Virus record (IMG/VR): IMGVR_UViG_3300042565_002302 | Location: 1-54,856 of that record | DNA length: 54,856 bases | Strand: one strand, 5' to 3' | Source: a virus | Taxonomy: Duplodnaviria; Caudoviricetes | In this document: positions 1 to 54,856 of the stretch, piece after piece | Layout of the letters: every line of letters begins with the position of its first letter | How positions within the stretch are numbered: the first letter of the stretch is position 1 | Notes under the pieces: generated by a model | What the model was told of the DNA's origin: nothing | The model's database searches: none | What the model saw: the letters and a program-made list of their open reading frames with translations, nothing else | Translations under genes and position numbers: made by a program

Positions 1-887
1 TTTTCACCATTCTTATATGAACCCTTAAACATTAATTGTCCATTATCATAATATTTTTCCCATATACCATCTTTTTCACCATTCTTATATGAACCCTTAT
101 ACCATAATTGTCCATTACTCCAATATTCTTCCCAATAACCATCTCTTAAATTATTCTTATATGAACCCTTAAACCATAATTGTCCATTATAGTGATATTC
201 TTCCCATATACCTTGTTTTTTTCCGGTATTAATATCATACTGATTAATCCTCAACCCATCTACAATGGGTTGATCCTTATTCCATTGAGCCCATCTAGAA
301 TCTTCTCCACTTAATTTACGTGGAATAAAGAGTTTTTTCTTATCTTCATTAATATTTTCAGTTAATTTTTTAATTAATTTTCCATTCTTATATGAACCCT
401 TATAATCTAATTGTCCATTACCAAAATACCTCTCCCATATACCATCTTTTTCACCATTCTTATATGAACCCTTAAACCATAATTGTCCATTACTCCAATA
501 TTCTTCCCAATAACCATCTCTTAAATTATTCTTAAATGAACCCTTATAATCTAATTGTCCATTACTCCAATATTCTTCCCATATACCATCTTTTTCACCA
601 TTCTTATATGAACCCTTAGACCATAATTTTCCATTATCGTGATAATACTCCCAATAACCTTCTTCTTTACCATTCTTATATGAACCCTTAGACCATAATT
701 TTCCATTAAAATGATAAGCCTCCCATATACCTTCTTTATTACCGGTATTAATATTATATTGATTAATTCTTAATCCATCTACGATGGGTTGTTCTTTATT
801 CCAATCAAACCATCTGGAATCTTCTCCACTTAATTTACGTGGAATAAAGAGTTTTTTCTTTTGTTCTTCTGTTATTATAATTTTCAT
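1..887 (-). CDS. MORN-like (YwqK-type) repeat polyprotein, paralog of 4452..9458; 3' end runs off the window (missing from ORF track)
   Basis: ATG at 887; reads MKIIITEEQKKKLFIPRKLSGEDSRW..., 5 repeats of G[IY]WExYxxNG[QK]LxxKGS[YF]KN, then KLTENINEDKKKLFIPR and 3 more repeats with no stop before position 1. Confidence 0.9.
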   Translation of the reverse strand, partial: MKIIITEEQKKKLFIPRKLSGEDSRWFDWNKEQPIVDGLRINQYNINTGNKEGIWEAYHFNGKLWSKGSYKNGKEEGYWEYYHDNGKLWSKGSYKNGEKDGIWEEYWSNGQLDYKGSFKNNLRDGYWEEYWSNGQLWFKGSYKNGEKDGIWERYFGNGQLDYKGSYKNGKLIKKLTENINEDKKKLFIPRKLSGEDSRWAQWNKDQPIVDGLRINQYDINTGKKQGIWEEYHYNGQLWFKGSYKNNLRDGYWEEYWSNGQLWYKGSYKNGEKDGIWEKYYDNGQLMFKGSYKNGE

Positions 888-888
888 T

Positions 889-1287
889 TTAATATTTAAA
901 TATTTTAGTAAATATTTCAGGTGCCAAATCTAAATCTAAGATCCTAACCCTAATTTTCATACCATTTTTAATAGCTTTAACCACACGATGTTGTCCATCT
1001 AATATACGTATAAACTCACCACCACTCTTTATTAATATAATAGGGTATTTCAAATCCGCATTATCAATTCTTTTTGGATCTCTTTCAACATCTATTAATA
1101 AATGTTTAATCTTATTAGGGTCTATTTCAAACCCATTATCTAATTGTTCAATCACATCATCAAATGTGATTTTAACTATCTTACCACCTATTTCATCTCC
1201 CCAAGATGAATTAACACCACTCCCTTCAGGTTGTTTGAAACTTTCACTTAATAAATCAAATTGTTTTTTTGTTATTATAATTTTCAT
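889..1287 (-). CDS. ParB/Srx-like domain protein with MKIIIT leader
   Basis: YPIIL...ILDGQHRVVKA ParB-N motif. Confidence 0.7.
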   Translation of the reverse strand: MKIIITKKQFDLLSESFKQPEGSGVNSSWGDEIGGKIVKITFDDVIEQLDNGFEIDPNKIKHLLIDVERDPKRIDNADLKYPIILIKSGGEFIRILDGQHRVVKAIKNGMKIRVRILDLDLAPEIFTKIFKY

Positions 1288-1288
1288 C

Positions 1289-1549
1289 TTAATATTTTGT
1301 TATTTTTAACACCAATTTCCCATTTCCTTTTATGGCTCTATGCCATTGATGTCTTGGTATTTCAATCTTACCTTCCATTTTAATTGGTAATTCATTATCC
1401 CTTTGAAACATCCAATCTGTTTCACCAATTACCTCAACAATCCTATCTTCATTATCCCGATGCCATATAAGTTCCCCAGAATCTAACTCAGAATCAAACT
1501 CTCTTATAACAACATTTGTTTCAATTTCTTTATCTAAATATGGTTTCAT
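1289..1549 (-). CDS. small cupin-like protein
   Basis: LIWHRDNEDR...IPRHQWHRAIKG His/Asp pattern of cupin barrels. Confidence 0.55.
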   Translation of the reverse strand: MKPYLDKEIETNVVIREFDSELDSGELIWHRDNEDRIVEVIGETDWMFQRDNELPIKMEGKIEIPRHQWHRAIKGNGKLVLKITKY

Positions 1550-1573
1550 AATATATTGATTTATAAGTAGTTA

Positions 1574-2593
1574 TTACCAATAACCACTTGTACTACCTTT
1601 AACAAGTCCTGATCTATTGAGGCGGCAAGCCCAATATCCAGCCGTCATTCTATCTTTCTTCTTAGCGCAATTGTGTCTTGCGGCAAAACTCTTTCTTGCT
1701 TTAGAATTACCCACTCGTGCTTTTAAACCACCTTTTTTATCACCAAAAGTAATCTTTTTTATATTACCTGTTGATGGGTTTTTAACATATACAACATATT
1801 TCTTACCCGAACCGGTATTTCTTTTAATTTTATTTAATTTAGGGTGTTTCTTTTCTTTCTCCTCAATAATGCTCTCAATTAAACCTTTAGATAAATCAGT
1901 CAAATATTTATTCATTTCATTAGCATAAGTTTTACTTTTAACTGTCCCTGTATAATATTCTGAATTTTCAAAATCAATAAAGTTTTCATAAGCCAAATCA
2001 CCCCAACCTTTTTCTTTAAGATATTTATCAATTTCATCAATATCAATTTCATCTTTTATATTATCATCTTCATATTTACCACCATCGTATTCAATTAAAA
2101 ATACATCTAATGGTACAACTTCACCTCTAAATGTTCCGAATCTTCCTATATCAGTGCTTTCAAATAATTCTTCATCACTACTATCTAATTCAATTGATCC
2201 ACTATCATATAATCTTCTTGTTTCAGATAATAAATCAATATGGGCTTCACTACCTGGTCTATACACACTTTCATTAACAGATATACCATTTATTAAATGA
2301 TATTTTAATCCTTCACTAATTACTTTTTTCATACTTATACTTTCATTTACATCATTATTTCTTAATTCATCCAAATATTTTTCAATACCTTCTCTATCTT
2401 CACGATTAAATACTTTTAATAATTTAACGTTTTTAGTTGATATGGATTTGCGATCCCCACCTTTTTTTATATAAACCAATCTTTCATCCAAGGCGTGTAA
2501 TGGTACGTCTTGATACCTATATTTTTTATTAAAATAAGCCAATGGAATCATTATTTCTATTACAGCTGTTTTATTAGTCATATACATTTTCAT
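1574..2593 (-). CDS. conserved phage multidomain protein with basic C-terminal domain
   Basis: 339-aa ORF; C-terminal KKYVVYVKNP...KKITFGD...RKSFAARHNC...AGYWAC recalled as a conserved phage domain. Confidence 0.6.
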   Translation of the reverse strand: MKMYMTNKTAVIEIMIPLAYFNKKYRYQDVPLHALDERLVYIKKGGDRKSISTKNVKLLKVFNREDREGIEKYLDELRNNDVNESISMKKVISEGLKYHLINGISVNESVYRPGSEAHIDLLSETRRLYDSGSIELDSSDEELFESTDIGRFGTFRGEVVPLDVFLIEYDGGKYEDDNIKDEIDIDEIDKYLKEKGWGDLAYENFIDFENSEYYTGTVKSKTYANEMNKYLTDLSKGLIESIIEEKEKKHPKLNKIKRNTGSGKKYVVYVKNPSTGNIKKITFGDKKGGLKARVGNSKARKSFAARHNCAKKKDRMTAGYWACRLNRSGLVKGSTSGYW

Positions 2594-3962
2594 TATTTAC
2601 ATTCATATTTATTATATAATATTTTTTACCTTTATATGTATAAGTTATTGGTTCTGCTTTAGCGTCAATACAATATGTCGGATAATCTTTTAATAATCTA
2701 TCTAAATCAAAATAACCATCATAGATAAATAACATTCCAGGTAAACCATCAATATTACTATATTTTGGTGGTTGATTACTCGTTCCTTTATATTTATTCT
2801 CATCATAAAACCCAACCGGATCTTCCATAAATTCTTTATTCAAATCATTTAATTCGGATGATTTTTTAATTTCCTCATCGGTAAGATTATCAATATCATA
2901 TTCATAAAAAAATCTAAAACGACTACTATCAATCAACATATCATAAAATAAATCATCCCAAGAAAAATATTTTAAAATATTTTTTTCGCCAACACGTTTA
3001 ATTAAATTATTTGTTTTGGTTTTACTTGAATTTAAAACGTCACTACTATCAATATTCTCTATAATATCATCTATTGTTTCATCATTAACAACAATATATG
3101 CCCCAATAATACTATTAACCCTATTAATTTTTTTACGTAAATAAAATTGTGAGTCTTCAATAGACATAATTTCAGGGAAATAATTTTCACCAAGAGATTT
3201 AGACCAACTACCAAATACTTTAGCCATTAATTTTTTAGGATTATCAATGGTTTTATCTTGTAAATATTTTTTTATACTACTAGCAACTTTTTTTGGGTAT
3301 ATAATATCACCATTATATTCATTATATTCAATTCTATCCGTATCACTAAAACTAACATTTAATCTATTATCTATTGCATCATACCCTTGAACCTTACCAA
3401 AAACATCAACAAATAATGCGGTTTTATAATCATCACCATTACTACTCCTATTTAAGATAAAAAACAAACTACCATTTTCCATATAATTCTCATAAGTGCT
3501 ATCATCTGTCACACACCATTTAGTACCTTTACCATAATAACAAGAAGCTTCTGCTGTTGATGGGTATAATATGACAATACTATCGAATTCATCAACCATA
3601 TCAATATCATTCTTTAATTGTATCTTTCTGTTCGATCTCTGAAAAGCCTTTTCCGTTGCTACGGTAAATGAATCTAAGTCTTTATATGAGTATATATCGG
3701 TAGATAACTCAGCATTCTTAAATCTTTGTGGGTAGGTTTCTAATACAATTAAAGCATTTCCAACCTTACCCCAATATTCGTGATCGAAATTTTTAACATT
3801 CCTTAACCCAAACTCTTCAACAAATCTTTTATATAACCAATGAAGATATTTTTTATTTGGTGAAGGATCATAATCATATAATTCAGATATTAAATCCGAA
3901 ATAAATACATTTTCTTGTAAATTATATTTCTTTAAAAACTTTTCTAAGAATTTTTCTTCCAT
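2574..3962 (-). CDS. PcfJ-like domain protein, paralog of 11392..13179
   Basis: DPSPNKKYLHW and ASCYYGKGTKWCV motifs. Confidence 0.55.
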   Translation of the reverse strand: MEEKFLEKFLKKYNLQENVFISDLISELYDYDPSPNKKYLHWLYKRFVEEFGLRNVKNFDHEYWGKVGNALIVLETYPQRFKNAELSTDIYSYKDLDSFTVATEKAFQRSNRKIQLKNDIDMVDEFDSIVILYPSTAEASCYYGKGTKWCVTDDSTYENYMENGSLFFILNRSSNGDDYKTALFVDVFGKVQGYDAIDNRLNVSFSDTDRIEYNEYNGDIIYPKKVASSIKKYLQDKTIDNPKKLMAKVFGSWSKSLGENYFPEIMSIEDSQFYLRKKINRVNSIIGAYIVVNDETIDDIIENIDSSDVLNSSKTKTNNLIKRVGEKNILKYFSWDDLFYDMLIDSSRFRFFYEYDIDNLTDEEIKKSSELNDLNKEFMEDPVGFYDENKYKGTSNQPPKYSNIDGLPGMLFIYDGYFDLDRLLKDYPTYCIDAKAEPITYTYKGKKYYIINMNVNNENVYD

Positions 3963-4414
3963 TACATATCTTTGATTTCATCAACCAGTTTTTTATTTAA
4001 TCCAACTTTCTTAGATGTTTTTTCATCCAACCAATATACATCAGCATATTTACCACCTTTAGGGTGCTTTAAATAAGGTCCAATTTCAAACTTACCACCT
4101 TCAAGTTTTCTTTTACCCCAATCATTAATAAGGCTTTTAGCTTCATTGTGAATCTCATTCTCCAATTCTTTATTTTCATCATCTTTAGCACCTTGTTTAC
4201 CTTTAAATCTTATAGATAACACCGCACCTGATGGATCACCCAATTCAATACTTACATGTTCTCCGTGTCTTTTTGATAAATCTTTAAAGTCATTATAAAG
4301 ATCTTTAATATGTGATTTTAATTTATCAAATGTCATTTCATTAAATGCCCATCCTTCCATCATTAATTCATTTGCCAACCTATCAATTTGGCTTTCTGTT
4401 AATCTTATTTTCAT
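3962..4414 (-). CDS. hypothetical protein with MKIRLTESQ leader (putative internal virion protein)
   Basis: 150-aa ORF coupled to the next gene; TATTTATA upstream. Confidence 0.6.
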   Translation of the reverse strand: MKIRLTESQIDRLANELMMEGWAFNEMTFDKLKSHIKDLYNDFKDLSKRHGEHVSIELGDPSGAVLSIRFKGKQGAKDDENKELENEIHNEAKSLINDWGKRKLEGGKFEIGPYLKHPKGGKYADVYWLDEKTSKKVGLNKKLVDEIKDM

Positions 4415-4451
4415 ATTTTTTATATTTGTTTTTTTATTTTATATAAATAGT

Positions 4452-7400
4452 TTATTTGTTTTTAAAGTGAGTTAACATTGCATAAACACCAGCGCTTTTT
4501 AAAATTGTCATAAATGCATCCATAAAATCAACATTTCCTAATAAACTATTTATAATATCCGAATAACCTGGCATTAAAGATGTAAACGCCACAATTGATA
4601 ACATCTCATTTTTGAAACCCTTTAATGATTTATTTTGTCTAAAATAAACAACAATCATAGCAATCGCTAAGTTTGTAATTTCAAAAGCATTTAATGGTTG
4701 AACTGCATACTCTTTAATTAAAGAACTAATATTTCTAATAAGTGCATTTATACCAGAACCAAATGAAGTTAAAAATCCTACATCTAATCCAATATTCTTT
4801 TTAAATTTTTTTAATATATCATCTACATTATCACTTATTTTACTCTCATTTAAACCTGTATACTCACTTTGTTTATATAATTCTTCAAATTTATCCCTAA
4901 CTTTTTTACTTCTCAATGGTATGGTTAAATCAAAATACATATGACCTAAAGGAGCATCTTCACCTATATCCCAACTTAAATTACTTAATATTCTATTTTT
5001 TAAATCATTAAAAACGTTTTCTTTTTCAGATAATTTCCCATCTTCCAAGTAATAATCATCGGAAAATACATCCCAATATATATTAAATAAGTTTGTTGTA
5101 TCACCACCATCCATATCACCTTCACCCCATCTGCCAGTCATATCACCAGTAGTTAAATCGTATTGATTTATTTTTTTACCATCAATAGTAGGTTGCATTT
5201 CATTCCACTCCTTTTTTCTTTCGTCAATTCTTTTTGGTGTGAATAATTTATTTTTTGATCGCTCAGATTCAGTTAACGGTATTCTTTTAACTAACTCACC
5301 ATTCTTATATAAACCCTTATACATTAATTGTCCATTATCAAAATACCATTCCCATATACCATCTCTTTCACCATTATTAAATGAACCCTTAAACCATAAT
5401 TTTCCATTATCAAAATATTTTTCCCAATAACCATCTCTTAAACCATTATTAAATGAACCCTTATAATCTAATTGTCCATTAAAATAATACCTCTCCCAAT
5501 AACCTTCTTTCTTACCATTATTAAATGAACCCTTATAATCTAATTGTCCATTATAGTGATATTCTTCCCAATAACCTTCTTTTTCTCCATTCTTATATGA
5601 ACCCTTAGACCGTAATTTTCCATCAGTATAATAATACCTCTCCCATATACCATCTTTTTCACCATTCTTATATGAACCCTTATAATCTAATTGTCCATTA
5701 AAATAATACCTCTCCCAATAACCTTCTTCTTTACCATTCTTATATGAACCCTTAGACCATAATTTTCCATTAAAATGATAAGCCTCCCATATACCTTCTT
5801 CTTTACCATTCTTATATGAACCCTTATACTCTAATTTTCCATTAGAATGATATCCTTCCCAATAACCTTCTTCTTTACCAGTATTAATATCATACTGATT
5901 AATACGTTCTCCATCTACGATGGGTTGATCCTTATTCCAATTAGCCCACCTGGAATCTTCTCCACTTAATTTACGAGGAATAAACAATTTCTTTTTTGGT
6001 TGTTCAGATTCGAAGATTTTATCATAAAATCTTTTAATTAATTCTCCATTCTTATATGAACACTTATACGCTAATTGTCCATTATCATAATAATACCATT
6101 TACATATGCCATCCTTTAAACCATTCTTATATGAACCCTTATACATTAATTGTCCATTACTCCAATATTCTTCCCAATAACCTTCTTTTTCTCCATTCTT
6201 ATATGAACCCTTAGACCATAATTTTCCATTATAGTGATATTCTTCCCAATAACCTTCTTTTTCTCCATTATTAAATGAACCCTTAAACCATAATTTTCCA
6301 TCAGTATAATAATATTCCCAATAACCTTCTTTTTCTCCATTCTTATATGAACCCTTATACTCTAATTTTCCATCCGAATAATATTCTTCCCAATAACCAT
6401 CTTTTTTACCGGTGTTAATATCATATTGATTAATTCTTAATCCATCTACGATGGGTTGTTCTTTATTCCATTGAGCCCATCTAGAATCTTCTCCACTTAA
6501 TTTACGAGGAATAAAGAGTTTTTTCTTTTCAGATTCATCTAATCTTTTAATTAATCCTCCATTCTTATATGAACCCTTATACCTTAATTGTCCATTACTC
6601 CAATATTCTTCCCATATACCATCTTTTTCTCCATTATTAAATGAACCCTTATAATCTAATTGTCCATTAGAATAATACCATTCCCATATACCATCTCTGT
6701 CACCATTCTTATATGAACCCTTATACCTTAATTTTCCATTACTCCAATACTCTTCCCAATAACCTTCTTCTTTACCATTCTTATATGAACCCTTAAAATC
6801 TAATTGTCCATTATAATGATAATATTCCCAATAACCATCTTTTTCACCATTCTTAAATGAACCCTTATAATATAATTGTCCATTATCATAATATTCCTCC
6901 CATATACCTTCTTTTTCTCCATTATTATATGAACCCTTATAATCTAATTGTCCATTATCAAAATACCATTCCCATATACCTTCTTTATTACCGGTATTAA
7001 TATCATATTGATTAATTCTTATACCATCTTTAATTGGTTGATCCTTATTCCAATCAGCCCATCTGGAATCTTCACCAGATATTTTACGAGGAATAAAGAG
7101 TTTTTTCTTTTCAGATTCATCTAATCTTTTAATTAATCCTCCATTCTTATATGAACCCTTATACATTAATTGTCCATTACTCCAATATTCTTCCCAATAA
7201 CCTTCTTTTTCTCCATTATTAAATGAACCCTTATACGCTAATTTTCCATTATAGTGATATTCTTCCCAATAACCATCTCTTAAACCATTCTTATATGAAC
7301 CCTTATAATCTAATTGTCCATTATCATAATATTCTTCCCAATAACCTTCTTTTTCTCCATTCTTATATGAACCCTTAGACCATAATTTTCCATTATCATA

Positions 7401-9458
7401 ATATTTTTCCCATATACCATCTCTATCACCATTCTTATATGAACCCTTAGACCATAATTTTCCATTATCGTGATAATACTCCCAATAACCTTCTTTTTCT
7501 CCATTCTTATATGAACCCTTATACTCTAATTTTCCATTATCATAATACCATTCCCATATACCTTCTTTCTTACCAGTATTAATATTATATTGATTAATTC
7601 TTAATCCATCTACGATGGGTTGATCCTTATTCCAATCAGACCATCTAGAATCTTCTCCACTTAATTTACGAGGAATAAAGAGTTTTTTCTTTTCAGATTC
7701 ATCTAATGTTTCAATGGTATATTCTTTATCGGTTGTTTCAAGTCCCAATTCATATATCTTATCCATTAAACCGCTTCTTCTCATAGTTTTAAAAACAAGA
7801 TTTTCAGTTGCCATCTCACCACCTTTATCCAAACCAGCTTTTCTATATTTCTTTATCTTATCTTTTATCATATCCAAAGCTTTTCTGGTTTCTTCATACT
7901 TACCATCTTTATATAATTCAACAATTCTATTATATTCACTTTCAAATTGTTTTACCTTCTTTTTAATGGTTTCCCTATCAATCTTAACGTCCTGTGGTTT
8001 TGGTTTTTTAATCCATTCATCATTCATTACAGAATATATACCAGTGCTTTCATGTGGTTCATCTTTATCCTGAGCATATAATTCAACATCATAACCTTTG
8101 ATTTTAATATCGTGATTGTCATTCCACACAGCTTTCTTAGCGTCAAAATATTTCTTGATTAATTCCTTATCATCAAACTTATTGAAGTCTATAAGAACAT
8201 GTAAATCCACGTCTGAATATTGACTCCAATTATAATTAGCTAAAGAACCTGTGAATATAATATCCTCAATAGGTGCTTCAACTTCCAATGTTTTATGAAA
8301 CTCCTGACCGATAGCAACTAATGTGTCTTTTATCTTCTTTTTTAATTTATCATCTTCATCCCACACTTTAGGGTTTAATTCCTTTTGTGGTTCAAATGAT
8401 TTTAATATCTCATCCTTGTTTTCTATTTGTTCATTTATATTCATATCAATAGGGATTAATTTTTTTCCAACATATTCAAATATCTGTTTAATTTTCACAT
8501 CCTTACCATTTATTATATTCACCTCTTTTTCGTGAGGATTTCCTTTTATATCAACACCCTCAATAGTAATACTATTTGGTTCTACATAACCCTCAATAAC
8601 AATTACCTTCTGTTTGTTTTTACCATAATATTGTTGGTTAATTTCAGCAACATCAATTACATTATTACGTGACGTTGTCCAATGATTACCCATATCTTTT
8701 AGATTAACCTCAGATAAATTATCTATAAATAAAACCCTATAAATATTACCACCATTTTCAATTAAATCCTCCACTTCCGATTCATACAACTCTAATTCCC
8801 AATTAGCCGTATTATCTGAACCATAATAATTGATCCAAGATTTTAATATCTCATCCTTGTTTTCCATTTGTTCTTTTATTATCATATTATCATAATCATC
8901 TTTCCAATCCATACTTTCCCTTACACTACCATCCTTATCATAAACGATATATGCGATTTTCTTAGCCATTTTATATATATCTTTACGTCTAATATCACCA
9001 TATTCAAAATATTCAATAGATAACCCATCGGGCTTACCATCAATATAATTTACAATTTTTTCCAATTGATTATTAAATGAGTAATACCATTTCCATATAC
9101 CATATTTTTTACCATCATCAAAACTACCAATTTCCCCTAAACTACCATTCATGTAATACATTTTCCATAAACCAGTAAACTCATTATTTTTTGTCTGACC
9201 ATCAAATTGGATTTTACCGTTTAAATAGAATGTTTGGTGTATCCCTTCGTACTCACCATCTTTATACCCTATTTTATACAATATTCTACCATTATTATCA
9301 TACATAATCCATAAACCATCTTTTCTACCGGTATTTACGTTATATTGATTAATACGTTCCCCATCAACTATCGGTTGTTCTTTATTCCATTGAGCCCATC
9401 TATTATCCTCACCAGATATATTACGAGGAATAAATAATTTCTTTTTTGCATCACCCAT
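4452..9458 (-). CDS. 1668-aa modular polyprotein: MORN-like module, ART-like domain, Pol-beta nucleotidyltransferase, four further MORN-like modules, C-terminal hydrophobic domain
   Basis: Repeated KKKLFIPR headers; 24-aa repeats; TGSLANYNWSQYSDVDLH NTase signature; IYR...HWTTS...EKEV ART-like motifs. Confidence 0.88.
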   Translation of the reverse strand: MGDAKKKLFIPRNISGEDNRWAQWNKEQPIVDGERINQYNVNTGRKDGLWIMYDNNGRILYKIGYKDGEYEGIHQTFYLNGKIQFDGQTKNNEFTGLWKMYYMNGSLGEIGSFDDGKKYGIWKWYYSFNNQLEKIVNYIDGKPDGLSIEYFEYGDIRRKDIYKMAKKIAYIVYDKDGSVRESMDWKDDYDNMIIKEQMENKDEILKSWINYYGSDNTANWELELYESEVEDLIENGGNIYRVLFIDNLSEVNLKDMGNHWTTSRNNVIDVAEINQQYYGKNKQKVIVIEGYVEPNSITIEGVDIKGNPHEKEVNIINGKDVKIKQIFEYVGKKLIPIDMNINEQIENKDEILKSFEPQKELNPKVWDEDDKLKKKIKDTLVAIGQEFHKTLEVEAPIEDIIFTGSLANYNWSQYSDVDLHVLIDFNKFDDKELIKKYFDAKKAVWNDNHDIKIKGYDVELYAQDKDEPHESTGIYSVMNDEWIKKPKPQDVKIDRETIKKKVKQFESEYNRIVELYKDGKYEETRKALDMIKDKIKKYRKAGLDKGGEMATENLVFKTMRRSGLMDKIYELGLETTDKEYTIETLDESEKKKLFIPRKLSGEDSRWSDWNKDQPIVDGLRINQYNINTGKKEGIWEWYYDNGKLEYKGSYKNGEKEGYWEYYHDNGKLWSKGSYKNGDRDGIWEKYYDNGKLWSKGSYKNGEKEGYWEEYYDNGQLDYKGSYKNGLRDGYWEEYHYNGKLAYKGSFNNGEKEGYWEEYWSNGQLMYKGSYKNGGLIKRLDESEKKKLFIPRKISGEDSRWADWNKDQPIKDGIRINQYDINTGNKEGIWEWYFDNGQLDYKGSYNNGEKEGIWEEYYDNGQLYYKGSFKNGEKDGYWEYYHYNGQLDFKGSYKNGKEEGYWEEYWSNGKLRYKGSYKNGDRDGIWEWYYSNGQLDYKGSFNNGEKDGIWEEYWSNGQLRYKGSYKNGGLIKRLDESEKKKLFIPRKLSGEDSRWAQWNKEQPIVDGLRINQYDINTGKKDGYWEEYYSDGKLEYKGSYKNGEKEGYWEYYYTDGKLWFKGSFNNGEKEGYWEEYHYNGKLWSKGSYKNGEKEGYWEEYWSNGQLMYKGSYKNGLKDGICKWYYYDNGQLAYKCSYKNGELIKRFYDKIFESEQPKKKLFIPRKLSGEDSRWANWNKDQPIVDGERINQYDINTGKEEGYWEGYHSNGKLEYKGSYKNGKEEGIWEAYHFNGKLWSKGSYKNGKEEGYWERYYFNGQLDYKGSYKNGEKDGIWERYYYTDGKLRSKGSYKNGEKEGYWEEYHYNGQLDYKGSFNNGKKEGYWERYYFNGQLDYKGSFNNGLRDGYWEKYFDNGKLWFKGSFNNGERDGIWEWYFDNGQLMYKGLYKNGELVKRIPLTESERSKNKLFTPKRIDERKKEWNEMQPTIDGKKINQYDLTTGDMTGRWGEGDMDGGDTTNLFNIYWDVFSDDYYLEDGKLSEKENVFNDLKNRILSNLSWDIGEDAPLGHMYFDLTIPLRSKKVRDKFEELYKQSEYTGLNESKISDNVDDILKKFKKNIGLDVGFLTSFGSGINALIRNISSLIKEYAVQPLNAFEITNLAIAMIVVYFRQNKSLKGFKNEMLSIVAFTSLMPGYSDIINSLLGNVDFMDAFMTILKSAGVYAMLTHFKNK
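5271..7700 (-). repeat. nested tandem repeats: 72-bp MORN units (6+6+5+8) within four header-delimited modules, two of them exactly 582 bp
   Basis: atgaaccctt recurs about every 72 bp; ESE junction codons begin (minus strand) at 7700, 7118, 6536, 6011, 5270. Confidence 0.95.
8398..8873. repeat. 35-bp direct repeat (8398-8432 and 8839-8873, 1 mismatch) flanking the ART-like domain
   Basis: gattttaatatctcatccttgttttc(t/c)atttgttc, encoding EQ(I/M)ENKDEILKS. Confidence 0.9.
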
Positions 9459-9464
9459 ATAATG

Positions 9465-9472
9465 TATAAATA
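9465..9472 (-). promoter_or_regulatory. putative late promoter TATTTATA upstream of the polyprotein gene
   Basis: Same octamer lies just upstream of many structural or leader-bearing genes. Confidence 0.55.
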
Positions 9473-9520
9473 TATTAAAAATGTATTTATTTTATAGTTT
9501 AAGTTGAATATATTTCCACT

Positions 9521-10348
9521 ATGAGCACAATTAGTTATTTCGGAAGTAAAAGTAAGATAGGTTCTTTCATTGAACCATTTTATCCAAAAAATATTAAAAC
9601 ATACGTAGAGCCATTTTCAGGGACTTTCCAATGTTATTTTCATATGGACTTAGAAAAGTATCCAAACTTAGAAAAAGTCGTTTATAATGACTTAAATAAG
9701 TATATTGTTAACCTATTTAAATGTAATAAACAATATAAAGAATTTTATGAATACGTTAAAGATATACCATCACAAGATCCAGAATTATTTAAACAATACC
9801 ACACAAAGTTATTCGGAGGTAATCACTATGATACTTTTGAAATGGGGGATTTTGATACTGCTACTGCTTATTCTTATGTGATGTGCCAAATTTTCTCAGG
9901 AACTAACCCTGAAAAAGCTAAGTTTGTAGATCTTAAAGGAAAATATACTTGTAAGTTCGATTCATTCAAGAATAAATTAATAAAGCAAAAAATGAATTCA
10001 CATATTGATAGAATTACCGATATTGAAATGATGGACTTCGCTGAACTTATTAAAAAATATGATACACCTGAAACATTATTTTATTTAGATCCACCATATA
10101 AAGGTAGAGAGTTTCAATACTTTAAAGGTGATGGTAATTTCGGTGATTTAGGTCATCAAAGAGTGGCTGATGTCCTTAAAGATATCAAAGGAAAATTTGT
10201 TTTATCTTATTACCATTTTGATGAATTAGATAAATGGTTTCCAAGAGATATTTATAAATGGGAATTTAAGGAATTTAATAAACCATCAGGCGCCTCAAAA
10301 GGTAAAACACAATCAAAGGCGCAAGAACTTTTAATTATGAACTACTAG
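9521..10348 (+). CDS. D12-class (Dam-like) N6-adenine DNA methyltransferase
   Basis: YFGSKSK, YVEPFSG, VYNDL, FYLDPPY, QELLIMNY motifs. Confidence 0.9.
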   Translation: MSTISYFGSKSKIGSFIEPFYPKNIKTYVEPFSGTFQCYFHMDLEKYPNLEKVVYNDLNKYIVNLFKCNKQYKEFYEYVKDIPSQDPELFKQYHTKLFGGNHYDTFEMGDFDTATAYSYVMCQIFSGTNPEKAKFVDLKGKYTCKFDSFKNKLIKQKMNSHIDRITDIEMMDFAELIKKYDTPETLFYLDPPYKGREFQYFKGDGNFGDLGHQRVADVLKDIKGKFVLSYYHFDELDKWFPRDIYKWEFKEFNKPSGASKGKTQSKAQELLIMNY

Positions 10349-10349
10349 T

Positions 10350-10598
10350 ATGAAAAAAAAAGAATACAACTTTATTAAAATTGAAAGACCTAAGTTTGAG
10401 GAAAAACCATCTCAAATAATGTTAGATATTAAATCAATTGAATCTGAAATTGAGTTGGAGGAAAAGAGAATAGTTAATTCTAAACAAGAATTAATTAAGG
10501 AGTTAAAAAAAATAAAAAAAAATCAAATCCCTGTTATCCCAAATAAAATAACATTGTGGATGAAAATAAAGTTTTTATTTACCGGTAAATGGCATTAA
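10350..10598 (+). CDS. hypothetical protein
   Basis: ORF tightly coupled to neighbours. Confidence 0.6.
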   Translation: MKKKEYNFIKIERPKFEEKPSQIMLDIKSIESEIELEEKRIVNSKQELIKELKKIKKNQIPVIPNKITLWMKIKFLFTGKWH

Positions 10599-11395
10599 AA
10601 AAACTTACAAAACAACAGCGTTATTATAGAAAAAATAAAGCTAAATACAGAAAGTGGAGAAGAAAACGAGTTAAACGTCTAGTCGAAAGCGGTGAAATGG
10701 CTAAGATTAATAAACTCAAAAAAAAAATACGCAATAAGAAAAAAGAAAACAAAAAAAGAAATAAAAGAAAAATAGAAAGAAAGAAAAACGCAATCTATTT
10801 TATAGCCACAATTAGGGGTAATAAACCATTTAAAATTTTTAATAGGTATGTCGATTATTCTTGGGCATCTAAAAAATGGGATACCATTTTAGAAGAACAA
10901 AAAAACTTATTTTATCCAGGTCTTAAATACCCCTTAATGTTTCTTTATAAAGTAGAACCAGGTGAAGAAAATACAATTACGCAAAGAAATAGTATAGGTA
11001 AAATTATTGAAACCAAAATACCTGGTTATAAAATCATATTTCAAGATATATTTTACAATGAAATTAAGATATATTTTAAAAACAAATCTGTTAGAGTTCC
11101 TGCTTATTTCCTTATTCAACTATTAGATATGAATAGTAATATTAAACAAGTATTTCTTATTAAAAATAAAATATGTATTGAGGATGAAGGTAAATACTTT
11201 TTATTCGTCTGCAATGATAAAAATGAAGCATCTTCTATTAAAAATAGATTAAGAGAAAAATATATGGAAACAGGTAAAACTAATGTTCTTTTCTTTAACG
11301 ATGTAAATACAATATCAATGAAAGAAGAAATCTACGATAATATAGTTAAACAAGGTATATGCGATTTAAAATATTTAAATAGGAGTGACAATTAA
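10589..11395 (+). CDS. hypothetical protein with highly basic N-terminus
   Basis: 268-aa ORF, K/R-rich first 70 aa. Confidence 0.65.
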   Translation: MALKKLTKQQRYYRKNKAKYRKWRRKRVKRLVESGEMAKINKLKKKIRNKKKENKKRNKRKIERKKNAIYFIATIRGNKPFKIFNRYVDYSWASKKWDTILEEQKNLFYPGLKYPLMFLYKVEPGEENTITQRNSIGKIIETKIPGYKIIFQDIFYNEIKIYFKNKSVRVPAYFLIQLLDMNSNIKQVFLIKNKICIEDEGKYFLFVCNDKNEASSIKNRLREKYMETGKTNVLFFNDVNTISMKEEIYDNIVKQGICDLKYLNRSDN

Positions 11396-13179
11396 TTATC
11401 ATCAAAAAGTTTGTAATTATACAATAAACTATAAAATTCATCAATATTGTTTAAAATGTATTTACTAAAACCATTTTTACTTTTTAATGTAACAGATATC
11501 GTTAAATCATCCATATCAATAGTATTTACCCTAAAATAAAAATCTTTGTTTCTTGGTAATTCGTACCATCGTTCAAGTTGATAATTTTTATTTATTTCAT
11601 TAAATATTTCTATATACTTGTTGAAGTTTTCATTTTCTTCGATATCATCTTTAATCTTTTCCAAGTTCCAATTCACTTCACGTTGAAACCTTTCTTCATC
11701 AAAAGCATCCCAATCAATCATTTCATATGAATTGTCCATCCAACCACCAATATTATCATCTTCAGTTATAGTCTTTAATAATGAATTAATTGTATTTTTT
11801 TTGGGTTGGTATTCGTCAAATAACTTAATTAGATTATTAACAGTTGTTTTATACATATAATAACAACTTTCACCTGATTTTTCAATACCATATTTTTCAA
11901 AATAATTACATAATTCTTCTTCAATAGTCTGTTTAGCACCTTCCTCAGCAGCTCTATTCATCTCTGTTTGGTAATCACTAATTATATTACTAATCCACCT
12001 ATCAAACATATCAGCTAAAGTTTTAGAAACAATAGTTCTTACCTCATCGTCACTAAAATCAGCATTAACATACTGAGGTAAAATGAATTTAAGTATTTCC
12101 CTTAATAATTTAATATTTTCATCATTAAATCTATCTACTATATAACCTTCATCCCATTCCGAATCAATATCCATAGGATAAAAATCATAATCATTATAAT
12201 AACGACTATCAATAATACTTAATAAGTAGTCATCACCATCAGATAAATCAAATAATTTTTTATAGTTATCTAACCCATCAAAATCAAACTTTATTACGGA
12301 TTTACCCCTATCTTTTTCATTCATAATAAATTTTGTAATATTATCAGAACCAATAATTTGATTTGAGTTTTCTTTACCATTGATAAAAGCCTTTAATAGA
12401 CTAACAATAGGTAATTGTTCGGTTAGTTCATTTATTAGGTTAGTTAACTCCGGAAATTCGTCATATAAAAAACCAATTCCTTTTTCAATATCAGCTGAAT
12501 TATATACGTATTTTTTTAGTTTACCACCATCTTTTTCCATATATAAAGCAGCCTTATCCCTAGGATAACGCTTATCAATAAAATAATATAAAATACCGTT
12601 ACTTGAATATTTTATAAAATTAGTTTCGCTTTCAGTTGATGATGTACACCATTTAGTTTCTTTACCGTAATAACAAGAAGCATCATATGTTAAAGGTCTA
12701 ACAACTAAAAAATTACTATCTTCAAATACTTTATCCACACCTTTTTTAGCTATTCTTTCTTTTTCAAACCTTGTTTTATTTTCTTCTAATATTTGTAACA
12801 TAGCGAGAAGATAAAAAGGTATCACATAAGCATTAATATCTTTTGGGTTTTTTGTTATTTTGTCAATATCAATAATATTTTGACCTTCAAATTTAACACC
12901 AGTTTCAATGAGTCTATTTACAAATTGATTTACAATATCATCATTAATTCTTTTATAATTTTTTTCAAAAGGAATGACAATTCTATTTATCATCTCTTCA
13001 ATCTTATCATAATCCTTAAACTTTAAAGAAGAGTCTAAATACTTACCAATCCACTCAGAATATTTACCTTGTGATGTTGGATCAACAGTAAACATCCTAT
13101 CAATGAATTCACCATCGGTAGGATATTTATTTTTTACTTTTTCAATTATTTCCTTTTTACCCTCTAATAAAACATTCAT
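11392..13179 (-). CDS. PcfJ-like domain protein with acidic C-terminal region
   Basis: DPTSQGKYSEW, PKDINAY, ASCYYGKETKWCTS, LYYFIDK. Confidence 0.6.
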   Translation of the reverse strand: MNVLLEGKKEIIEKVKNKYPTDGEFIDRMFTVDPTSQGKYSEWIGKYLDSSLKFKDYDKIEEMINRIVIPFEKNYKRINDDIVNQFVNRLIETGVKFEGQNIIDIDKITKNPKDINAYVIPFYLLAMLQILEENKTRFEKERIAKKGVDKVFEDSNFLVVRPLTYDASCYYGKETKWCTSSTESETNFIKYSSNGILYYFIDKRYPRDKAALYMEKDGGKLKKYVYNSADIEKGIGFLYDEFPELTNLINELTEQLPIVSLLKAFINGKENSNQIIGSDNITKFIMNEKDRGKSVIKFDFDGLDNYKKLFDLSDGDDYLLSIIDSRYYNDYDFYPMDIDSEWDEGYIVDRFNDENIKLLREILKFILPQYVNADFSDDEVRTIVSKTLADMFDRWISNIISDYQTEMNRAAEEGAKQTIEEELCNYFEKYGIEKSGESCYYMYKTTVNNLIKLFDEYQPKKNTINSLLKTITEDDNIGGWMDNSYEMIDWDAFDEERFQREVNWNLEKIKDDIEENENFNKYIEIFNEINKNYQLERWYELPRNKDFYFRVNTIDMDDLTISVTLKSKNGFSKYILNNIDEFYSLLYNYKLFDDN

Positions 13180-13365
13180 TTAATTTAATCTTTTACTTTC
13201 TTTATAAGCGGCTTTTTTAATTTCTTCTCTTCTCTTAACACATTCTTTGGTAAATGCTTGTTTTTCTCTAAGTTCTTTAACAACACCTGTTTTATCAAAC
13301 TTCCATTTAAACTTTTTTAAGGCTCTATCTAACCCACCTTCTTTTTTTATATCCACTATTATCAT
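13180..13365 (-). CDS. rpsU: phage-encoded ribosomal protein bS21
   Basis: LDRALKKFKWKFDKTGVVKELREKQAFTK..VKRREE, Bacteroidota-like bS21. Confidence 0.9.
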   Translation of the reverse strand: MIIVDIKKEGGLDRALKKFKWKFDKTGVVKELREKQAFTKECVKRREEIKKAAYKESKRLN

Positions 13366-13366
13366 A

Positions 13367-13741
13367 TTATTTCATCAATAAAGCACCTATAATTATTCCA
13401 GGTAATATTCCATAACCAAAATATAACGCCTTTCTCATTACACCCATAGTTTTATAGTCATTTATTATACCTTTATAGTTTTCTTCATTTTCTTTAAACT
13501 TACCAATAACAATACTATCACTAGCCATTATTATACTATCCTTTGTAATAACATCTTTATAATCCATTATTACTGAATCCTGTTGTTTAATAATTTCTGT
13601 CTTAGTCGAATCTTGATACTTTAATTGTTTAATATTATGAGCAATATTAATTAACTCAACTCTGGTAAAACAAGTATCTATTTTTTGTGAAAAAACATTT
13701 ATCGTAATAAATGTAAATAATAATACTAATAATTTTCTCAT
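13367..13741 (-). CDS. secreted coiled-coil protein with C-terminal hydrophobic segment (spanin-like candidate)
   Basis: Signal peptide ...VFS|Q; C-terminal ALYFGYGILPGIIIGALL; overlaps 13738 ORF by 4 nt. Confidence 0.5.
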   Translation of the reverse strand: MRKLLVLLFTFITINVFSQKIDTCFTRVELINIAHNIKQLKYQDSTKTEIIKQQDSVIMDYKDVITKDSIIMASDSIVIGKFKENEENYKGIINDYKTMGVMRKALYFGYGILPGIIIGALLMK

Positions 13742-14052
13742 TTAGCAAAATCGTGTAAGAAGTTTATTGCGTTATGAATGTTTGTATCTTTCGGTAATGG
13801 CTTTTTCAAACTCTCTTTTTGTTGATTAATTACAGTTGTTCTTTTATCAATATTGTTTATAACTTGAGCTCTTTGATGCTTAATTGAATCAACAACCATT
13901 AATATTGAATCAATTTGGTTTGAATTGGATTCAATCTTATCTAATTTATCTTGAATGGATTTTGTTTTATCATCCATAATGTAATTCATAACTATGAAAA
14001 TACCTATTAATATAATAATAAATTTAATTATTTCCGTTACTATTTCTTTCAT
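13738..14052 (-). CDS. membrane-anchored coiled-coil protein (i-spanin-like candidate)
   Basis: N-terminal TM FIIILIGIFIVM followed by heptads. Confidence 0.5.
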   Translation of the reverse strand: MKEIVTEIIKFIIILIGIFIVMNYIMDDKTKSIQDKLDKIESNSNQIDSILMVVDSIKHQRAQVINNIDKRTTVINQQKESLKKPLPKDTNIHNAINFLHDFAK

Positions 14053-14055
14053 ATC

Positions 14056-14439
14056 TTACCCTTTAGCTATTTTATCAATTGAAGCGATTAAATACTTTTG
14101 CATTAAATCAATTGATTTATATTTTAGTTCAATTATTTCATTCGTATTATCAACAGCCTTTTTTAATTTTTCAGCTTTATCATCAGTAATTATAAAAGCA
14201 TCAACCCTATACGTATTAGTTTTATATTTTTTTAATTCAGTAGTATTAACAACTTTTTCAAATTTTGATATATATTTCGAATCCCTAGATAAAATCCATA
14301 GACCCAATCCTTGTGATTCTAATTTCTGAAAATAAATATTATTAATACTATTAATATCTTTACCATAATCACGCTCTTCATCATGTATAATTATCATTTC
14401 TCGCGATTCTCTTAATACTTGTTTAATTAATTCTTTCAT
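14056..14439 (-). CDS. hypothetical protein with MKELIKQVLRES leader
   Basis: 127-aa coupled ORF. Confidence 0.6.
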   Translation of the reverse strand: MKELIKQVLRESREMIIIHDEERDYGKDINSINNIYFQKLESQGLGLWILSRDSKYISKFEKVVNTTELKKYKTNTYRVDAFIITDDKAEKLKKAVDNTNEIIELKYKSIDLMQKYLIASIDKIAKG

Positions 14440-14966
14440 ATTCTACGTTCCTCCTTTTTACCGGTTTTTTTTCTTCTTTCAATTCTTCTATCCGATAATA
14501 TTCCACCCCAAGTTGAAACCCATTCTTTATAGTTTTGTTTTAGTTTTGTAATTAATTCAACGGTTTCATCTGTTAATTGTAACATATTTGCTGATATATA
14601 ACAACCACTTTGATCATCCAATGAATATACCCACTCAATGTTTTCTTGAGTTAATTCCCCAACCCACTCAATGTTACCTGAAGATATATTTAATATCTTA
14701 AACTCAACTAAGTCAGTAACGTTATTAATAAACCCCTCCATTGAAGTTTTAAAAGCTTCTTTTTCATTATCCGCAAACTCTAATTCAGTAGCGTCTATAC
14801 CTGAAACTTGAACCATAGCCCCATCAATCAAAAACTTTCTAAATTGTTCTTCAGGTTTTTTTAATACTTCTTCATCCTTTTTAAATGTAATTTCTTCTCT
14901 CTCACCTTGCTCTACTAATCTTATCCTTTTAAGAATTGATTTAGTAATATCGTGTTTTGTTTTCAT
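14436..14966 (-). CDS. hypothetical acidic protein (putative head-associated)
   Basis: Start likely ATG 14966, downstream of TATTTATG; ILKRIRLVEQ leader. Confidence 0.6.
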   Translation of the reverse strand: MKTKHDITKSILKRIRLVEQGEREEITFKKDEEVLKKPEEQFRKFLIDGAMVQVSGIDATELEFADNEKEAFKTSMEGFINNVTDLVEFKILNISSGNIEWVGELTQENIEWVYSLDDQSGCYISANMLQLTDETVELITKLKQNYKEWVSTWGGILSDRRIERRKKTGKKEERRI

Positions 14967-14982
14967 ATACATAAATAGATTA

Positions 14983-15558
14983 TTATTTATTTTTTATCTT
15001 ATTTTTAATCTTAGAAAAATCAAATGCGGGACTTAAATCCGTATATTCTTCATAATAATTACTTCTACATAATATACCTTTTACAATCGTAGCATCTAAT
15101 AACTTCGTATTATGTCCAACAGTATTCCTTGATATGGTGTATTTTGCACACAACCCGTCAATTAAATCTTTAAGTGATTTAGTTTGTTGATCACTATATT
15201 TAGCCCAATAACTATATCCACGCCACTCTTGCTCATAAACATCACCCTTATATTGCTCACCAATCCAATTATAGAAATACTTTTTTTTCTTTATTAACCA
15301 ACCATCATTCTCTAAAAAAATCGTTATTGTTTTTTCATAAGGAACAACAAATGAATAATTGTCAGCCATAAAATGGTTATATATATTACCTTCCCTATCT
15401 ATCGTATAATTAGGTATTTTGATACTTTTCCTCAATTTAATACCACTCAAATAATCTTTAATACCTCTTGACGTATGTCCTAAGACAATTTGTTCTTTAT
15501 TATTAGGTATCAAAGAATAATTACTTTCCAATGTTTTATATTCATAATTTATATTCAT
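14983..15558 (-). CDS. N-acetylmuramoyl-L-alanine amidase-like protein (endolysin candidate)
   Basis: QIVLGHT, YTIDREGNIY, IFLEN, YSDQQTKSL, TDLSPAFDF amidase_2 pattern; some Zn ligands look substituted. Confidence 0.7.
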   Translation of the reverse strand: MNINYEYKTLESNYSLIPNNKEQIVLGHTSRGIKDYLSGIKLRKSIKIPNYTIDREGNIYNHFMADNYSFVVPYEKTITIFLENDGWLIKKKKYFYNWIGEQYKGDVYEQEWRGYSYWAKYSDQQTKSLKDLIDGLCAKYTISRNTVGHNTKLLDATIVKGILCRSNYYEEYTDLSPAFDFSKIKNKIKNK

Positions 15559-15595
15559 AATTCATATTATAAATATAATTCTATATAAAATAAAG

Positions 15596-15624
15596 CAAAA
15601 AAAATGGTGGATAACCCACCATTT
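15596..15624 (-). terminator. intrinsic terminator
   Basis: aaatggtgg-ataac-ccaccattt hairpin with adjacent A-run (U-tract on the minus strand) after 15637 ORF. Confidence 0.7.
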
Positions 15625-15636
15625 ATTAACCACTAA

Positions 15637-16224
15637 CTATTCCCACCAACATCTAATATCTCTATTTAATAATTTGAATAACAAGTCTTGAGCTCTTTTT
15701 TCATTATAATGACCAAGATTCATAGCTAATCTCTGTTTGTAATTATCATCGTTTAATTCAAATACTTGTAATTCTTTATTGGACAATACTTTTCTAACAG
15801 CGGCTTTATGTTTAGCAAAATAATCATCATAGTTTTCTGATACTTCTTCAATTTCAAGTTGTTTATAATCAGGCTTATCTTCAATATCTAACCAATTATA
15901 ATTTGATTCATGATAATCCATATACTCGCTTGAATAAAACTCATCTTGTATTTTTTCAATCAAACGAAGACACCACATCATTCTTTCAGAATCATACTTC
16001 GCTCGTGTATGAAAATCTCTATTACCTATATATTGAGACTGATGTTTCAATTTAGTTTTAAGGATTTCCCATATAAAATGATCATCCCAATCTCTATCTT
16101 TCCAGATAACAGGAAACCATCGGATTAAGTTTTTAATTGATCGATACATATTTTTAATATTCCAACCAATGTTATCCCATAACCAATTAGTAATTTTTTT
16201 AATTAAAGTTTCTTTATTATCCAT
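15637..16224 (-). CDS. hypothetical protein
   Basis: NLIRWFPVIWKDRDWD; start taken at ATG 16224. Confidence 0.65.
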   Translation of the reverse strand: MDNKETLIKKITNWLWDNIGWNIKNMYRSIKNLIRWFPVIWKDRDWDDHFIWEILKTKLKHQSQYIGNRDFHTRAKYDSERMMWCLRLIEKIQDEFYSSEYMDYHESNYNWLDIEDKPDYKQLEIEEVSENYDDYFAKHKAAVRKVLSNKELQVFELNDDNYKQRLAMNLGHYNEKRAQDLLFKLLNRDIRCWWE

Positions 16225-16556
16225 TACACTACTTTTTGATACCATCCTTTTTTAGATAGTTTAACTAATAAAACCTTATCTTCATTCGTTAAAGAATTAC
16301 GATTTTCGTAAATATTATTACAAATTTTAAACAATTCTTGTTCAGTTGTGGTACCAACCACCACTTCATCACCATCAATCATATCTTCAATACCTAAATC
16401 TTCTTTAAGAAGATTAAATAAATCCTTTTTCTCGGATTTATTTAGTGAGTAGATAATATCATTGATATCACCATCCACATTTAATGACACATAACCCATA
16501 TATTTATATTTTTTAATTATTTTATTACCTGAAATATCATTTCTATTAATGTCCAT
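16224..16556 (-). CDS. hypothetical protein
   Basis: ORF between co-oriented genes; start uncertain. Confidence 0.5.
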   Translation of the reverse strand: MDINRNDISGNKIIKKYKYMGYVSLNVDGDINDIIYSLNKSEKKDLFNLLKEDLGIEDMIDGDEVVVGTTTEQELFKICNNIYENRNSLTNEDKVLLVKLSKKGWYQKVV

Positions 16557-16596
16557 ATCATCACAATTAACGCAATGATACGGACTATTTGCTTTT

Positions 16597-18600
16597 TCAT
16601 TTATTTACTTTTTTAGTTCTTTTTTTTATTGATACAACAATTTTTTCATTAACATAATCAACAAAAAGTGTTTCACCTTCTTTAATATCACCTTTTAATA
16701 GTTCTTCCGATATAGGGTCTTCAATATGTTTTTCAATACTACGTTTTAAAGGTCTAGCACCATTTTCAACATCAAACCCTTCATTCACAACATACTCTTT
16801 CATTTTTTCAGATATGTCAAGTATATAACCTAAACCCAAAATCCTACTCTTTAACCCCATAATCTCCACATCAAAGATTTCAAAAATGTGATTCTTTTCT
16901 AATGGATTGAATACAATCACATCATCCAATCTATTTAAGAATTCAGGTTTGAAGAATTTCTTTAATTCTTTCATTAAGGTAGAATCTATCTTCTCCTTAG
17001 AAACAACCTTTTCATTTGTAAAACCAATACCCATACCCTGTTCTCTAATTTCTTTTGTTCCCAAGTTAGATGTCATAATTATAATAGTATTACGAAAATC
17101 AACTTTTCTACCTGAAGCATCTGTCATAAATCCTTCATCAAATGTTCTTAATAACAAGTTGAAAATATCAGGATGAGCCTTTTCAACTTCATCAAATAAT
17201 ACAACTGAATATGGTTTTCTTCTAACTTTTTCAGTTAATTCACCACCCTCATCATATCCAACATATCCTGGAGGTGAGCCTATTAAACGTGACTGATTAA
17301 ACTTCTCAGCATATTCATTCATATCCACTCGTATAAGATTATCTTTACCCTCAAATAAGTAATCATTTATCACCTTTGTTAATTGAGATTTACCAACACC
17401 TGTAGGTCCTAAAAAAAGAAAAACACCCGATGGTTTATTAGGGTTTTTAACCCCAGCCCTTGTTCTTTTAATGGCTTTTGATAACTTGGAAATAGCCTCA
17501 GGTTGTCCAATAATTCTCTTATTTAATTCATTTTCAATACCTAATAGTTTATGACCTTCACTGGTTGTAATTTTAGATATAGGAATATCTGTCATAATTG
17601 AGATAATGTCAGCAATATCTGAATCATTTACAACGGTTTTATTAAGTTTAATTGAATCCTGCCAAATTTTACGTTTTGTCTCTAATTCGTGATTTATATC
17701 ATCTTCTTCTTTTTTTATTTTAGCAGCTAACTCATACTCTTGAGTTTTAACAACCCTCATTTTTTCCTTCTTAACCTCAACCAATTCTTTTTCGAGTCTA
17801 ATAATATCTTCAGGAACTACAATATCCTTTATTTGAGTTCTTGAGCCAGACTCATCTAATAAATCAATCGCTTTATCCGGTAAAAACCTATCACTTAGAT
17901 AACGAATTGATAAATTAACACAAGCTTTAATAGCTTCATCGGTGTATCTTACATTGTGGTAATCTTCATATATACCACGAATGTTATTAAGTATTTCAAG
18001 AGTTTCTTCTGATGTTGGTTCACTTACAACTACCTTTTGAAATCTACGTTCCATAGCCCCATCTTTTTCAATGGATTCACGATACTCATCAAGAGTTGTA
18101 GCACCAATACATTGCATATCACCACGAGCTAACGCTGGTTTAAACATATTCGCCACATCCAATCCTTGTCCACCTGCACCCATAATTGTATGAACTTCAT
18201 CAATAAAAAGAATAATATCCTTACTTTTAGACAATTCAGCTAAAAGAACTTTAATCCTTTCTTCTAATTGTCCGCGATATTTGGTACCAGCAACTAAAGC
18301 ACCTGGTTCAAGCTCAATAATCCTTTTATTTAATAAGGTTCTTGGAGCTTTCTTTTCATAAATCTTCATAGCTAAACCAACCACAATTTGTGATTTACCA
18401 ATACCTGGATCCCCAATAAGAACTGGATTGTTTTTCTTACGTCTTGTTAAGATTTGAGCTATACGCTCAATTTCTTTGTCACGCCCAATAACAGGGTCCA
18501 ATTTACCTTGTTGAGCTAAAGCCGTTAAGTCTTTACCAAATGTATCCAATATTGGTGTTTTTTCTGATTTTTTTTCTGAACCATCCGCCGTTTCAATCAT
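16597..18600 (-). CDS. clpC: ClpC/ClpB-family AAA+ chaperone lacking the N-terminal Clp repeat domain
   Basis: [26 protein letters not shown]-like [45 protein letters not shown]. Confidence 0.9.
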
Positions 18601-18632
18601 AATATAATACTTTTATTTGTTGTTTAATAATA

Positions 18633-18640
18633 CAAAGATA
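18633..18640 (-). promoter_or_regulatory. Bacteroidota-type -7 element TATCTTTG
   Basis: TAnnTTTG 32 nt upstream of the clpC start. Confidence 0.6.
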
Positions 18641-18663
18641 GATATATGTTTTAATATAATCAA

Positions 18664-19446
18664 TTATTCGAAAAATTTAAATAAATCTATTGCATTAGCC
18701 CTGATTTTATTTATACTTTTACTTTTTATTTGACGGATACGTTCTTTTGTCAAACCAAACTCATCTCCGATTGCCTCCAATGTCATTGGCTCACCATCAA
18801 TACCAAAATACATTTTAATAATCGTTCTCTCTTTATCGTCTAATTTATTTAATAATTTTTCCAACTCACTTTTAAGATTAGTTTGGTTGTTGTTTAATTG
18901 ATTATCTGGCATTAAAGCCCCATCATCTTCAATAAGATCTATTAACTCATCACCATCTTCATTTACAATGTCAAAAATAGATCTTGTAGTTGGAAACATT
19001 TCAACTAAGTCTGAATCAGAATCTTTAACTTCTTTCTTAGCCTTTAAATAATCATTTATTTGATTTACAGGAATACGGATATTTCTCGAATGCTCATTGA
19101 TAGATTCAATAATTGATTGTTTAATCCACCATACAGCGTAAGAAATAAATCTATACCCTTTAGTCCTATCAAACTTGTCAATCGCCTTTAATAAACCCAA
19201 ATTACCCTCAGCTATAAGATCAGATAAGGGTATCCCATTATTTTGATACATTTTAGCTATTGAAATAACAAATCTCAGATTCGCCTTAATAAGTTCTTCA
19301 CGAGCTTTTTTATCCCCATTTAAAACTCTCTTAGTTAACTCAGCCTCTTCTTCTTTTGAAATAATGTCGGCATATTTCCTAATGTCTTTTAAATAACTTT
19401 TTATTTCATCTTGTTGGATGAAAAAAGTATTTGCGGTATTTGTCAT
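18664..19446 (-). CDS. sigma-70 family (RpoD/SigA-like) RNA polymerase sigma factor
   Basis: ANLRFVISIAK, DLIAEGNLGL, FISYAVWWIKQSI, TLEAIG..LTKERIRQI. Confidence 0.93.
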   Translation of the reverse strand: MTNTANTFFIQQDEIKSYLKDIRKYADIISKEEEAELTKRVLNGDKKAREELIKANLRFVISIAKMYQNNGIPLSDLIAEGNLGLLKAIDKFDRTKGYRFISYAVWWIKQSIIESINEHSRNIRIPVNQINDYLKAKKEVKDSDSDLVEMFPTTRSIFDIVNEDGDELIDLIEDDGALMPDNQLNNNQTNLKSELEKLLNKLDDKERTIIKMYFGIDGEPMTLEAIGDEFGLTKERIRQIKSKSINKIRANAIDLFKFFE

Positions 19447-19474
19447 AAATAATATTGTTTTTTTATTTGGAATA

Positions 19475-19482
19475 CAAATATA
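19475..19482 (-). promoter_or_regulatory. Bacteroidota-type -7 element TATATTTG
   Basis: TAnnTTTG upstream of the sigma gene. Confidence 0.55.
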
Positions 19483-19493
19483 ATAAAAAAAGT

Positions 19494-19928
19494 CTAATAA
19501 ATCAAATTTTTAATTTTTTCTACGTTTTGGTGTTGAGTGTAATGGACATAATTTCTTAGAGAATCGATCTTAATCCATTTATATGTATCAAATTCGGGGG
19601 TTTTTGTGTTATTTTCATAAAAATACGAATTACACTTAATATCTAATTTTTCAATAGGTGTGTCAGTTATAATTAAGAAAGTTTTAATCTTTTTATTACC
19701 ACTTCTATATACCGTAAAATCAAATTCGTATTTTTTTAATATGTTAATATCTGAAATAGAAATATTAGTTTCTTCCCATAATTCACGAATAGCACAAGTA
19801 AAATAACTTTTATCACCCCCTTCTAAATGTCCTTTAGGTATCGACCAAGAATTATGATTACTAACGTGACCAACCAAAACCCTATCAATTTCAGTTGAGT
19901 AAAGATATATCCCACAAGTAATCTCCAC
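19494..19928 (-). CDS. Nudix hydrolase
   Basis: WSIPKGHLEGGDKSYFTCAIRELWEETNI Nudix box. Confidence 0.88.
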   Translation of the reverse strand: MEITCGIYLYSTEIDRVLVGHVSNHNSWSIPKGHLEGGDKSYFTCAIRELWEETNISISDINILKKYEFDFTVYRSGNKKIKTFLIITDTPIEKLDIKCNSYFYENNTKTPEFDTYKWIKIDSLRNYVHYTQHQNVEKIKNLIY

Positions 19929-20323
19929 TAATTAAATGTCTTTAAGAAGTCCTTTTCTTCCTTTTTTAAAGAACCCACACCAGATTTACTAATCTTATCT
20001 AAGATAGTGTTTAAATCCAAAATAACAGGCTCTTCTTTTTGTTTTTTAGTGGATTTAGTCTTAGTATTAAACAAATATTTCAATATTTCCTGATCAATCT
20101 GTAAAGCAATTTCTTTAAATTGTTCTTTTGGAATTAAAATAAACGGTGAATTAATCTCACTAATCCTTTGCTTAAGAATACTAATTTTGTCAATAGATTT
20201 AAGAGTTAATAATATAACACTTTCACCCTCAACCATTTTAACAACTTCATCACCCAAAAGAATTGTTAAATCATCACAAATCTGACGATTGTTACCGAAC
20301 ATTATTAGAAAGTAATTTATCAT
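19928..20323 (-). CDS. hypothetical protein with C-terminal ILDKISKSGVGSL..EEK.FL motif (DUF6576-like)
   Basis: C-terminal motif recalled from Bacteroidota proteins. Confidence 0.55.
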   Translation of the reverse strand: MINYFLIMFGNNRQICDDLTILLGDEVVKMVEGESVILLTLKSIDKISILKQRISEINSPFILIPKEQFKEIALQIDQEILKYLFNTKTKSTKKQKEEPVILDLNTILDKISKSGVGSLKKEEKDFLKTFN

Positions 20324-20416
20324 ATGTTAAATAATTTAGTTCACAAATATAACTATAAATATTTTGAATTACAAATTTTGTTTATTTTTTATAAAAACAT
20401 TACTATATTTTTATTT

Positions 20417-20803
20417 ATGAAGATAGGTAAAATACATATAAAATTCAATTTTTATAGTAAAGAAGATGAAATGGTTACAAATCAAGTAACTAAATCGGAT
20501 AGTACAGAATACGGAACACTTACTTTTGACGATAATGGAAAACTTGTTGATTGGTTTGTTGATAAAGACTTACTTAAAAAGGTTTGTGATCAGGCGGATA
20601 AAGAAAGATATGGTGATGAACAGGCAGATACATTTAATTTCTGTTGGGAACACTCAATCAAAAATAAATCTGATTACCCTGATGGTGGTGAAAAATTAAT
20701 AAATAGAGTGAATGAATCTTGGTTTAATGAACTTATTAAACTATCAAATGAAAAAGATACATCGCTTATATTATACTCTTGGGATAATGAAATTAGAAAT
20801 TAA
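20417..20803 (+). CDS. hypothetical protein
   Basis: Start reassigned to ATG 20417, leaving a divergent promoter gap. Confidence 0.55.
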   Translation: MKIGKIHIKFNFYSKEDEMVTNQVTKSDSTEYGTLTFDDNGKLVDWFVDKDLLKKVCDQADKERYGDEQADTFNFCWEHSIKNKSDYPDGGEKLINRVNESWFNELIKLSNEKDTSLILYSWDNEIRN

Positions 20804-21074
20804 AATAGATAAAGAAATTATAGATTTCTGTAAATTAAATGAATTAGATTTACCCATTTTTATTTATGACTGTCTTGAAAAAGGATATATTCAAAATAAG
20901 TGGGGTAAATCCCCTATGGATTCAATTAAAAAGGATGTTAGTGAAACTACACAAACACCTAAAAAGAAAGGTAATAGGAAAAAAAAAGAAGAACTCACAC
21001 CAGAACCAATTGAACAAAAAAAATCGGAACCTGTTAAACAAACTCCGATTAATGATTTATATGGTGAAGATTAA
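20787..21074 (+). CDS. hypothetical protein
   Basis: MKLEIKIDKEIIDFCKLN...DLYGED; start at ATG 20787. Confidence 0.55.
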   Translation: MKLEIKIDKEIIDFCKLNELDLPIFIYDCLEKGYIQNKWGKSPMDSIKKDVSETTQTPKKKGNRKKKEELTPEPIEQKKSEPVKQTPINDLYGED

Positions 21075-21550
21075 TATTGTTCAAAACGATCTTTCTTAAT
21101 TGGGAACTTTTTATTCAGTTCAATTAATTTTTTTGTATACATATCACCAAATTTCATAATACGATCAACAACTTTTTGGGTTATTTCTTTTCTCATCATA
21201 TCTTTATCGTAAATACTAACCGTTTTTTCGGTTGGTGGAACATAATCAATTTTTTTACCTACATTTCTTTCTGCTGGTACAAAACTAGTACTAACTTTCG
21301 GTTTAGATTCATTTACTATTTTTTTAACGATATTAGTTAAATCTTTTTCTGTTAATTTAATTGTTTTCATATCTTTTTTACTTTTTCTATCCCATTTAAC
21401 ATTATTACATTGGGAACATTTATAAATATGTAATTTTTCAGTTTCCTTATGAGTATGTTTTGTTTTTTTACCACATTTTTCGCAACCCATAATCATTGGA
21501 ATGTGTTTTTTAAGATTTAATCCTTCTTCCATAGTAATATATTTTATCAT
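21071..21550 (-). CDS. Zn-ribbon protein fused to an internal leader-bearing domain
   Basis: CEKC...CSQC then MKTIKLTEKDLTNIVKKIVNES. Confidence 0.55.
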   Translation of the reverse strand: MIKYITMEEGLNLKKHIPMIMGCEKCGKKTKHTHKETEKLHIYKCSQCNNVKWDRKSKKDMKTIKLTEKDLTNIVKKIVNESKPKVSTSFVPAERNVGKKIDYVPPTEKTVSIYDKDMMRKEITQKVVDRIMKFGDMYTKKLIELNKKFPIKKDRFEQY

Positions 21551-21573
21551 TTTTTATATATTCTTATAAATAC

Positions 21574-22680
21574 TTACTTTTTAGGGATTAATTCATCTAA
21601 CATACCACGTCTTCTAGCTGCAAGATACAAAGCATTATTTTTATCAACTAAATCTTTTCTACCTTTATAATCACCTTTTTTAAATTCTTGTCTTATCAAT
21701 TCAGGTGTCCAAGATATTTGTAAGGTATCAGGGATTAATTCATCTAACATTTTACGTTTTCTAGCTGCATTATATAAAGCAAAATTTTTAATTTGTAAAT
21801 CACCCCTACTTTTATAATCACCTTTTTTAAATTCTTGTCTTATCAATTCAGGCGTCCAAGATGTTTGTAAGGTATCAGGGAATAATTCATCTAACATACC
21901 ACGTCTTTTAGCTGCAAGATACAAAGCTTTATTTTTAATTTGTAAATCACCCCTACCTTTATAATCACCTTTTTTAAATTCTTGTCTTATCAATTCAGGC
22001 GTCCAAGATATTATGAGTTTATCAGGTATTAATTCATCTAACATACCAAGTCTTTTAGCTGCAAGAAACAAAGCATTATTTTTATTAACTAAATCTTTTC
22101 TACTTTTATAATCACCATCGTAAAATTCTTTTCTTATTTGTTCTGGCGTTCGTTTAATTATTAATGTATGGGGTATTAATTCATCTAACATACCACGTTT
22201 TTTAGCTGCAAAATACAAAGCATTATTTTTTTCCTTTAAATCAGATCTACTATTATAATCACCTTTTTTAAATTCTTGTCTTATCAATTCAGGCGTCCAA
22301 GATGTTTGATACGTATCAGGAAATGCTTGAGTTAATATATCATCCACACCTTTTGTTAAATTATATTTCTTAGATATTTTAACAGATAAATTATATAATT
22401 TTACATCCCTTACTTTTAAATCTTTTCTACCCTTATAATTACCATCAATTATTTCTTGTTTAATTTGTTCTGGTGTCATTTTATCATAAAATAATGTTTT
22501 AATATAACCCACTAAACCTTGCTTTCTAGCTTTATCGTATAATTCAGGAAATTTAACTTCAAATTCGTCAATGTCATTAACAATATTTATCGCCTGCTTA
22601 ATTTCTTCCCACCATAGACTAGGAGCACCTTCATTTAATAAAAGTGAATTAAATTGTTGTTCAGTAATTATTATTCTCAT
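21574..22680 (-). CDS. 49-aa tandem helical repeat protein with MRIIITEQQ leader
   Basis: Five conserved SWTPELIRQEFKKGDY...RGMLDELIP units plus degenerate upstream copies. Confidence 0.85.
   Translation of the reverse strand: MRIIITEQQFNSLLLNEGAPSLWWEEIKQAINIVNDIDEFEVKFPELYDKARKQGLVGYIKTLFYDKMTPEQIKQEIIDGNYKGRKDLKVRDVKLYNLSVKISKKYNLTKGVDDILTQAFPDTYQTSWTPELIRQEFKKGDYNSRSDLKEKNNALYFAAKKRGMLDELIPHTLIIKRTPEQIRKEFYDGDYKSRKDLVNKNNALFLAAKRLGMLDELIPDKLIISWTPELIRQEFKKGDYKGRGDLQIKNKALYLAAKRRGMLDELFPDTLQTSWTPELIRQEFKKGDYKSRGDLQIKNFALYNAARKRKMLDELIPDTLQISWTPELIRQEFKKGDYKGRKDLVDKNNALYLAARRRGMLDELIPKK
21580..22320 (-). repeat. 147-bp tandem repeat (5 units)
   Basis: caattcagg(c/t)gtccaaga at 21697, 21844, 21991, 22285; diverged unit near 22138. 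Confidence 0.92.
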
Positions 22681-22729
22681 ATTTCTATAAATACTTACTT
22701 TTTACTTAAAGATTAGTATTATTTAACTT

Positions 22730-25495
22730 ATGGAGAATAAATATAAATCACCAACAATACGAGTAGAATGGGAAGATTTCCCAGAAAACTTTACAAAGGA
22801 AAGAAAACTTAGAGTTAAATCATACTTCCAAAAGAAATATAATACCCAAAAAATATCTATTGTTCTTAAACCGAAAAAAATTAAACAATCGGAACAAACT
22901 GAAATTATTTCTGAAAACTTATTCGATCTTAACTACCAAAAGAAACTTATTAAAGAATATGTTTCACTAAATGGTAATAACATTGATTCGGAGTTTATTG
23001 AAAAATTAGATGGTAAAGTAAATGAAAAATTAATCACTAAAAAAGATCTATCATTCAAGATAAATGAATGTAAAATTAAATCAATCCAATTCTCTAATTT
23101 TCTTTCATATGGGGATAATAATCAAATAAACTTTGAGAAAATACCCGGTATTACCATTATTAACTCAAACCCTGAAAATCAAGGAGGTAAAACTACGTTA
23201 TTAAACTCAATCGTTTTCCTTTTATTTGGTTCAACATTTTCAACCAAAAAAAATGAAGAAATCTTTAACCTATACACAGATAAAAATGAAGTTAAAGTGT
23301 CAGGTGTAATTCAAATTGACGATCACGATTTTAGATTGGATAGAACACTTACCAGAAAACCTAAAAAGAAGGGTTCCGCTGAATGGTCTTATTCATCTGT
23401 ATTCAATTTCTTTAAACTAAATCCTGATGGAACAGAAGTGAATGAAACAGAAGAACAAAGAAAAGAAACTGAAAAAGTTCTTAAACAAAATATTGGTGAT
23501 ATTGATGATTTTCTTTTAACCATTATCGCCACTTCAGATAACCTTGAAGATTTAATCCACGCAGGGGCTACTGATAGAGGTAAAATATTTTCAAGATTTA
23601 TGGGTTTAGATATTTTACAAGAAAAAGGTGATATATGTAAAACCCTTTATACTGAATACCAAAAAAGTCTTAAATCTAATCAATTTAATACCGAACAACT
23701 TAAAAATGAAATTGATTTACATAAAGAAGAAATATCTAAAATTAAAGAAGATATTTTGGATAGACAAACCAAAATTGATACAATTAAATTAGATATAGAT
23801 AGTTTAAATATTCAAAAGGATAATTTACTTAAAAATATAATTAAAATCGATCCTGAGATAGTTAAATTGTCTTATACATCACTTCTAAGTGATAAATCTT
23901 CAACTGAAAAATTATTATCAGATAAAGAAACACAATATAAAACACTTAAAACAGATATTGATGGATTAGAACACTTTTATGAAGAAACTAAATACAATTC
24001 TTTATTGGAAAAAGAAAAAGAACTTCTTTCAGTTTTATCAAAATATAAATCTAACTTAGATACCATTAAGGAAGAGAATACTAAACTAGAACTTAAATTA
24101 TCTGAAAAAGATTTAATTGATAAAACAATTATTGATTTAGAAAATCAGATTAAAGAAAAAGAAAGTTCAATTTTAGAACATATGTTTAATCAGGATGCGT
24201 TGGATAACCTTATAACTGAACTTGGTGTTATTACCAATGAAAGGGCTAACAATAATAAAGATATTCTATCCACATTAGATTTAATTAAACAATTGGAAGA
24301 AGGTGAGTTTTGTCCAACTTGTAAAAGAAAATTAGAAGATGTGGATCATACAGATGAAATCAACCAATTAAAACAAAAAGTGAAAGATTTAAAGGTGACT
24401 AATGAAACAAATATGCTACTTTTAACCGAACTAAATGATAAGGTTGATATTCAAAAAGGAGAAAAACTTAAATTGGATAATAACTTATTAATTGAAAGGG
24501 GTATTGAAAAATTAAAGTCATCTATTGATATTAATAAAACCAAATTGGAAACAATGACTGAAGCTCAAAATACTATTGAAACTAATAAAGGTAGAATATC
24601 TAAAGGTGAAACTCTAATTAATTCTAAACAATCTGAATTAGATGTCATATTAAAAGATATCAAATACCAAAAAGAACAAAAAGGTATATTAGATACCAAA
24701 TTAAATAATGAAATACTACTTTCAAGAATTGAGTTAGATGTAGAAAGATTAAAAAATAAGTTTAATACAATATTATCAAACATTCAGAAGTATGAAGATA
24801 ATGTAGTGAATATTGAGAATAATAAAACAATTGAAGCAAAGACAAATGTATTACAATTTGACATTAATACTAAGTCAGATGAAATGAATGGTTTTAATGA
24901 AGATGTTGCGGTATTCCAAGTTAATATTAAGAATATAGATAAGATTATTTTGGATAAGGAAAACACAATTAAAACAATCGCTATTGAGGAAAAGTATATT
25001 AAAACGTTTGACTTCTATATTGAAATGTTCGGTAAGAATGGTATCGTTAAATTGATTTTAAGGGATAAAATACCTTATATCAATGATAGATTAAATGATT
25101 TATTAGGTGATTTAACAAACTTCTCAATCAAAATTAATATTAACGATAAAAAAGAATTAGAGTTTGTGATGTCGGATAATGCAACAGGTTTAGATAAGTT
25201 CTTATATACTGGTTCAGGTTTTGAAAGGACAATGGGGGCATTGGCATTAAGACAGGTATTGGTTGAGATTAATTGCTTACCGAAGTTTAATATGTTATTC
25301 TTAGATGAAGTATTGGGTAAGGTAGGTAAAATGAACTTGGATAAGGTTGAGATGTTATTGAGTAGGATAAAGGATAATTACGATAATGTAATGTTTATAA
25401 CCCATAACGAGGAAACGAAGAGTTGGGGTGATTTTAATATTGTCGTGACTAAGGAAGATAATATATCAAGGATTGATTTAGTGGGGATGAATTAA
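22730..25495 (+). CDS. SbcC/Rad50/gp46-like SMC ATPase
   Basis: FSNFLSYG, NQGGKTT Walker A, long coiled coil with CPTC zinc hook, GSGFE signature, LFLDE Walker B, FITHN. Confidence 0.92.
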   Translation: MENKYKSPTIRVEWEDFPENFTKERKLRVKSYFQKKYNTQKISIVLKPKKIKQSEQTEIISENLFDLNYQKKLIKEYVSLNGNNIDSEFIEKLDGKVNEKLITKKDLSFKINECKIKSIQFSNFLSYGDNNQINFEKIPGITIINSNPENQGGKTTLLNSIVFLLFGSTFSTKKNEEIFNLYTDKNEVKVSGVIQIDDHDFRLDRTLTRKPKKKGSAEWSYSSVFNFFKLNPDGTEVNETEEQRKETEKVLKQNIGDIDDFLLTIIATSDNLEDLIHAGATDRGKIFSRFMGLDILQEKGDICKTLYTEYQKSLKSNQFNTEQLKNEIDLHKEEISKIKEDILDRQTKIDTIKLDIDSLNIQKDNLLKNIIKIDPEIVKLSYTSLLSDKSSTEKLLSDKETQYKTLKTDIDGLEHFYEETKYNSLLEKEKELLSVLSKYKSNLDTIKEENTKLELKLSEKDLIDKTIIDLENQIKEKESSILEHMFNQDALDNLITELGVITNERANNNKDILSTLDLIKQLEEGEFCPTCKRKLEDVDHTDEINQLKQKVKDLKVTNETNMLLLTELNDKVDIQKGEKLKLDNNLLIERGIEKLKSSIDINKTKLETMTEAQNTIETNKGRISKGETLINSKQSELDVILKDIKYQKEQKGILDTKLNNEILLSRIELDVERLKNKFNTILSNIQKYEDNVVNIENNKTIEAKTNVLQFDINTKSDEMNGFNEDVAVFQVNIKNIDKIILDKENTIKTIAIEEKYIKTFDFYIEMFGKNGIVKLILRDKIPYINDRLNDLLGDLTNFSIKININDKKELEFVMSDNATGLDKFLYTGSGFERTMGALALRQVLVEINCLPKFNMLFLDEVLGKVGKMNLDKVEMLLSRIKDNYDNVMFITHNEETKSWGDFNIVVTKEDNISRIDLVGMN

Positions 25496-25497
25496 AT

Positions 25498-25526
25498 AAA
25501 AAAAGGGACTATTAAGTCCCTTTTTT
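25498..25526. terminator. bidirectional intrinsic terminator
   Basis: aaaaaagggact-atta-agtccctttttt between convergent genes. Confidence 0.85.
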
Positions 25527-26061
25527 ATTTTAAATTTTCTTTATTACTTTCATACCACTCATACCAAATAACATCAACATCAAATTTATTATTATGTTCA
25601 TCATATAGATAAAAAATATTATTTCGTTTTAATTTATCATTCCATTTAATGCAATCACCTATATTATATTTTTCAAATTGCCAACCTTTAAATCCTTTAG
25701 AGTTATTTAAAGTTTTAGGGATATATAATAGTACTTGTAAGGATTTTAATGTTAATTTAAATGTTTCAACATCATCCCACTTACGATATAATTTATTTTC
25801 ATAAATGTATAATACAATATTACTAATACCAACCAAATGATCCTTTACAAACTTTTCAGATTCTAAATCAGTAACATATGGTAATACATAAGATGTATCA
25901 GTTAAATTATTATCAAAAACTATCGGATTTCTTAGTGCTGTTGATATTGTCTTAATTAAATATTCATCCTTATGTTTTTCCCATAATTCTTCCATCATTA
26001 AAAATAAACCTTTACACATTATAAAATAATTGTTCCAAGTTTTAGTACTTCTTTTACCCAT
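25525..26061 (-). CDS. hypothetical protein, possible His-Me finger nuclease
   Basis: KDHLVG...IPKTLNN; directly downstream of a methylase. Confidence 0.45.
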   Translation of the reverse strand: MGKRSTKTWNNYFIMCKGLFLMMEELWEKHKDEYLIKTISTALRNPIVFDNNLTDTSYVLPYVTDLESEKFVKDHLVGISNIVLYIYENKLYRKWDDVETFKLTLKSLQVLLYIPKTLNNSKGFKGWQFEKYNIGDCIKWNDKLKRNNIFYLYDEHNNKFDVDVIWYEWYESNKENLK

Positions 26062-26119
26062 TAAAATTCATTATAATCATTTTTTCTAAAAAAACAAAAA
26101 AAAAGTAATTTATTTATCA

Positions 26120-26860
26120 TTATTTTAATTTTTCTTCACTATATTTTACTTGTTCTAAACTTATTTCAGAACCAATGTAATTCATATTAAGGTTTTTACA
26201 AGCTAAAGCCGTTGTTCCTGTTCCCATAAATGGATCGTATACCAAATTACCCTCAGTTGAGTAAATTGATAATAATTTCTCACATAATTCAGTTGAATAC
26301 GTTGCTTTATTTAGATTATTACTACCATCATTATTCTTTGCAGTTATGAAATTGTCAATTATTTCATAATAGTTTTGCCCTTTAGGTGATGTTTTAACCA
26401 CTTTTTTATGACAATTAAAAGTTTTTAACTCATCTTTCCTACAAAAAATATAAATGAACTCAACAATCCTATTTAATCTATTATAAGATGCTGGATGTGG
26501 AATACTATTTGATTTCTTCCAAATAATAGTATCGGCAACCATAAAACTTGTATTTCCTATGATTGCCGAAACCAATAAATAAGGTAATGATGGAGTTTCA
26601 ATTGAATATGAAAAGTTGTATATTACCACACCATTAGGTTTCAATACCTTATCAAATAATTTGAATATATCTATTGTCCATTTAATGTATTCATCTTCAC
26701 TCTTCCAATCATTATAGGTGTCATATCTTGATTGTTTATCAGCGTAACCACCTTTCCTTTTTGTCATATTGTATGGTGGGGATGTTAATATCACATCAAC
26801 CGATTTATCAACCATTTTATCCATAGTCAATAAACAATCTTCATTATAAAGCTTATTCAT
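26120..26860 (-). CDS. beta-class N4-C/N6-A DNA methyltransferase
   Basis: TSPPYN motif IV, VYDPFMGTGTT motif I. Confidence 0.92.
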   Translation of the reverse strand: MNKLYNEDCLLTMDKMVDKSVDVILTSPPYNMTKRKGGYADKQSRYDTYNDWKSEDEYIKWTIDIFKLFDKVLKPNGVVIYNFSYSIETPSLPYLLVSAIIGNTSFMVADTIIWKKSNSIPHPASYNRLNRIVEFIYIFCRKDELKTFNCHKKVVKTSPKGQNYYEIIDNFITAKNNDGSNNLNKATYSTELCEKLLSIYSTEGNLVYDPFMGTGTTALACKNLNMNYIGSEISLEQVKYSEEKLK

Positions 26861-27533
26861 CTACAAAATCAAATTTCCCTTCTTTATATTCCACCACTAT
26901 TGGCTTATTAACTGGTTGGTATTCCTCATTACAAGTGCTCGCATTTACAAATAATACACCCTCATATTCTTTATAACCGTACCCACAATGTATATGTCCA
27001 AAAACATTTAATTTAGGTTTTACAACCATAATTCTACTAAGCAAATCCTGACATCCAACATTGGTTAAATCCCAAGGCATAAAATCACACATATACTTTG
27101 GTGGTCCGTGCGTAATCAATATATCAGTATCTTCAGGAATTAAAACCCATTTTTCAACCAATGGTAATCCTCTTCCCAAATTAAACGCCCAATTATAAAA
27201 CTCAGGTTGCCACGGAGTTCCATAGAATTTCATACCGTCAATAACTATCTCACTATCTTCTAAATAATGAACATTCTTCGGTAATCCTTCAATTAATTTA
27301 TCAAGCCAAGCTGGTTTTAATTCAAACGATAATTCGTGATTACCAGCAATGAATACCACATGTTCAAACTTCTCAGATTGTTTTTCAATCCACTTAAAGA
27401 AGTTTTTAACCTCACTTTCCCTTCCAACACCTGAAAAATCACCTGAATGGATAAGAATATTACCTTCAGGTAATTCAATTTTATTATGCTTATTATGTGT
27501 ATCACTAATCAATACAAACTTTTTGTTTTCCAT
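26853..27533 (-). CDS. calcineurin-like metallophosphoesterase
   Basis: SDTH, HSGD, AGNHE, THGPP, GHIH; start taken at ATG 27533. Confidence 0.92.
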   Translation of the reverse strand: MENKKFVLISDTHNKHNKIELPEGNILIHSGDFSGVGRESEVKNFFKWIEKQSEKFEHVVFIAGNHELSFELKPAWLDKLIEGLPKNVHYLEDSEIVIDGMKFYGTPWQPEFYNWAFNLGRGLPLVEKWVLIPEDTDILITHGPPKYMCDFMPWDLTNVGCQDLLSRIMVVKPKLNVFGHIHCGYGYKEYEGVLFVNASTCNEEYQPVNKPIVVEYKEGKFDFVDE

Positions 27534-27535
27534 TT

Positions 27536-27835
27536 CTATTCCGCTCTCAATTTTCTTATATACTTCCAATACTTTCTAACAGGATCTCTGGTTAATTCAT
27601 GTAAGAAAGTAAGATACTTAATGTGTGGTGGTGAAAATAATTCTTCCCTTGTGGGATTATTTTTCCACCTTTTAAATTCTTCTTCCGATGCTGGTTCAAT
27701 ACCCAAAATAACCATTTCTTTTAATTTGTAATAACCCGAACATTGACTATCTATTGATAGTTTTGAACAGTATAATCCATCCAAATACTTCTCACAAAAA
27801 TTATCAAATGGTGATGGTCTCCAAAAACTTTTCAT
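27536..27835 (-). CDS. hypothetical protein
   Basis: Coupled ORF in operon. Confidence 0.5.
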   Translation of the reverse strand: MKSFWRPSPFDNFCEKYLDGLYCSKLSIDSQCSGYYKLKEMVILGIEPASEEEFKRWKNNPTREELFSPPHIKYLTFLHELTRDPVRKYWKYIRKLRAE

Positions 27836-28029
27836 TTTCTTAGTGGGTTATTTTTTTTAACTTTGTATATTATGTATCGGACATGCATCCAAGGCCCAAA
27901 CCATACAATAGATATAATAACACAAATGATAAATAACCAACTTGGGTAAATAAAAAACCCAAGAATACAAGGTATTACTAGTATTAAGTAACCCAAAAAC
28001 GCAAATAATATTTTATATAAATTTCTCAT
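27832..28029 (-). CDS. small membrane protein (2 TM)
   Basis: Two hydrophobic stretches; TATATTTG at 28034-28041 upstream. Confidence 0.55.
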   Translation of the reverse strand: MRNLYKILFAFLGYLILVIPCILGFFIYPSWLFIICVIISIVWFGPWMHVRYIIYKVKKNNPLRK

Positions 28030-28065
28030 AATACAAATATAGTAAAAAAAATAAAATAAAACAAA

Positions 28066-28431
28066 TTAATTTTTAAACTCATTATCCTGATTTTTAATAA
28101 CACCATCACCTTTTGACCACTCCAAAAGTTTAGCTTTAACACATAATTTTAGTTCGTCTATTTTTGAAATCGGACAACGGAAATTAACCATTTTTGTAGG
28201 TTCGTTGTATTTAGATTTAGCAACCCTTGTTTCTTTTTTTTTCTTTGATTTCACACTAATAACTTCACCCAATAAACTTTCATCAACCAAATATTTATTG
28301 TTAGCCCCAGGTTTTCCACCACCAGTTATTAAATCAGGATAAATTTCTTTTAATCTTTTAACCTTCTCCTTAATCCACCTACGTTTAATAGTGGTTAATT
28401 TTGATATTTCTTCAATAGTAAATCTTTTCAT
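28066..28431 (-). CDS. putative DNA-binding protein (N-terminal HTH-like, C-terminal RHH-like)
   Basis: FTIEEISKLT; EPTKMVNFRCPISKIDELK. Confidence 0.45.
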   Translation of the reverse strand: MKRFTIEEISKLTTIKRRWIKEKVKRLKEIYPDLITGGGKPGANNKYLVDESLLGEVISVKSKKKKETRVAKSKYNEPTKMVNFRCPISKIDELKLCVKAKLLEWSKGDGVIKNQDNEFKN

Positions 28432-28462
28432 CTTACAATAATAATAAATTTATTTACACCCA

Positions 28463-29689
28463 TTATTCAATTTCTTTATTCCAAAAAGGTTTTTGATATT
28501 CGGGTTTTAACATCCTCCATATTGTTTGTGAATAATCTTTCCTATCCCATAATGAAAACAATATAGGTTGATACTCTCTTGGTTGTTCTTTAACCCACAT
28601 AGCATATTCCTTCTTTCCAACACTGTCAAATGGGAAATCAGGTCTTTTTGATTTAAAATTATCAAATAAATCATTACAATTTTCTTCAATAACCCAATAA
28701 TCTGTTTTTAATTTTTCAACATAATTTTTTACTTTAACATCGAACTCGTCAGGAACTCTATCTAAAAACTCATTAAAGTTTGTTTTATTCTTTAAACATT
28801 CCCAAATATCTACATTAGAAAAATTAGTTAATAAACGATGCAAACGAACGTATTCATCCGACTTAATTTTAGCTCTAATACCTGATTGATGAAACTTAAT
28901 TACAAACCCTTCTCGGTTATTACCAATCATAGATTTAATTTGTTTAATATCAGTTAAACCATCATATTTCTTAACAATGTTTATACCAATATTATTCAAT
29001 AGATTTTTGAACCTGATATCATCACTATTATCTGAATGTATATTAACCTCATAACCACTTTTGGTATGTATCATTCCAAGTAAAACCAAATCCTCAAAAT
29101 CATAGCTACACACTATTCTGTTCTCAGGATAAATTATCTCAAATATATAAGTATAGTCAGGATGTAATTTACTATATTTGTATTTTTCAAGTAATTTACA
29201 ACCTTTAACAGATTGATTTGATGTGAATGAACCCTTAGATGTGAATATCCATTCACCTTTTGTTTTTGGTGTTGGGACATAATACGGATCATCATAATTA
29301 GGTAAGTTGTTTGGGTCAAAGAACCTTTCCATACCTGTTTCATAATTATTATCGAACCATAAGTTATATCTACTATCTTCACTTAATTTATATTCATAAT
29401 AAAAAAGAATACCTAAAGAACCATCCATTTTCTCATATACATCAAACTCTTCATTCGGTATAGATGGAAGTTCTTCAATATTAAAGAATTTTGTCATACC
29501 TTTAGCGATTAATACCCCCCTATCATCAGTTATTAAAGGTCTAGCATTCATAGTAATATCATCCCAATTTTTATTAAATTGACAGTCACGACTATAATTC
29601 CACATAAATAAAGGTAAATTTGGATGTTTTTTTACTACCAATAACCCATTATTAACATATTCATTTAATGTATTTATATCATATTTCAT
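28463..29689 (-). CDS. T4 Rnl1-like RNA ligase
   Basis: KFFN, EKMDGSLG motif I, SKGSF, FEIIYPENRIV, EGFVI, KIKSDEY. Confidence 0.88.
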   Translation of the reverse strand: MKYDINTLNEYVNNGLLVVKKHPNLPLFMWNYSRDCQFNKNWDDITMNARPLITDDRGVLIAKGMTKFFNIEELPSIPNEEFDVYEKMDGSLGILFYYEYKLSEDSRYNLWFDNNYETGMERFFDPNNLPNYDDPYYVPTPKTKGEWIFTSKGSFTSNQSVKGCKLLEKYKYSKLHPDYTYIFEIIYPENRIVCSYDFEDLVLLGMIHTKSGYEVNIHSDNSDDIRFKNLLNNIGINIVKKYDGLTDIKQIKSMIGNNREGFVIKFHQSGIRAKIKSDEYVRLHRLLTNFSNVDIWECLKNKTNFNEFLDRVPDEFDVKVKNYVEKLKTDYWVIEENCNDLFDNFKSKRPDFPFDSVGKKEYAMWVKEQPREYQPILFSLWDRKDYSQTIWRMLKPEYQKPFWNKEIE

Positions 29690-29705
29690 TTTATTTCATT
29701 TTATT

Positions 29706-29951
29706 TTAATCTTCATCACCCCAAACTAAAGGTATTCCATTTTTTAAACTCAATTTATGTTTTTCTTTTGGTACAATATCACATAATCTAAAATCATCTG
29801 TATCAGTAAATTTAGTAAAAAAATTATTAATATTATCAATGCGGGTAACTATTTGATACCTATTTTTTTCACATCCCCAAATATCCCAACGATATATTAA
29901 AACATCGTAAATATCTATTTCCATCATAACTATTTTAATTTTTGATGCCAT
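29706..29951 (-). CDS. hypothetical protein
   Basis: Short ORF in operon; start uncertain. Confidence 0.4.
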   Translation of the reverse strand: MASKIKIVMMEIDIYDVLIYRWDIWGCEKNRYQIVTRIDNINNFFTKFTDTDDFRLCDIVPKEKHKLSLKNGIPLVWGDED

Positions 29952-30154
29952 TCAACAATTCCGTGTTTTATATTGTGAACAATATAATACCCCCTACTAT
30001 TTTTTGTCACCCTATATACCACTTCACTTTCCGTTGATTTTTTAGTCATCTTATATAAGTTAAATCTACCTATATTTAAAGCAGTTAATCTTATACCTTT
30101 AATGTAAGGCCCATCCATACGAGCCTTAAAATCACTCATTTTCACATCTATCAT
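29930..30154 (-). CDS. hypothetical protein
   Basis: Short ORF in operon. Confidence 0.45.
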   Translation of the reverse strand: MIDVKMSDFKARMDGPYIKGIRLTALNIGRFNLYKMTKKSTESEVVYRVTKNSRGYYIVHNIKHGIVEWHQKLK

Positions 30155-30163
30155 TATTTTAAA

Positions 30164-30898
30164 TTATTTCTCAAATGTAGGTTTTAACCACATTCCTTTA
30201 CCAAATATTATTTCAACTATTCTTGGGTTTAAATAATTAATTTCCCTTATTAAATCCAAAGTTTTAATAGTATCGTGTTTGAACATTTTCATCACTTCTT
30301 CACGAATTCTTTCACCACTTACAACTTGTTCAAGTTTATCCACAACACTATCCATTAGACAAGTTTCCCATATTCTGGGTGTTATGGTAAATCCTTTGGT
30401 AATTGAAAATCTCATAGCTCTTAAAAGTCTAAGAGGGTCATCCAACATTGTGATTTTACTATCTCTTGGTGTAATAAGAAGTTTGTTTTCCAACGCCCAT
30501 CGCCCATCAAATAAATCAATAAGGTTTCCATCAATATCTTCAGCCATTGCGTTTAATGTAAAATCCCTTCTTATCAAATCATCTTCAAGAGATCCAAGTT
30601 TCAATATTGGTCGTCTTGTTCCTTCAGTATAACCAATCTCTTTACGAGCCATTACAAAATCAGCAACCATACCTTTAAACTTATGATTTACCGGAAACTT
30701 AGCTCTAATCGTAAACATATCCGGTGTTGAAAGAAATATCTCATATCCTTCTGATTTAAGATATTCCGTCATTAAGTTAAATCCTTCTTGAACTGATTGA
30801 TTTAAATCATCTAATATGAATGTAAAGTCAATATCCTTAGAATCCAATCCAAGAAGTCTATCCCTAACACATCCCCCTACTTTATATATCTGTGGCAT
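30164..30898 (-). CDS. class II tRNA nucleotidyltransferase (CCA-adding/poly(A) polymerase family), compact
   Basis: VGGCVRD, DIDF, RRDFTLNAMA, DDPLRLLRAMRF, ERIREE. Confidence 0.9.
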   Translation of the reverse strand: MPQIYKVGGCVRDRLLGLDSKDIDFTFILDDLNQSVQEGFNLMTEYLKSEGYEIFLSTPDMFTIRAKFPVNHKFKGMVADFVMARKEIGYTEGTRRPILKLGSLEDDLIRRDFTLNAMAEDIDGNLIDLFDGRWALENKLLITPRDSKITMLDDPLRLLRAMRFSITKGFTITPRIWETCLMDSVVDKLEQVVSGERIREEVMKMFKHDTIKTLDLIREINYLNPRIVEIIFGKGMWLKPTFEK

Positions 30899-30925
30899 AT
30901 TTATTTCCCTTATTTATTAATACTA

Positions 30926-30933
30926 CAAAGATA
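30926..30933 (-). promoter_or_regulatory. Bacteroidota-type -7 element TATCTTTG
   Basis: TAnnTTTG upstream of the tRNA nucleotidyltransferase gene. Confidence 0.6.
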
Positions 30934-30953
30934 ATACATTTTAAATATAAAAC

Positions 30954-31352
30954 CTAAAGTTTTATTTCAAATCTATTCTTCATTTGTTCTAACTTATCTT
31001 CAGGTACACCATGTTCATTCACTCCATTATGTCTGTTCTCAACTATTAATGAATGTACACGATAACCATATTTTGCCGCCAACTCATAGTAAGCATCCAT
31101 TTCCCATTCTTGAGTAAAAGTATTAGACACAACAACCGGTGAATGCTCGTATTTCATAACAAATTCAATTTCCATTTTACACCAAGCATGCGCATCTTTT
31201 ATTTTAGATGGTTTAAAGTTATAATTACCTTCTCGATCTATAAAATATTGATCAGCTTCTTTATGACAATAATCCTTATCACCAACCAACATTTTAGCTA
31301 GAGTTGATTTTCCTGAACCTGGTAATCCTCTAAGTAATATTAATTCTTTCAT
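30954..31352 (-). CDS. P-loop kinase (polynucleotide kinase/AAA_33-like)
   Basis: LRGLPGSGKST, VVVSNTF, HGVP..KLEQMKNRFE; start at ATG 31352. Confidence 0.85.
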   Translation of the reverse strand: MKELILLRGLPGSGKSTLAKMLVGDKDYCHKEADQYFIDREGNYNFKPSKIKDAHAWCKMEIEFVMKYEHSPVVVSNTFTQEWEMDAYYELAAKYGYRVHSLIVENRHNGVNEHGVPEDKLEQMKNRFEIKL

Positions 31353-31353
31353 A

Positions 31354-31605
31354 TTATTTCTTTTTAAATTGTTCAAACCATTCTTTTAATAACTCTTTTG
31401 TTGTTTTATCAGATTCTTCAATTCTATTTTTTTGATAAGCCCATTTATGAAAGTTAATCATATCTTCCTCACTATACATTCTTTCAGCTTGCCATTTAGC
31501 ACCATCTTTAAAAGAAAGTATACTAGTTCTCATTGAAGTTTCATTTTTATTGAAATATGTTTCTGCAAATCTTTCAGCAGCTTCTTCAAGCGTTTCTTGC
31601 TCCAT
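31354..31605 (-). CDS. QETLEEAAE-family hypothetical protein
   Basis: QETLEEAAE...GAKWQAERMYSEE...EQFKKK. Confidence 0.7.
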   Translation of the reverse strand: MEQETLEEAAERFAETYFNKNETSMRTSILSFKDGAKWQAERMYSEEDMINFHKWAYQKNRIEESDKTTKELLKEWFEQFKKK

Positions 31606-31606
31606 T

Positions 31607-31921
31607 CTATTTCTTTTTAAATTGTTCTAATAACCACTCAGTACTTTGAATAGGTGCTTGACATCGCTTTGCATATTGTTTAGCTATTTCAATTACTTCT
31701 TCCTCACTATACATTCTCTCTGCTTGCCATTTAGCGCCTTCAATATATCCAAGTTTAAATGGTAGAATATGTTTTTGTGGTACAATTGGGTTTTCATTTT
31801 GAAAAATAACAAAAGCATTTTCAGCCGCTTCTTCAAGTGTTTCTTGTTTTATAATAGAACTGTCTGATTTTTGAATTATTAACCCTCTTTCTTTTTCTTG
31901 TTTAGGTTCTTCTTTTGTCAT
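31607..31921 (-). CDS. QETLEEAAE-family hypothetical protein
   Basis: Paralog of 31354..31605 with KEEPKQE N-terminus. Confidence 0.7.
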   Translation of the reverse strand: MTKEEPKQEKERGLIIQKSDSSIIKQETLEEAAENAFVIFQNENPIVPQKHILPFKLGYIEGAKWQAERMYSEEEVIEIAKQYAKRCQAPIQSTEWLLEQFKKK

Positions 31922-32808
31922 TTTATTGCGTCCCCAGCGATTTGTTTTAATTCTACAATTGCATTTATGTATTTTTCAAAACTTGTGTCCATAGTGTATA
32001 TTCTGCCTAATGCTTTTTTTAGCTTTTCATTCTCGGCTTCTAATTTCAATCTGATTGGTTCTTCTCCTTCCCAATTGATACAAGTTATGCTATCATCTGT
32101 TGATTTTAATACTCTTTTCAACATTTCATTTTCTTCTTTTAGCTTTTCGTTTTTGGCTTGCACCTTATCAGCTAATAATTGTCCTATGACTGAATTAGTT
32201 TCGCCTTTCCAATCTTGGATGAATTTGACAATAGTTTTTTCCTCATGCTCCCTGCCCTTTTCGTAGGCTAATAATTCGGCAGGCGTTTCAAATCCAGTAA
32301 TTTCTTTATAGCCTTTCATTTCCTCAACCCACTTCTCTATTGGTGTTGGTGTTGTTTCTTGTTTAGGTTCTTCTTTTGGAATGACGATTTTGTATTTATA
32401 GATATTCCAATGAGATATATAATTAAACTCTTTATCTTGACAAATTTTATCTTTAGTAATTTCAACCCATTCACAACTTGGATTCTTAACAAACCATTCT
32501 AAAAACTTATCATCAATAGCTTGTACACCATCTTTAATTAAGTCTTGGTCTGTTGTTAGAATTATTTTTTTGCACCCAGAAAAATTGTAATTAGAATCTT
32601 CACATCTTCTTGGTTTACCTATAACTTCTCTATTAAGAAAAGTTAAATACCAATCTTCATCTTCAGGTTTTTCATCAAAAGTGATGTAGATGTGTTGTAG
32701 TTTTGAGTTAGATGAACTCATTACTTCTGCACCTAAGTTTAACTTACCACTATTTAAAATGGATAACCTACTTGGTTTATCTGTCGGTATTAAATGTATG
32801 TTTTTCAT
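31918..32808 (-). CDS. hypothetical protein with KEEPKQE linker and coiled-coil C-terminus
   Basis: MKNIHLIPTDKPSRL...KIILTTDQDLIKDGVQAIDD.FLEWFVKNPSCE; start ATG 32808 downstream of TACCTTTG (32829-32836). Confidence 0.7.
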   Translation of the reverse strand: MKNIHLIPTDKPSRLSILNSGKLNLGAEVMSSSNSKLQHIYITFDEKPEDEDWYLTFLNREVIGKPRRCEDSNYNFSGCKKIILTTDQDLIKDGVQAIDDKFLEWFVKNPSCEWVEITKDKICQDKEFNYISHWNIYKYKIVIPKEEPKQETTPTPIEKWVEEMKGYKEITGFETPAELLAYEKGREHEEKTIVKFIQDWKGETNSVIGQLLADKVQAKNEKLKEENEMLKRVLKSTDDSITCINWEGEEPIRLKLEAENEKLKKALGRIYTMDTSFEKYINAIVELKQIAGDAIK

Positions 32809-32828
32809 ATTAATTCTTTTTAAGACCA

Positions 32829-32966
32829 CAAAGGTAATATATTTTAATTAAACCACCAAATTATTTTTACAAAAATTAATTTATAGGTGTTTTTTACACA
32901 AAAATGAATATATTTAAAAAAAATATAAAAAAAAACTTGTATTATCAAATTAAAGTGTTATTTTTG
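32829..32966. promoter_or_regulatory. divergent promoter region with two TAnnTTTG elements
   Basis: TACCTTTG on minus (32829-32836) and TATTTTTG on plus (32959-32966). Confidence 0.55.
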
Positions 32967-32991
32967 TATCACAATTATAAACAATACCACT

Positions 32992-33567
32992 ATGACTAAG
33001 AAAAAAGAAGTAATCATCCCTCAAATCATTAACAATGTAATCGGTAAATGTGATGATTTAATTAATCAAGCAATGGAACGTGAAAACAAAAGATTCCAAT
33101 CCTTAATAACAAAATTCCAAGAATGGTATTTAAGGCAAGATCCCAATCAAAAGTTTATTTACGGTCCAATTATACCATTTTTACAACAATTATCAGGTAA
33201 CTATAAAGTTGGTGGAACAGTTGAGTATTATTCAATAAGCTATTCATTCCCTGACAATAGAAAAAGTGGTGTGTTAGTTTATAACCAAGAATCATTTGAT
33301 AAATGGTTTGATAGATACAAAGAAGATTATAAAATCAATCAGATTTGGAAACTTACCCAATCAATGATGAAACACTTAACCGATAAAGATAGTTTAAGTT
33401 CCAATGTGAGAATTAGTAAAACAGCAAAAGGTTTCTGTGTTGAGTTCCAATACTTAAATGACGGACAATTATTCAACTACCAAACTGACGCAATTGAAGC
33501 GGGCGGTCATAACATCCAATGTTTCCACTACCGATACATAACCAAAATTAAAAAAGTGACTAACTAA
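32992..33567 (+). CDS. hypothetical protein
   Basis: 191 aa; C-terminal IEAGGHNIQCFHYRY; own promoter and terminator. Confidence 0.7.
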   Translation: MTKKKEVIIPQIINNVIGKCDDLINQAMERENKRFQSLITKFQEWYLRQDPNQKFIYGPIIPFLQQLSGNYKVGGTVEYYSISYSFPDNRKSGVLVYNQESFDKWFDRYKEDYKINQIWKLTQSMMKHLTDKDSLSSNVRISKTAKGFCVEFQYLNDGQLFNYQTDAIEAGGHNIQCFHYRYITKIKKVTN

Positions 33568-33579
33568 GTCACTTTTTTT
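33550..33579 (+). terminator. intrinsic terminator
   Basis: aaaaaagtgact-aacta-agtcacttttttt. Confidence 0.8.
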
Positions 33580-33602
33580 ATGTCCATTACTATTTATATG
33601 AT

Positions 33603-34580
33603 ATGGAAAATATTTTATTGCAAGAAATAAATAGAATGAGGAAATTAATGAATCTTATGGAAGTTGAAGATATTAAAACCGAAGATACTTTAAAAAACGA
33701 TCCTCAAAATCAAAAAATTATTCAGTCGTTGAAACAGCAAATTGGCGGTGAAAAAGAAATCTATATTAAACTTGTAGATAATAGACCCGGTAAAGAAGGG
33801 AAAATAAATATAGTGAAAATGGTAAATGGTGAAGTTATTGATATAGATGATGATCAACCAGAACCTATTAATGAAAGTATTATAGACACCCTTAAAATAG
33901 GTGCGGTATGTTTTATATTAGCATCAGGTATGGTTTCCTGTAAAAAAGAAGATTCGTATAACATATCAAAAGACTCAAGGTTTATATTAAAACCAAATAT
34001 TTTAAATACGTTAGGTAAAGAGTTTTTTGATAGTCCTGTTAATTCTAAGAGTAAAATATATATTTGGGCAGGCAATCAATCAGGTTCAAATACAAGATAC
34101 TTATACCACGATTACTCAAATCAAGATAAAAAATATGGTCCAGTTTTTAATCAAAATTATCCTGATTCTTTCGCTTACGGTTCAAATGGTATTACCCCAA
34201 CTGAAGTTATTCAAATTCTACCATTTAATCAGACTACGGTTAGTAAACTACAACCCTATAATAAAACAGGTATACCATTAGATACTTTATTAGGTAAATA
34301 TAAAAATGTGGTTGTGGTAGATGTATTAGGTTCATCACACTATGATTGGTCAGATCCAAATAACCCAAAAGAAGTAAGTAATAATAAATATAAAACAGGT
34401 TACGCTATTTATTTAACAAATATTGATGGTATTAATATAGGTGAATTATACCCAACTACATTAGACGTGATGTTTGGTACTTATAAAAACCCAATTACCG
34501 GTAATGATAAATTAATGGGGTTAGATGATTACTATTTTGGTAATTTTAATAATTTATTAAGTGATAAACCAGAAATATAA
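33603..34580 (+). CDS. protein with N-terminal leader domain and internal lipoprotein signal (Cys113)
   Basis: MENILLQEINRMRKLM...PINES-IIDTLKIGAVCFILASGMVS-CKKED; TATTTATA at 33591. Confidence 0.7.
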   Translation: MENILLQEINRMRKLMNLMEVEDIKTEDTLKNDPQNQKIIQSLKQQIGGEKEIYIKLVDNRPGKEGKINIVKMVNGEVIDIDDDQPEPINESIIDTLKIGAVCFILASGMVSCKKEDSYNISKDSRFILKPNILNTLGKEFFDSPVNSKSKIYIWAGNQSGSNTRYLYHDYSNQDKKYGPVFNQNYPDSFAYGSNGITPTEVIQILPFNQTTVSKLQPYNKTGIPLDTLLGKYKNVVVVDVLGSSHYDWSDPNNPKEVSNNKYKTGYAIYLTNIDGINIGELYPTTLDVMFGTYKNPITGNDKLMGLDDYYFGNFNNLLSDKPEI

Positions 34581-34615
34581 GGACGGTGAAATAATTAAAC
34601 AAAAAAAGGTGGATT

Positions 34616-35035
34616 TTACTCCACCTTTTCTGTTTCTGATGATACGGAAGCTTCTTCAGCTTCAATAACTTTTATTTCAGGTATTATATCATCTCTCACT
34701 ATATTGAAATTAAGTTTGGTTAAATCATCTAGTGACGTTGAATTAAACAATTCCTCTAATTGTCTTTTCTTCTCAGCCAATAATTTAATCTTTTGTTCTC
34801 TTTCAATATTAACTCTTATTATTTGTGATATAAATCCTAACATATCTGTAAAAGATATTGTAGGTTCTTTCGTTATCAAATAAGTTAAATTGTCTTTCTT
34901 TTTAACAATTATACCCTCTTGTTCTATTTCCCATTCAGGTTTGAAGTAACATTTCATCAATTTTATTTGTCCATCAAATTCAAAAGAAAACACATGTCCC
35001 TTATATTCTTCAAACACATCATCTATATTAGTCAT
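34616..35035 (-). CDS. hypothetical protein
   Basis: NIEREQKIKLL...LEELF...LDDL; start at ATG 35035. Confidence 0.6.
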   Translation of the reverse strand: MTNIDDVFEEYKGHVFSFEFDGQIKLMKCYFKPEWEIEQEGIIVKKKDNLTYLITKEPTISFTDMLGFISQIIRVNIEREQKIKLLAEKKRQLEELFNSTSLDDLTKLNFNIVRDDIIPEIKVIEAEEASVSSETEKVE

Positions 35036-35420
35036 CTTTTTTCTCCTTTTCTGTTTCATATATTGAATGTAATGTCGATTTATCAATTTCCATTAATATT
35101 TTATAATTTAAAAAGTCATCAGAACTATAATCACCTACTTGTTCAAATTGTATTCCTTTCGGTGTAAATATAAGTCCATTAACAACACCCCCTGTTGGGT
35201 CTAAAAATTCAATTAACACCTCTTCAATATTAAATAATTCTTTTGGATTAATATGGTGGTGAACCGTTTCATATATTTCAGTTGAAAACATTAATTTATC
35301 TGCATCATTAAATATTTTATATCTCCTAAAAAGATATTCTTGGATATCACAACCTTTTAATTTAATTAACCACCTATTAGTTTTAAGTGGTTCAAAATAC
35401 TCCCATTTACTTAATTTCAT
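35028..35420 (-). CDS. short tail-tube-like (gp19-type) paralog
   Basis: FEPLKTNRWLI...FLDPTGGVV...GDYSSDD resembles large-myophage tube proteins (from memory). Confidence 0.4.
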   Translation of the reverse strand: MKLSKWEYFEPLKTNRWLIKLKGCDIQEYLFRRYKIFNDADKLMFSTEIYETVHHHINPKELFNIEEVLIEFLDPTGGVVNGLIFTPKGIQFEQVGDYSSDDFLNYKILMEIDKSTLHSIYETEKEKKDD

Positions 35421-35424
35421 AATA

Positions 35425-35745
35425 CTACCATTCTGGATTTAATTTATATCTTAAATGGTCTAATAAAATTACAATACCAGCCGAAAAACAAGCATCAAAA
35501 AATGTAGTTACTAAAAAACTACCACCAATGAATACCGATGTTGGGCTAAATAATACTAAACTTAAAAACCAACCAACGTGAAAACCACAACATAGCGGAC
35601 ATCTAAAAACAGAACTCCAATATTCATTTATACTTTCAGTCCAATCCCTTAACCATTTAAAAATCTTGCTTTGAGTTACAATTGTTGTAATCCCAAAACT
35701 AATAATACTAAATAAAAAAACATTCATCATAACGTAAATCCACAA
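35425..35745 (-). CDS. membrane protein with CxxC motif (DUF1360-like)
   Basis: IFKWLRDW...FRCPLCCGFHVG, three hydrophobic segments. Confidence 0.6.
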   Translation of the reverse strand: MWIYVMMNVFLFSIISFGITTIVTQSKIFKWLRDWTESINEYWSSVFRCPLCCGFHVGWFLSLVLFSPTSVFIGGSFLVTTFFDACFSAGIVILLDHLRYKLNPEW

Positions 35746-35909
35746 ATTAAAAGTGTTATTATTATTGAAAGTGATACACCTAAAACAATTAACTCTGTCA
35801 TAGGTATAGGTCTAACTCTTTCAGCTGTTATTCTCTTATAAAATAAGAAACCGCTTCTTAAACAATTTAATAAACTTATCACAAAAAGAAATACTAAAAT
35901 ATGTGTCAT
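35727..35909 (-). CDS. small membrane protein
   Basis: Two hydrophobic segments. Confidence 0.5.
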   Translation of the reverse strand: MTHILVFLFVISLLNCLRSGFLFYKRITAERVRPIPMTELIVLGVSLSIIITLLICGFTL

Positions 35910-36109
35910 TTTACTCCGTGACCTTTCATTGATTTTTTAATTTTATTCACATTCTTCCACATTACCTTTGTTTCGGACATTAATTCTTTTAATTTTTTTC
36001 TCAACTTAAATGAATATACTTTCTTACCTTTAATATAATATTGTTCAGATAATATCTCAACTTCTTTTAATATATTCTTTAATTTTTGATACTCTTCCAT
36101 ATTATTCAA
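35906..36109 (-). CDS. small basic protein
   Basis: YIKGKK...KLRKKLKEL; weak resemblance to histone-H1-like Bacteroidota proteins. Confidence 0.45.
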   Translation of the reverse strand: MNNMEEYQKLKNILKEVEILSEQYYIKGKKVYSFKLRKKLKELMSETKVMWKNVNKIKKSMKGHGVK

Positions 36110-36548
36110 CCTTATCTTGGTTTATTAAACCCATATTAGTTAAATATTCTTCAACAACATTCCAATTAATAAAAGGTCTACCATAAGCAACTTCTTTACC
36201 TTCTTCATCTTTAGTTGTCATTATACTTAAAGGAGCACCCAAAGCAGCATCATCAATATATAATTCAGCATAACACTTCGAACTACTAGTCCAATTAGCT
36301 TGCGTTGGATTAAAACCCACACTATATAATTTAATATCATTACCCTCAAACCAATCAATAGCATCACCCAATTCATGACCACTACGCATTGTGTTTAATA
36401 TTAATTGATGACCATTTTCTACCAACTTTTTTAATACCGGAACCGCCCCAATATCCTGTCCTACTTTTGGATATTCATGAGCCACAACTGTTCCATCAAA
36501 GTCGAGGGCTATAATAATACCCCCACTATTTTTTAAATTTCCATTCAT
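36102..36548 (-). CDS. HAD-superfamily phosphatase (BT0820-like)
   Basis: IALDFDGTVV, LNTMR, K.YAELYIDD. Confidence 0.85.
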   Translation of the reverse strand: MNGNLKNSGGIIIALDFDGTVVAHEYPKVGQDIGAVPVLKKLVENGHQLILNTMRSGHELGDAIDWFEGNDIKLYSVGFNPTQANWTSSSKCYAELYIDDAALGAPLSIMTTKDEEGKEVAYGRPFINWNVVEEYLTNMGLINQDKVE

Positions 36549-36567
36549 ATCCTTTATATTTTTTTCT

Positions 36568-37218
36568 TTATTTATTTTTTTGATTTAATACTGCAATACC
36601 ACAAGTAATTGCGTCAGCAATATCATAATTATTCTTTTTTAATCTACCCTTACTATCTTTTAACCATTCTAATTTAGGGTATAATTTATTCACTTCATCA
36701 AATATTACTTTCTTCTTATCTAATGTAGCAAAACCCTCTTTATCTACCTTATAATAATGTTTGTGTTCTTCTTTAATTTCATCAATATTATCAGCTTTTT
36801 TCTTATAAGCCCCGAATAATACCAATTTGTTTTTAGCCGAACCTACTTGCATTAGGTTAGGGAATGCTTTCGCTCTCGAATCATATGATGAAATGTATTT
36901 TGGTGCTACACCTAATATATCATAACACATCTTAGAGATAATACCATTAAACTTTAATAGAGTTGCCACTGTATATACATTGTTTGAACCTAATAAAGGT
37001 TCTTCAATCCAAATATGTTTAATTGGCATACCTTTATATTCTTCAATAAGGGTTTGAACTAAATTGGCTTTTTCATATAATAGAGACTCTGTTGTAGCGT
37101 TTTTAACCTTTGGTTCAATTTGTTTAAGTTCTAATACTTTTTCATTTGTATAGTCAAATAGAGCGATACCAACACAAGTTGTTGATACGTCAAGACATAA
37201 CATAAATACTTTTTCCAT
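36568..37218 (-). CDS. RuvC-like Holliday junction resolvase
   Basis: LDVSTTCVG, IWIEEP, YDIADAI acidic catalytic pattern. Confidence 0.8.
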   Translation of the reverse strand: MEKVFMLCLDVSTTCVGIALFDYTNEKVLELKQIEPKVKNATTESLLYEKANLVQTLIEEYKGMPIKHIWIEEPLLGSNNVYTVATLLKFNGIISKMCYDILGVAPKYISSYDSRAKAFPNLMQVGSAKNKLVLFGAYKKKADNIDEIKEEHKHYYKVDKEGFATLDKKKVIFDEVNKLYPKLEWLKDSKGRLKKNNYDIADAITCGIAVLNQKNK

Positions 37219-37254
37219 ATATGGAATATATAAAGAAATGAAAGATTGTAAATA

Positions 37255-37734
37255 TTATATGGTTTTAGAAAAACTAACAACTTTTCTATTTTGATGTGTA
37301 AAAATAAAATCCATTTTAATACTATCAACCACACTATCAACTTCAATCTCTAAATCATTTATAACAAGATCTTTGGGATTGTGTTGAGATATTAAATAAT
37401 TTAAATAACTAGATATAGTATGGGAGTAATCTATCAAATCAGGATATTTAACATTATAATATAGTATTTTATTATCCAAATCTTCACCATTACTAATAAT
37501 AATTTTACCTTCATATCTAATAGCATTATCAATATCAGCATAATCTAAATCATATTCCCACAATTCATCTACTTTAATAATATATTTTAATGATTTAATA
37601 TTATTTTTAGTTAAAAAATTATTACTAGCATCTTTAACCATTTTTCCAAATTCAACAGATCTCTCGTCAATGTTTCTTGGGATGAAAAGTTTCTTTTTTT
37701 CTTCTCTTAATATTTTTTTAATAATATCTTTCAC
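37255..37734 (-). CDS. hypothetical protein with leader and KKKLFIPR header
   Basis: GTG start; MKDIIKKILREEKKKLFIPRNIDER. Confidence 0.65.
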   Translation of the reverse strand: MKDIIKKILREEKKKLFIPRNIDERSVEFGKMVKDASNNFLTKNNIKSLKYIIKVDELWEYDLDYADIDNAIRYEGKIIISNGEDLDNKILYYNVKYPDLIDYSHTISSYLNYLISQHNPKDLVINDLEIEVDSVVDSIKMDFIFTHQNRKVVSFSKTI

Positions 37735-37735
37735 A

Positions 37736-40348
37736 TTAAAAATCTAAATTTATTTGATATATTGTTGAGTTTTGTCTTGATTTAATTACTGGCGTAGCCA
37801 ATTTAGCAATACCTACTAAATCTTTATCATCACTATATATACCTACTTCACTTATATATGGAGTTCCTGTAAATACATTAAATGTTGGATTTACCGACCT
37901 ATTAAACATAGTTTCATCAACAACACATAATAAATTAGTTTGATAAACCGTAGCTCCAATATCGGTTGATACATTACCAAATAAAAACTCTTCATCACCT
38001 AATTGTAAAGACGATGTTGTTGTATTACCTGACATATAATTAACAATATTAAACTGCGAACCATAAGTTAAAGCCGACCAACTTAATCTTATCTTACTAC
38101 TACTTAAATTAGAACCAATAATTGGAAAACCTACTGATTGATTTCTTACCGATGAAGTTATATCATATATTGTCCAACCAGCGGAGTTATATGTATCCCC
38201 ACTCATAGTTTTCTTTAATAATACATATAATCTATCAGCAGTATAACCAGTAAAATTACTAAAATTAGAAAGGAAACCAAACCCACCAATAGGAAAAGAT
38301 AAGAAAATATCTGTTTGTTCATTTTTACTTGGGGTAATTGTTGAATAATTTAAACAAGGTAAAGCCGTTGTAAACCCTGTTGATGATCCTAACATATAAC
38401 TTACCCATAATTGCTCAGTTGTTGCAGATAAAATACCTATAATATCCTCACCACAAGGATCTACAATACTTTCAGTTAATATAGGTGTCGGTAATGTCCA
38501 ATTTCTATTTGATTTATATGATAAAGCTGCATTTATTTCTTTATCTTCCATAATAGCAACCTTCAAATCAGGAAATACCTTACCAACATTATAACCATCA
38601 ATCGTATCTACTAAATCATAATATCTTAAAGAAAAGTCACTATTAACTGTTCTACCTGTAAAACCTGTTGTATTACCAGTCGGTAAATTAAATAAACCTA
38701 ATGGTGTTGATATATTTAAAAAATCATTATCTAAGAATGTATATGATAAAGTATCTTTATCCAATATAATTTTTCTTGTATCATTAACCAATGAAATAAC
38801 ACCATTAGCGGTTTGAGCCGAATTTAATAAATTAAATCCAACATTTATTGATCCCCTTAAACCAGTTCCACCAGGTTTTGTTATATTTAGTAATGTAAAT
38901 TCATTATCAATTGCCGTTGACCCTGTGAACGTTGTGATAATTACTCTATCACCAGGATTAAATGGAACTGAATCTGTCATATCAAATATTGACACATTCC
39001 CTCTACCATCACCATAGTTTCCTGTTGTTACACCACTAAATGAATAATTCTTTCTACTATATAGATTATATCCTGTAGCGTTAGTTATACCACTCCAACT
39101 TAAAACAACGCTAGTATTTTCAGAACCTGTATTATATCCAATACCAAACGTTGTTTTATCAAATAAATAACCATCCTTCTTATAGTAAAACTTCTTATCC
39201 GTTAAAGTTTCACCCCTATCAGTAAGTGCTGAAACATAGAATGTATACCCACTTAACATTTTAGCAACACCTACATTCGTAAAACCTGTTATTCGTAAAT
39301 TAGGTGTGTTTATTGTTGGTATATTTGTTTCAATTTCATTTGTAAAATACTTATCTTCCGTATTAGCTGTAAATGTATGTCCAATCACGTTACTTCTATG
39401 ATACATAAGTGTTGGGAAACTAAATTTGGTTTTAGTTATAAACTCACCATATTCATTACCAACCGAATTATTCGTATAATGAATAATACCCATATTTTCA
39501 AGGTTATTTGGGTAGTTATTTAATAAACTTAAAGAACCTTTATAAACATCTGTTTTGTATGGACCATAACCTGTATTATAACCCATAGGATTTTTATTCC
39601 ATACAATAGATAAGTTCCAAACCGGAACATCATACTGACTTAAAGTACAAGTTCCTGATAGATTTAAATTACCACTATCCCAATAAGCTGTCGGCGTGTT
39701 TAACCCATAATAATTCGTAATTGAATCTCCACTTGGGTAAACAAATATCCTAACCCTTGTATTAGGGAATGTATTTAATTTAGGTAATGATCTATCTAAA
39801 GACATAGTAAAATTAGCTCCTATTGTTCCTGTTACACCTGTAATTCTATACCATAAATAAGGTACTGAAGTTGTAACTGATGTTTCACCACTAAAACTAA
39901 TTAATATTAAATCATTTCTAACAGGAATATAAGCATTCCCTGTTGTCGCAGTTGTTGCCGATATAGTTAAAGTATTAGTAAACTCCCTACTATTAGCATT
40001 TAATATTTGCTTATATAAACTAATTGTATTAAATGAAGAACCAGTAAAAAAACCTCTATTTTTAGCGGTATTTGTTATAATATTTTTATCTACATACTGA
40101 TAATCAATAGTTTTGAAAAAGTTAGTAGGATCCGATTCATTAGGTATTAAAGGATATTTAATATCCGGATTATTATCTTTCGGTTTAAGTATATTAAGAC
40201 CTGATGGTGTTGGGTAATTATAATTTATTTCACTATCACCTAAAGCAAAAAATTTATAATTTAAAGTACCTGACGCTAATTTATATCTACCAACATCTGT
40301 AATCTTAATGTTTAAGATTGGATTATTATTTTTAATAATATATGACAT
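37736..40348 (-). CDS. virion structural protein (tail/baseplate-associated)
   Basis: 870 aa S/T/G-rich; N-terminal KITDVGR...FALGDSEINY, C-terminal YISEVGIY...LVGIAKL..PV.K. Confidence 0.7.
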   Translation of the reverse strand: MSYIIKNNNPILNIKITDVGRYKLASGTLNYKFFALGDSEINYNYPTPSGLNILKPKDNNPDIKYPLIPNESDPTNFFKTIDYQYVDKNIITNTAKNRGFFTGSSFNTISLYKQILNANSREFTNTLTISATTATTGNAYIPVRNDLILISFSGETSVTTSVPYLWYRITGVTGTIGANFTMSLDRSLPKLNTFPNTRVRIFVYPSGDSITNYYGLNTPTAYWDSGNLNLSGTCTLSQYDVPVWNLSIVWNKNPMGYNTGYGPYKTDVYKGSLSLLNNYPNNLENMGIIHYTNNSVGNEYGEFITKTKFSFPTLMYHRSNVIGHTFTANTEDKYFTNEIETNIPTINTPNLRITGFTNVGVAKMLSGYTFYVSALTDRGETLTDKKFYYKKDGYLFDKTTFGIGYNTGSENTSVVLSWSGITNATGYNLYSRKNYSFSGVTTGNYGDGRGNVSIFDMTDSVPFNPGDRVIITTFTGSTAIDNEFTLLNITKPGGTGLRGSINVGFNLLNSAQTANGVISLVNDTRKIILDKDTLSYTFLDNDFLNISTPLGLFNLPTGNTTGFTGRTVNSDFSLRYYDLVDTIDGYNVGKVFPDLKVAIMEDKEINAALSYKSNRNWTLPTPILTESIVDPCGEDIIGILSATTEQLWVSYMLGSSTGFTTALPCLNYSTITPSKNEQTDIFLSFPIGGFGFLSNFSNFTGYTADRLYVLLKKTMSGDTYNSAGWTIYDITSSVRNQSVGFPIIGSNLSSSKIRLSWSALTYGSQFNIVNYMSGNTTTSSLQLGDEEFLFGNVSTDIGATVYQTNLLCVVDETMFNRSVNPTFNVFTGTPYISEVGIYSDDKDLVGIAKLATPVIKSRQNSTIYQINLDF

Positions 40349-40359
40349 ATCAATAAATA

Positions 40360-41412
40360 TTAAGTTAATGGAAAAAATTTTATGTTTTTTAGTTTAACCT
40401 CATTACTACTTTTAAGTGAGAAGTTAACCCAAGTATTATCCTTAGTGTCACCAGAAAAATCAATTATTTCAGAATATTTTCCATTCTCACTAAATAAGTT
40501 TATTCTTTTATTATTTTTATAAAAATCACAACTAAAATCAACCCCATCGAGATTGAATTGAATGATGTTTTTAGTATTACCTGTTAATGCATAAGTTGTA
40601 ATCGTATTATAATCAATCTCATTAATAGTTACACTGTTTACATTTATAACGTCAGATAAAGATGAATTATATAATGTCACAATTCCAGATGTTAGATTGA
40701 CAGTAAAGGCAGTTGTTATATTATATGGATTATGACCGTCACAATTATATTCATATATTTTAGTTGAAAATATATCACCATCAAACATTTGAAAATTCAC
40801 ACAACTTAATGATTCAAAATTAACTATTATTTCATAATCATTCACCGGTAAACCGCTTATACTACTATTATCAGTATATGAATTACTAGCATCTAAAATT
40901 ATACTACCAATATTAAATGTATTAGCTGTATATGGAATATTTTCAACGTAAACCCCCTCACCTATATCTAATTTAACTAAAACATTACCAAATAATGTAG
41001 TGGCAGTTGTAGTTGTTAAACCGGTATAATTAGGTAATCCATTAATTGTAAATGATTGTTTATTAAAATCAGCATATGAAAAATTATTATTAGTGATTGT
41101 AAAGCCACTAAAACCTGTGAAATTAGTTGATCCTGATAAGTATAAGTTATATTTATACCCTATATTATTAAAGTTAAAATCAACACCAAAACCTAAACCA
41201 GAAGTACCTCTATCAAAAAAACCATTTTTCCTTTCAATAAAATTGTTTGAATAATCAAACGAATCTAAAACTATATTATAAAATCTAGGCCACGAAATTA
41301 ATGTTAATGTAGAACCACTATAATTAAAAACATTAGGGTAATGATTTGGGTTTAAAATATATCCATTAGAACTTTTATCTTTTCTTATATCACCACTTAA
41401 AAATATATTCAT
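40360..41412 (-). CDS. putative virion structural protein
   Basis: N/S/T-rich beta-type composition within structural operon. Confidence 0.6.
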   Translation of the reverse strand: MNIFLSGDIRKDKSSNGYILNPNHYPNVFNYSGSTLTLISWPRFYNIVLDSFDYSNNFIERKNGFFDRGTSGLGFGVDFNFNNIGYKYNLYLSGSTNFTGFSGFTITNNNFSYADFNKQSFTINGLPNYTGLTTTTATTLFGNVLVKLDIGEGVYVENIPYTANTFNIGSIILDASNSYTDNSSISGLPVNDYEIIVNFESLSCVNFQMFDGDIFSTKIYEYNCDGHNPYNITTAFTVNLTSGIVTLYNSSLSDVINVNSVTINEIDYNTITTYALTGNTKNIIQFNLDGVDFSCDFYKNNKRINLFSENGKYSEIIDFSGDTKDNTWVNFSLKSSNEVKLKNIKFFPLT

Positions 41413-41414
41413 GC

Positions 41415-43544
41415 TTATAAATTATTAACAACATTATTAGATGTAAATACACTACTCTCATCAATACCTCTTTTATATACATATTTCTGAGTTTGAAACT
41501 TTGTATTTACTATCTTTTCACCTACAAATGATATAGTTGTAGCAGGAACAAATTGTTTAACTACATTTGACCAATAATCACCAATACTATCCAAATACTT
41601 TAATATATGAACATATCTAAAACCTGTAGTACCTGTAGCATTTAAATATTCTTCATACACTTTATATAAAGTAGGATATTCTGATATACCTTTTCTATTT
41701 CTTACATTTATTAATCTAGAATAAACATCATCTAAGAAATGTTGTAACCCTTGCGGAGTGTCATTCAACCATTGAGTAAACCAAGTGTTACCTGATAATG
41801 TCACATAATAATAGTTATACACATCATTTTCAATCGGTTTACTTAATTTTAAATTCAAATCAATAAACTTATTATTCATTATTAACCTCTCATCATTTGT
41901 CTCATAATTAGCATAACTCTCATCGGTATATTCTGATCTAACAACATCTGTTACACCAGACACAAACCAAACTTTCTTATTGTCTATCTCTTGTGTTATT
42001 TCATACCCATAATTTAACCCAGGAAACTTTTCAAAGTATTGTTGGTATGTTGGCATTTGATAATAAAAAGTATCGGTATTATCCAATATAAAGGGATAAC
42101 CTTCAGTATCGACAGGTATTGTACTTGTGTCAATTATTGTACCTGTTTGTACTTCAGTTAAACTAATAACCGACTCTAACTCAGCAATATTAATCTTACC
42201 ATCGGCTAAATACACATATTCATTCATTTCATATAAACTTTCAGGCGCTCCAATATATTCTAAAATAAAAGTTAAAGCCTTTCTCGTCCCTTTTGATTTA
42301 AACAAATAAGCCGAATTTAGAAATAATCGTCTCCAAAATTCTATATCTAATTCATATGGGGTTTTATTTTTAGTATTAGTAAGAACTTGTGTTGTATTAG
42401 AACCAAACACATTTGTTAATAAATCATTAGATCCATATATCGTATCAGCTTTCCAACCGATAGTTTCCGCTAAGTTTTTTATTAAATTATCGGCAGCATT
42501 ATTTTTTTTATCATATGTAACAGTATTAGCAAAAGCCAAACCATCAATGTATTTTTTTATTTCATCAAAACTTCTACCGTAAACTTGTAACATTTTTTGT
42601 ATTTTTTGATCAGGTGTGTCAAAATCTATGATACTATCAGAAACATAAAATCTAGCAATTAAATTGGATTTAATTTCATCTATATCGTTACCAATATCTA
42701 CTAATGTAGTTATGTATTGTTCTAAATAATTTAAATTAATATTTGGATTATAACCATAAAAATAGGTTTCCCAAGTTATAGATGTGGTGTCATCCACCAA
42801 TGTATCATCTACATATCTACGATAATTAAATGTTGCCGTATATAATGGTGTCGAATCTCTATTTAATAAAAATTGTTGTATTTCATCAAATTGTTTAAAC
42901 GTATTTTCTCTCTCCAAATAGTTTGGTTTAATTAAAAAATTCGCTGTTGATGCTGAAAATATATTACCATTTACACTTATAGTTAAATAAGTATCATCTG
43001 TCGTTAAACCCACTAATGGGTTTTCTTGGTTATTATATTCTATTATAAACTTATCATAATATTTAATAAGATTTCTTAATGTTCCACCAGTAGCACTAGT
43101 ATCTAATAACCCATCACTAGTTAAAGTAATATTATATGGGTTATAAATAAAACCTATAGGTATTTGAAATTGTGTGATGTTTGTTGATGAATTATATGTT
43201 AAACTATATAATGCTTGGTTGTAATAAATACCTGCCGGAAAATCAGTAATAATACCATTTACAGCAGATCTTAATCTTTCAGCCAATGATCCATAATTAG
43301 CGTAATTTGTAATGTCCGAATAATTAAAGTTTATAAAAATATTTAGATTGGTGTTAAATCCGTTTGTTTGGTAGTTAAATACCGTAGGATACCCTGCCAT
43401 AGGTAAGATACCTTGTGATGTCTCTAAATTAGTTGTTATACTAAAATCACCAAAACTGAATAATGGAGTTCCTTTAGTTGATTGTAAACCAACTAACCTA
43501 TCCCCAAATACAGATGAACCATTTCTAAATTGTTTAGTTGCCAT
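41415..43544 (-). CDS. putative baseplate wedge protein
   Basis: LIKNLAETIGW and YLFKSKGTRKAL..IL motif typical of phage baseplate/tail-I proteins. Confidence 0.65.
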   Translation of the reverse strand: MATKQFRNGSSVFGDRLVGLQSTKGTPLFSFGDFSITTNLETSQGILPMAGYPTVFNYQTNGFNTNLNIFINFNYSDITNYANYGSLAERLRSAVNGIITDFPAGIYYNQALYSLTYNSSTNITQFQIPIGFIYNPYNITLTSDGLLDTSATGGTLRNLIKYYDKFIIEYNNQENPLVGLTTDDTYLTISVNGNIFSASTANFLIKPNYLERENTFKQFDEIQQFLLNRDSTPLYTATFNYRRYVDDTLVDDTTSITWETYFYGYNPNINLNYLEQYITTLVDIGNDIDEIKSNLIARFYVSDSIIDFDTPDQKIQKMLQVYGRSFDEIKKYIDGLAFANTVTYDKKNNAADNLIKNLAETIGWKADTIYGSNDLLTNVFGSNTTQVLTNTKNKTPYELDIEFWRRLFLNSAYLFKSKGTRKALTFILEYIGAPESLYEMNEYVYLADGKINIAELESVISLTEVQTGTIIDTSTIPVDTEGYPFILDNTDTFYYQMPTYQQYFEKFPGLNYGYEITQEIDNKKVWFVSGVTDVVRSEYTDESYANYETNDERLIMNNKFIDLNLKLSKPIENDVYNYYYVTLSGNTWFTQWLNDTPQGLQHFLDDVYSRLINVRNRKGISEYPTLYKVYEEYLNATGTTGFRYVHILKYLDSIGDYWSNVVKQFVPATTISFVGEKIVNTKFQTQKYVYKRGIDESSVFTSNNVVNNL

Positions 43545-44437
43545 TATCCTATTATATTAGCTCTACTATCATTAAAATCTATATTATCCCTTAATCTTCT
43601 AATCTCATAATTAGAATCGGTAAGAGTTACTTTTTGTTCATATAAATCGTATTGTTTATATATATTACCGTCAAAGTCGTATATTGTATATACACCATCA
43701 TCCACATTCTTTACTTGTTCACCATACAACATATATGCCAATGTTTCTACATCATATTCAACCAAATCAACTTCAATGTTTACCGGATTGAAAAATGAAT
43801 TAGTTAATTTAACCGTTTGGTTTGGTTGTCCAATAAAAGGAATTGCGTTAGGTCTAACACTTGGCGCTGCTGTTGGTGTTAAAGTACAGAATAATAAGTT
43901 ACCACTATCACTATATCTATATCTAATAGATTTTTGACTGCTATCTGTTAAGTTTTGACTTATTGGTTCACATAAAAATGAAGATGTAATTACTTTAAAA
44001 TAGTTTTGTAATAAACTACCATCTGAATTAATATATTCAACTTTATATCCAACTAAACCATTATTTATAAACTTATTTGTATATTCAGCCGGTGCTTGTG
44101 TAATATCAAATACCAAACCTTTAACATCAGGTGATGAACTTAATACACCGCAATCCAATATTCTAGTTCTTATTTCAGCAGGTCTAATATATATATTATA
44201 TATACCTTTTTGATTAAAATTTGCCGATGGTAATGTAAGATTATACATACCACCTAATATTTCATTAGTATTACCACCTGTATCTGCTGTATTAAAAACA
44301 GGGGCTATTATATCAATTGCATTTAACTTAGTAATTGTAGGCGCCCCAATAAAATCCCTTGTTGGGATATATATTGAAAACACTTCCATATCTGAAGGAC
44401 TCGCATTTGATGGTTTAACCGTTCCAAAAGTACTCAT
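43544..44437 (-). CDS. putative virion structural protein
   Basis: 297 aa, coupled in structural operon; TATTTATA at 44442. Confidence 0.6.
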   Translation of the reverse strand: MSTFGTVKPSNASPSDMEVFSIYIPTRDFIGAPTITKLNAIDIIAPVFNTADTGGNTNEILGGMYNLTLPSANFNQKGIYNIYIRPAEIRTRILDCGVLSSSPDVKGLVFDITQAPAEYTNKFINNGLVGYKVEYINSDGSLLQNYFKVITSSFLCEPISQNLTDSSQKSIRYRYSDSGNLLFCTLTPTAAPSVRPNAIPFIGQPNQTVKLTNSFFNPVNIEVDLVEYDVETLAYMLYGEQVKNVDDGVYTIYDFDGNIYKQYDLYEQKVTLTDSNYEIRRLRDNIDFNDSRANIIG

Positions 44438-44458
44438 ATCTTATAAATATTGATTTAA

Positions 44459-45649
44459 TTATTTTTCTTGTTCTTTTTTTACTTTAAAGAAATTATTATC
44501 ATACACACTTATATCATCAACCGTATTTATATCACAAAACTTAAATATCGGTTCAAATACATTATTATCACCCCTTAAAATAAAGGCGTAATTATTTATT
44601 TTAGGTTTTTCAACAATACCTACCAATATATCCCTTTTAGTTATAGCCGTAAAAGTTAAATCATTTACACCTAAGCCATTAGGTGTGTATTGATAAAATG
44701 TTGTTACACCAGTAGTTGCCGAATATTCATAAAAATATAAATCAGTATTACCTGATTGTTTAATAATATATAATACAGAACCATCAACCTGATTTGTTTT
44801 ACTTATAACCTGTTTACCTGCCGATACTGAACCAACATTTACAGTTTTTCCAGTTCCATATGTAATAAACTCAAATAAAGTACTTTCAGTTAAACCTTGT
44901 GTTGTTGTCCCTGTTACTTGTTTAGCGTAATAATCAATTGTATTAGGTAGTGTTGATGTTCCTAATGTGGTATAATTACTATCCACAGTATATGACGTAT
45001 TAAAAAGAGTTGTTTTATAAATATTTACACTACTACTACCTGAGATGTATAAATCATACCTAAAACCAGGATAAGTCCAATTTAAACCAATATTTGGACC
45101 CAAACCTGAAGATCCCCTATCATACCTCAATATTTCATTACGCTTTAAAAAGTTATTATTACTATCAAAAGCATCTAAATAAAAATTAAAATATCTACTA
45201 GTAAATGACGATGATGACCCTAAATTAATAGCGGTTAAATAATTACCAATATGAACAGTTTGACAAGTTTTTGTAAAACCAGCACTATTTCTGGCGGTTA
45301 AACATACTGTATATGCGGTAGGAACACTTGAATATAAAATTGGTGGATTTTCGGTAGATGCTGTTAGTACATTTTGCACATCCCAAAAGTAAGAAAATGT
45401 GGGTGCTGTAGATGTGTTTACAATACTAACCGCAGTTGTTCCACTTGGATACGCAACAAAGTTTATATCACCCAACAATTGTTTAATATCCCAAGCAACA
45501 TTATCATATACACCAATTTCTCTGGTATCTACATCTAACATAAAAGGTATTTGTATAATACCATTACTAATATTTAGTGTATTACCCCTAACCGGTAGTT
45601 GTAAACTACTAAATTGATTTGTACTTATTTTTATCTCTATCTTTTCCAT
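44459..45649 (-). CDS. putative virion protein with PKD-like Ig domain
   Basis: NTST...SYFWD...STENP...YTVCLTARNSAG PKD pattern. Confidence 0.65.
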   Translation of the reverse strand: MEKIEIKISTNQFSSLQLPVRGNTLNISNGIIQIPFMLDVDTREIGVYDNVAWDIKQLLGDINFVAYPSGTTAVSIVNTSTAPTFSYFWDVQNVLTASTENPPILYSSVPTAYTVCLTARNSAGFTKTCQTVHIGNYLTAINLGSSSSFTSRYFNFYLDAFDSNNNFLKRNEILRYDRGSSGLGPNIGLNWTYPGFRYDLYISGSSSVNIYKTTLFNTSYTVDSNYTTLGTSTLPNTIDYYAKQVTGTTTQGLTESTLFEFITYGTGKTVNVGSVSAGKQVISKTNQVDGSVLYIIKQSGNTDLYFYEYSATTGVTTFYQYTPNGLGVNDLTFTAITKRDILVGIVEKPKINNYAFILRGDNNVFEPIFKFCDINTVDDISVYDNNFFKVKKEQEK

Positions 45650-46794
45650 TATAAAGTGTTTGGTGGTGGGAAATTAGTTGATTCTTGATTTGTAACCCTT
45701 ATATCTGTTATAATTTTTTCATACATAGGTATTACCGTAGTCCCACTAACACTAGGGTTTATATCAAAAGATAAGGTGTTTGGGTTGTATAACCTAATAC
45801 CATATGTTTTTGTTGATGAATTAAGGTTTAATTTTATAAATGTGTAATTATCGGTAAATTGGGTTCTATAAAAAATTGTACCATCTTTATCTGGATTTAA
45901 TATATCACTTGTCGTAGATCCTGATTTTGTAATCATTTGAATGGATTTACCTGTTTTTGGATTATAAAAGGCAACTTGTAAATAAATTTCAGTTAAATCA
46001 GTACTTTTTGGTAAATAAATATTATTACCTAAAGTTTTATTATACCTATCCAAATTGATATTTGGTTTTCTTATTGAATCATAGGTAACACCTTTCGGTA
46101 TTGAATAAAAATTAGCAAAATTAGGGAATATACTTAACACAGATGAGTAATTTATAGCGTTGTACCCAACCAGGTTAAAATTTGTTTCTTGCGTTTCAGA
46201 TGTAAATATTAATTTATTATAATAAAACTGATCATACCCTGTCGTAGTTGATTTAGCGCTAATTAATATTCTATCTACTTGTTTTCTATTAGAAATATTA
46301 TTACTACTAAAATAAGTAAATATAAATTGAGCGTTACTGATGGCTTGATTTGTAATAGGTTGTAAATTAACCTCACGTATTGATTTAAAATTACCACCAC
46401 CAACATTTATAGTCCAACCATTACCATTATTAGTCCCAATAATTTGATTTTCCACAGGTGAAAGGTTAGTATTATCTCTGAGTGTATTCGCATAAGAATT
46501 AATAAAATACCCACTACCTGAATTAAAAACATTTTGTTTAAAGTAAGGATAAAAAGGATTGTTTTCACCAACACTTTCATCCCCACAACAAAAGAAATTA
46601 AATTGGTAATTTAAATCATTACCTTCGTATTGATATAAATCAACCTCAAAATCTACAACAGGGTTTATATTTCCCAAACCTTCACTTTCAACCCAACCCC
46701 TAATTAAATCCCCTTTATCGTCAGTAAAGTTTACTGTAAAGGGTATATTTAACGTTTTCGTTTGTTCAGTATTTCTTATCTCCATTTTTAACAA
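45649..46794 (-). CDS. putative virion structural protein
   Basis: 381 aa in structural operon. Confidence 0.6.
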   Translation of the reverse strand: MLKMEIRNTEQTKTLNIPFTVNFTDDKGDLIRGWVESEGLGNINPVVDFEVDLYQYEGNDLNYQFNFFCCGDESVGENNPFYPYFKQNVFNSGSGYFINSYANTLRDNTNLSPVENQIIGTNNGNGWTINVGGGNFKSIREVNLQPITNQAISNAQFIFTYFSSNNISNRKQVDRILISAKSTTTGYDQFYYNKLIFTSETQETNFNLVGYNAINYSSVLSIFPNFANFYSIPKGVTYDSIRKPNINLDRYNKTLGNNIYLPKSTDLTEIYLQVAFYNPKTGKSIQMITKSGSTTSDILNPDKDGTIFYRTQFTDNYTFIKLNLNSSTKTYGIRLYNPNTLSFDINPSVSGTTVIPMYEKIITDIRVTNQESTNFPPPNTL

Positions 46795-49700
46795 ATATCT
46801 ATATCATTTATTGATTGTAAAGTACCTAAACCACCACTACTAAAATTATAATTCGGGTTATAACTTAAACTTTTAATGTTACCGTTTGTCGGATTCCAAT
46901 ACCTACTTCTAAACGGTAAAATAATATCATTATATACGTAATGTCTACCATTTAAAAATGGGAAATTAGTGCCATTATCAGAATCATCAATTTCACCATT
47001 AGGTATTAATTCCCTCCACTCCCATAAATTGTTAACGTCATTGAATACAGCCCAACTTTCTTTATCTTCAATATTTGGACTACTATAAATTGTATTAGTG
47101 AAATATTTTAGTTTTATTGGGTGTAATAAATCAGTTTTAGTATACGTTGATGTAGTAGCACTAAATAAAGTTGAGCCGCTATAACCATATTTATCTTTTA
47201 ATTTAAATAAATAACTAGGTATTTGTAGTACATATGTACTCAACTCTCTTTCATTATATTCAACAATATCACCAAATATAGTATCACCAATATTAATATT
47301 GTCAGATATAGATATCTTAGTTTCATCAGTATCTAAATAGTAAACCACAAAATGTTCAAATAATAAATCACTTTTCTTAACCTTATAATCATTACCATAA
47401 TATTGTAATGTTTCCAACGGAACCGCACTATCTATCGGAGTGTTTGAAAATGTTGCATTGTCTATTGTCGCATATAATCCACCTTGTTCATAATTAACGA
47501 TGTTTGCTGTTATTAAACTATCAGTAGCCCCTGTTCTAAATAAAACTGAACTACCTATAGGAAAATTACTTAAATTGTTATCTATGTATATCATAGAATA
47601 ATTAGGTAATATATAGCTTTTAGCCACCTTAGAACCGAAAACATTAGATAATAAAGGTTTAACCCCCATAAAACTTATAATATTGTTAGGATAATTATTA
47701 CCAATAGGTTTTTTAGTATACTGACTAAATAATGAAAATAACCTATCTTTATCATAATTAAAATCATCACCTTTTCTATATATGATAGATTCAGTTAATG
47801 ACGATAAACCTAAAGATATTGTTTCAAAATCAGTAAACTGAATATGTTCACCAATATTTAAATCATCCAAACATTTAAAAACCGAAACATCGTCACTTAA
47901 AAAAATATCATTATTTGTTAAACTACCGTCACGGTAAGTATTTGTTAACCCAGACGTCATCAAACCTAAACCATACTGAGGTGTATTATGTAGCGATGTT
48001 CCGGTGATAAAAAAATTAACATTATTAACTAATAACTCATCAGATATAAACCCATTCCTACCCCCATAAAATTCATCATAAAAAGAATTCTTTTTTTTAG
48101 TTATAGTGTGATTAGTTGTAATTAATGTGTTTTTTTTCTTAAAAAAGAAAGATATTTCAGTTACAGGATTACCATTTTCATCTAATAAATTACTCAAATC
48201 AACTTCACCTTTATTAGTTAAAAAATAATTATTATTACCAAAACCATTTTTACTTAGAGGTGTGGTTAAAGTATAGTTATCACTATTTTCAATAACCTTA
48301 TATTTCCTAATATAGTATTGAGATAAACTACCAATATCTGTTGGATTTATAAACCTTTTGAATTGTATATATTGTCCAGTAAATCCACTTAATTTAACCG
48401 TAAATAATTTAGATGTATTACCGTTATTATTACTACCCACACTAACTATTGGAAACACACCAATATCTTTTATAGTTGTCCCTGACACTGTTTTTACCGA
48501 TATGTAATCACCCACAGATAAATTATGATTAAAATAGGAATTAAACACATTATTGGTAGATGCACTTATTTCAAATGACGTAAGTGTAGAATTGTATTTC
48601 GCAGGTATCCCATCACTAACTTTAAACGTATTAGTAATACCACTTTCTATAATATTTAAATTAATATTATTTTCCCTATCATAAGAATACATAGAATACA
48701 TATCCCAATTAACAATATTCTCATTAACATACTCTAAATGTTGTTTAGAAAGGACTACAGAATCATAATAATCATCATACGATAATAATTTTTGTGTTCT
48801 GTATTGATAGGGTTCTTTTTGAACTATTTTATAATTAACAATACCCTTAAAAGCATATGTGTTTGTGTAAGCAGATATAATTGTATTTGGTGTAAAAATG
48901 TATGGGTTATTTGACGATGGTGAAGATATAAAATTATTACTCCAACCATAATAATCCCTATAACTAACATTCGGAGTTAACAAACCATTACCTGATACAG
49001 TTGTTGCACTTAATTCATATGAATCCGGCCATATATTTAACCAACAATATTGCTGATAAGCCCTTATATTTAAACTATCACCTAAAGCCATTGTTTCAGG
49101 TAATCCCATAAAACCAGCAACAGAATCATAACCATAGCTCGTTTTTAAAAGCTCACTACTAGTCATAGTATTACCATTCTTAATTGTAACAAAAAAAGAA
49201 TATGTTTTATATTTAGGTATTTTTACTGACATAGACCCCCTAAATGTTGATAAATTAGTTCTTAACACATTTGATTGTGTGAAATTAGCTTCCGTTGTTC
49301 CTGATAAAAAAGCACCTATATTAATCCAACCTGTTGAAGCACTAACAATGATAGGATTACCTGGACTATTGGTGTAATTATCAACATCATATGAACCATC
49401 ACGTTTAATATCAGTCGGTAAATACCAATAATCAATTAACTCAACTAATCTTTCTGAACCTATTGTTGTTAAAGGTGATATATTATTAACGATTATATCA
49501 TCATATGGTGCAGTTATACTAAAAATTAAAGATTTGGCAGTGTATTGATTATTATTAGGATCATTATCCACAACATTTGTATTCCCAACCACTTTTATTG
49601 GATCATATAAAAAATCAATATTACTTAAATAACTGTCAAATGAATTCAACCCTTGTGCGTTACCATAAAATGAGTTAGCAAAGAGTTTTAAACCACTTAC

Positions 49701-50438
49701 AGTAATAACTCTATATTCTAAATTACTTCCGTTAGAACTAGATTCTTCAATCTCCATTTTTATTGTTTCACCAACATTCAATGTAACACCACTTGTAACT
49801 ATATTATTTGATGTCGGTAAAGTAGATAATGGACTAATGTTACCACTAAAAATTACTTGTGAGAAAACTGTTTCAGGTGTAGTTGCATCATTTTTTATAA
49901 AATTAATTTTTACTACAAAATCTTCGGCAGATGCACTAATATTCTTTAAATTAATCCTTGTTGTTGACCCAAAAGAATAAGTAGTTAACTCTTGAGCTGT
50001 ATAACGATAATTTAAAATATCATATCCACTCGGATTAGAATCTTTTACTATAGTATTAAACGGTATTACCTGATTAGTACTTAATCCAACAAATGCGGTA
50101 TTAGTGAAAATCCCAACATTAAAATTTCTATTATCATTAGGGTTATTTATTTCTTGTTTGTTTATATAATAATTAGTGTTAAACTCCTTATAATAGTCAT
50201 TTATAAATGGATTGTTTATACCATTACTATAATACATTCCACTAACCCTCAAATAAGTTCTAAATAAATTAGAATCACGCCTTTCAAATGTGAATTGTTC
50301 ATTTGAATTAATAGTGTAGTTATATAAACCCTCAATTGAATTTTTTTCTTTACTTTGAAGGTTTATTCTTAACTGGTTATCTCTATCCGGAGCCCCAATA
50401 TATTTTCTATTGGGTATTAATATTTTTTTATTTTCCAT
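46788..50438 (-). CDS. large putative tail/baseplate structural protein
   Basis: 1216 aa, N/S/T-rich; C-terminal WEWRELI...FPFLNGRHY. Confidence 0.65.
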   Translation of the reverse strand: MENKKILIPNRKYIGAPDRDNQLRINLQSKEKNSIEGLYNYTINSNEQFTFERRDSNLFRTYLRVSGMYYSNGINNPFINDYYKEFNTNYYINKQEINNPNDNRNFNVGIFTNTAFVGLSTNQVIPFNTIVKDSNPSGYDILNYRYTAQELTTYSFGSTTRINLKNISASAEDFVVKINFIKNDATTPETVFSQVIFSGNISPLSTLPTSNNIVTSGVTLNVGETIKMEIEESSSNGSNLEYRVITVSGLKLFANSFYGNAQGLNSFDSYLSNIDFLYDPIKVVGNTNVVDNDPNNNQYTAKSLIFSITAPYDDIIVNNISPLTTIGSERLVELIDYWYLPTDIKRDGSYDVDNYTNSPGNPIIVSASTGWINIGAFLSGTTEANFTQSNVLRTNLSTFRGSMSVKIPKYKTYSFFVTIKNGNTMTSSELLKTSYGYDSVAGFMGLPETMALGDSLNIRAYQQYCWLNIWPDSYELSATTVSGNGLLTPNVSYRDYYGWSNNFISSPSSNNPYIFTPNTIISAYTNTYAFKGIVNYKIVQKEPYQYRTQKLLSYDDYYDSVVLSKQHLEYVNENIVNWDMYSMYSYDRENNINLNIIESGITNTFKVSDGIPAKYNSTLTSFEISASTNNVFNSYFNHNLSVGDYISVKTVSGTTIKDIGVFPIVSVGSNNNGNTSKLFTVKLSGFTGQYIQFKRFINPTDIGSLSQYYIRKYKVIENSDNYTLTTPLSKNGFGNNNYFLTNKGEVDLSNLLDENGNPVTEISFFFKKKNTLITTNHTITKKKNSFYDEFYGGRNGFISDELLVNNVNFFITGTSLHNTPQYGLGLMTSGLTNTYRDGSLTNNDIFLSDDVSVFKCLDDLNIGEHIQFTDFETISLGLSSLTESIIYRKGDDFNYDKDRLFSLFSQYTKKPIGNNYPNNIISFMGVKPLLSNVFGSKVAKSYILPNYSMIYIDNNLSNFPIGSSVLFRTGATDSLITANIVNYEQGGLYATIDNATFSNTPIDSAVPLETLQYYGNDYKVKKSDLLFEHFVVYYLDTDETKISISDNINIGDTIFGDIVEYNERELSTYVLQIPSYLFKLKDKYGYSGSTLFSATTSTYTKTDLLHPIKLKYFTNTIYSSPNIEDKESWAVFNDVNNLWEWRELIPNGEIDDSDNGTNFPFLNGRHYVYNDIILPFRSRYWNPTNGNIKSLSYNPNYNFSSGGLGTLQSINDIDIC

Positions 50439-50441
50439 TTA

Positions 50442-53099
50442 TTAATTTATTTCGTTATATATGAAGTCCCTTAACTTCCAGAATTGATTACAAAAGAAAT
50501 AATAATTTGTTACGTTATTATCATAAGGATTACGTTTTTGAGAATGTTCAACAATATCAAATATCTCATCAGTTATAGGATATAACATTAAATCCATTTC
50601 ACTTAATTTAGGTGCGTTAACACCACCATTATTAGTATCAAAAATATCCTTGAGTGTTTCAATCGCATAAAATGTATTATCGTATTTATTCGCTTCAAAT
50701 GTAGGTAGATACATATTACCAACAATCAATGGAAATACATTTCCTGTAGGTACTTTATAAAACTTTATTGATACATTATCTAAACGACAATTCATTCTAT
50801 AAGAAAGAAATGATGTTTGTATCCTGAAGTACACAATATCATCATCACGTAAATCGTAATTTTGATCTATCGTAAATGTTACTCCCAAATATTTCCATTG
50901 TGAACCAACCCCAACAGAATTAGAAAATTTATCCAACACTATATTCACACCATTACGATACAACATTATTGAAAGTGTATGTACAGAGTTAGTACCTTTT
51001 CCCAATAACTTAAAATCAATTCTACCTTTAATTTTAAAAGTACCAGCATTTCCATTATTAACTTTAAAGTAACTATTTGTAGTCCCACCAAAACCCCAAC
51101 TACCAATATTATTATTATTAAAATAATCCACAAAATCAAAACCCGTATTATTACTTCCAACTCTACCTATTGTGCCGTTAGGGTATAATCCAGTATCTAA
51201 ATCACCTGTTTTTTGAAATGCTATATCATACCCATACGGACCATCATCATCTAATGGTAGCACATTCGGTCCTAATTTACTATTAGGTGAATTTATAAGA
51301 ATAGTACTAATAAAAGAAACTAATTCTATATCACCACTTAAAGGTTTTGTTGAGTATAAATTAGGTAATGGTGAATACATACTTTTTAATAAAATATCAC
51401 TGTATTTTAAATCATTTTCAATATTTAACGCAGAATTATAACCACCATTATTTTCAATATTTAACGCAGAATAATAACCATACTTTGTCCATTGACTTGC
51501 TATCGTATATATATTACTACGTCTATTCTCATAATCCCAATTTAACTCCGCACCATTCCTATATCTAGTACCAACATCTTCATTAGGGTATGGATAATAT
51601 GTAGGATCTATCGAATTATAATAACCATTAGGAAACGGTGAGTGAGGATAGTATTGTGCATTATATTTAATGTCATATTTAGTAACCGTAGTTAATCCTG
51701 TAGATCCATCCAATCCAATTTGTTCGACTAAATCAGCACTATTATTTAAATTAAATCCAATTGCCGATGCTCTAGTGTATGTTCTACCGTCATTCAAATT
51801 AACACTAACTTGATCATTGGTATAAATCATTAAACAATAAGGTGTTTTAGTACAAATTCCAGTTGGGTTACTAGTAAAATCATCATTTGTTTTATACCAA
51901 TTACCTTCTTCATCTATATTATATCTATCCCACTTACAAGGGATAACAGCGTAAAATGATCCATCAAGAAATACATCAGCGGAGACATCAGGGTTATCAA
52001 CATCATAACCGTCAAGTAAAAATGAAACCTTACCACCCATATTTTGTTTTGACGTAGCTAACGCAATATTATTAATGACATACGTTGGCTCTATTGAATT
52101 AAAAACACTATAATCAGAATAGAATGAACCTATTATATAATTACAAGGTTGATATTTATAGTCTAATTTATAGTCGTATCTATTAATACCAATTTCACAA
52201 ATATCGTTATCACCAAAAAAAGATTTAACTTGTACTTGAGCACCTCTTGATATTAAAGTTCCGCTAGAATTAACACTTTTATTATCATTAGGAGTTTGTT
52301 TTTGTATTACAGACACATTATCACCTGTTTGATTTTTTACACCAGATCCACCACCAAAATTACTAAGAGTTGCACCTGTTACAATAATTGCGCTACCACC
52401 ACCTCCACCACCTTCACCACCTCCAACACTTCCAAATATATTTCCAACGTTAATGGTTTGGCCTTTAGTAGATCCTGTAACTATTTGTCCTCCATTAGCT
52501 GTTTTAGGTGATAGATTTACTTGTTGATCCGATTTAAAATCACTTTTATTTTTTTGACCCGTAGCTAATTGTTGAGCTGGTGTTGTACTTAACGAACCAG
52601 CGTCAGTGCTATCAAAGTTCATTAATAAATCACCACTACCTAATGGAACACCAACTAAAACATAATCACCGTTTTTATTGGTTGATGTTACATATTTAAA
52701 ATATTTTTTATAGACATATTCTAACGCAGAATTAGCCATAACTTCATCTTCACTTGGAAAACCACCGACAGGATAATGATTTTTATTTACCTTATATTTA
52801 GGTAGTAAAGGGTAATCTGAATTAACAATACTATTATAAATGGTACTAATTAATACGTTATTTGAATCGGTATCATCTAAAGGTATAATATAACCAATTT
52901 TAACGTTTTCCATCGGAAAATTATTACTGTCAACAACCCTACCTATAATAACACCCCAATCACTACAAGGATTAGGATAAACATCCGTTCCGTAAATACT
53001 TAAAGTTAAGACATCAAGAATATCAAAATCTTGTTCCAGATTTACTTTTAAGTATTGATTTTGATCGGGAAGTATTTTAGTTTTAATTCTATATTTCAT
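50442..53099 (-). CDS. putative virion protein with N-terminal carboxypeptidase-regulatory-like beta sandwich
   Basis: GVIIGRVVDSNNFPMENVKI...TNKNGDYVLVGVPLG; Gly-rich linker. Confidence 0.6.
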   Translation of the reverse strand: MKYRIKTKILPDQNQYLKVNLEQDFDILDVLTLSIYGTDVYPNPCSDWGVIIGRVVDSNNFPMENVKIGYIIPLDDTDSNNVLISTIYNSIVNSDYPLLPKYKVNKNHYPVGGFPSEDEVMANSALEYVYKKYFKYVTSTNKNGDYVLVGVPLGSGDLLMNFDSTDAGSLSTTPAQQLATGQKNKSDFKSDQQVNLSPKTANGGQIVTGSTKGQTINVGNIFGSVGGGEGGGGGGSAIIVTGATLSNFGGGSGVKNQTGDNVSVIQKQTPNDNKSVNSSGTLISRGAQVQVKSFFGDNDICEIGINRYDYKLDYKYQPCNYIIGSFYSDYSVFNSIEPTYVINNIALATSKQNMGGKVSFLLDGYDVDNPDVSADVFLDGSFYAVIPCKWDRYNIDEEGNWYKTNDDFTSNPTGICTKTPYCLMIYTNDQVSVNLNDGRTYTRASAIGFNLNNSADLVEQIGLDGSTGLTTVTKYDIKYNAQYYPHSPFPNGYYNSIDPTYYPYPNEDVGTRYRNGAELNWDYENRRSNIYTIASQWTKYGYYSALNIENNGGYNSALNIENDLKYSDILLKSMYSPLPNLYSTKPLSGDIELVSFISTILINSPNSKLGPNVLPLDDDGPYGYDIAFQKTGDLDTGLYPNGTIGRVGSNNTGFDFVDYFNNNNIGSWGFGGTTNSYFKVNNGNAGTFKIKGRIDFKLLGKGTNSVHTLSIMLYRNGVNIVLDKFSNSVGVGSQWKYLGVTFTIDQNYDLRDDDIVYFRIQTSFLSYRMNCRLDNVSIKFYKVPTGNVFPLIVGNMYLPTFEANKYDNTFYAIETLKDIFDTNNGGVNAPKLSEMDLMLYPITDEIFDIVEHSQKRNPYDNNVTNYYFFCNQFWKLRDFIYNEIN

Positions 53100-53105
53100 T
53101 ATATA

Positions 53106-53149
53106 TATAAATAAAAGATTTTCAAAAAATATAAATAAATATATTTATT
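53106..53149. promoter_or_regulatory. divergent putative late promoters
   Basis: TATTTATA on minus (53106-53113) and TATTTATT on plus (53142-53149), each a few nt before an ATG. Confidence 0.55.
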
Positions 53150-53152
53150 GTT

Positions 53153-53527
53153 ATGGCTAGTATAGGTATATTTTTTCCATTCACAGAAAGTGAAACTGAA
53201 TTTATTAAACAAACAACTACAACTAATGACGAAATACGTTCATCATTAACACATTTATTATTAACCAATAAAGGTGAAAGGTATTATAAACCAGATTTTG
53301 GAACAAATCTTAGAAACTTTATTTTTAATCCAAATGATAATACAACATATGAAGCTATGAGAGAAGAAGTAAAAACTGCTGTTAGTAGATATTTCCCACA
53401 ATTACAAATAACAGATATAATAATAAACGCAAACCCAAATAACGAAAGAAGTGTAAATCTTCAAATTAAATATATAAATAATGCTTCAATATTTGGTAAG
53501 CAAGATACAATTAATATAACAATATAA
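53153..53527 (+). CDS. gp25-like baseplate wedge subunit
   Basis: LLLTNKGERYYKPDFGTNLRNFIF GPW/gp25 motif. Confidence 0.9.
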   Translation: MASIGIFFPFTESETEFIKQTTTTNDEIRSSLTHLLLTNKGERYYKPDFGTNLRNFIFNPNDNTTYEAMREEVKTAVSRYFPQLQITDIIINANPNNERSVNLQIKYINNASIFGKQDTINITI

Positions 53528-54856
53528 TGGCAGAAAGAAAAATATCATACGCAGAACGTGAATTCACAGGTTTAAGAAATGAACTTATTGGTTATGTTCA
53601 AACTTATTATCCTGATTTAATCACTAATTTTGGTGATGCTGGTTTATTCTCAGTATTAGTGGATATAAATGCAGCCGTTGCGGATAACTTAAACTTCCAT
53701 ATCGATAGAAGTATTCAAGAAACTTATCTTCAATTCGCACAACAAACTAATTCAATCTATAACATCGCTAGAACCTATGGTTTAAAAATACCAGGAAATA
53801 GACCTTCAGTTGCCGTATGTCAATTTAGTATAAATGTCCCTGTTGATGGTGATAAAGAAGATGTTAATTATTTAGGTATACTTAAAGCAGGGACTAAAAT
53901 TAGTGGTGGCGGTCAAATATTTGAAACAATAAATGATATTGATTTTTCTTCAACAATAAACTCAAATGGTGCTCAAAATAGATTAAAATTACCTATTTTT
54001 GATACAAATAATAAAGTAGTTTCATATCAAATTATTAAAACTGAAATCGTTGTAAACGGTGAAACAAGAACACTTAGACAAATTATAAACCCATCTAATG
54101 TTAGACCATTTTTTCAAATTATTTTACCTGAAAGAAATGTTCTTTCTGTTAGTTCAATAGTTGTTCAAGATGGAACATCAATTACTACAATACCTGAAGA
54201 TTCAGTATTTTTTGATGATAATCAAAGATGGTTTGAAATGGATGCATTAGCCCAACAAAGAGTTTTTATTGAAGATCCTAACCTTCCTATTGTTGATGGG
54301 ATTAGACAAGGTAAATGGGTTAAAACAAATAAAAAATTTATTACGGAATATACACCAGAAAACTTTATGATTATCACATTTGGTGGTTCTGAAACAGATA
54401 ATGATGCAATAACTCAATTTACTTTAAATGAGTTTAATATTGATTATAATGAACTAACTAATAACCCTGTATTAGGTTTAACACCAAAAGCAAATACCAC
54501 AGTATTTGTTAAATATAGGGTAGGTGGAGGACAACAGTCAATCCTTAACCCTAACACCCTTACAAGAATTACATCATCTAATTTTTTAGTTAATGGACCT
54601 AACTCAACTATTAATACAGCTGTATCTAATTCGTTAAGTGTAACAAATGTCACCTCTTCATTGGGTGGGGCGAATCAACCAACAATAGAAGAAGCTAGAA
54701 ACTTTATAGGTTTTAATTTTGGAGCTCAAGAAAGATGTGTAACTCTTGAAGATTACGACTCACAAATATTTAAAATGCCGGGTAAGTTCGGAGCACCATC
54801 TAAAGTTAGTGTTACCAAAACAGGTAATAAGATAAATGTAAATATTCTAACTACAG
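53527..54856 (+). CDS. gp6/baseplate-J-like wedge protein, 3' truncated (missing from ORF track)
   Basis: ATG overlaps gp25 stop (TAATG); MAERKISYAEREF...IYNIARTYGLK...YRVGGG...GGANQPT...AQERCVTLEDY. Confidence 0.85.
   Translation, partial: MAERKISYAEREFTGLRNELIGYVQTYYPDLITNFGDAGLFSVLVDINAAVADNLNFHIDRSIQETYLQFAQQTNSIYNIARTYGLKIPGNRPSVAVCQFSINVPVDGDKEDVNYLGILKAGTKISGGGQIFETINDIDFSSTINSNGAQNRLKLPIFDTNNKVVSYQIIKTEIVVNGETRTLRQIINPSNVRPFFQIILPERNVLSVSSIVVQDGTSITTIPEDSVFFDDNQRWFEMDALAQQRVFIEDPNLPIVDGIRQGKWVKTNKKFITEYTPENFMIITFGGSETDNDAITQFTLNEFNIDYNELTNNPVLGLTPKANTTVFVKYRVGGGQQSILNPNTLTRITSSNFLVNGPNSTINTAVSNSLSVTNVTSSLGGANQPTIEEARNFIGFNFGAQERCVTLEDYDSQIFKMPGKFGAPSKVSVTKTGNKINVNILTT

Follow-up and report, generated by a model that had tools for sequence, protein, structure and literature searches.

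A possible head-loaded, protease-cut effector polyprotein with (I/L)-x-E joints in an uncultured T4-like jumbo phage

The phage record IMGVR_UViG_3300042565_002302, whose 54,856 nucleotides constitute the stretch of DNA analyzed here (the window), contains a gene, P0001, whose product is a single polypeptide built of nine units that fall into five kinds. The reading frame at 4452-9458 on the minus strand is open throughout and its product is 1668 residues long. The units comprise five MORN_2 beta-hairpin arrays, one acidic domain, an ART-fold domain, a pol-beta nucleotidyltransferase (NTase) and a helical C-terminal domain. P0001 is flanked by a DNA methylase gene, paralogous genes of unknown function and an S21 gene, outside any head-gene cluster. 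The features of the window referred to below are as follows, a slash marking the position immediately after the Glu of a joint or N-terminal peptide.

3..887, minus strand: partial paralog, cut by the window edge; MKIIITEEQ, KKKLFIPRK and MORN, joint LTENINED, second leader and MORN
3962..4414, minus strand: 150-aa downstream neighbour; start MKIRLTESQ, with LTE at residues 5-7; TATTTATA at −35
4452..9458, minus strand: P0001, modular polyprotein gene; 1668 aa, about 198 kDa
4455..4844, minus strand: C-terminal domain, residues 1539-1668; basic, amphipathic, predicted helical
4845..5267, minus strand: Module 6, residues 1398-1538; variant leader KNKLFTPKRIDER and acidic domain with a GRWGEGD motif, low-confidence model; end LNE1538
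5268..6008, minus strand: Module 5, residues 1151-1397; leader and MORN_2 array of nine beta-hairpins, pLDDT above 90; end LTE1397
6009..6533, minus strand: Module 4, residues 976-1150; leader and MORN_2 array; end IFE1150
6534..7115, minus strand: Module 3, residues 782-975; leader and MORN_2 array; end LDE975
7116..7697, minus strand: Module 2, residues 588-781; SEKKKLFIPRK leader and MORN_2 array; end LDE781
7698..8429, minus strand: pol-beta-type nucleotidyltransferase, residues 344-587; G404-S405, D416-x-D418, E459; end LDE587
8430..8870, minus strand: predicted ART-fold domain, residues 197-343; R241, W260-T-T-S263 and E310-x-E312 conserved; end INE343
8871..9458, minus strand: Module 1, residues 1-196; N-terminal leader MGDAKKKLFIPR and degenerate MORN_2 array; end IKE196
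9465..9472, minus strand: TATTTATA element, 6 nt ahead of the P0001 ATG; candidate late-type promoter or start element
37255..37734, minus strand: 159-aa protein; MKDIIKKILRE/EKKKLFIPRNIDER, an 11-residue N-terminal peptide ending in ILRE followed by the leader; just upstream of the tail/baseplate block

Each MORN unit is a repeat that opens with KKKLFIPR. MORN_2 (PF07661) was matched in P0001 over 15 repeats (6.8e-101; 318.6 bits against a cut-off of 29.6), and the only Pfam families found on the protein at E ≤ 0.01 were MORN_2, NTP_transf_2 and MTPAP-like. In a structure model built from a 6-sequence alignment, pLDDT falls below 50 at the joint and over the leader's first 13 residues, which lie between confident MORN arrays. 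Conservation of the C-terminal domain, which was modelled with low confidence, sets in near residue 1536; the domain is terminal in 14 of 16 family proteins, with 74-77% identity among them. A homologue search with this domain returned five short fragments only and no free-standing relatives, and a protein atlas gave no usable match.

The 147-aa ART-like piece was modelled as one compact domain (pLDDT 94.7), and its homologues form 85 clusters whose alignments cover residues 3-147. The top Foldseek matches to this model were nearly all ARTs of the R-S-E type, with weak scores (best E 2.6e-3, TM 0.40-0.46). VIA gave Z values of 6.4-4.3 and a best rmsd of 3.4 over 100 residues, with model residues 39-145 aligned to residues 1-144 of cholera toxin A1. 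Because these Z values are middling, the ART call rests on the consistency of the match list together with the motif. Residues R45, W64, E114 and E116 (domain numbering) are at least 90% conserved among 52 homologues, and a catalytic-type signature is present in P0001 as R241, T261-T262-S263 and E310-K-E312; from the aligned ranges, we infer that these positions are equivalent to the toxin residues. Fold comparison and the conserved catalytic motif agree on the ART-like domain named in a preliminary description of this DNA, and we predict with confidence, from the model, an ART fold with an intact R / S-T / ExE signature. The domain matched no Pfam ART model and no PDB sequence, and it found no match among the phage records searched for cultured relatives.

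The ART-like homologues occur both within larger proteins and free-standing. Among 20 that were scanned, six lie in proteins carrying ART-PolyVal, LPD38, LPD23 or RadC/TopoI, which are hallmarks of polyvalent proteins. The free-standing homologues carry a short start peptide ending in [IL]xE within 12 residues in 40 of 59 cases, versus 27 of 118 proteins in the proteome of G002, the record that holds a syntenic ortholog of P0001. By analogy, these start peptides resemble the capsid targeting sequence of T4, which is 10 residues long (PMC9026906). Neither S77 nor Portal_T4 was found in the four searched records with free-standing ART-like genes (14-37% complete).

The NTase was likewise borne out, both by its GS and DxD motifs and by end-to-end matches to free-standing phage enzymes. 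Free-standing NTases of related jumbo phages match residues 344-587 from first to last residue and begin directly at the domain, with no cleavable peptide; G404-S405, D416-V-D418 and E459 are invariant in six sequences. The Pfam NTP_transf_2 model scored 20 bits against a cut-off of 21, and searches against PDB sequences gave just weak matches to DrrA (E 0.03-0.05). Of all the modules, only the NTase found matches among phage records, namely in Lak, Maribacter and Synechococcus phages.

All eight module borders end in (I/L)-x-E, as the preliminary description had claimed, and each quoted joint is present in the 1668-aa protein: IKE/Q (E196), INE/Q (E343), LDE/SE (E587, E781 and E975), IFE/SE (E1150), LTE/SE (E1397) and LNE/S (E1538). 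The borders are independently supported by the ends of free-standing NTases, the compact ART-like fold, the starts of the MORN repeats and the point at which C-terminal conservation begins. Across the 16 family proteins, [IL]xE stands 2-7 residues ahead of 59 of 59 internal leaders, 14 N-terminal leaders having been set aside. The same motif is found ahead of the C-terminal domain in all 14 cases, of the ART-like domain in all 8 and of the NTase in 13 of 14, the fourteenth having ITE 19 residues upstream. When 40 distinct joint contexts were aligned with the motif as anchor, so that P3 and P1 are fixed by construction, P3 was L in 30 and I in 10, P2 was T, D, K, N, E, F or S, and P1' was S in 32. 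The resulting consensus, [P]-(L/I)-x-E-(S), bounds every unit, and the pattern appears to agree with the L/I-X-E rule of cleavage by T4 gp21 (PMC9026906). [IL]xE is in itself a short, common motif.

Comparison with relatives revealed that units have been added, dropped and reordered exactly at these joints, in line with the module gain or loss envisaged in the preliminary description. There are 13 module orders among the 16 family proteins, all broken at joints; the syntenic ortholog in G002, of 735 aa, is shorter by the ART domain and by four of the MORN units; and the joint motif is kept across proteins down to 47% identity. Locus scans for relatives returned four loci from the metagenome, none new and long, and three loci and one locus from viral data. 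One candidate ortholog, L003/G001, was rejected because it belongs to another phage, which carries small MORN genes in tandem.

P0001 itself has no N-terminal targeting peptide and starts with MGDAKKKLFIPR, while its paralogs start with MKIIITE/EQ or MKDIIKKILRE/E. At least five further small proteins of the lineage carry the KKKLFIPR leader after a putative cleavable peptide at the N-terminus. Among paralogs, a hydrophobic segment and a Phage_lysozyme domain follow leader-and-MORN units, as seen in P0014 and in the product of G002 3298-5610 (PF00959 at 1.8e-22 in the latter), and the lysozyme paralog has a weak match to an ‘internal virion lysozyme’ family (phrog_2083, 1.4e-5).

The TATTTATA element occurs 26 times in the window, compared with 28.7 ± 5.9 in shuffled sequence, and is not over-represented. 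Its placement is skewed: 10 of the 26 copies lie within 60 nt upstream of genes, a space that makes up 3.3% of the sequence, and this is the top share among AT-only 8-mers. The element stands ahead of 9 of 61 genes, two of them in the tail/baseplate block, and is found at −12 to −14 before P0001, two MORN paralogs and a gene of the structural block. In G002, the ortholog has TATTTATA at −14 and the gene for the T4-type portal has it at −12. The proposal that P0001 shares a start motif with structural genes is therefore upheld by its presence both before tail/baseplate-block genes and before the G002 portal gene. A 709-aa structural protein had no match among phage records.

Portal_T4 was detected in G002 (2.6e-67), and Peptidase_S77 lies two genes past the portal in five of five more distant jumbo relatives, whose portals are 54-58% identical; both results point to a T4-type head in the lineage. 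Four of the five relatives' proteases begin with LLE, VLE or ILE at residues 4-8, and the gp23-type capsid proteins of two relatives contain INE/A at residues 58-60, sequence features that fit a conserved cleavage specificity. In G002, gp23 is represented by short fragment ORFs only. The preliminary description had proposed that a gp21-type protease be sought elsewhere in the genome, and this search gave a negative result: no such protease (PF03420/S77) was found in 12 lineage records (G000, G002 and G012-G021), all of them fragments, 5-30% complete, and including ten small ones chosen by leader or close portal. It is also absent from the slot past the portal that it occupies in relatives: G002 follows their conserved order of portal, 247-aa gene, 143-aa gene and protease only as far as the 247-aa gene. 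Neither tblastn nor an HMM derived from the proteases of the five relatives yielded a significant match in the lineage (best E 0.04-0.05), and 80 viral loci that surround related proteases all lack the KLFIPR leader. A low-GC contig with a protease, L188, was rejected as a member of the lineage, being another phage with a portal 62% identical to that of G002, and an M42-like peptidase near the G002 portal was rejected as a substitute protease, since it co-occurs with S77 in relatives.

We propose, at a little below an even chance, that P0001, which we read as a late-expressed effector polyprotein of the polyvalent type from an uncultured T4-like jumbo phage, is loaded into the head, cut and delivered. 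The chain would be loaded into the prohead, where a gp21-type (Peptidase_S77) head protease would cut after the Glu of each joint to release about nine proteins, the products past the joints starting at Q197, Q344, S588, S782, S976, S1151, S1398 and S1539. The predicted neo-N-termini are SEKKKLFIPR, SEQPKKKLFIPR, SERSKNKLF, SKISDN, QMENKD and QIENKD. The released proteins would be delivered with the DNA; the two enzymes would modify host targets, for takeover or counter-defence, and the MORN arrays would serve as binders. Because each cut MORN unit would begin 2-7 residues ahead of KKKLFIPR, the leader is suggested to act as an N-terminal signal. In a wider and more doubtful extension, the head protease would be a general ‘unpacking’ enzyme for polyvalent cargo in T4-like jumbo phages, KKKLFIPR a new N-terminal signal for head retention, tail exit or host targeting, and the locus a fast-evolving cartridge reshuffled at its joints. 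Much of this was anticipated in the preliminary description, which is partly supported: the modular anatomy, the joints, the ART-like and NTase domains, the reshuffling and the shared TATTTATA element have held and a T4-type head is probable, while the protease that it called for was not found in the 12 lineage fragments.

A rather unlikely alternative is that P0001 remains uncut and functions as a polyvalent or scaffold protein, in which the MORN arrays form a multivalent binding platform carrying the ART and NTase domains. The [P]-(L/I)-x-E-S-KKKLFIPR stretch would then be a flexible linker that was copied along with the units and promotes unequal recombination, hence the breakpoints at joints. 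Near-identical leader codons in five units, by which the linker is repeated at the DNA as well as the protein level, suit this explanation, as does the gain or loss of the ART domain between two copies of one EQxExKDxILKS linker, which homologous recombination would give. It also has a precedent in the N4 virion RNAP, described as being of the polyvalent type and delivered unprocessed (PMC5512222), and the missing protease (0 of 12 lineage fragments) points the same way. However, in four unrelated classes of joint P3 stays L/I and P1 stays E despite variation at P2 and in the length of the spacer (2-7 residues), a constancy not required of a plain linker; 13 orders among 16 proteins poorly suit a fixed scaffold; and the same motif also closes the short peptides at the N-termini of paralogs and free-standing ART-like homologues. 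That the motif reached the borders by accident, through an AT-driven composition rich in I, L, E and K combined with duplication, is very improbable. The excess of [IL]xE in P0001 is mild (28 sites versus 20.5 expected from composition, 10 of the 28 being GIWE within MORN repeats), and three joints among the eight are identical copies that arose by duplication. Since many joints are recent duplicates, the joint counts are not independent events, and the three LDE/SE joints were taken as one. With the eight joint sites excluded, 11.9% of positions have [IL]xE within 10 residues upstream, and the probability that four independent joint classes would all carry the motif by chance is ~2e-4; when border sites were thus checked against the rest of the protein, the joint classes exceeded chance, and the persistence of the motif down to 47% identity likewise argues against accident.

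Action or processing outside the capsid is a further explanation, and an improbable one. P0001 would be a late cytoplasmic or envelope-associated protein, and any cutting of it would fall to another protease; its MORN arrays would bind the envelope and its C-terminal domain the membrane, in lysis, superinfection exclusion or cell remodelling. MORN repeats are known in phage endolysins (PMC9238414), and the paralogs with a hydrophobic segment and a lysozyme domain are compatible with such a role, although the weak phrog_2083 match suits virion delivery equally. The C-terminal domain does contain amphipathic stretches with hydropathy up to 1.5, but this is below the hydropathy of typical membrane helices. 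A ClpB/ClpA-type unfoldase is encoded in the window and the M42-like peptidase in G002; the latter is not a replacement for the head protease, as it co-exists with S77 in relatives. Against this explanation, too, the ART-fold and NTase effectors of polyvalent proteins have a predicted role at the time of entry (PMC5512222).

The proposed head-loaded chain has counterparts in several known systems, and the preliminary description's term ‘candidate new system’ is too strong: multi-domain phage proteins for which packaging, processing and injection are predicted are already in print, and relatives of the ART-like domain lie within such proteins. These polyvalent proteins, encoded by phages and by conjugative elements, were described as multi-domain proteins with predicted virion packaging, injection and processing (Iyer et al. 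2017, PMC5512222). Like them, P0001 brings together in one chain numerous effector domains unrelated to one another, ART and NTase types among them. Unlike many of them, it has no zincin-like MPTase, other peptidase, MuF or portal fusion in Pfam searches; the MPTase is frequent, though not universal, in the class as described in PMC5512222. Its cutting would depend on a head protease at fixed joints, and most of the chain consists of MORN_2 arrays, whereas ‘MORN’ occurs 0 times in the main text of that paper, the supplementary lists of which may already name the ART-like domain.

T4 Alt and IPI-III offer a second comparison, sharing with P0001 a lineage with a probable T4-type head, the L/I-X-E motif and an ART, which in T4 is carried in the head and injected; the short N-terminal peptides that end in the motif on paralogs and free-standing homologues add to the likeness. 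T4-like phages have been proposed to load varied proteins by means of a targeting sequence, and in T4 processing is prevented when Asp replaces the Glu at P1 (PMC9026906). The T4 protease, however, trims short terminal propeptides from single proteins, whereas P0001 would yield about nine mature proteins, and P0001, unlike T4 cargo, has no N-terminal targeting peptide, its conserved leader lying past the cut instead of before it. The ejection or inner-body proteins of the jumbo phages phiKZ, 201phi2-1 and SPN3US are similar in that many head-packaged proteins are ejected and are cut, by gp175/gp245, past the Glu of a three-residue motif at redundant sites (PMC9026906; PMC10052503). There the motif is S/A-X-E and the lineage is probably different, and the cuts identified in SPN3US, self-cleavage of the protease excepted, all give N-terminal propeptides (PMC10052503), unlike the splitting proposed for P0001. 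The Dar proteins of phage P1 (DarA, DdrB and Hdf) are head-packaged anti-restriction proteins, some of which are processed before packaging according to PMC5512222; they are encoded by separate genes with unrelated domains and, unlike P0001, have no repeated joints.

Polyprotein processing is known mainly from RNA viruses and retroviruses. Picornavirus- and retrovirus-type polyproteins are likewise single translation products that a virion-associated protease cuts at short, fixed motifs between domains, but they have no homology to P0001, the products of which would be accessory cargo instead of replication or capsid proteins. If the proposed reading is true, polyprotein processing would give large T4-like phages a routine means of loading numerous effectors from a single gene, injected effectors of uncultured phages (ARTs, NTases and binders directed at host takeover or defence) could be recognized from sequence by their joints, and the shared KKKLFIPR leader would give a handle on protein retention in, or exit from, the phage head. 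The reading links polyvalent proteins with T4 capsid targeting and gp21 processing, which have so far not been joined, and a literature search found no description of protease-jointed cargo chains or of virion MORN arrays.

The MORN repeats themselves have cellular counterparts. Bacteroidota MORN_2 (YwqK-type) proteins contain the same repeat type, PF07661, but have neither the KKKLFIPR leader nor the joints and enzymes of P0001. The cellular matches are TPR+MORN_2 proteins of Flavobacteriia and relatives, with 25-33% identity over the repeats.

The open reading frame at 4452-9458 on the minus strand codes for a 1668-residue protein, for which the preliminary description proposed loading into the phage head and cleavage by a head protease at [IL]xE sites between domains. 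The eight joints it quoted, at E196, E343, E587, E781, E975, E1150, E1397 and E1538, are all present and delimit the following units:

residues 1-196: N-terminal leader (a KKKLFIPR-type stretch) and degenerate MORN array
residues 197-343: 147-residue domain, named ART-like in the preliminary description
residues 344-587: nucleotidyltransferase (NTase)
residues 588-1397: four units, each an SE-KKKLFIPRK leader and a MORN_2 array
residues 1398-1538: variant leader and acidic domain bearing a GRWGEGD motif
residues 1539-1668: basic, amphipathic C-terminal domain

The unit borders are real: free-standing NTases of ~250 residues from related jumbo phages match residues 344-587 from first to last, and the 147-residue domain modelled alone folds with a mean pLDDT of 94.7. 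[IL]xE occurs 28 times in the whole protein, where composition predicts 20.5, and ten of these 28 sites are GIWE within MORN repeats. With the joints excluded, an [IL]xE lies at most 10 residues upstream of 11.9% of positions, so that all four independent joint classes would carry one by chance with a probability of ~2e-4; the three LDE/SE joints (the slash marks the proposed cut) are duplicates of each other. When residues 1151-1668 were modelled from a 6-sequence alignment, the MORN array formed nine hairpins with pLDDT above 90, the LTE/SE joint and the opening 13 residues of the leader fell under 50, and the two C-terminal domains came out at low confidence, the last one predicted helical. 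As modelled, the exposed joint would be compatible with a protease site, a weak indication.

A search of 5.8 billion proteins returned 14 close relatives of 935-1256 residues (47-83% identity), all other matches being cellular TPR+MORN_2 proteins reached through the repeats only. The ortholog in G002, a 98,485-base IMG/VR record syntenic with the window, has only 735 residues. Across the 16 family proteins (the polyprotein, its relatives and this ortholog), [IL]xE lies 2-7 residues upstream of internal KLFIPR leaders in 59/59 cases, the 14 N-terminal leaders being excluded, before the C-terminal domain in 14/14 (often as two consecutive sites, e.g. LTESNNINEG), before the ART-like domain in 8/8 and before the NTase in 13/14, the remaining one having ITE 19 residues upstream; kinship among the proteins and duplication of units mean that the cases cannot be taken as independent. 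An alignment of 40 distinct joint contexts, anchored on the motif itself, has L or I at P3, a variable P2, mostly S at P1' and often P at P4. The units themselves occur in 13 different orders: some proteins carry the GRWGEGD unit N-terminally and others close to the C-terminus, eight have and eight lack the ART-like unit, and the number of MORN units differs. Module swaps, which the preliminary description expected at the joints, clearly occur there.

Homologues of the ART-like domain form 85 clusters (among 1.84 billion representatives), 61 of them of at most 260 residues and the rest inside very large proteins. Polyvalent hallmarks (ART-PolyVal, LPD38, LPD23, or RadC with topoisomerase) were found in 6 of 20 homologues scanned, and no Pfam family in 13. 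A 52-sequence alignment shows little or no variation at G40, G41, R45, G61, W64, E114 and E116 and yields the pattern YR ... HWT ... ExE. In Foldseek, the top rows for the model consist almost entirely of R-S-E ADP-ribosyltransferases (cholera and heat-labile toxin A1, pertussis S1, Plt, pierisin), with weak scores (best E 2.6e-3, TM 0.40-0.46). VIA-align gave Z 6.4 for PltC (rmsd 3.4, 100 residues) and, with model residues 39-145 aligned to chain residues 1-144, 5.6 for cholera toxin, values near 6 that by themselves might reflect a common arrangement. Because these structural matches combine with a conserved triad, we take the domain to have an ART fold and a probable active site, upholding the original name; the domain has no direct match to a Pfam ART model. 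One homologue lies in a 535-aa frame of another large phage (G001, locus L160).

The NTase motifs G404-S405, D416-x-D418 and E459 are invariant among six homologues. The Pfam NTP_transf_2 score falls just under the cut-off, and PDB sequences gave only weak matches, to the DrrA AMP-transferase domain (E 0.03-0.05). In Lak megaphages, Maribacter phages and Synechococcus phages the module forms a gene of its own; in four more distant jumbo relatives (G003-G006, loci L096-L099) the free-standing gene adjoins a Hsp70/DnaK-like gene, 7-10 kb from portal and protease genes.

The polyprotein has no N-terminal peptide ahead of its leader. In all cases seen, the leader either opens the protein or follows [IL]xE by a few residues, and in several G002 proteins it follows a peptide or helix terminating in that motif. 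Leaders of the form KK(G)KLFIPR[KR] are also borne by small non-MORN proteins, several opening with an MKxIKLTEQDLTNIVKRVI-type helix. Leader-bearing loci beyond the polyprotein are:

window 3-887: partial gene, starting, like the paralogous protein P0014, with M(K/R)IIITE/EQ-KKKLFIPR
window 37255-37734: 159-residue protein starting MKDIIKKILRE/E-KKKLFIPRNIDER
G002 8499-8975, 8978-9451, 23018-23410, 30520-31389 and 67296-68333: further leader-bearing genes, for small proteins without MORN
G002 3298-5610, plus strand: with P0014, a paralog family of leader and MORN units, hydrophobic segment and C-terminal Phage_lysozyme (PF00959, 1.8e-22), weakly matching an 'internal virion lysozyme' PHROG

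The ~20 small tandem genes (82-174 aa) at 9328-18136 of locus L003 in G001, which each encode one MORN_2 array and lack the KLFIPR leader, correspond in split form to the fused arrays.

Among 59 free-standing ART-like homologues (pairwise identity at most 50%), 40 have [IL]xE within the first 12 residues, against 27 of 118 G002 proteins. Their [IL]xE-ended peptides recall the 10-residue capsid targeting sequence of T4 internal proteins, by which, in the available text of a T4 review, T4-like phages may package a variety of proteins (PMC9026906). Neither S77 nor Portal_T4 was found in four records holding such free-standing genes, which are 14-37% complete. The window proteome has an N-terminal [IL]xE in 10/61 proteins against a 10% internal rate, a modest excess.

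The polyprotein is best filed as a polyvalent protein sensu Iyer et al., multi-domain phage proteins predicted, in the accessible text of that paper, to be packaged, injected and processed (PMC5512222), and we are confident that it is a polyvalent effector. It differs in having no built-in MPTase, in consisting mostly of MORN_2 arrays, which that text does not mention, and in that its units are bounded by a motif fitting a T4-type head protease. Loading into the head with cutting at the joints is a more tentative proposal, read from sequence, that could nearly as well be true as false. The main rival, which we consider rather unlikely, is a chain that stays uncut and whose repeated linkers do no more than promote recombination; it draws support from the ART unit, which is flanked by two copies of the same linker. 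Head proteases of T4, SPN3US and phiKZ, as far as the available texts describe them, trim propeptides or destroy scaffold (PMC9026906, PMC10052503), whereas head-loaded cutting would split one chain into about nine mature proteins, if true a new use of such an enzyme. The literature searched, which covers few subscription journals, contained no report of protease-jointed cargo chains or of MORN arrays in virions.

G002 encodes Portal_T4 (2.6e-67) and a large terminase. Portals 52-59% identical to its own are common in IMG/VR, and in all five such records searched, of which one (321 kb) is complete and has terminal repeats and another is 93% complete, a Peptidase_S77 (gp21-type) gene lies two genes after the portal. 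Four of these five proteases begin with LLE, VLE or ILE at residues 4-8, and the two gp23-type capsid proteins examined carry INE/A at residues 58-60; for T4, the review text gives LIE-9 for gp21 and a propeptide of 65 residues for gp23 (PMC9026906). These N-termini, capsid sites and T4 parallels make an L/I-X-E protease specificity plausible for the group.

No S77 was found in the window, G002 or ten further leader- or close-portal-bearing fragments (0/12), all twelve being 5-30% complete. Synteny between G002 and the relatives breaks after a 247-residue gene downstream of the portal, with no protease at that place: G002 12397-13494 lacks the gp21-type protease and the 143-aa gene of the order portal, 247-aa, 143-aa, protease seen in the five relatives (L091-L095). 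An M42-like peptidase near the portal was rejected as a substitute because relatives possessing S77 have one too. At G002 93159-95174 (minus strand), two short ORFs match gp23-type capsid residues 368-422 and 546-606 (relative's numbering) and have between them a 395-aa transposase-like gene (phrog_506, 5.9e-128); the locus may be a capsid-gene copy that is disrupted or fragmentary.

The element TATTTATA has no overall enrichment in the window, yet no other AT-only 8-mer is so concentrated ahead of genes (10/26 copies in 3.3% of the window); it usually lies 12-17 nt before the start codon. Of 15 G002 genes inspected, seven have it at -12 to -14: the portal gene, the ortholog and two MORN paralogs, together with a structural-block gene, a 377-residue gene and a small leader-bearing gene. 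An eighth carries it at -32, and the other seven, the large terminase among them, lack it. The element is alike in kind to the T4 late promoter, a single -10-type element. Co-regulation of the polyprotein gene with head genes is likely from these placements.

The window, an entire IMG/VR virus record (54,856 bases, 25-31% GC), is without end repeats and has a CheckV completeness of 17%, and is therefore a fragment of a ~300 kb phage. It encodes a sigma factor, a ClpB/ClpA-type double AAA+ protein, two DNA methylases and a block of large proteins without known family that ends beside a gp25-type baseplate wedge gene, as well as:

13180-13365, minus strand: ribosomal protein S21 (PF01165, 1.1e-12), kept in G002 at 43674-43859
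28463-31376, minus strand: RNA-repair set of T4 Rnl1-type RNA ligase, tRNA nucleotidyltransferase (PolyA_pol head domain) and polynucleotide-kinase-type P-loop kinase
2574-3962 and 11392-13179: copies of a multi-copy paralog family (phrog_17056/28193; one weak PcfJ-like match) flanking polyprotein genes here and in G002 (1181-2173, 5613-7472, 7495-8478, 9683-10462, 33907-35085)
889-1287, minus strand: 132-aa protein starting MKIIITKKQ, with no Pfam match

An ILDGQHRV stretch in the 132-aa protein looks like a ParB/sulfiredoxin-type motif. G002 also carries, at 27518-28693 on the minus strand (L007:8518-9693), a gene resembling the Druantia defence protein DruA (PF14236, 6.1e-13).

Follow-up and report, generated by a model that had tools for sequence, protein, structure and literature searches.

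Plants, pathogens, giant viruses and protein engineers build families of binders from repeats in which the frame is fixed and few residues vary. In TAL effectors the repeats are nearly identical, also at the DNA level, and a few variable residues per repeat carry the specificity; there, as in designed repeat-protein libraries, recombination between repeats makes new combinations. MORN repeats are another repeat class with a binding role. In solved MORN proteins an aromatic groove binds the partners, as described in passages of two structural reports (PMC7725318; PMC8916002), with junctophilin treated in the latter and MORN4 cited in the former. YwqK of Bacillus subtilis is the immunity protein of the YwqJ deaminase toxin and was purified in complex with it, according to a passage of a recent preprint (bioRxiv 10.64898/2026.09.29.755374), which is a precedent for MORN_2 as a neutralising binder. 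In giant viruses, MORN, ankyrin and F-box families occur as strain-specific tandem duplicates that are assumed to be protein binders in the passages cited here (PMC5995976; PMC5753266). The domains of phage-type polyvalent proteins include lysozyme, as given in the main text of Iyer et al. 2017 (PMC5512222). Among the listed matches of literature searches on MORN repeats in phages, huge phages, MORN_2 and YwqK, none described hypervariable MORN arrays in phages. A statement in a passage of PMC9238414 on MORN repeats in endolysins was set aside, as it cites a commentary on MORN4.

Here we analysed a 54,856-nucleotide stretch of DNA from a large, uncultured freshwater phage, hereafter the window, which amounts to about 17% of the phage genome. 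An initial annotation had described a tandem array in the window as an antibody-like repertoire of MORN repeats, with a fixed scaffold and three hypervariable sites, that might neutralise host defence proteins.

Results

P0001 is a modular protein with four MORN arrays

The whole MORN region is contained in a single ORF, P0001 (Table 1), which matched Pfam MORN_2 (PF07661) with an E value of 6.8e-101 and 318.6 bits (cut-off 29.6) over 15 stretches; across the window, 35 MORN_2 unit matches were found. Besides MORN_2 and a sub-threshold NTP_transf_2, Pfam returned nothing else for P0001, and neither a signal peptide nor a lytic domain was seen in its sequence and Pfam matches. The unrelated domains of the chain are the MORN modules, the nucleotidyltransferase, the X block, the RWGxGD block and the C-terminal block, and the conserved junction [LI]xE[SN]..KKLFIPR joins the blocks. 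The nucleotidyltransferase block belongs to phrog_36119 (E 3e-49). Its best match among PDB sequences was the DrrA adenylyltransferase domain (E 0.034), and Foldseek gave no match at E <= 0.001, just weak rows of the Pol-beta type. In other phages the block is either free-standing or fused to other enzymes.

PDB sequence searches gave no match for the X block or the C-terminal block. For the latter, the Atlas provided no lead (best score 0.78), and 23 representative clusters were matched among 1.84 billion proteins, mostly through the leader part only; a homology seen by eye between this block and the pre-lysozyme helix of P0311 was not backed by BLASTP and was dropped. The degenerate MORN module at aa 1-165 shows no change between strains. 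PADLOC returned no match, the promoter and terminator scan was uninformative, with fewer promoter-like sites than in shuffled sequences, and the prophage record BK070118.1 offered no functional context. The truncated paralogue P0002 contains a unit in which 72/72 nucleotides match the unit of P0001 that lies at aa 1222.

Table 1. Features of the P0001 gene and of related ORFs, in positions of the window
Feature	Position	Strand	Basis or remark
P0001, whole ORF, modular protein, 1668 aa	4452..9458	-	Pfam
N-terminal KKKLFIPR tag and degenerate MORN module, aa 1-165	8964..9458	-	165/165 identical to P0006
X block, fold unassigned, aa 199-345	8424..8864	-	direct repeat ENKDEILKS on both flanks (41/54 nt); missing from relative L015
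Pol-beta-type nucleotidyltransferase block (GS..SDxD), aa 346-584	7707..8423	-	phrog_36119
MORN module 1, aa 585-778: junction, leader and 6 units	7125..7706	-	
MORN module 2, aa 779-972: junction, leader and 6 units	6543..7124	-	
MORN module 3, aa 973-1149: junction, leader and 5 units, the last irregular	6012..6542	-	
MORN module 4, aa 1150-1396: junction, leader and 8 units	5271..6011	-	
Sixth leader-like tag, RWGxGD block and weakly hydrophobic C-terminal block, aa 1397-1668	4455..5270	-	Kyte-Doolittle maximum 1.49; lineage-restricted
P0002, truncated paralogue: at least 2 leader and MORN modules, codon cassettes as in P0001	3..887	-	
Free-standing 159-aa ORF: ..L-R-E-E-KKKLFIPR N-terminal tag ahead of an unrelated domain	37255..37734	-	

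The scaffold is frozen at synonymous bases

The arrays comprise 25 MORN_2 units of 72 bp each in four modules, which together with their leaders occupy 5271-7706 of the window. The module lengths of 6, 6, 5 and 8 given at first were recovered in the assembled sequence, and the motif proposed for all 25 units is strictly followed by 22/25, the exceptions being those at aa 1117 (C/K changes and an extra Y), aa 1270 (an extra Y) and aa 1367 (L for S). The units are about 67% identical in protein and 80% in DNA. That the scaffold is nearly identical even at synonymous bases was borne out, rare codons included. Columns 15, 10 and 12 are encoded by AAG, GGA and TTA, respectively, in 25/25 units each, and column 17 by TCA in 24/25; AAG and GGA each account for just 19% of their own codon family in the other ORFs of the window. 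The sequence AAGGGTTCA is present in 23 copies in the array and in 0 copies elsewhere in the CDS. In the scaffold pS was 0.13 and pN 0.02, as compared with a pN of 0.47 in the variable columns and a pS of 0.33 in the leaders of the same modules.

Variation is concentrated in five columns and is reassorted

Most of the variation is held by five columns, 5, 7 and 8, and 13 and 14, which correspond to the three sites where it had been said to concentrate; the alleles listed earlier for sites 1, 2 and 3 were all correct, as were the pairings of HY with AY, DF, WS and DY and of WS with MY and RY. Among 32 units, the nucleotide diversity at codon positions 1, 2 and 3 was 0.48, 0.59 and 0.35 in the variable columns and 0.035, 0.015 and 0.087 in the 12 scaffold columns. 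At codon positions 1 and 2, the variable columns are 5-7 times as diverse as the scaffold is at the third position. The 125 variable residues consist of Y (29%), D (13%), W (12%), E (10%), S (10%) and others, with 54% being aromatic (Y+W+F+H). An aromatic residue occupies column 7 in 25/25 units and column 14 in 20/25; these two columns are constrained rather than free. Columns 2, 11, 18, 19 and 22-24 are two-state or of low diversity.

The re-use of codon blocks in new combinations, another element of the earlier description, was confirmed: at site 3, there is one codon version for each of 11 amino-acid states. In the suggested four-gamete test, 74/120 biallelic site pairs failed, and Rm, the minimum number of recombination or recurrent-mutation events, was at least 7 within 72 nt. 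The association between site 2 and site 3 was no better than random (p 0.35); linkage was seen between sites 1 and 2 and between column 11 and site 3 (p<0.0005). Because the linked sites adjoin in the DNA and maybe also in the fold, structural coupling could mimic linkage. Identical runs of at least 50 nt numbered 10, as compared with 5.3 in shuffles (P 0.03), and the maximum run had a P of 0.078, a modest surplus of long shared tracts. Cassette re-use, the four-gamete failures and the exchange between strains described below all uphold the view that recombination or conversion shapes the units.

The variable columns lie on one rim of a predicted MORN sheet

The AF2 model had a mean pLDDT of 84, exceeding 95 over six units, and consists of a regular succession of strand, loop, strand and turn. 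In 6/6 units, columns 7-11 form the loop, columns 12-19 and 22-6 the strands and columns 20-21 a tight turn. When the model was compared with the PDB by Foldseek, the best matches were MORN1, radial-spoke MORN proteins and junctophilins, with E values from 4e-8 to 1e-4. We are confident in the predicted MORN fold, in which consecutive beta-hairpins make up one elongated twisted sheet. In a structural check that the initial annotation had called for, the five variable columns cluster within the 5-residue hairpin loop or next to it, along a single rim of the sheet as predicted, where the facing of their side chains is suggested by strand parity only.

Strains differ in module number and in variable residues

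P0006 and P0007, whose sequences are known as proteins only, were compared with P0001 at the protein level. P0001 and P0006 are identical at 584/585 residues of the N-terminal part, yet the former has 25 units in four modules and the latter 12 units in two. In the first three collinear units, they differ at 7/15 hypervariable, 9/21 semi-variable and 1/36 scaffold columns. P0006 and P0007 show 0 differences over the 585 N-terminal residues, and their MORN parts differ at 25 positions, of which 17 belong to a single patch; a 34-residue patch has been replaced. This replacement, together with four versus two modules in P0001 and P0006, is in agreement with exchange or conversion between strains. 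Orthologues with 84-100% identity in the N-terminal core are 935-1256 aa long as opposed to 1668 aa for P0001. Scans of viral contigs found no close relatives at the DNA level; a single metagenome scan returned L014 and L015, and the contigs behind P0006 and P0007 were not among them.

A young scaffold sets viral arrays apart

Phage contig L011 has a frozen scaffold of its own and the same variable columns as P0001. In 15/15 viral loci, the diversity of the variable columns was higher than the third-position diversity of the scaffold. The latter was 0.07 in the window, with a median of 0.18 in the 15 viral loci and of 0.51 in 32 loci from prokaryote genome assemblies, whereas the variable-column diversity was about 0.55 in the viral and prokaryote-assembly sets alike. 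These results show that it is the young, homogenised scaffold and not the variability of the columns that sets the viral arrays apart, which points to a fast turnover. The same five columns are the least conserved in cellular MORN_2 arrays, so that a lack of constraint explains part of the pattern. As the MORN unit type was found in MAGs of many phyla, it gives no host.

Discussion

In our assessment, the best explanation, to which we assign a probability of about 60%, is that the four arrays are diversifying binder modules, shuffled by recombination, within a phage protein that is modular and polyvalent-like. The arrays would be self-contained MORN_2 beta-hairpin modules that serve as binding modules, arranged as beads beside the Pol-beta-type nucleotidyltransferase and a lineage-specific C-terminal block. 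Recent duplication of units and gene conversion would keep the frame uniform, while the residues that surround the hairpin loop of 5 residues (columns 5, 7, 8, 13 and 14) would diversify fast under selection and create a rim that binds something. Point changes at codon positions 1 and 2 could give rise to new surfaces, and so could homologous recombination or conversion among the 72-bp units, whether these belong to the same gene, to paralogues or to co-infecting strains. Recombination would reassort two half-unit cassettes (columns 2-8 and columns 11-14), change the number of units, and add or remove whole modules at the conserved junction. As for the ligands, we tentatively think of host proteins, including defence or toxin proteins; components of the envelope seem a less likely target. 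The neutralised host defence proteins of the initial annotation are one possible target class among several.

Several alternatives have to be weighed against the diversifying-binder reading. It is very improbable that the array is a chimeric path through reads of several strains and paralogues. Logan contigs from four lake-water runs match the flanks exactly and all break at 5288 and 7678, with a summed depth inside the array of 5-15 times the flank depth and with alternative joints present; since no contig of the four runs crosses the array, the unit order may be partly chimeric. According to a passage of a long-read study, MORN repeats are also 37 times more frequent in long reads than in assemblies (PMC9238414). 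However, exact repeats reach at most 82 nt within the array and 89 nt in comparison with P0002, which allows long k-mers to resolve the path, the reading frame is open over 5 kb, the independent assemblies P0006, P0007 and L015 carry arrays of the same kind, and the unit-level statistics are independent of unit order. Improbable, too, is a neutral young repeat, that is, a spacer or rod recently expanded by slippage or duplication in which the variable columns are unconstrained and functionless. Repeat arrays do expand easily, the identity of the scaffold indicates a young age, and the columns concerned are the most variable ones in cellular MORN_2 arrays as well. Such a repeat should nevertheless show few differences of any kind, whereas the five columns have a non-synonymous diversity of 0.48-0.59 against a synonymous-type diversity of 0.087 in the scaffold and a pS of 0.33 in the leaders. 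The aromatic share of 54% is not the composition of a drifted surface, 16/17 differences in the first three collinear units of strains that are 584/585 identical N-terminally fall at variable or semi-variable columns, and the pattern recurs in independent viral lineages. We give hardly any credence to programmed mutagenesis, in which a diversity-generating retroelement or a similar device writes the variable codons. Although the variation is sharply confined to few codons, no reverse transcriptase (RVT_1) was found in the window, about 17% of the genome, which leaves "antibody-like" as an analogy only; the variable bases take all four letters at codon positions 1, 2 and 3 and are not adenine-specific, no template copy is evident, and the recurrence of alleles with identical codons indicates copying rather than fresh mutation.

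A stronger competitor, though a doubtful one, sees in the MORN modules adhesin or cell-wall-binding repeats that belong to a virion- or lysis-associated protein and whose variability tracks the diversity of host surfaces, as in receptor-binding proteins. Aromatic, acidic and hydroxyl side chains are abundant among the variable residues, and these also suit sugar binding. P0004, L034 and at least 10 of 120 listed relatives, which share the leader and modules, terminate in a hydrophobic helix and a GH24 lysozyme. In P0049, MORN-like repeats are combined with a phage tail lysozyme domain; M23, Amidase_2, VanY and PG_binding occur as fusion partners of nucleotidyltransferase homologues, and an adhesin family of NCBIfam was matched weakly (56.9 bits; cut-off 250). 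The lysozyme-fused relatives keep a cell-envelope target open. P0001 itself, however, has no signal peptide or lytic domain, the modules of the lysozyme fusions are N-terminal of the hydrophobic helix and would be cytoplasmic if that helix is a membrane anchor, and the solved MORN complexes bind peptides or helices, not sugars, in the passages cited (PMC7725318; PMC8916002). Rather unlikely, and compatible with the diversifying-binder reading, to which it would add a delivery route, is a head-cargo polyprotein: the ORF would be loaded into the capsid, a T4-type head protease would cut each [LI]-x-E junction, and the freed MORN binders and nucleotidyltransferase would be injected with the DNA. 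The cleavage motif of T4 gp21 is L/I-x-E. In 15 family proteins, 54/55 internal KLFIPR leaders have [LIV]xE[SNA] no more than 18 residues upstream regardless of the preceding block, albeit with a pattern that is permissive within an E/S-rich linker. The motif and tag are also N-terminal in the free-standing genes P0002 and P0221, junction and tag have a pLDDT <50 in the AF2 model, and the order of blocks varies among relatives. Conserved as they are, junction and tag may mark a site of cleavage, a joint for recombination, or both at once. The nucleotidyltransferase homologues are fused to NUDIX domains and to ART-PolyVal, ParB and Amidoligase_2 domains, the last three being typical of polyvalent proteins in the main text of PMC5512222, which, on the other side, does not mention MORN. 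Among large phage genomes, the one nearest in Lon similarity (55%) encodes a head maturation protease (phrog_207, E 2.6e-30; Peptidase_S77 E 1e-4, below cut-off), but no head protease was found in the window, about 17% of the genome. The window contains gp25-like and wedge baseplate genes; the P0001 gene lies more than 28 kb from the structural-looking genes and is adjoined by no recognised virion genes. We regard as distinctly unlikely the full scenario in which the capsid-loaded ORF is cut at every [LI]xE into the nucleotidyltransferase and at least four MORN binders, and this strain-specific, shuffled panel, injected with the DNA, binds and disarms host proteins such as defence effectors during the first minutes of infection.

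On the diversifying-binder reading, a bacteriophage would use the logic of fixed-frame binder repeats in an extreme form that is unusually easy to read, with units about 80% identical in DNA, a five-column rim, alleles reassorted almost freely, and near-identical strains differing in module number and variable residues. If the targets were found, the arrays would indicate where the interaction of phages and hosts in lakes moves fast, and binder design would gain a natural beta-sheet scaffold. The conserved junction and tag, joining very different blocks in many orders, are a second feature of interest.

Comparison with known systems

Like polyvalent proteins, P0001 is one long chain of unrelated, rearrangeable blocks, among them a Pol-beta-type nucleotidyltransferase. 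Most of P0001 consists of predicted binder repeats and not of enzymes, and none of the polyvalent hallmark domains (zincin-like peptidase, ART, ParB and others) was found in it by Pfam. The likeness to TAL effectors is an analogy only: their fold is unrelated to MORN, no code of one unit for one ligand element is evident here, and nothing ties the P0001 modules to nucleic acids. With YwqK the arrays share the repeat family, and databases name relatives "YwqK family antitoxin". YwqK is the product of a small immunity gene, in contrast to the multidomain 1668-aa phage protein, and the toxin-immunity link drawn by the initial annotation failed in the context test, as PHROGs and Pfam gave no toxin family match in the neighbouring ORFs.

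The closest structural likeness is to the solved MORN and MORN_2 proteins. The profile matches the chains of SET7/9 (1h3i), MORN4 (6jle) and MORN1 (6t6q/6t69/6t4d), and the AF2 model, like the MORN proteins including junctophilins (7rw4/7rxe), is a twisted single sheet of hairpins. In the alignment, columns 5, 7 and 14 correspond to the LxY and YEGEW positions that line the MORN groove according to a passage of PMC7725318. The P0001 units differ in having 24 residues with a tight N-G turn replacing the 6-residue connecting loop, and W in place of the second G of GxG; they are about 67% alike in protein as compared with a median of 28% in the sampled cellular MORN_2 proteins, and they are arranged in capped modules that are repeated four times. 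The giant-virus families are many separate genes in viruses of eukaryotes, and the passages cited on them describe no codon-frozen scaffold or cassette reassortment. In P0001, the modules are fused in one bacteriophage protein together with an enzyme block and a conserved junction, and both the frozen scaffold and the reassorted cassettes are present.

Gene content of the window and the MORN locus

The linear IMG/VR virus record of 54,856 bp is estimated to be about 17% complete and has a G+C content of 26-30%. It carries phage genes for a Lon-like protease, a sigma factor, an SbcC-like protein, an RNA ligase, a CCA-type transferase, two DNA methyltransferases, and gp25-like and wedge baseplate proteins. 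The nearest relatives of the Lon-like protease (55%) belong to uncultured phages of 634-642 kb, and almost all public runs that contain the region are lake or freshwater metagenomes. The phrog_17056 matches of the 462-aa and 595-aa ORFs cover the same ~95 residues, and the two ORFs are likely paralogues on either side of the MORN locus.

Features of the window and of a related locus discussed in the text
Feature	Location	Strand	Remarks
P0002, second MORN gene cut by contig end	window 3-887	-	at least two leader-plus-MORN modules
462-aa ORF	window 2574-3962	-	matches phrog_17056 (unknown function)
MORN protein P0001, single ORF, 1668 aa	window 4452..9458	-	Pfam MORN_2, E 6.8e-101
X block of P0001, unknown fold, aa 199-345	window 8424-8864	-	direct repeat ENKDEILKS near 8398-8446 and 8839-8887
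DNA methyltransferase, D12-class adenine methylase	window 9521-10348	+	divergent from big gene (P0001); syntenic in related loci L014 and L015
595-aa ORF	window 11392-13179	-	matches phrog_17056 (unknown function)
Second DNA methyltransferase gene	window 26120-26860	-	
Free-standing 159-aa ORF	window 37255-37734	-	starts ..ILREEKKKLFIPRNIDER.., junction-plus-tag of modules, then unrelated domain
643-aa relative	L034:1453-3384		leader-junction-leader start, two MORN modules, hydrophobic helix, GH24 lysozyme

The array of P0001 consists of 25 units of 24 residues (72 bp), with one extra Tyr in two units, grouped as 6, 6, 5 and 8 in four modules. Each module starts with a junction and leader of the form ..[LI]xES(E..)KKKLFIPRK.., followed by ~35 conserved residues. 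The unit motif proposed in the initial annotation is matched to the letter by 22 of the 25 units, and the allele lists and pairings reported there all proved correct when the units were checked. Variation concentrates in columns 5 (site 1), 7 and 8 (site 2), and 13 and 14 (site 3), where the entropy is 1.2-2.6 bits; columns 2, 11, 18 and 19 have two states each, and diversity is low in columns 22-24. Rare codons are kept in the scaffold, with AAG at column 15 and GGA at column 10 in 25/25 units, each of which makes up 19% of its own codon family elsewhere in the window.

Over 32 units, the nucleotide diversity at codon positions 1, 2 and 3 was 0.48, 0.59 and 0.35 for the five variable columns and 0.035, 0.015 and 0.087 for twelve scaffold columns. 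By Nei-Gojobori counting, pN reached 0.47 in the variable columns, while the scaffold had a pS of 0.13 and a pN of 0.02. The corresponding values for the 43-codon leaders of the same modules were 0.33 and 0.08; the repeat frame is thus more uniform at silent sites than its own leaders. The truncated P0002 has the leader, the frozen scaffold codons and the cassettes in common with P0001. One of its units is identical to the P0001 unit at aa 1222 in 72/72 bases, and P0002 matches the big gene exactly over stretches of 89 and 70 nt.

Reassortment of cassettes

A single codon version was found for 11/11 amino-acid states at site 3 and for 9/11 at site 2. Every W-S pair at site 2 is encoded by TGG AGT and every one at site 3 by TGG TCT, which indicates that alleles were copied, not re-invented. 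Site 1 is linked with site 2 (Cramer's V 0.81) and column 11 with site 3 (0.86), values that none of 2000 shuffles reached. The association of site 3 with site 2 (p 0.35) or with site 1 (p 0.46) was indistinguishable from random. All four gametes occur at 74 of 120 biallelic site pairs, and at least seven recombination or recurrent-mutation events are required within 72 nt. When the real array was compared with arrays in which the two half-unit cassettes were shuffled, it had 10 identical runs of at least 50 nt against 5.3 (P 0.03), and its longest identical run was 84 nt against 67 nt (P 0.078). The array is thus near to free assortment of half units, and it bears a slight sign that several cassettes were recently copied together. 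Many same-column alleles are separated by single first- or second-position changes; the alleles are made by point mutation, and copying spreads and recombines them.

Other viral arrays and prokaryote loci

Another phage contig of 115.7 kb (L011) contains 149 MORN_2 unit matches, which fall in ~25 kb of small tandem genes at about 90,000-115,500. In the four of its ORFs that were analysed (17 units), the scaffold differs but is no less frozen (AAC 16/17, GGA 16/17), and the variable columns are those of P0001. Among viral loci with at least six units, the variable columns were more diverse at positions 1-2 than the scaffold was at third positions in 15/15, four of which come from one contig. 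Scaffold third-position diversity was 0.07 in the window, with a median of 0.18 for the 15 viral loci and 0.51 for 32 loci from prokaryote genome assemblies; the pattern used to pick units fixes some scaffold residues and biases amino-acid conservation, not these silent positions. The variable-column diversity was 0.52 in the window and about 0.55 (median) in both sets. Viral arrays thus stand out by a frame that is young or has been homogenised, beneath variable columns that have already reached the diversity of old arrays.

In a single-cell assembly that bears the label Nitrosomonadaceae, two contigs (L085 and L075) carry modules 58-60% identical to the query. The scaffold third-position diversity of L085 is 0.14, the only value below 0.15 among the 32 genome-assembly loci. 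The contig may be of phage origin, from an infected cell, and would then hint at the host.

Predicted structure of module 1

The AlphaFold2 model of module 1, built from an 11-row alignment, had a mean pLDDT of 84.3 and a pTM of 0.75. The six units scored 95-98; pLDDT was below 50 for the junction and tag (the first 20 residues) and about 58 for residues 21-40. Every modelled unit runs from a strand (columns 22-24 and 1-6) through a 5-residue loop (columns 7-11) into the return strand (columns 12-19) and then a tight N-G turn (columns 20-21). Columns 7 and 8 lie inside the loop; column 5 precedes it by two residues, and columns 13 and 14 follow it by two and three. To the initial question of whether the variable residues lie on a common face, the model gives this answer: they gather along one loop-side rim and probably wrap over its edge. 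Judged by strand parity rather than coordinates, columns 5 and 14 would be on the face of the conserved W3, L12 and Y18, and the column 13 side chain on the other. The opposite, tight-turn rim is lined in the model by the semi-variable columns 18, 19 and 22-24.

Foldseek companions of the model include MORN1, radial-spoke MORN proteins, junctophilins, SET7/9 and OspA. A profile alignment to SET7/9 places columns 5, 7 and 14 at the LxY and YEGEW positions. In solved MORN proteins these positions line an aromatic groove (PMC7725318); this groove binds a partner in MORN4 (same source), and that of junctophilin also binds partners (PMC8916002). An aromatic residue occupies column 7 in all 25 units and column 14 in 20 of them; columns 5, 8 and 13 are chemically free. 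Together, Y, W, F and H make up 54% of the 125 variable residues.

Strains and relatives

P0006 and P0007, close strain versions of P0001 from two independent metagenome sources, were compared with it as proteins only. Each matches P0001 at 584/585 residues of the N-terminal part and 247/267 of the C-terminal block; they carry two modules with 12 units versus four with 25 in P0001. Units 1-3 of module 1 are collinear between P0001 and P0006, and there the differences fall at 7/15 hypervariable, 9/21 semi-variable and 1/36 scaffold positions, with 4/48 in the junction and leader of the module. The two proteins show no difference in the degenerate N-terminal MORN module (aa 1-165); variability is not common to every MORN module of P0001. 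P0006 and P0007 differ from each other at 32 positions: their N-terminal 585 residues agree throughout, and the MORN part accounts for 25 of the differences and the C-terminal part for 7. Of the 32, 17 cluster within a stretch of 34 residues, as though a tract had been replaced.

Orthologues whose N-terminal core is 84-100% identical have lengths of 935-1256 aa, and their blocks vary in placement: RWGxGD stands first or last, the number of short MORN modules ranges from one to three, and some have the X block while others lack it. L014 is syntenic at 81-87% DNA identity over the methyltransferase, the big gene and three conserved downstream genes, and its big-gene version has 980 aa and hardly any MORN array. 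In L015 (94% DNA identity at the gene start) the X block is missing exactly between flanking direct repeats, which in P0001 are identical at 41/54 nt; it is also missing from four orthologues (P0008, P0009, P0012 and P0015). Its presence or absence looks like insertion or deletion by recombination at the ENKDEILKS repeat. P0002 has 561 small relatives at E <= 1e-20, and of the 120 listed, at least 10 have a hydrophobic helix and GH24 lysozyme at their end. The start of the 643-aa relative is a probable scar of module deletion.

Other blocks of P0001, junction and tag

Residues 346-584 of P0001 are predicted to be a Pol-beta-type nucleotidyltransferase. They match phrog_36119 (E 3e-49), viral NTP_transf_2-like Atlas clusters and, below threshold, Pfam NTP_transf_2, with a weak sequence match to an adenylyltransferase domain (E 0.034); the model is confident and its structural matches are Pol-beta-type and weak. 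This block stands alone in many phages, and other long phage proteins join it to M23, Amidase_2, VanY, ParB, Amidoligase_2, NUDIX and ART-PolyVal domains. The C-terminal block is limited to the P0001 lineage and weakly hydrophobic.

In 15 family proteins (P0001 and 14 relatives), [LIV]xE[SNA], a permissive pattern, stands ahead of 54/55 internal leaders whatever the preceding block type. The form [LI]-x-E-[SN](..)KK(G)KLFIPR stands before blocks of every type, and the KKKLFIPR tag also heads non-MORN blocks. The neighbours of the 159-aa ORF are large ORFs without any family match. Cleavage, recombination or both may take place at the conserved junction.

Discussion

The best-supported reading is that the MORN modules are a set of putative binders with a fast-diversifying loop-side rim. 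The rim would diversify by point changes together with exchange (recombination or conversion) between units that are nearly identical, between paralogues and between strains, and the modules would be carried by a block-built, polyvalent-like phage protein. The YwqK precedent and the groove-binding MORN structures favour protein targets, and the lysozyme-fused relatives keep an envelope target in play.

Replacement changes have come close to saturating five codons of each unit, and neutral expansion of the array is less likely than a diversifying binder set. So is retroelement mutagenesis of the variable codons. For a mis-assembled array, also less likely, it can be said that no contig spanning the array was found among the contigs of four lake-water runs; the longest exact repeats are 82-89 nt, so that a long-k assembly can be right, with the unit order putative. 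A head-protease polyprotein, with P0001 cut at its junctions, fits the junctions themselves, but nothing within the window supports it directly.

Contigs in three runs join a MORN module end (near 6028) to the N-terminal leader of the big gene (near 9447) through 24 bases read as PLTESEEQ. Another arrangement or a paralogue therefore exists in the same lakes.

The fusion partners of the P0001-type nucleotidyltransferase block are the domain repertoire of polyvalent proteins (PMC5512222). MORN is absent from the main text of that paper, and its architecture lists could include MORN-bearing proteins.
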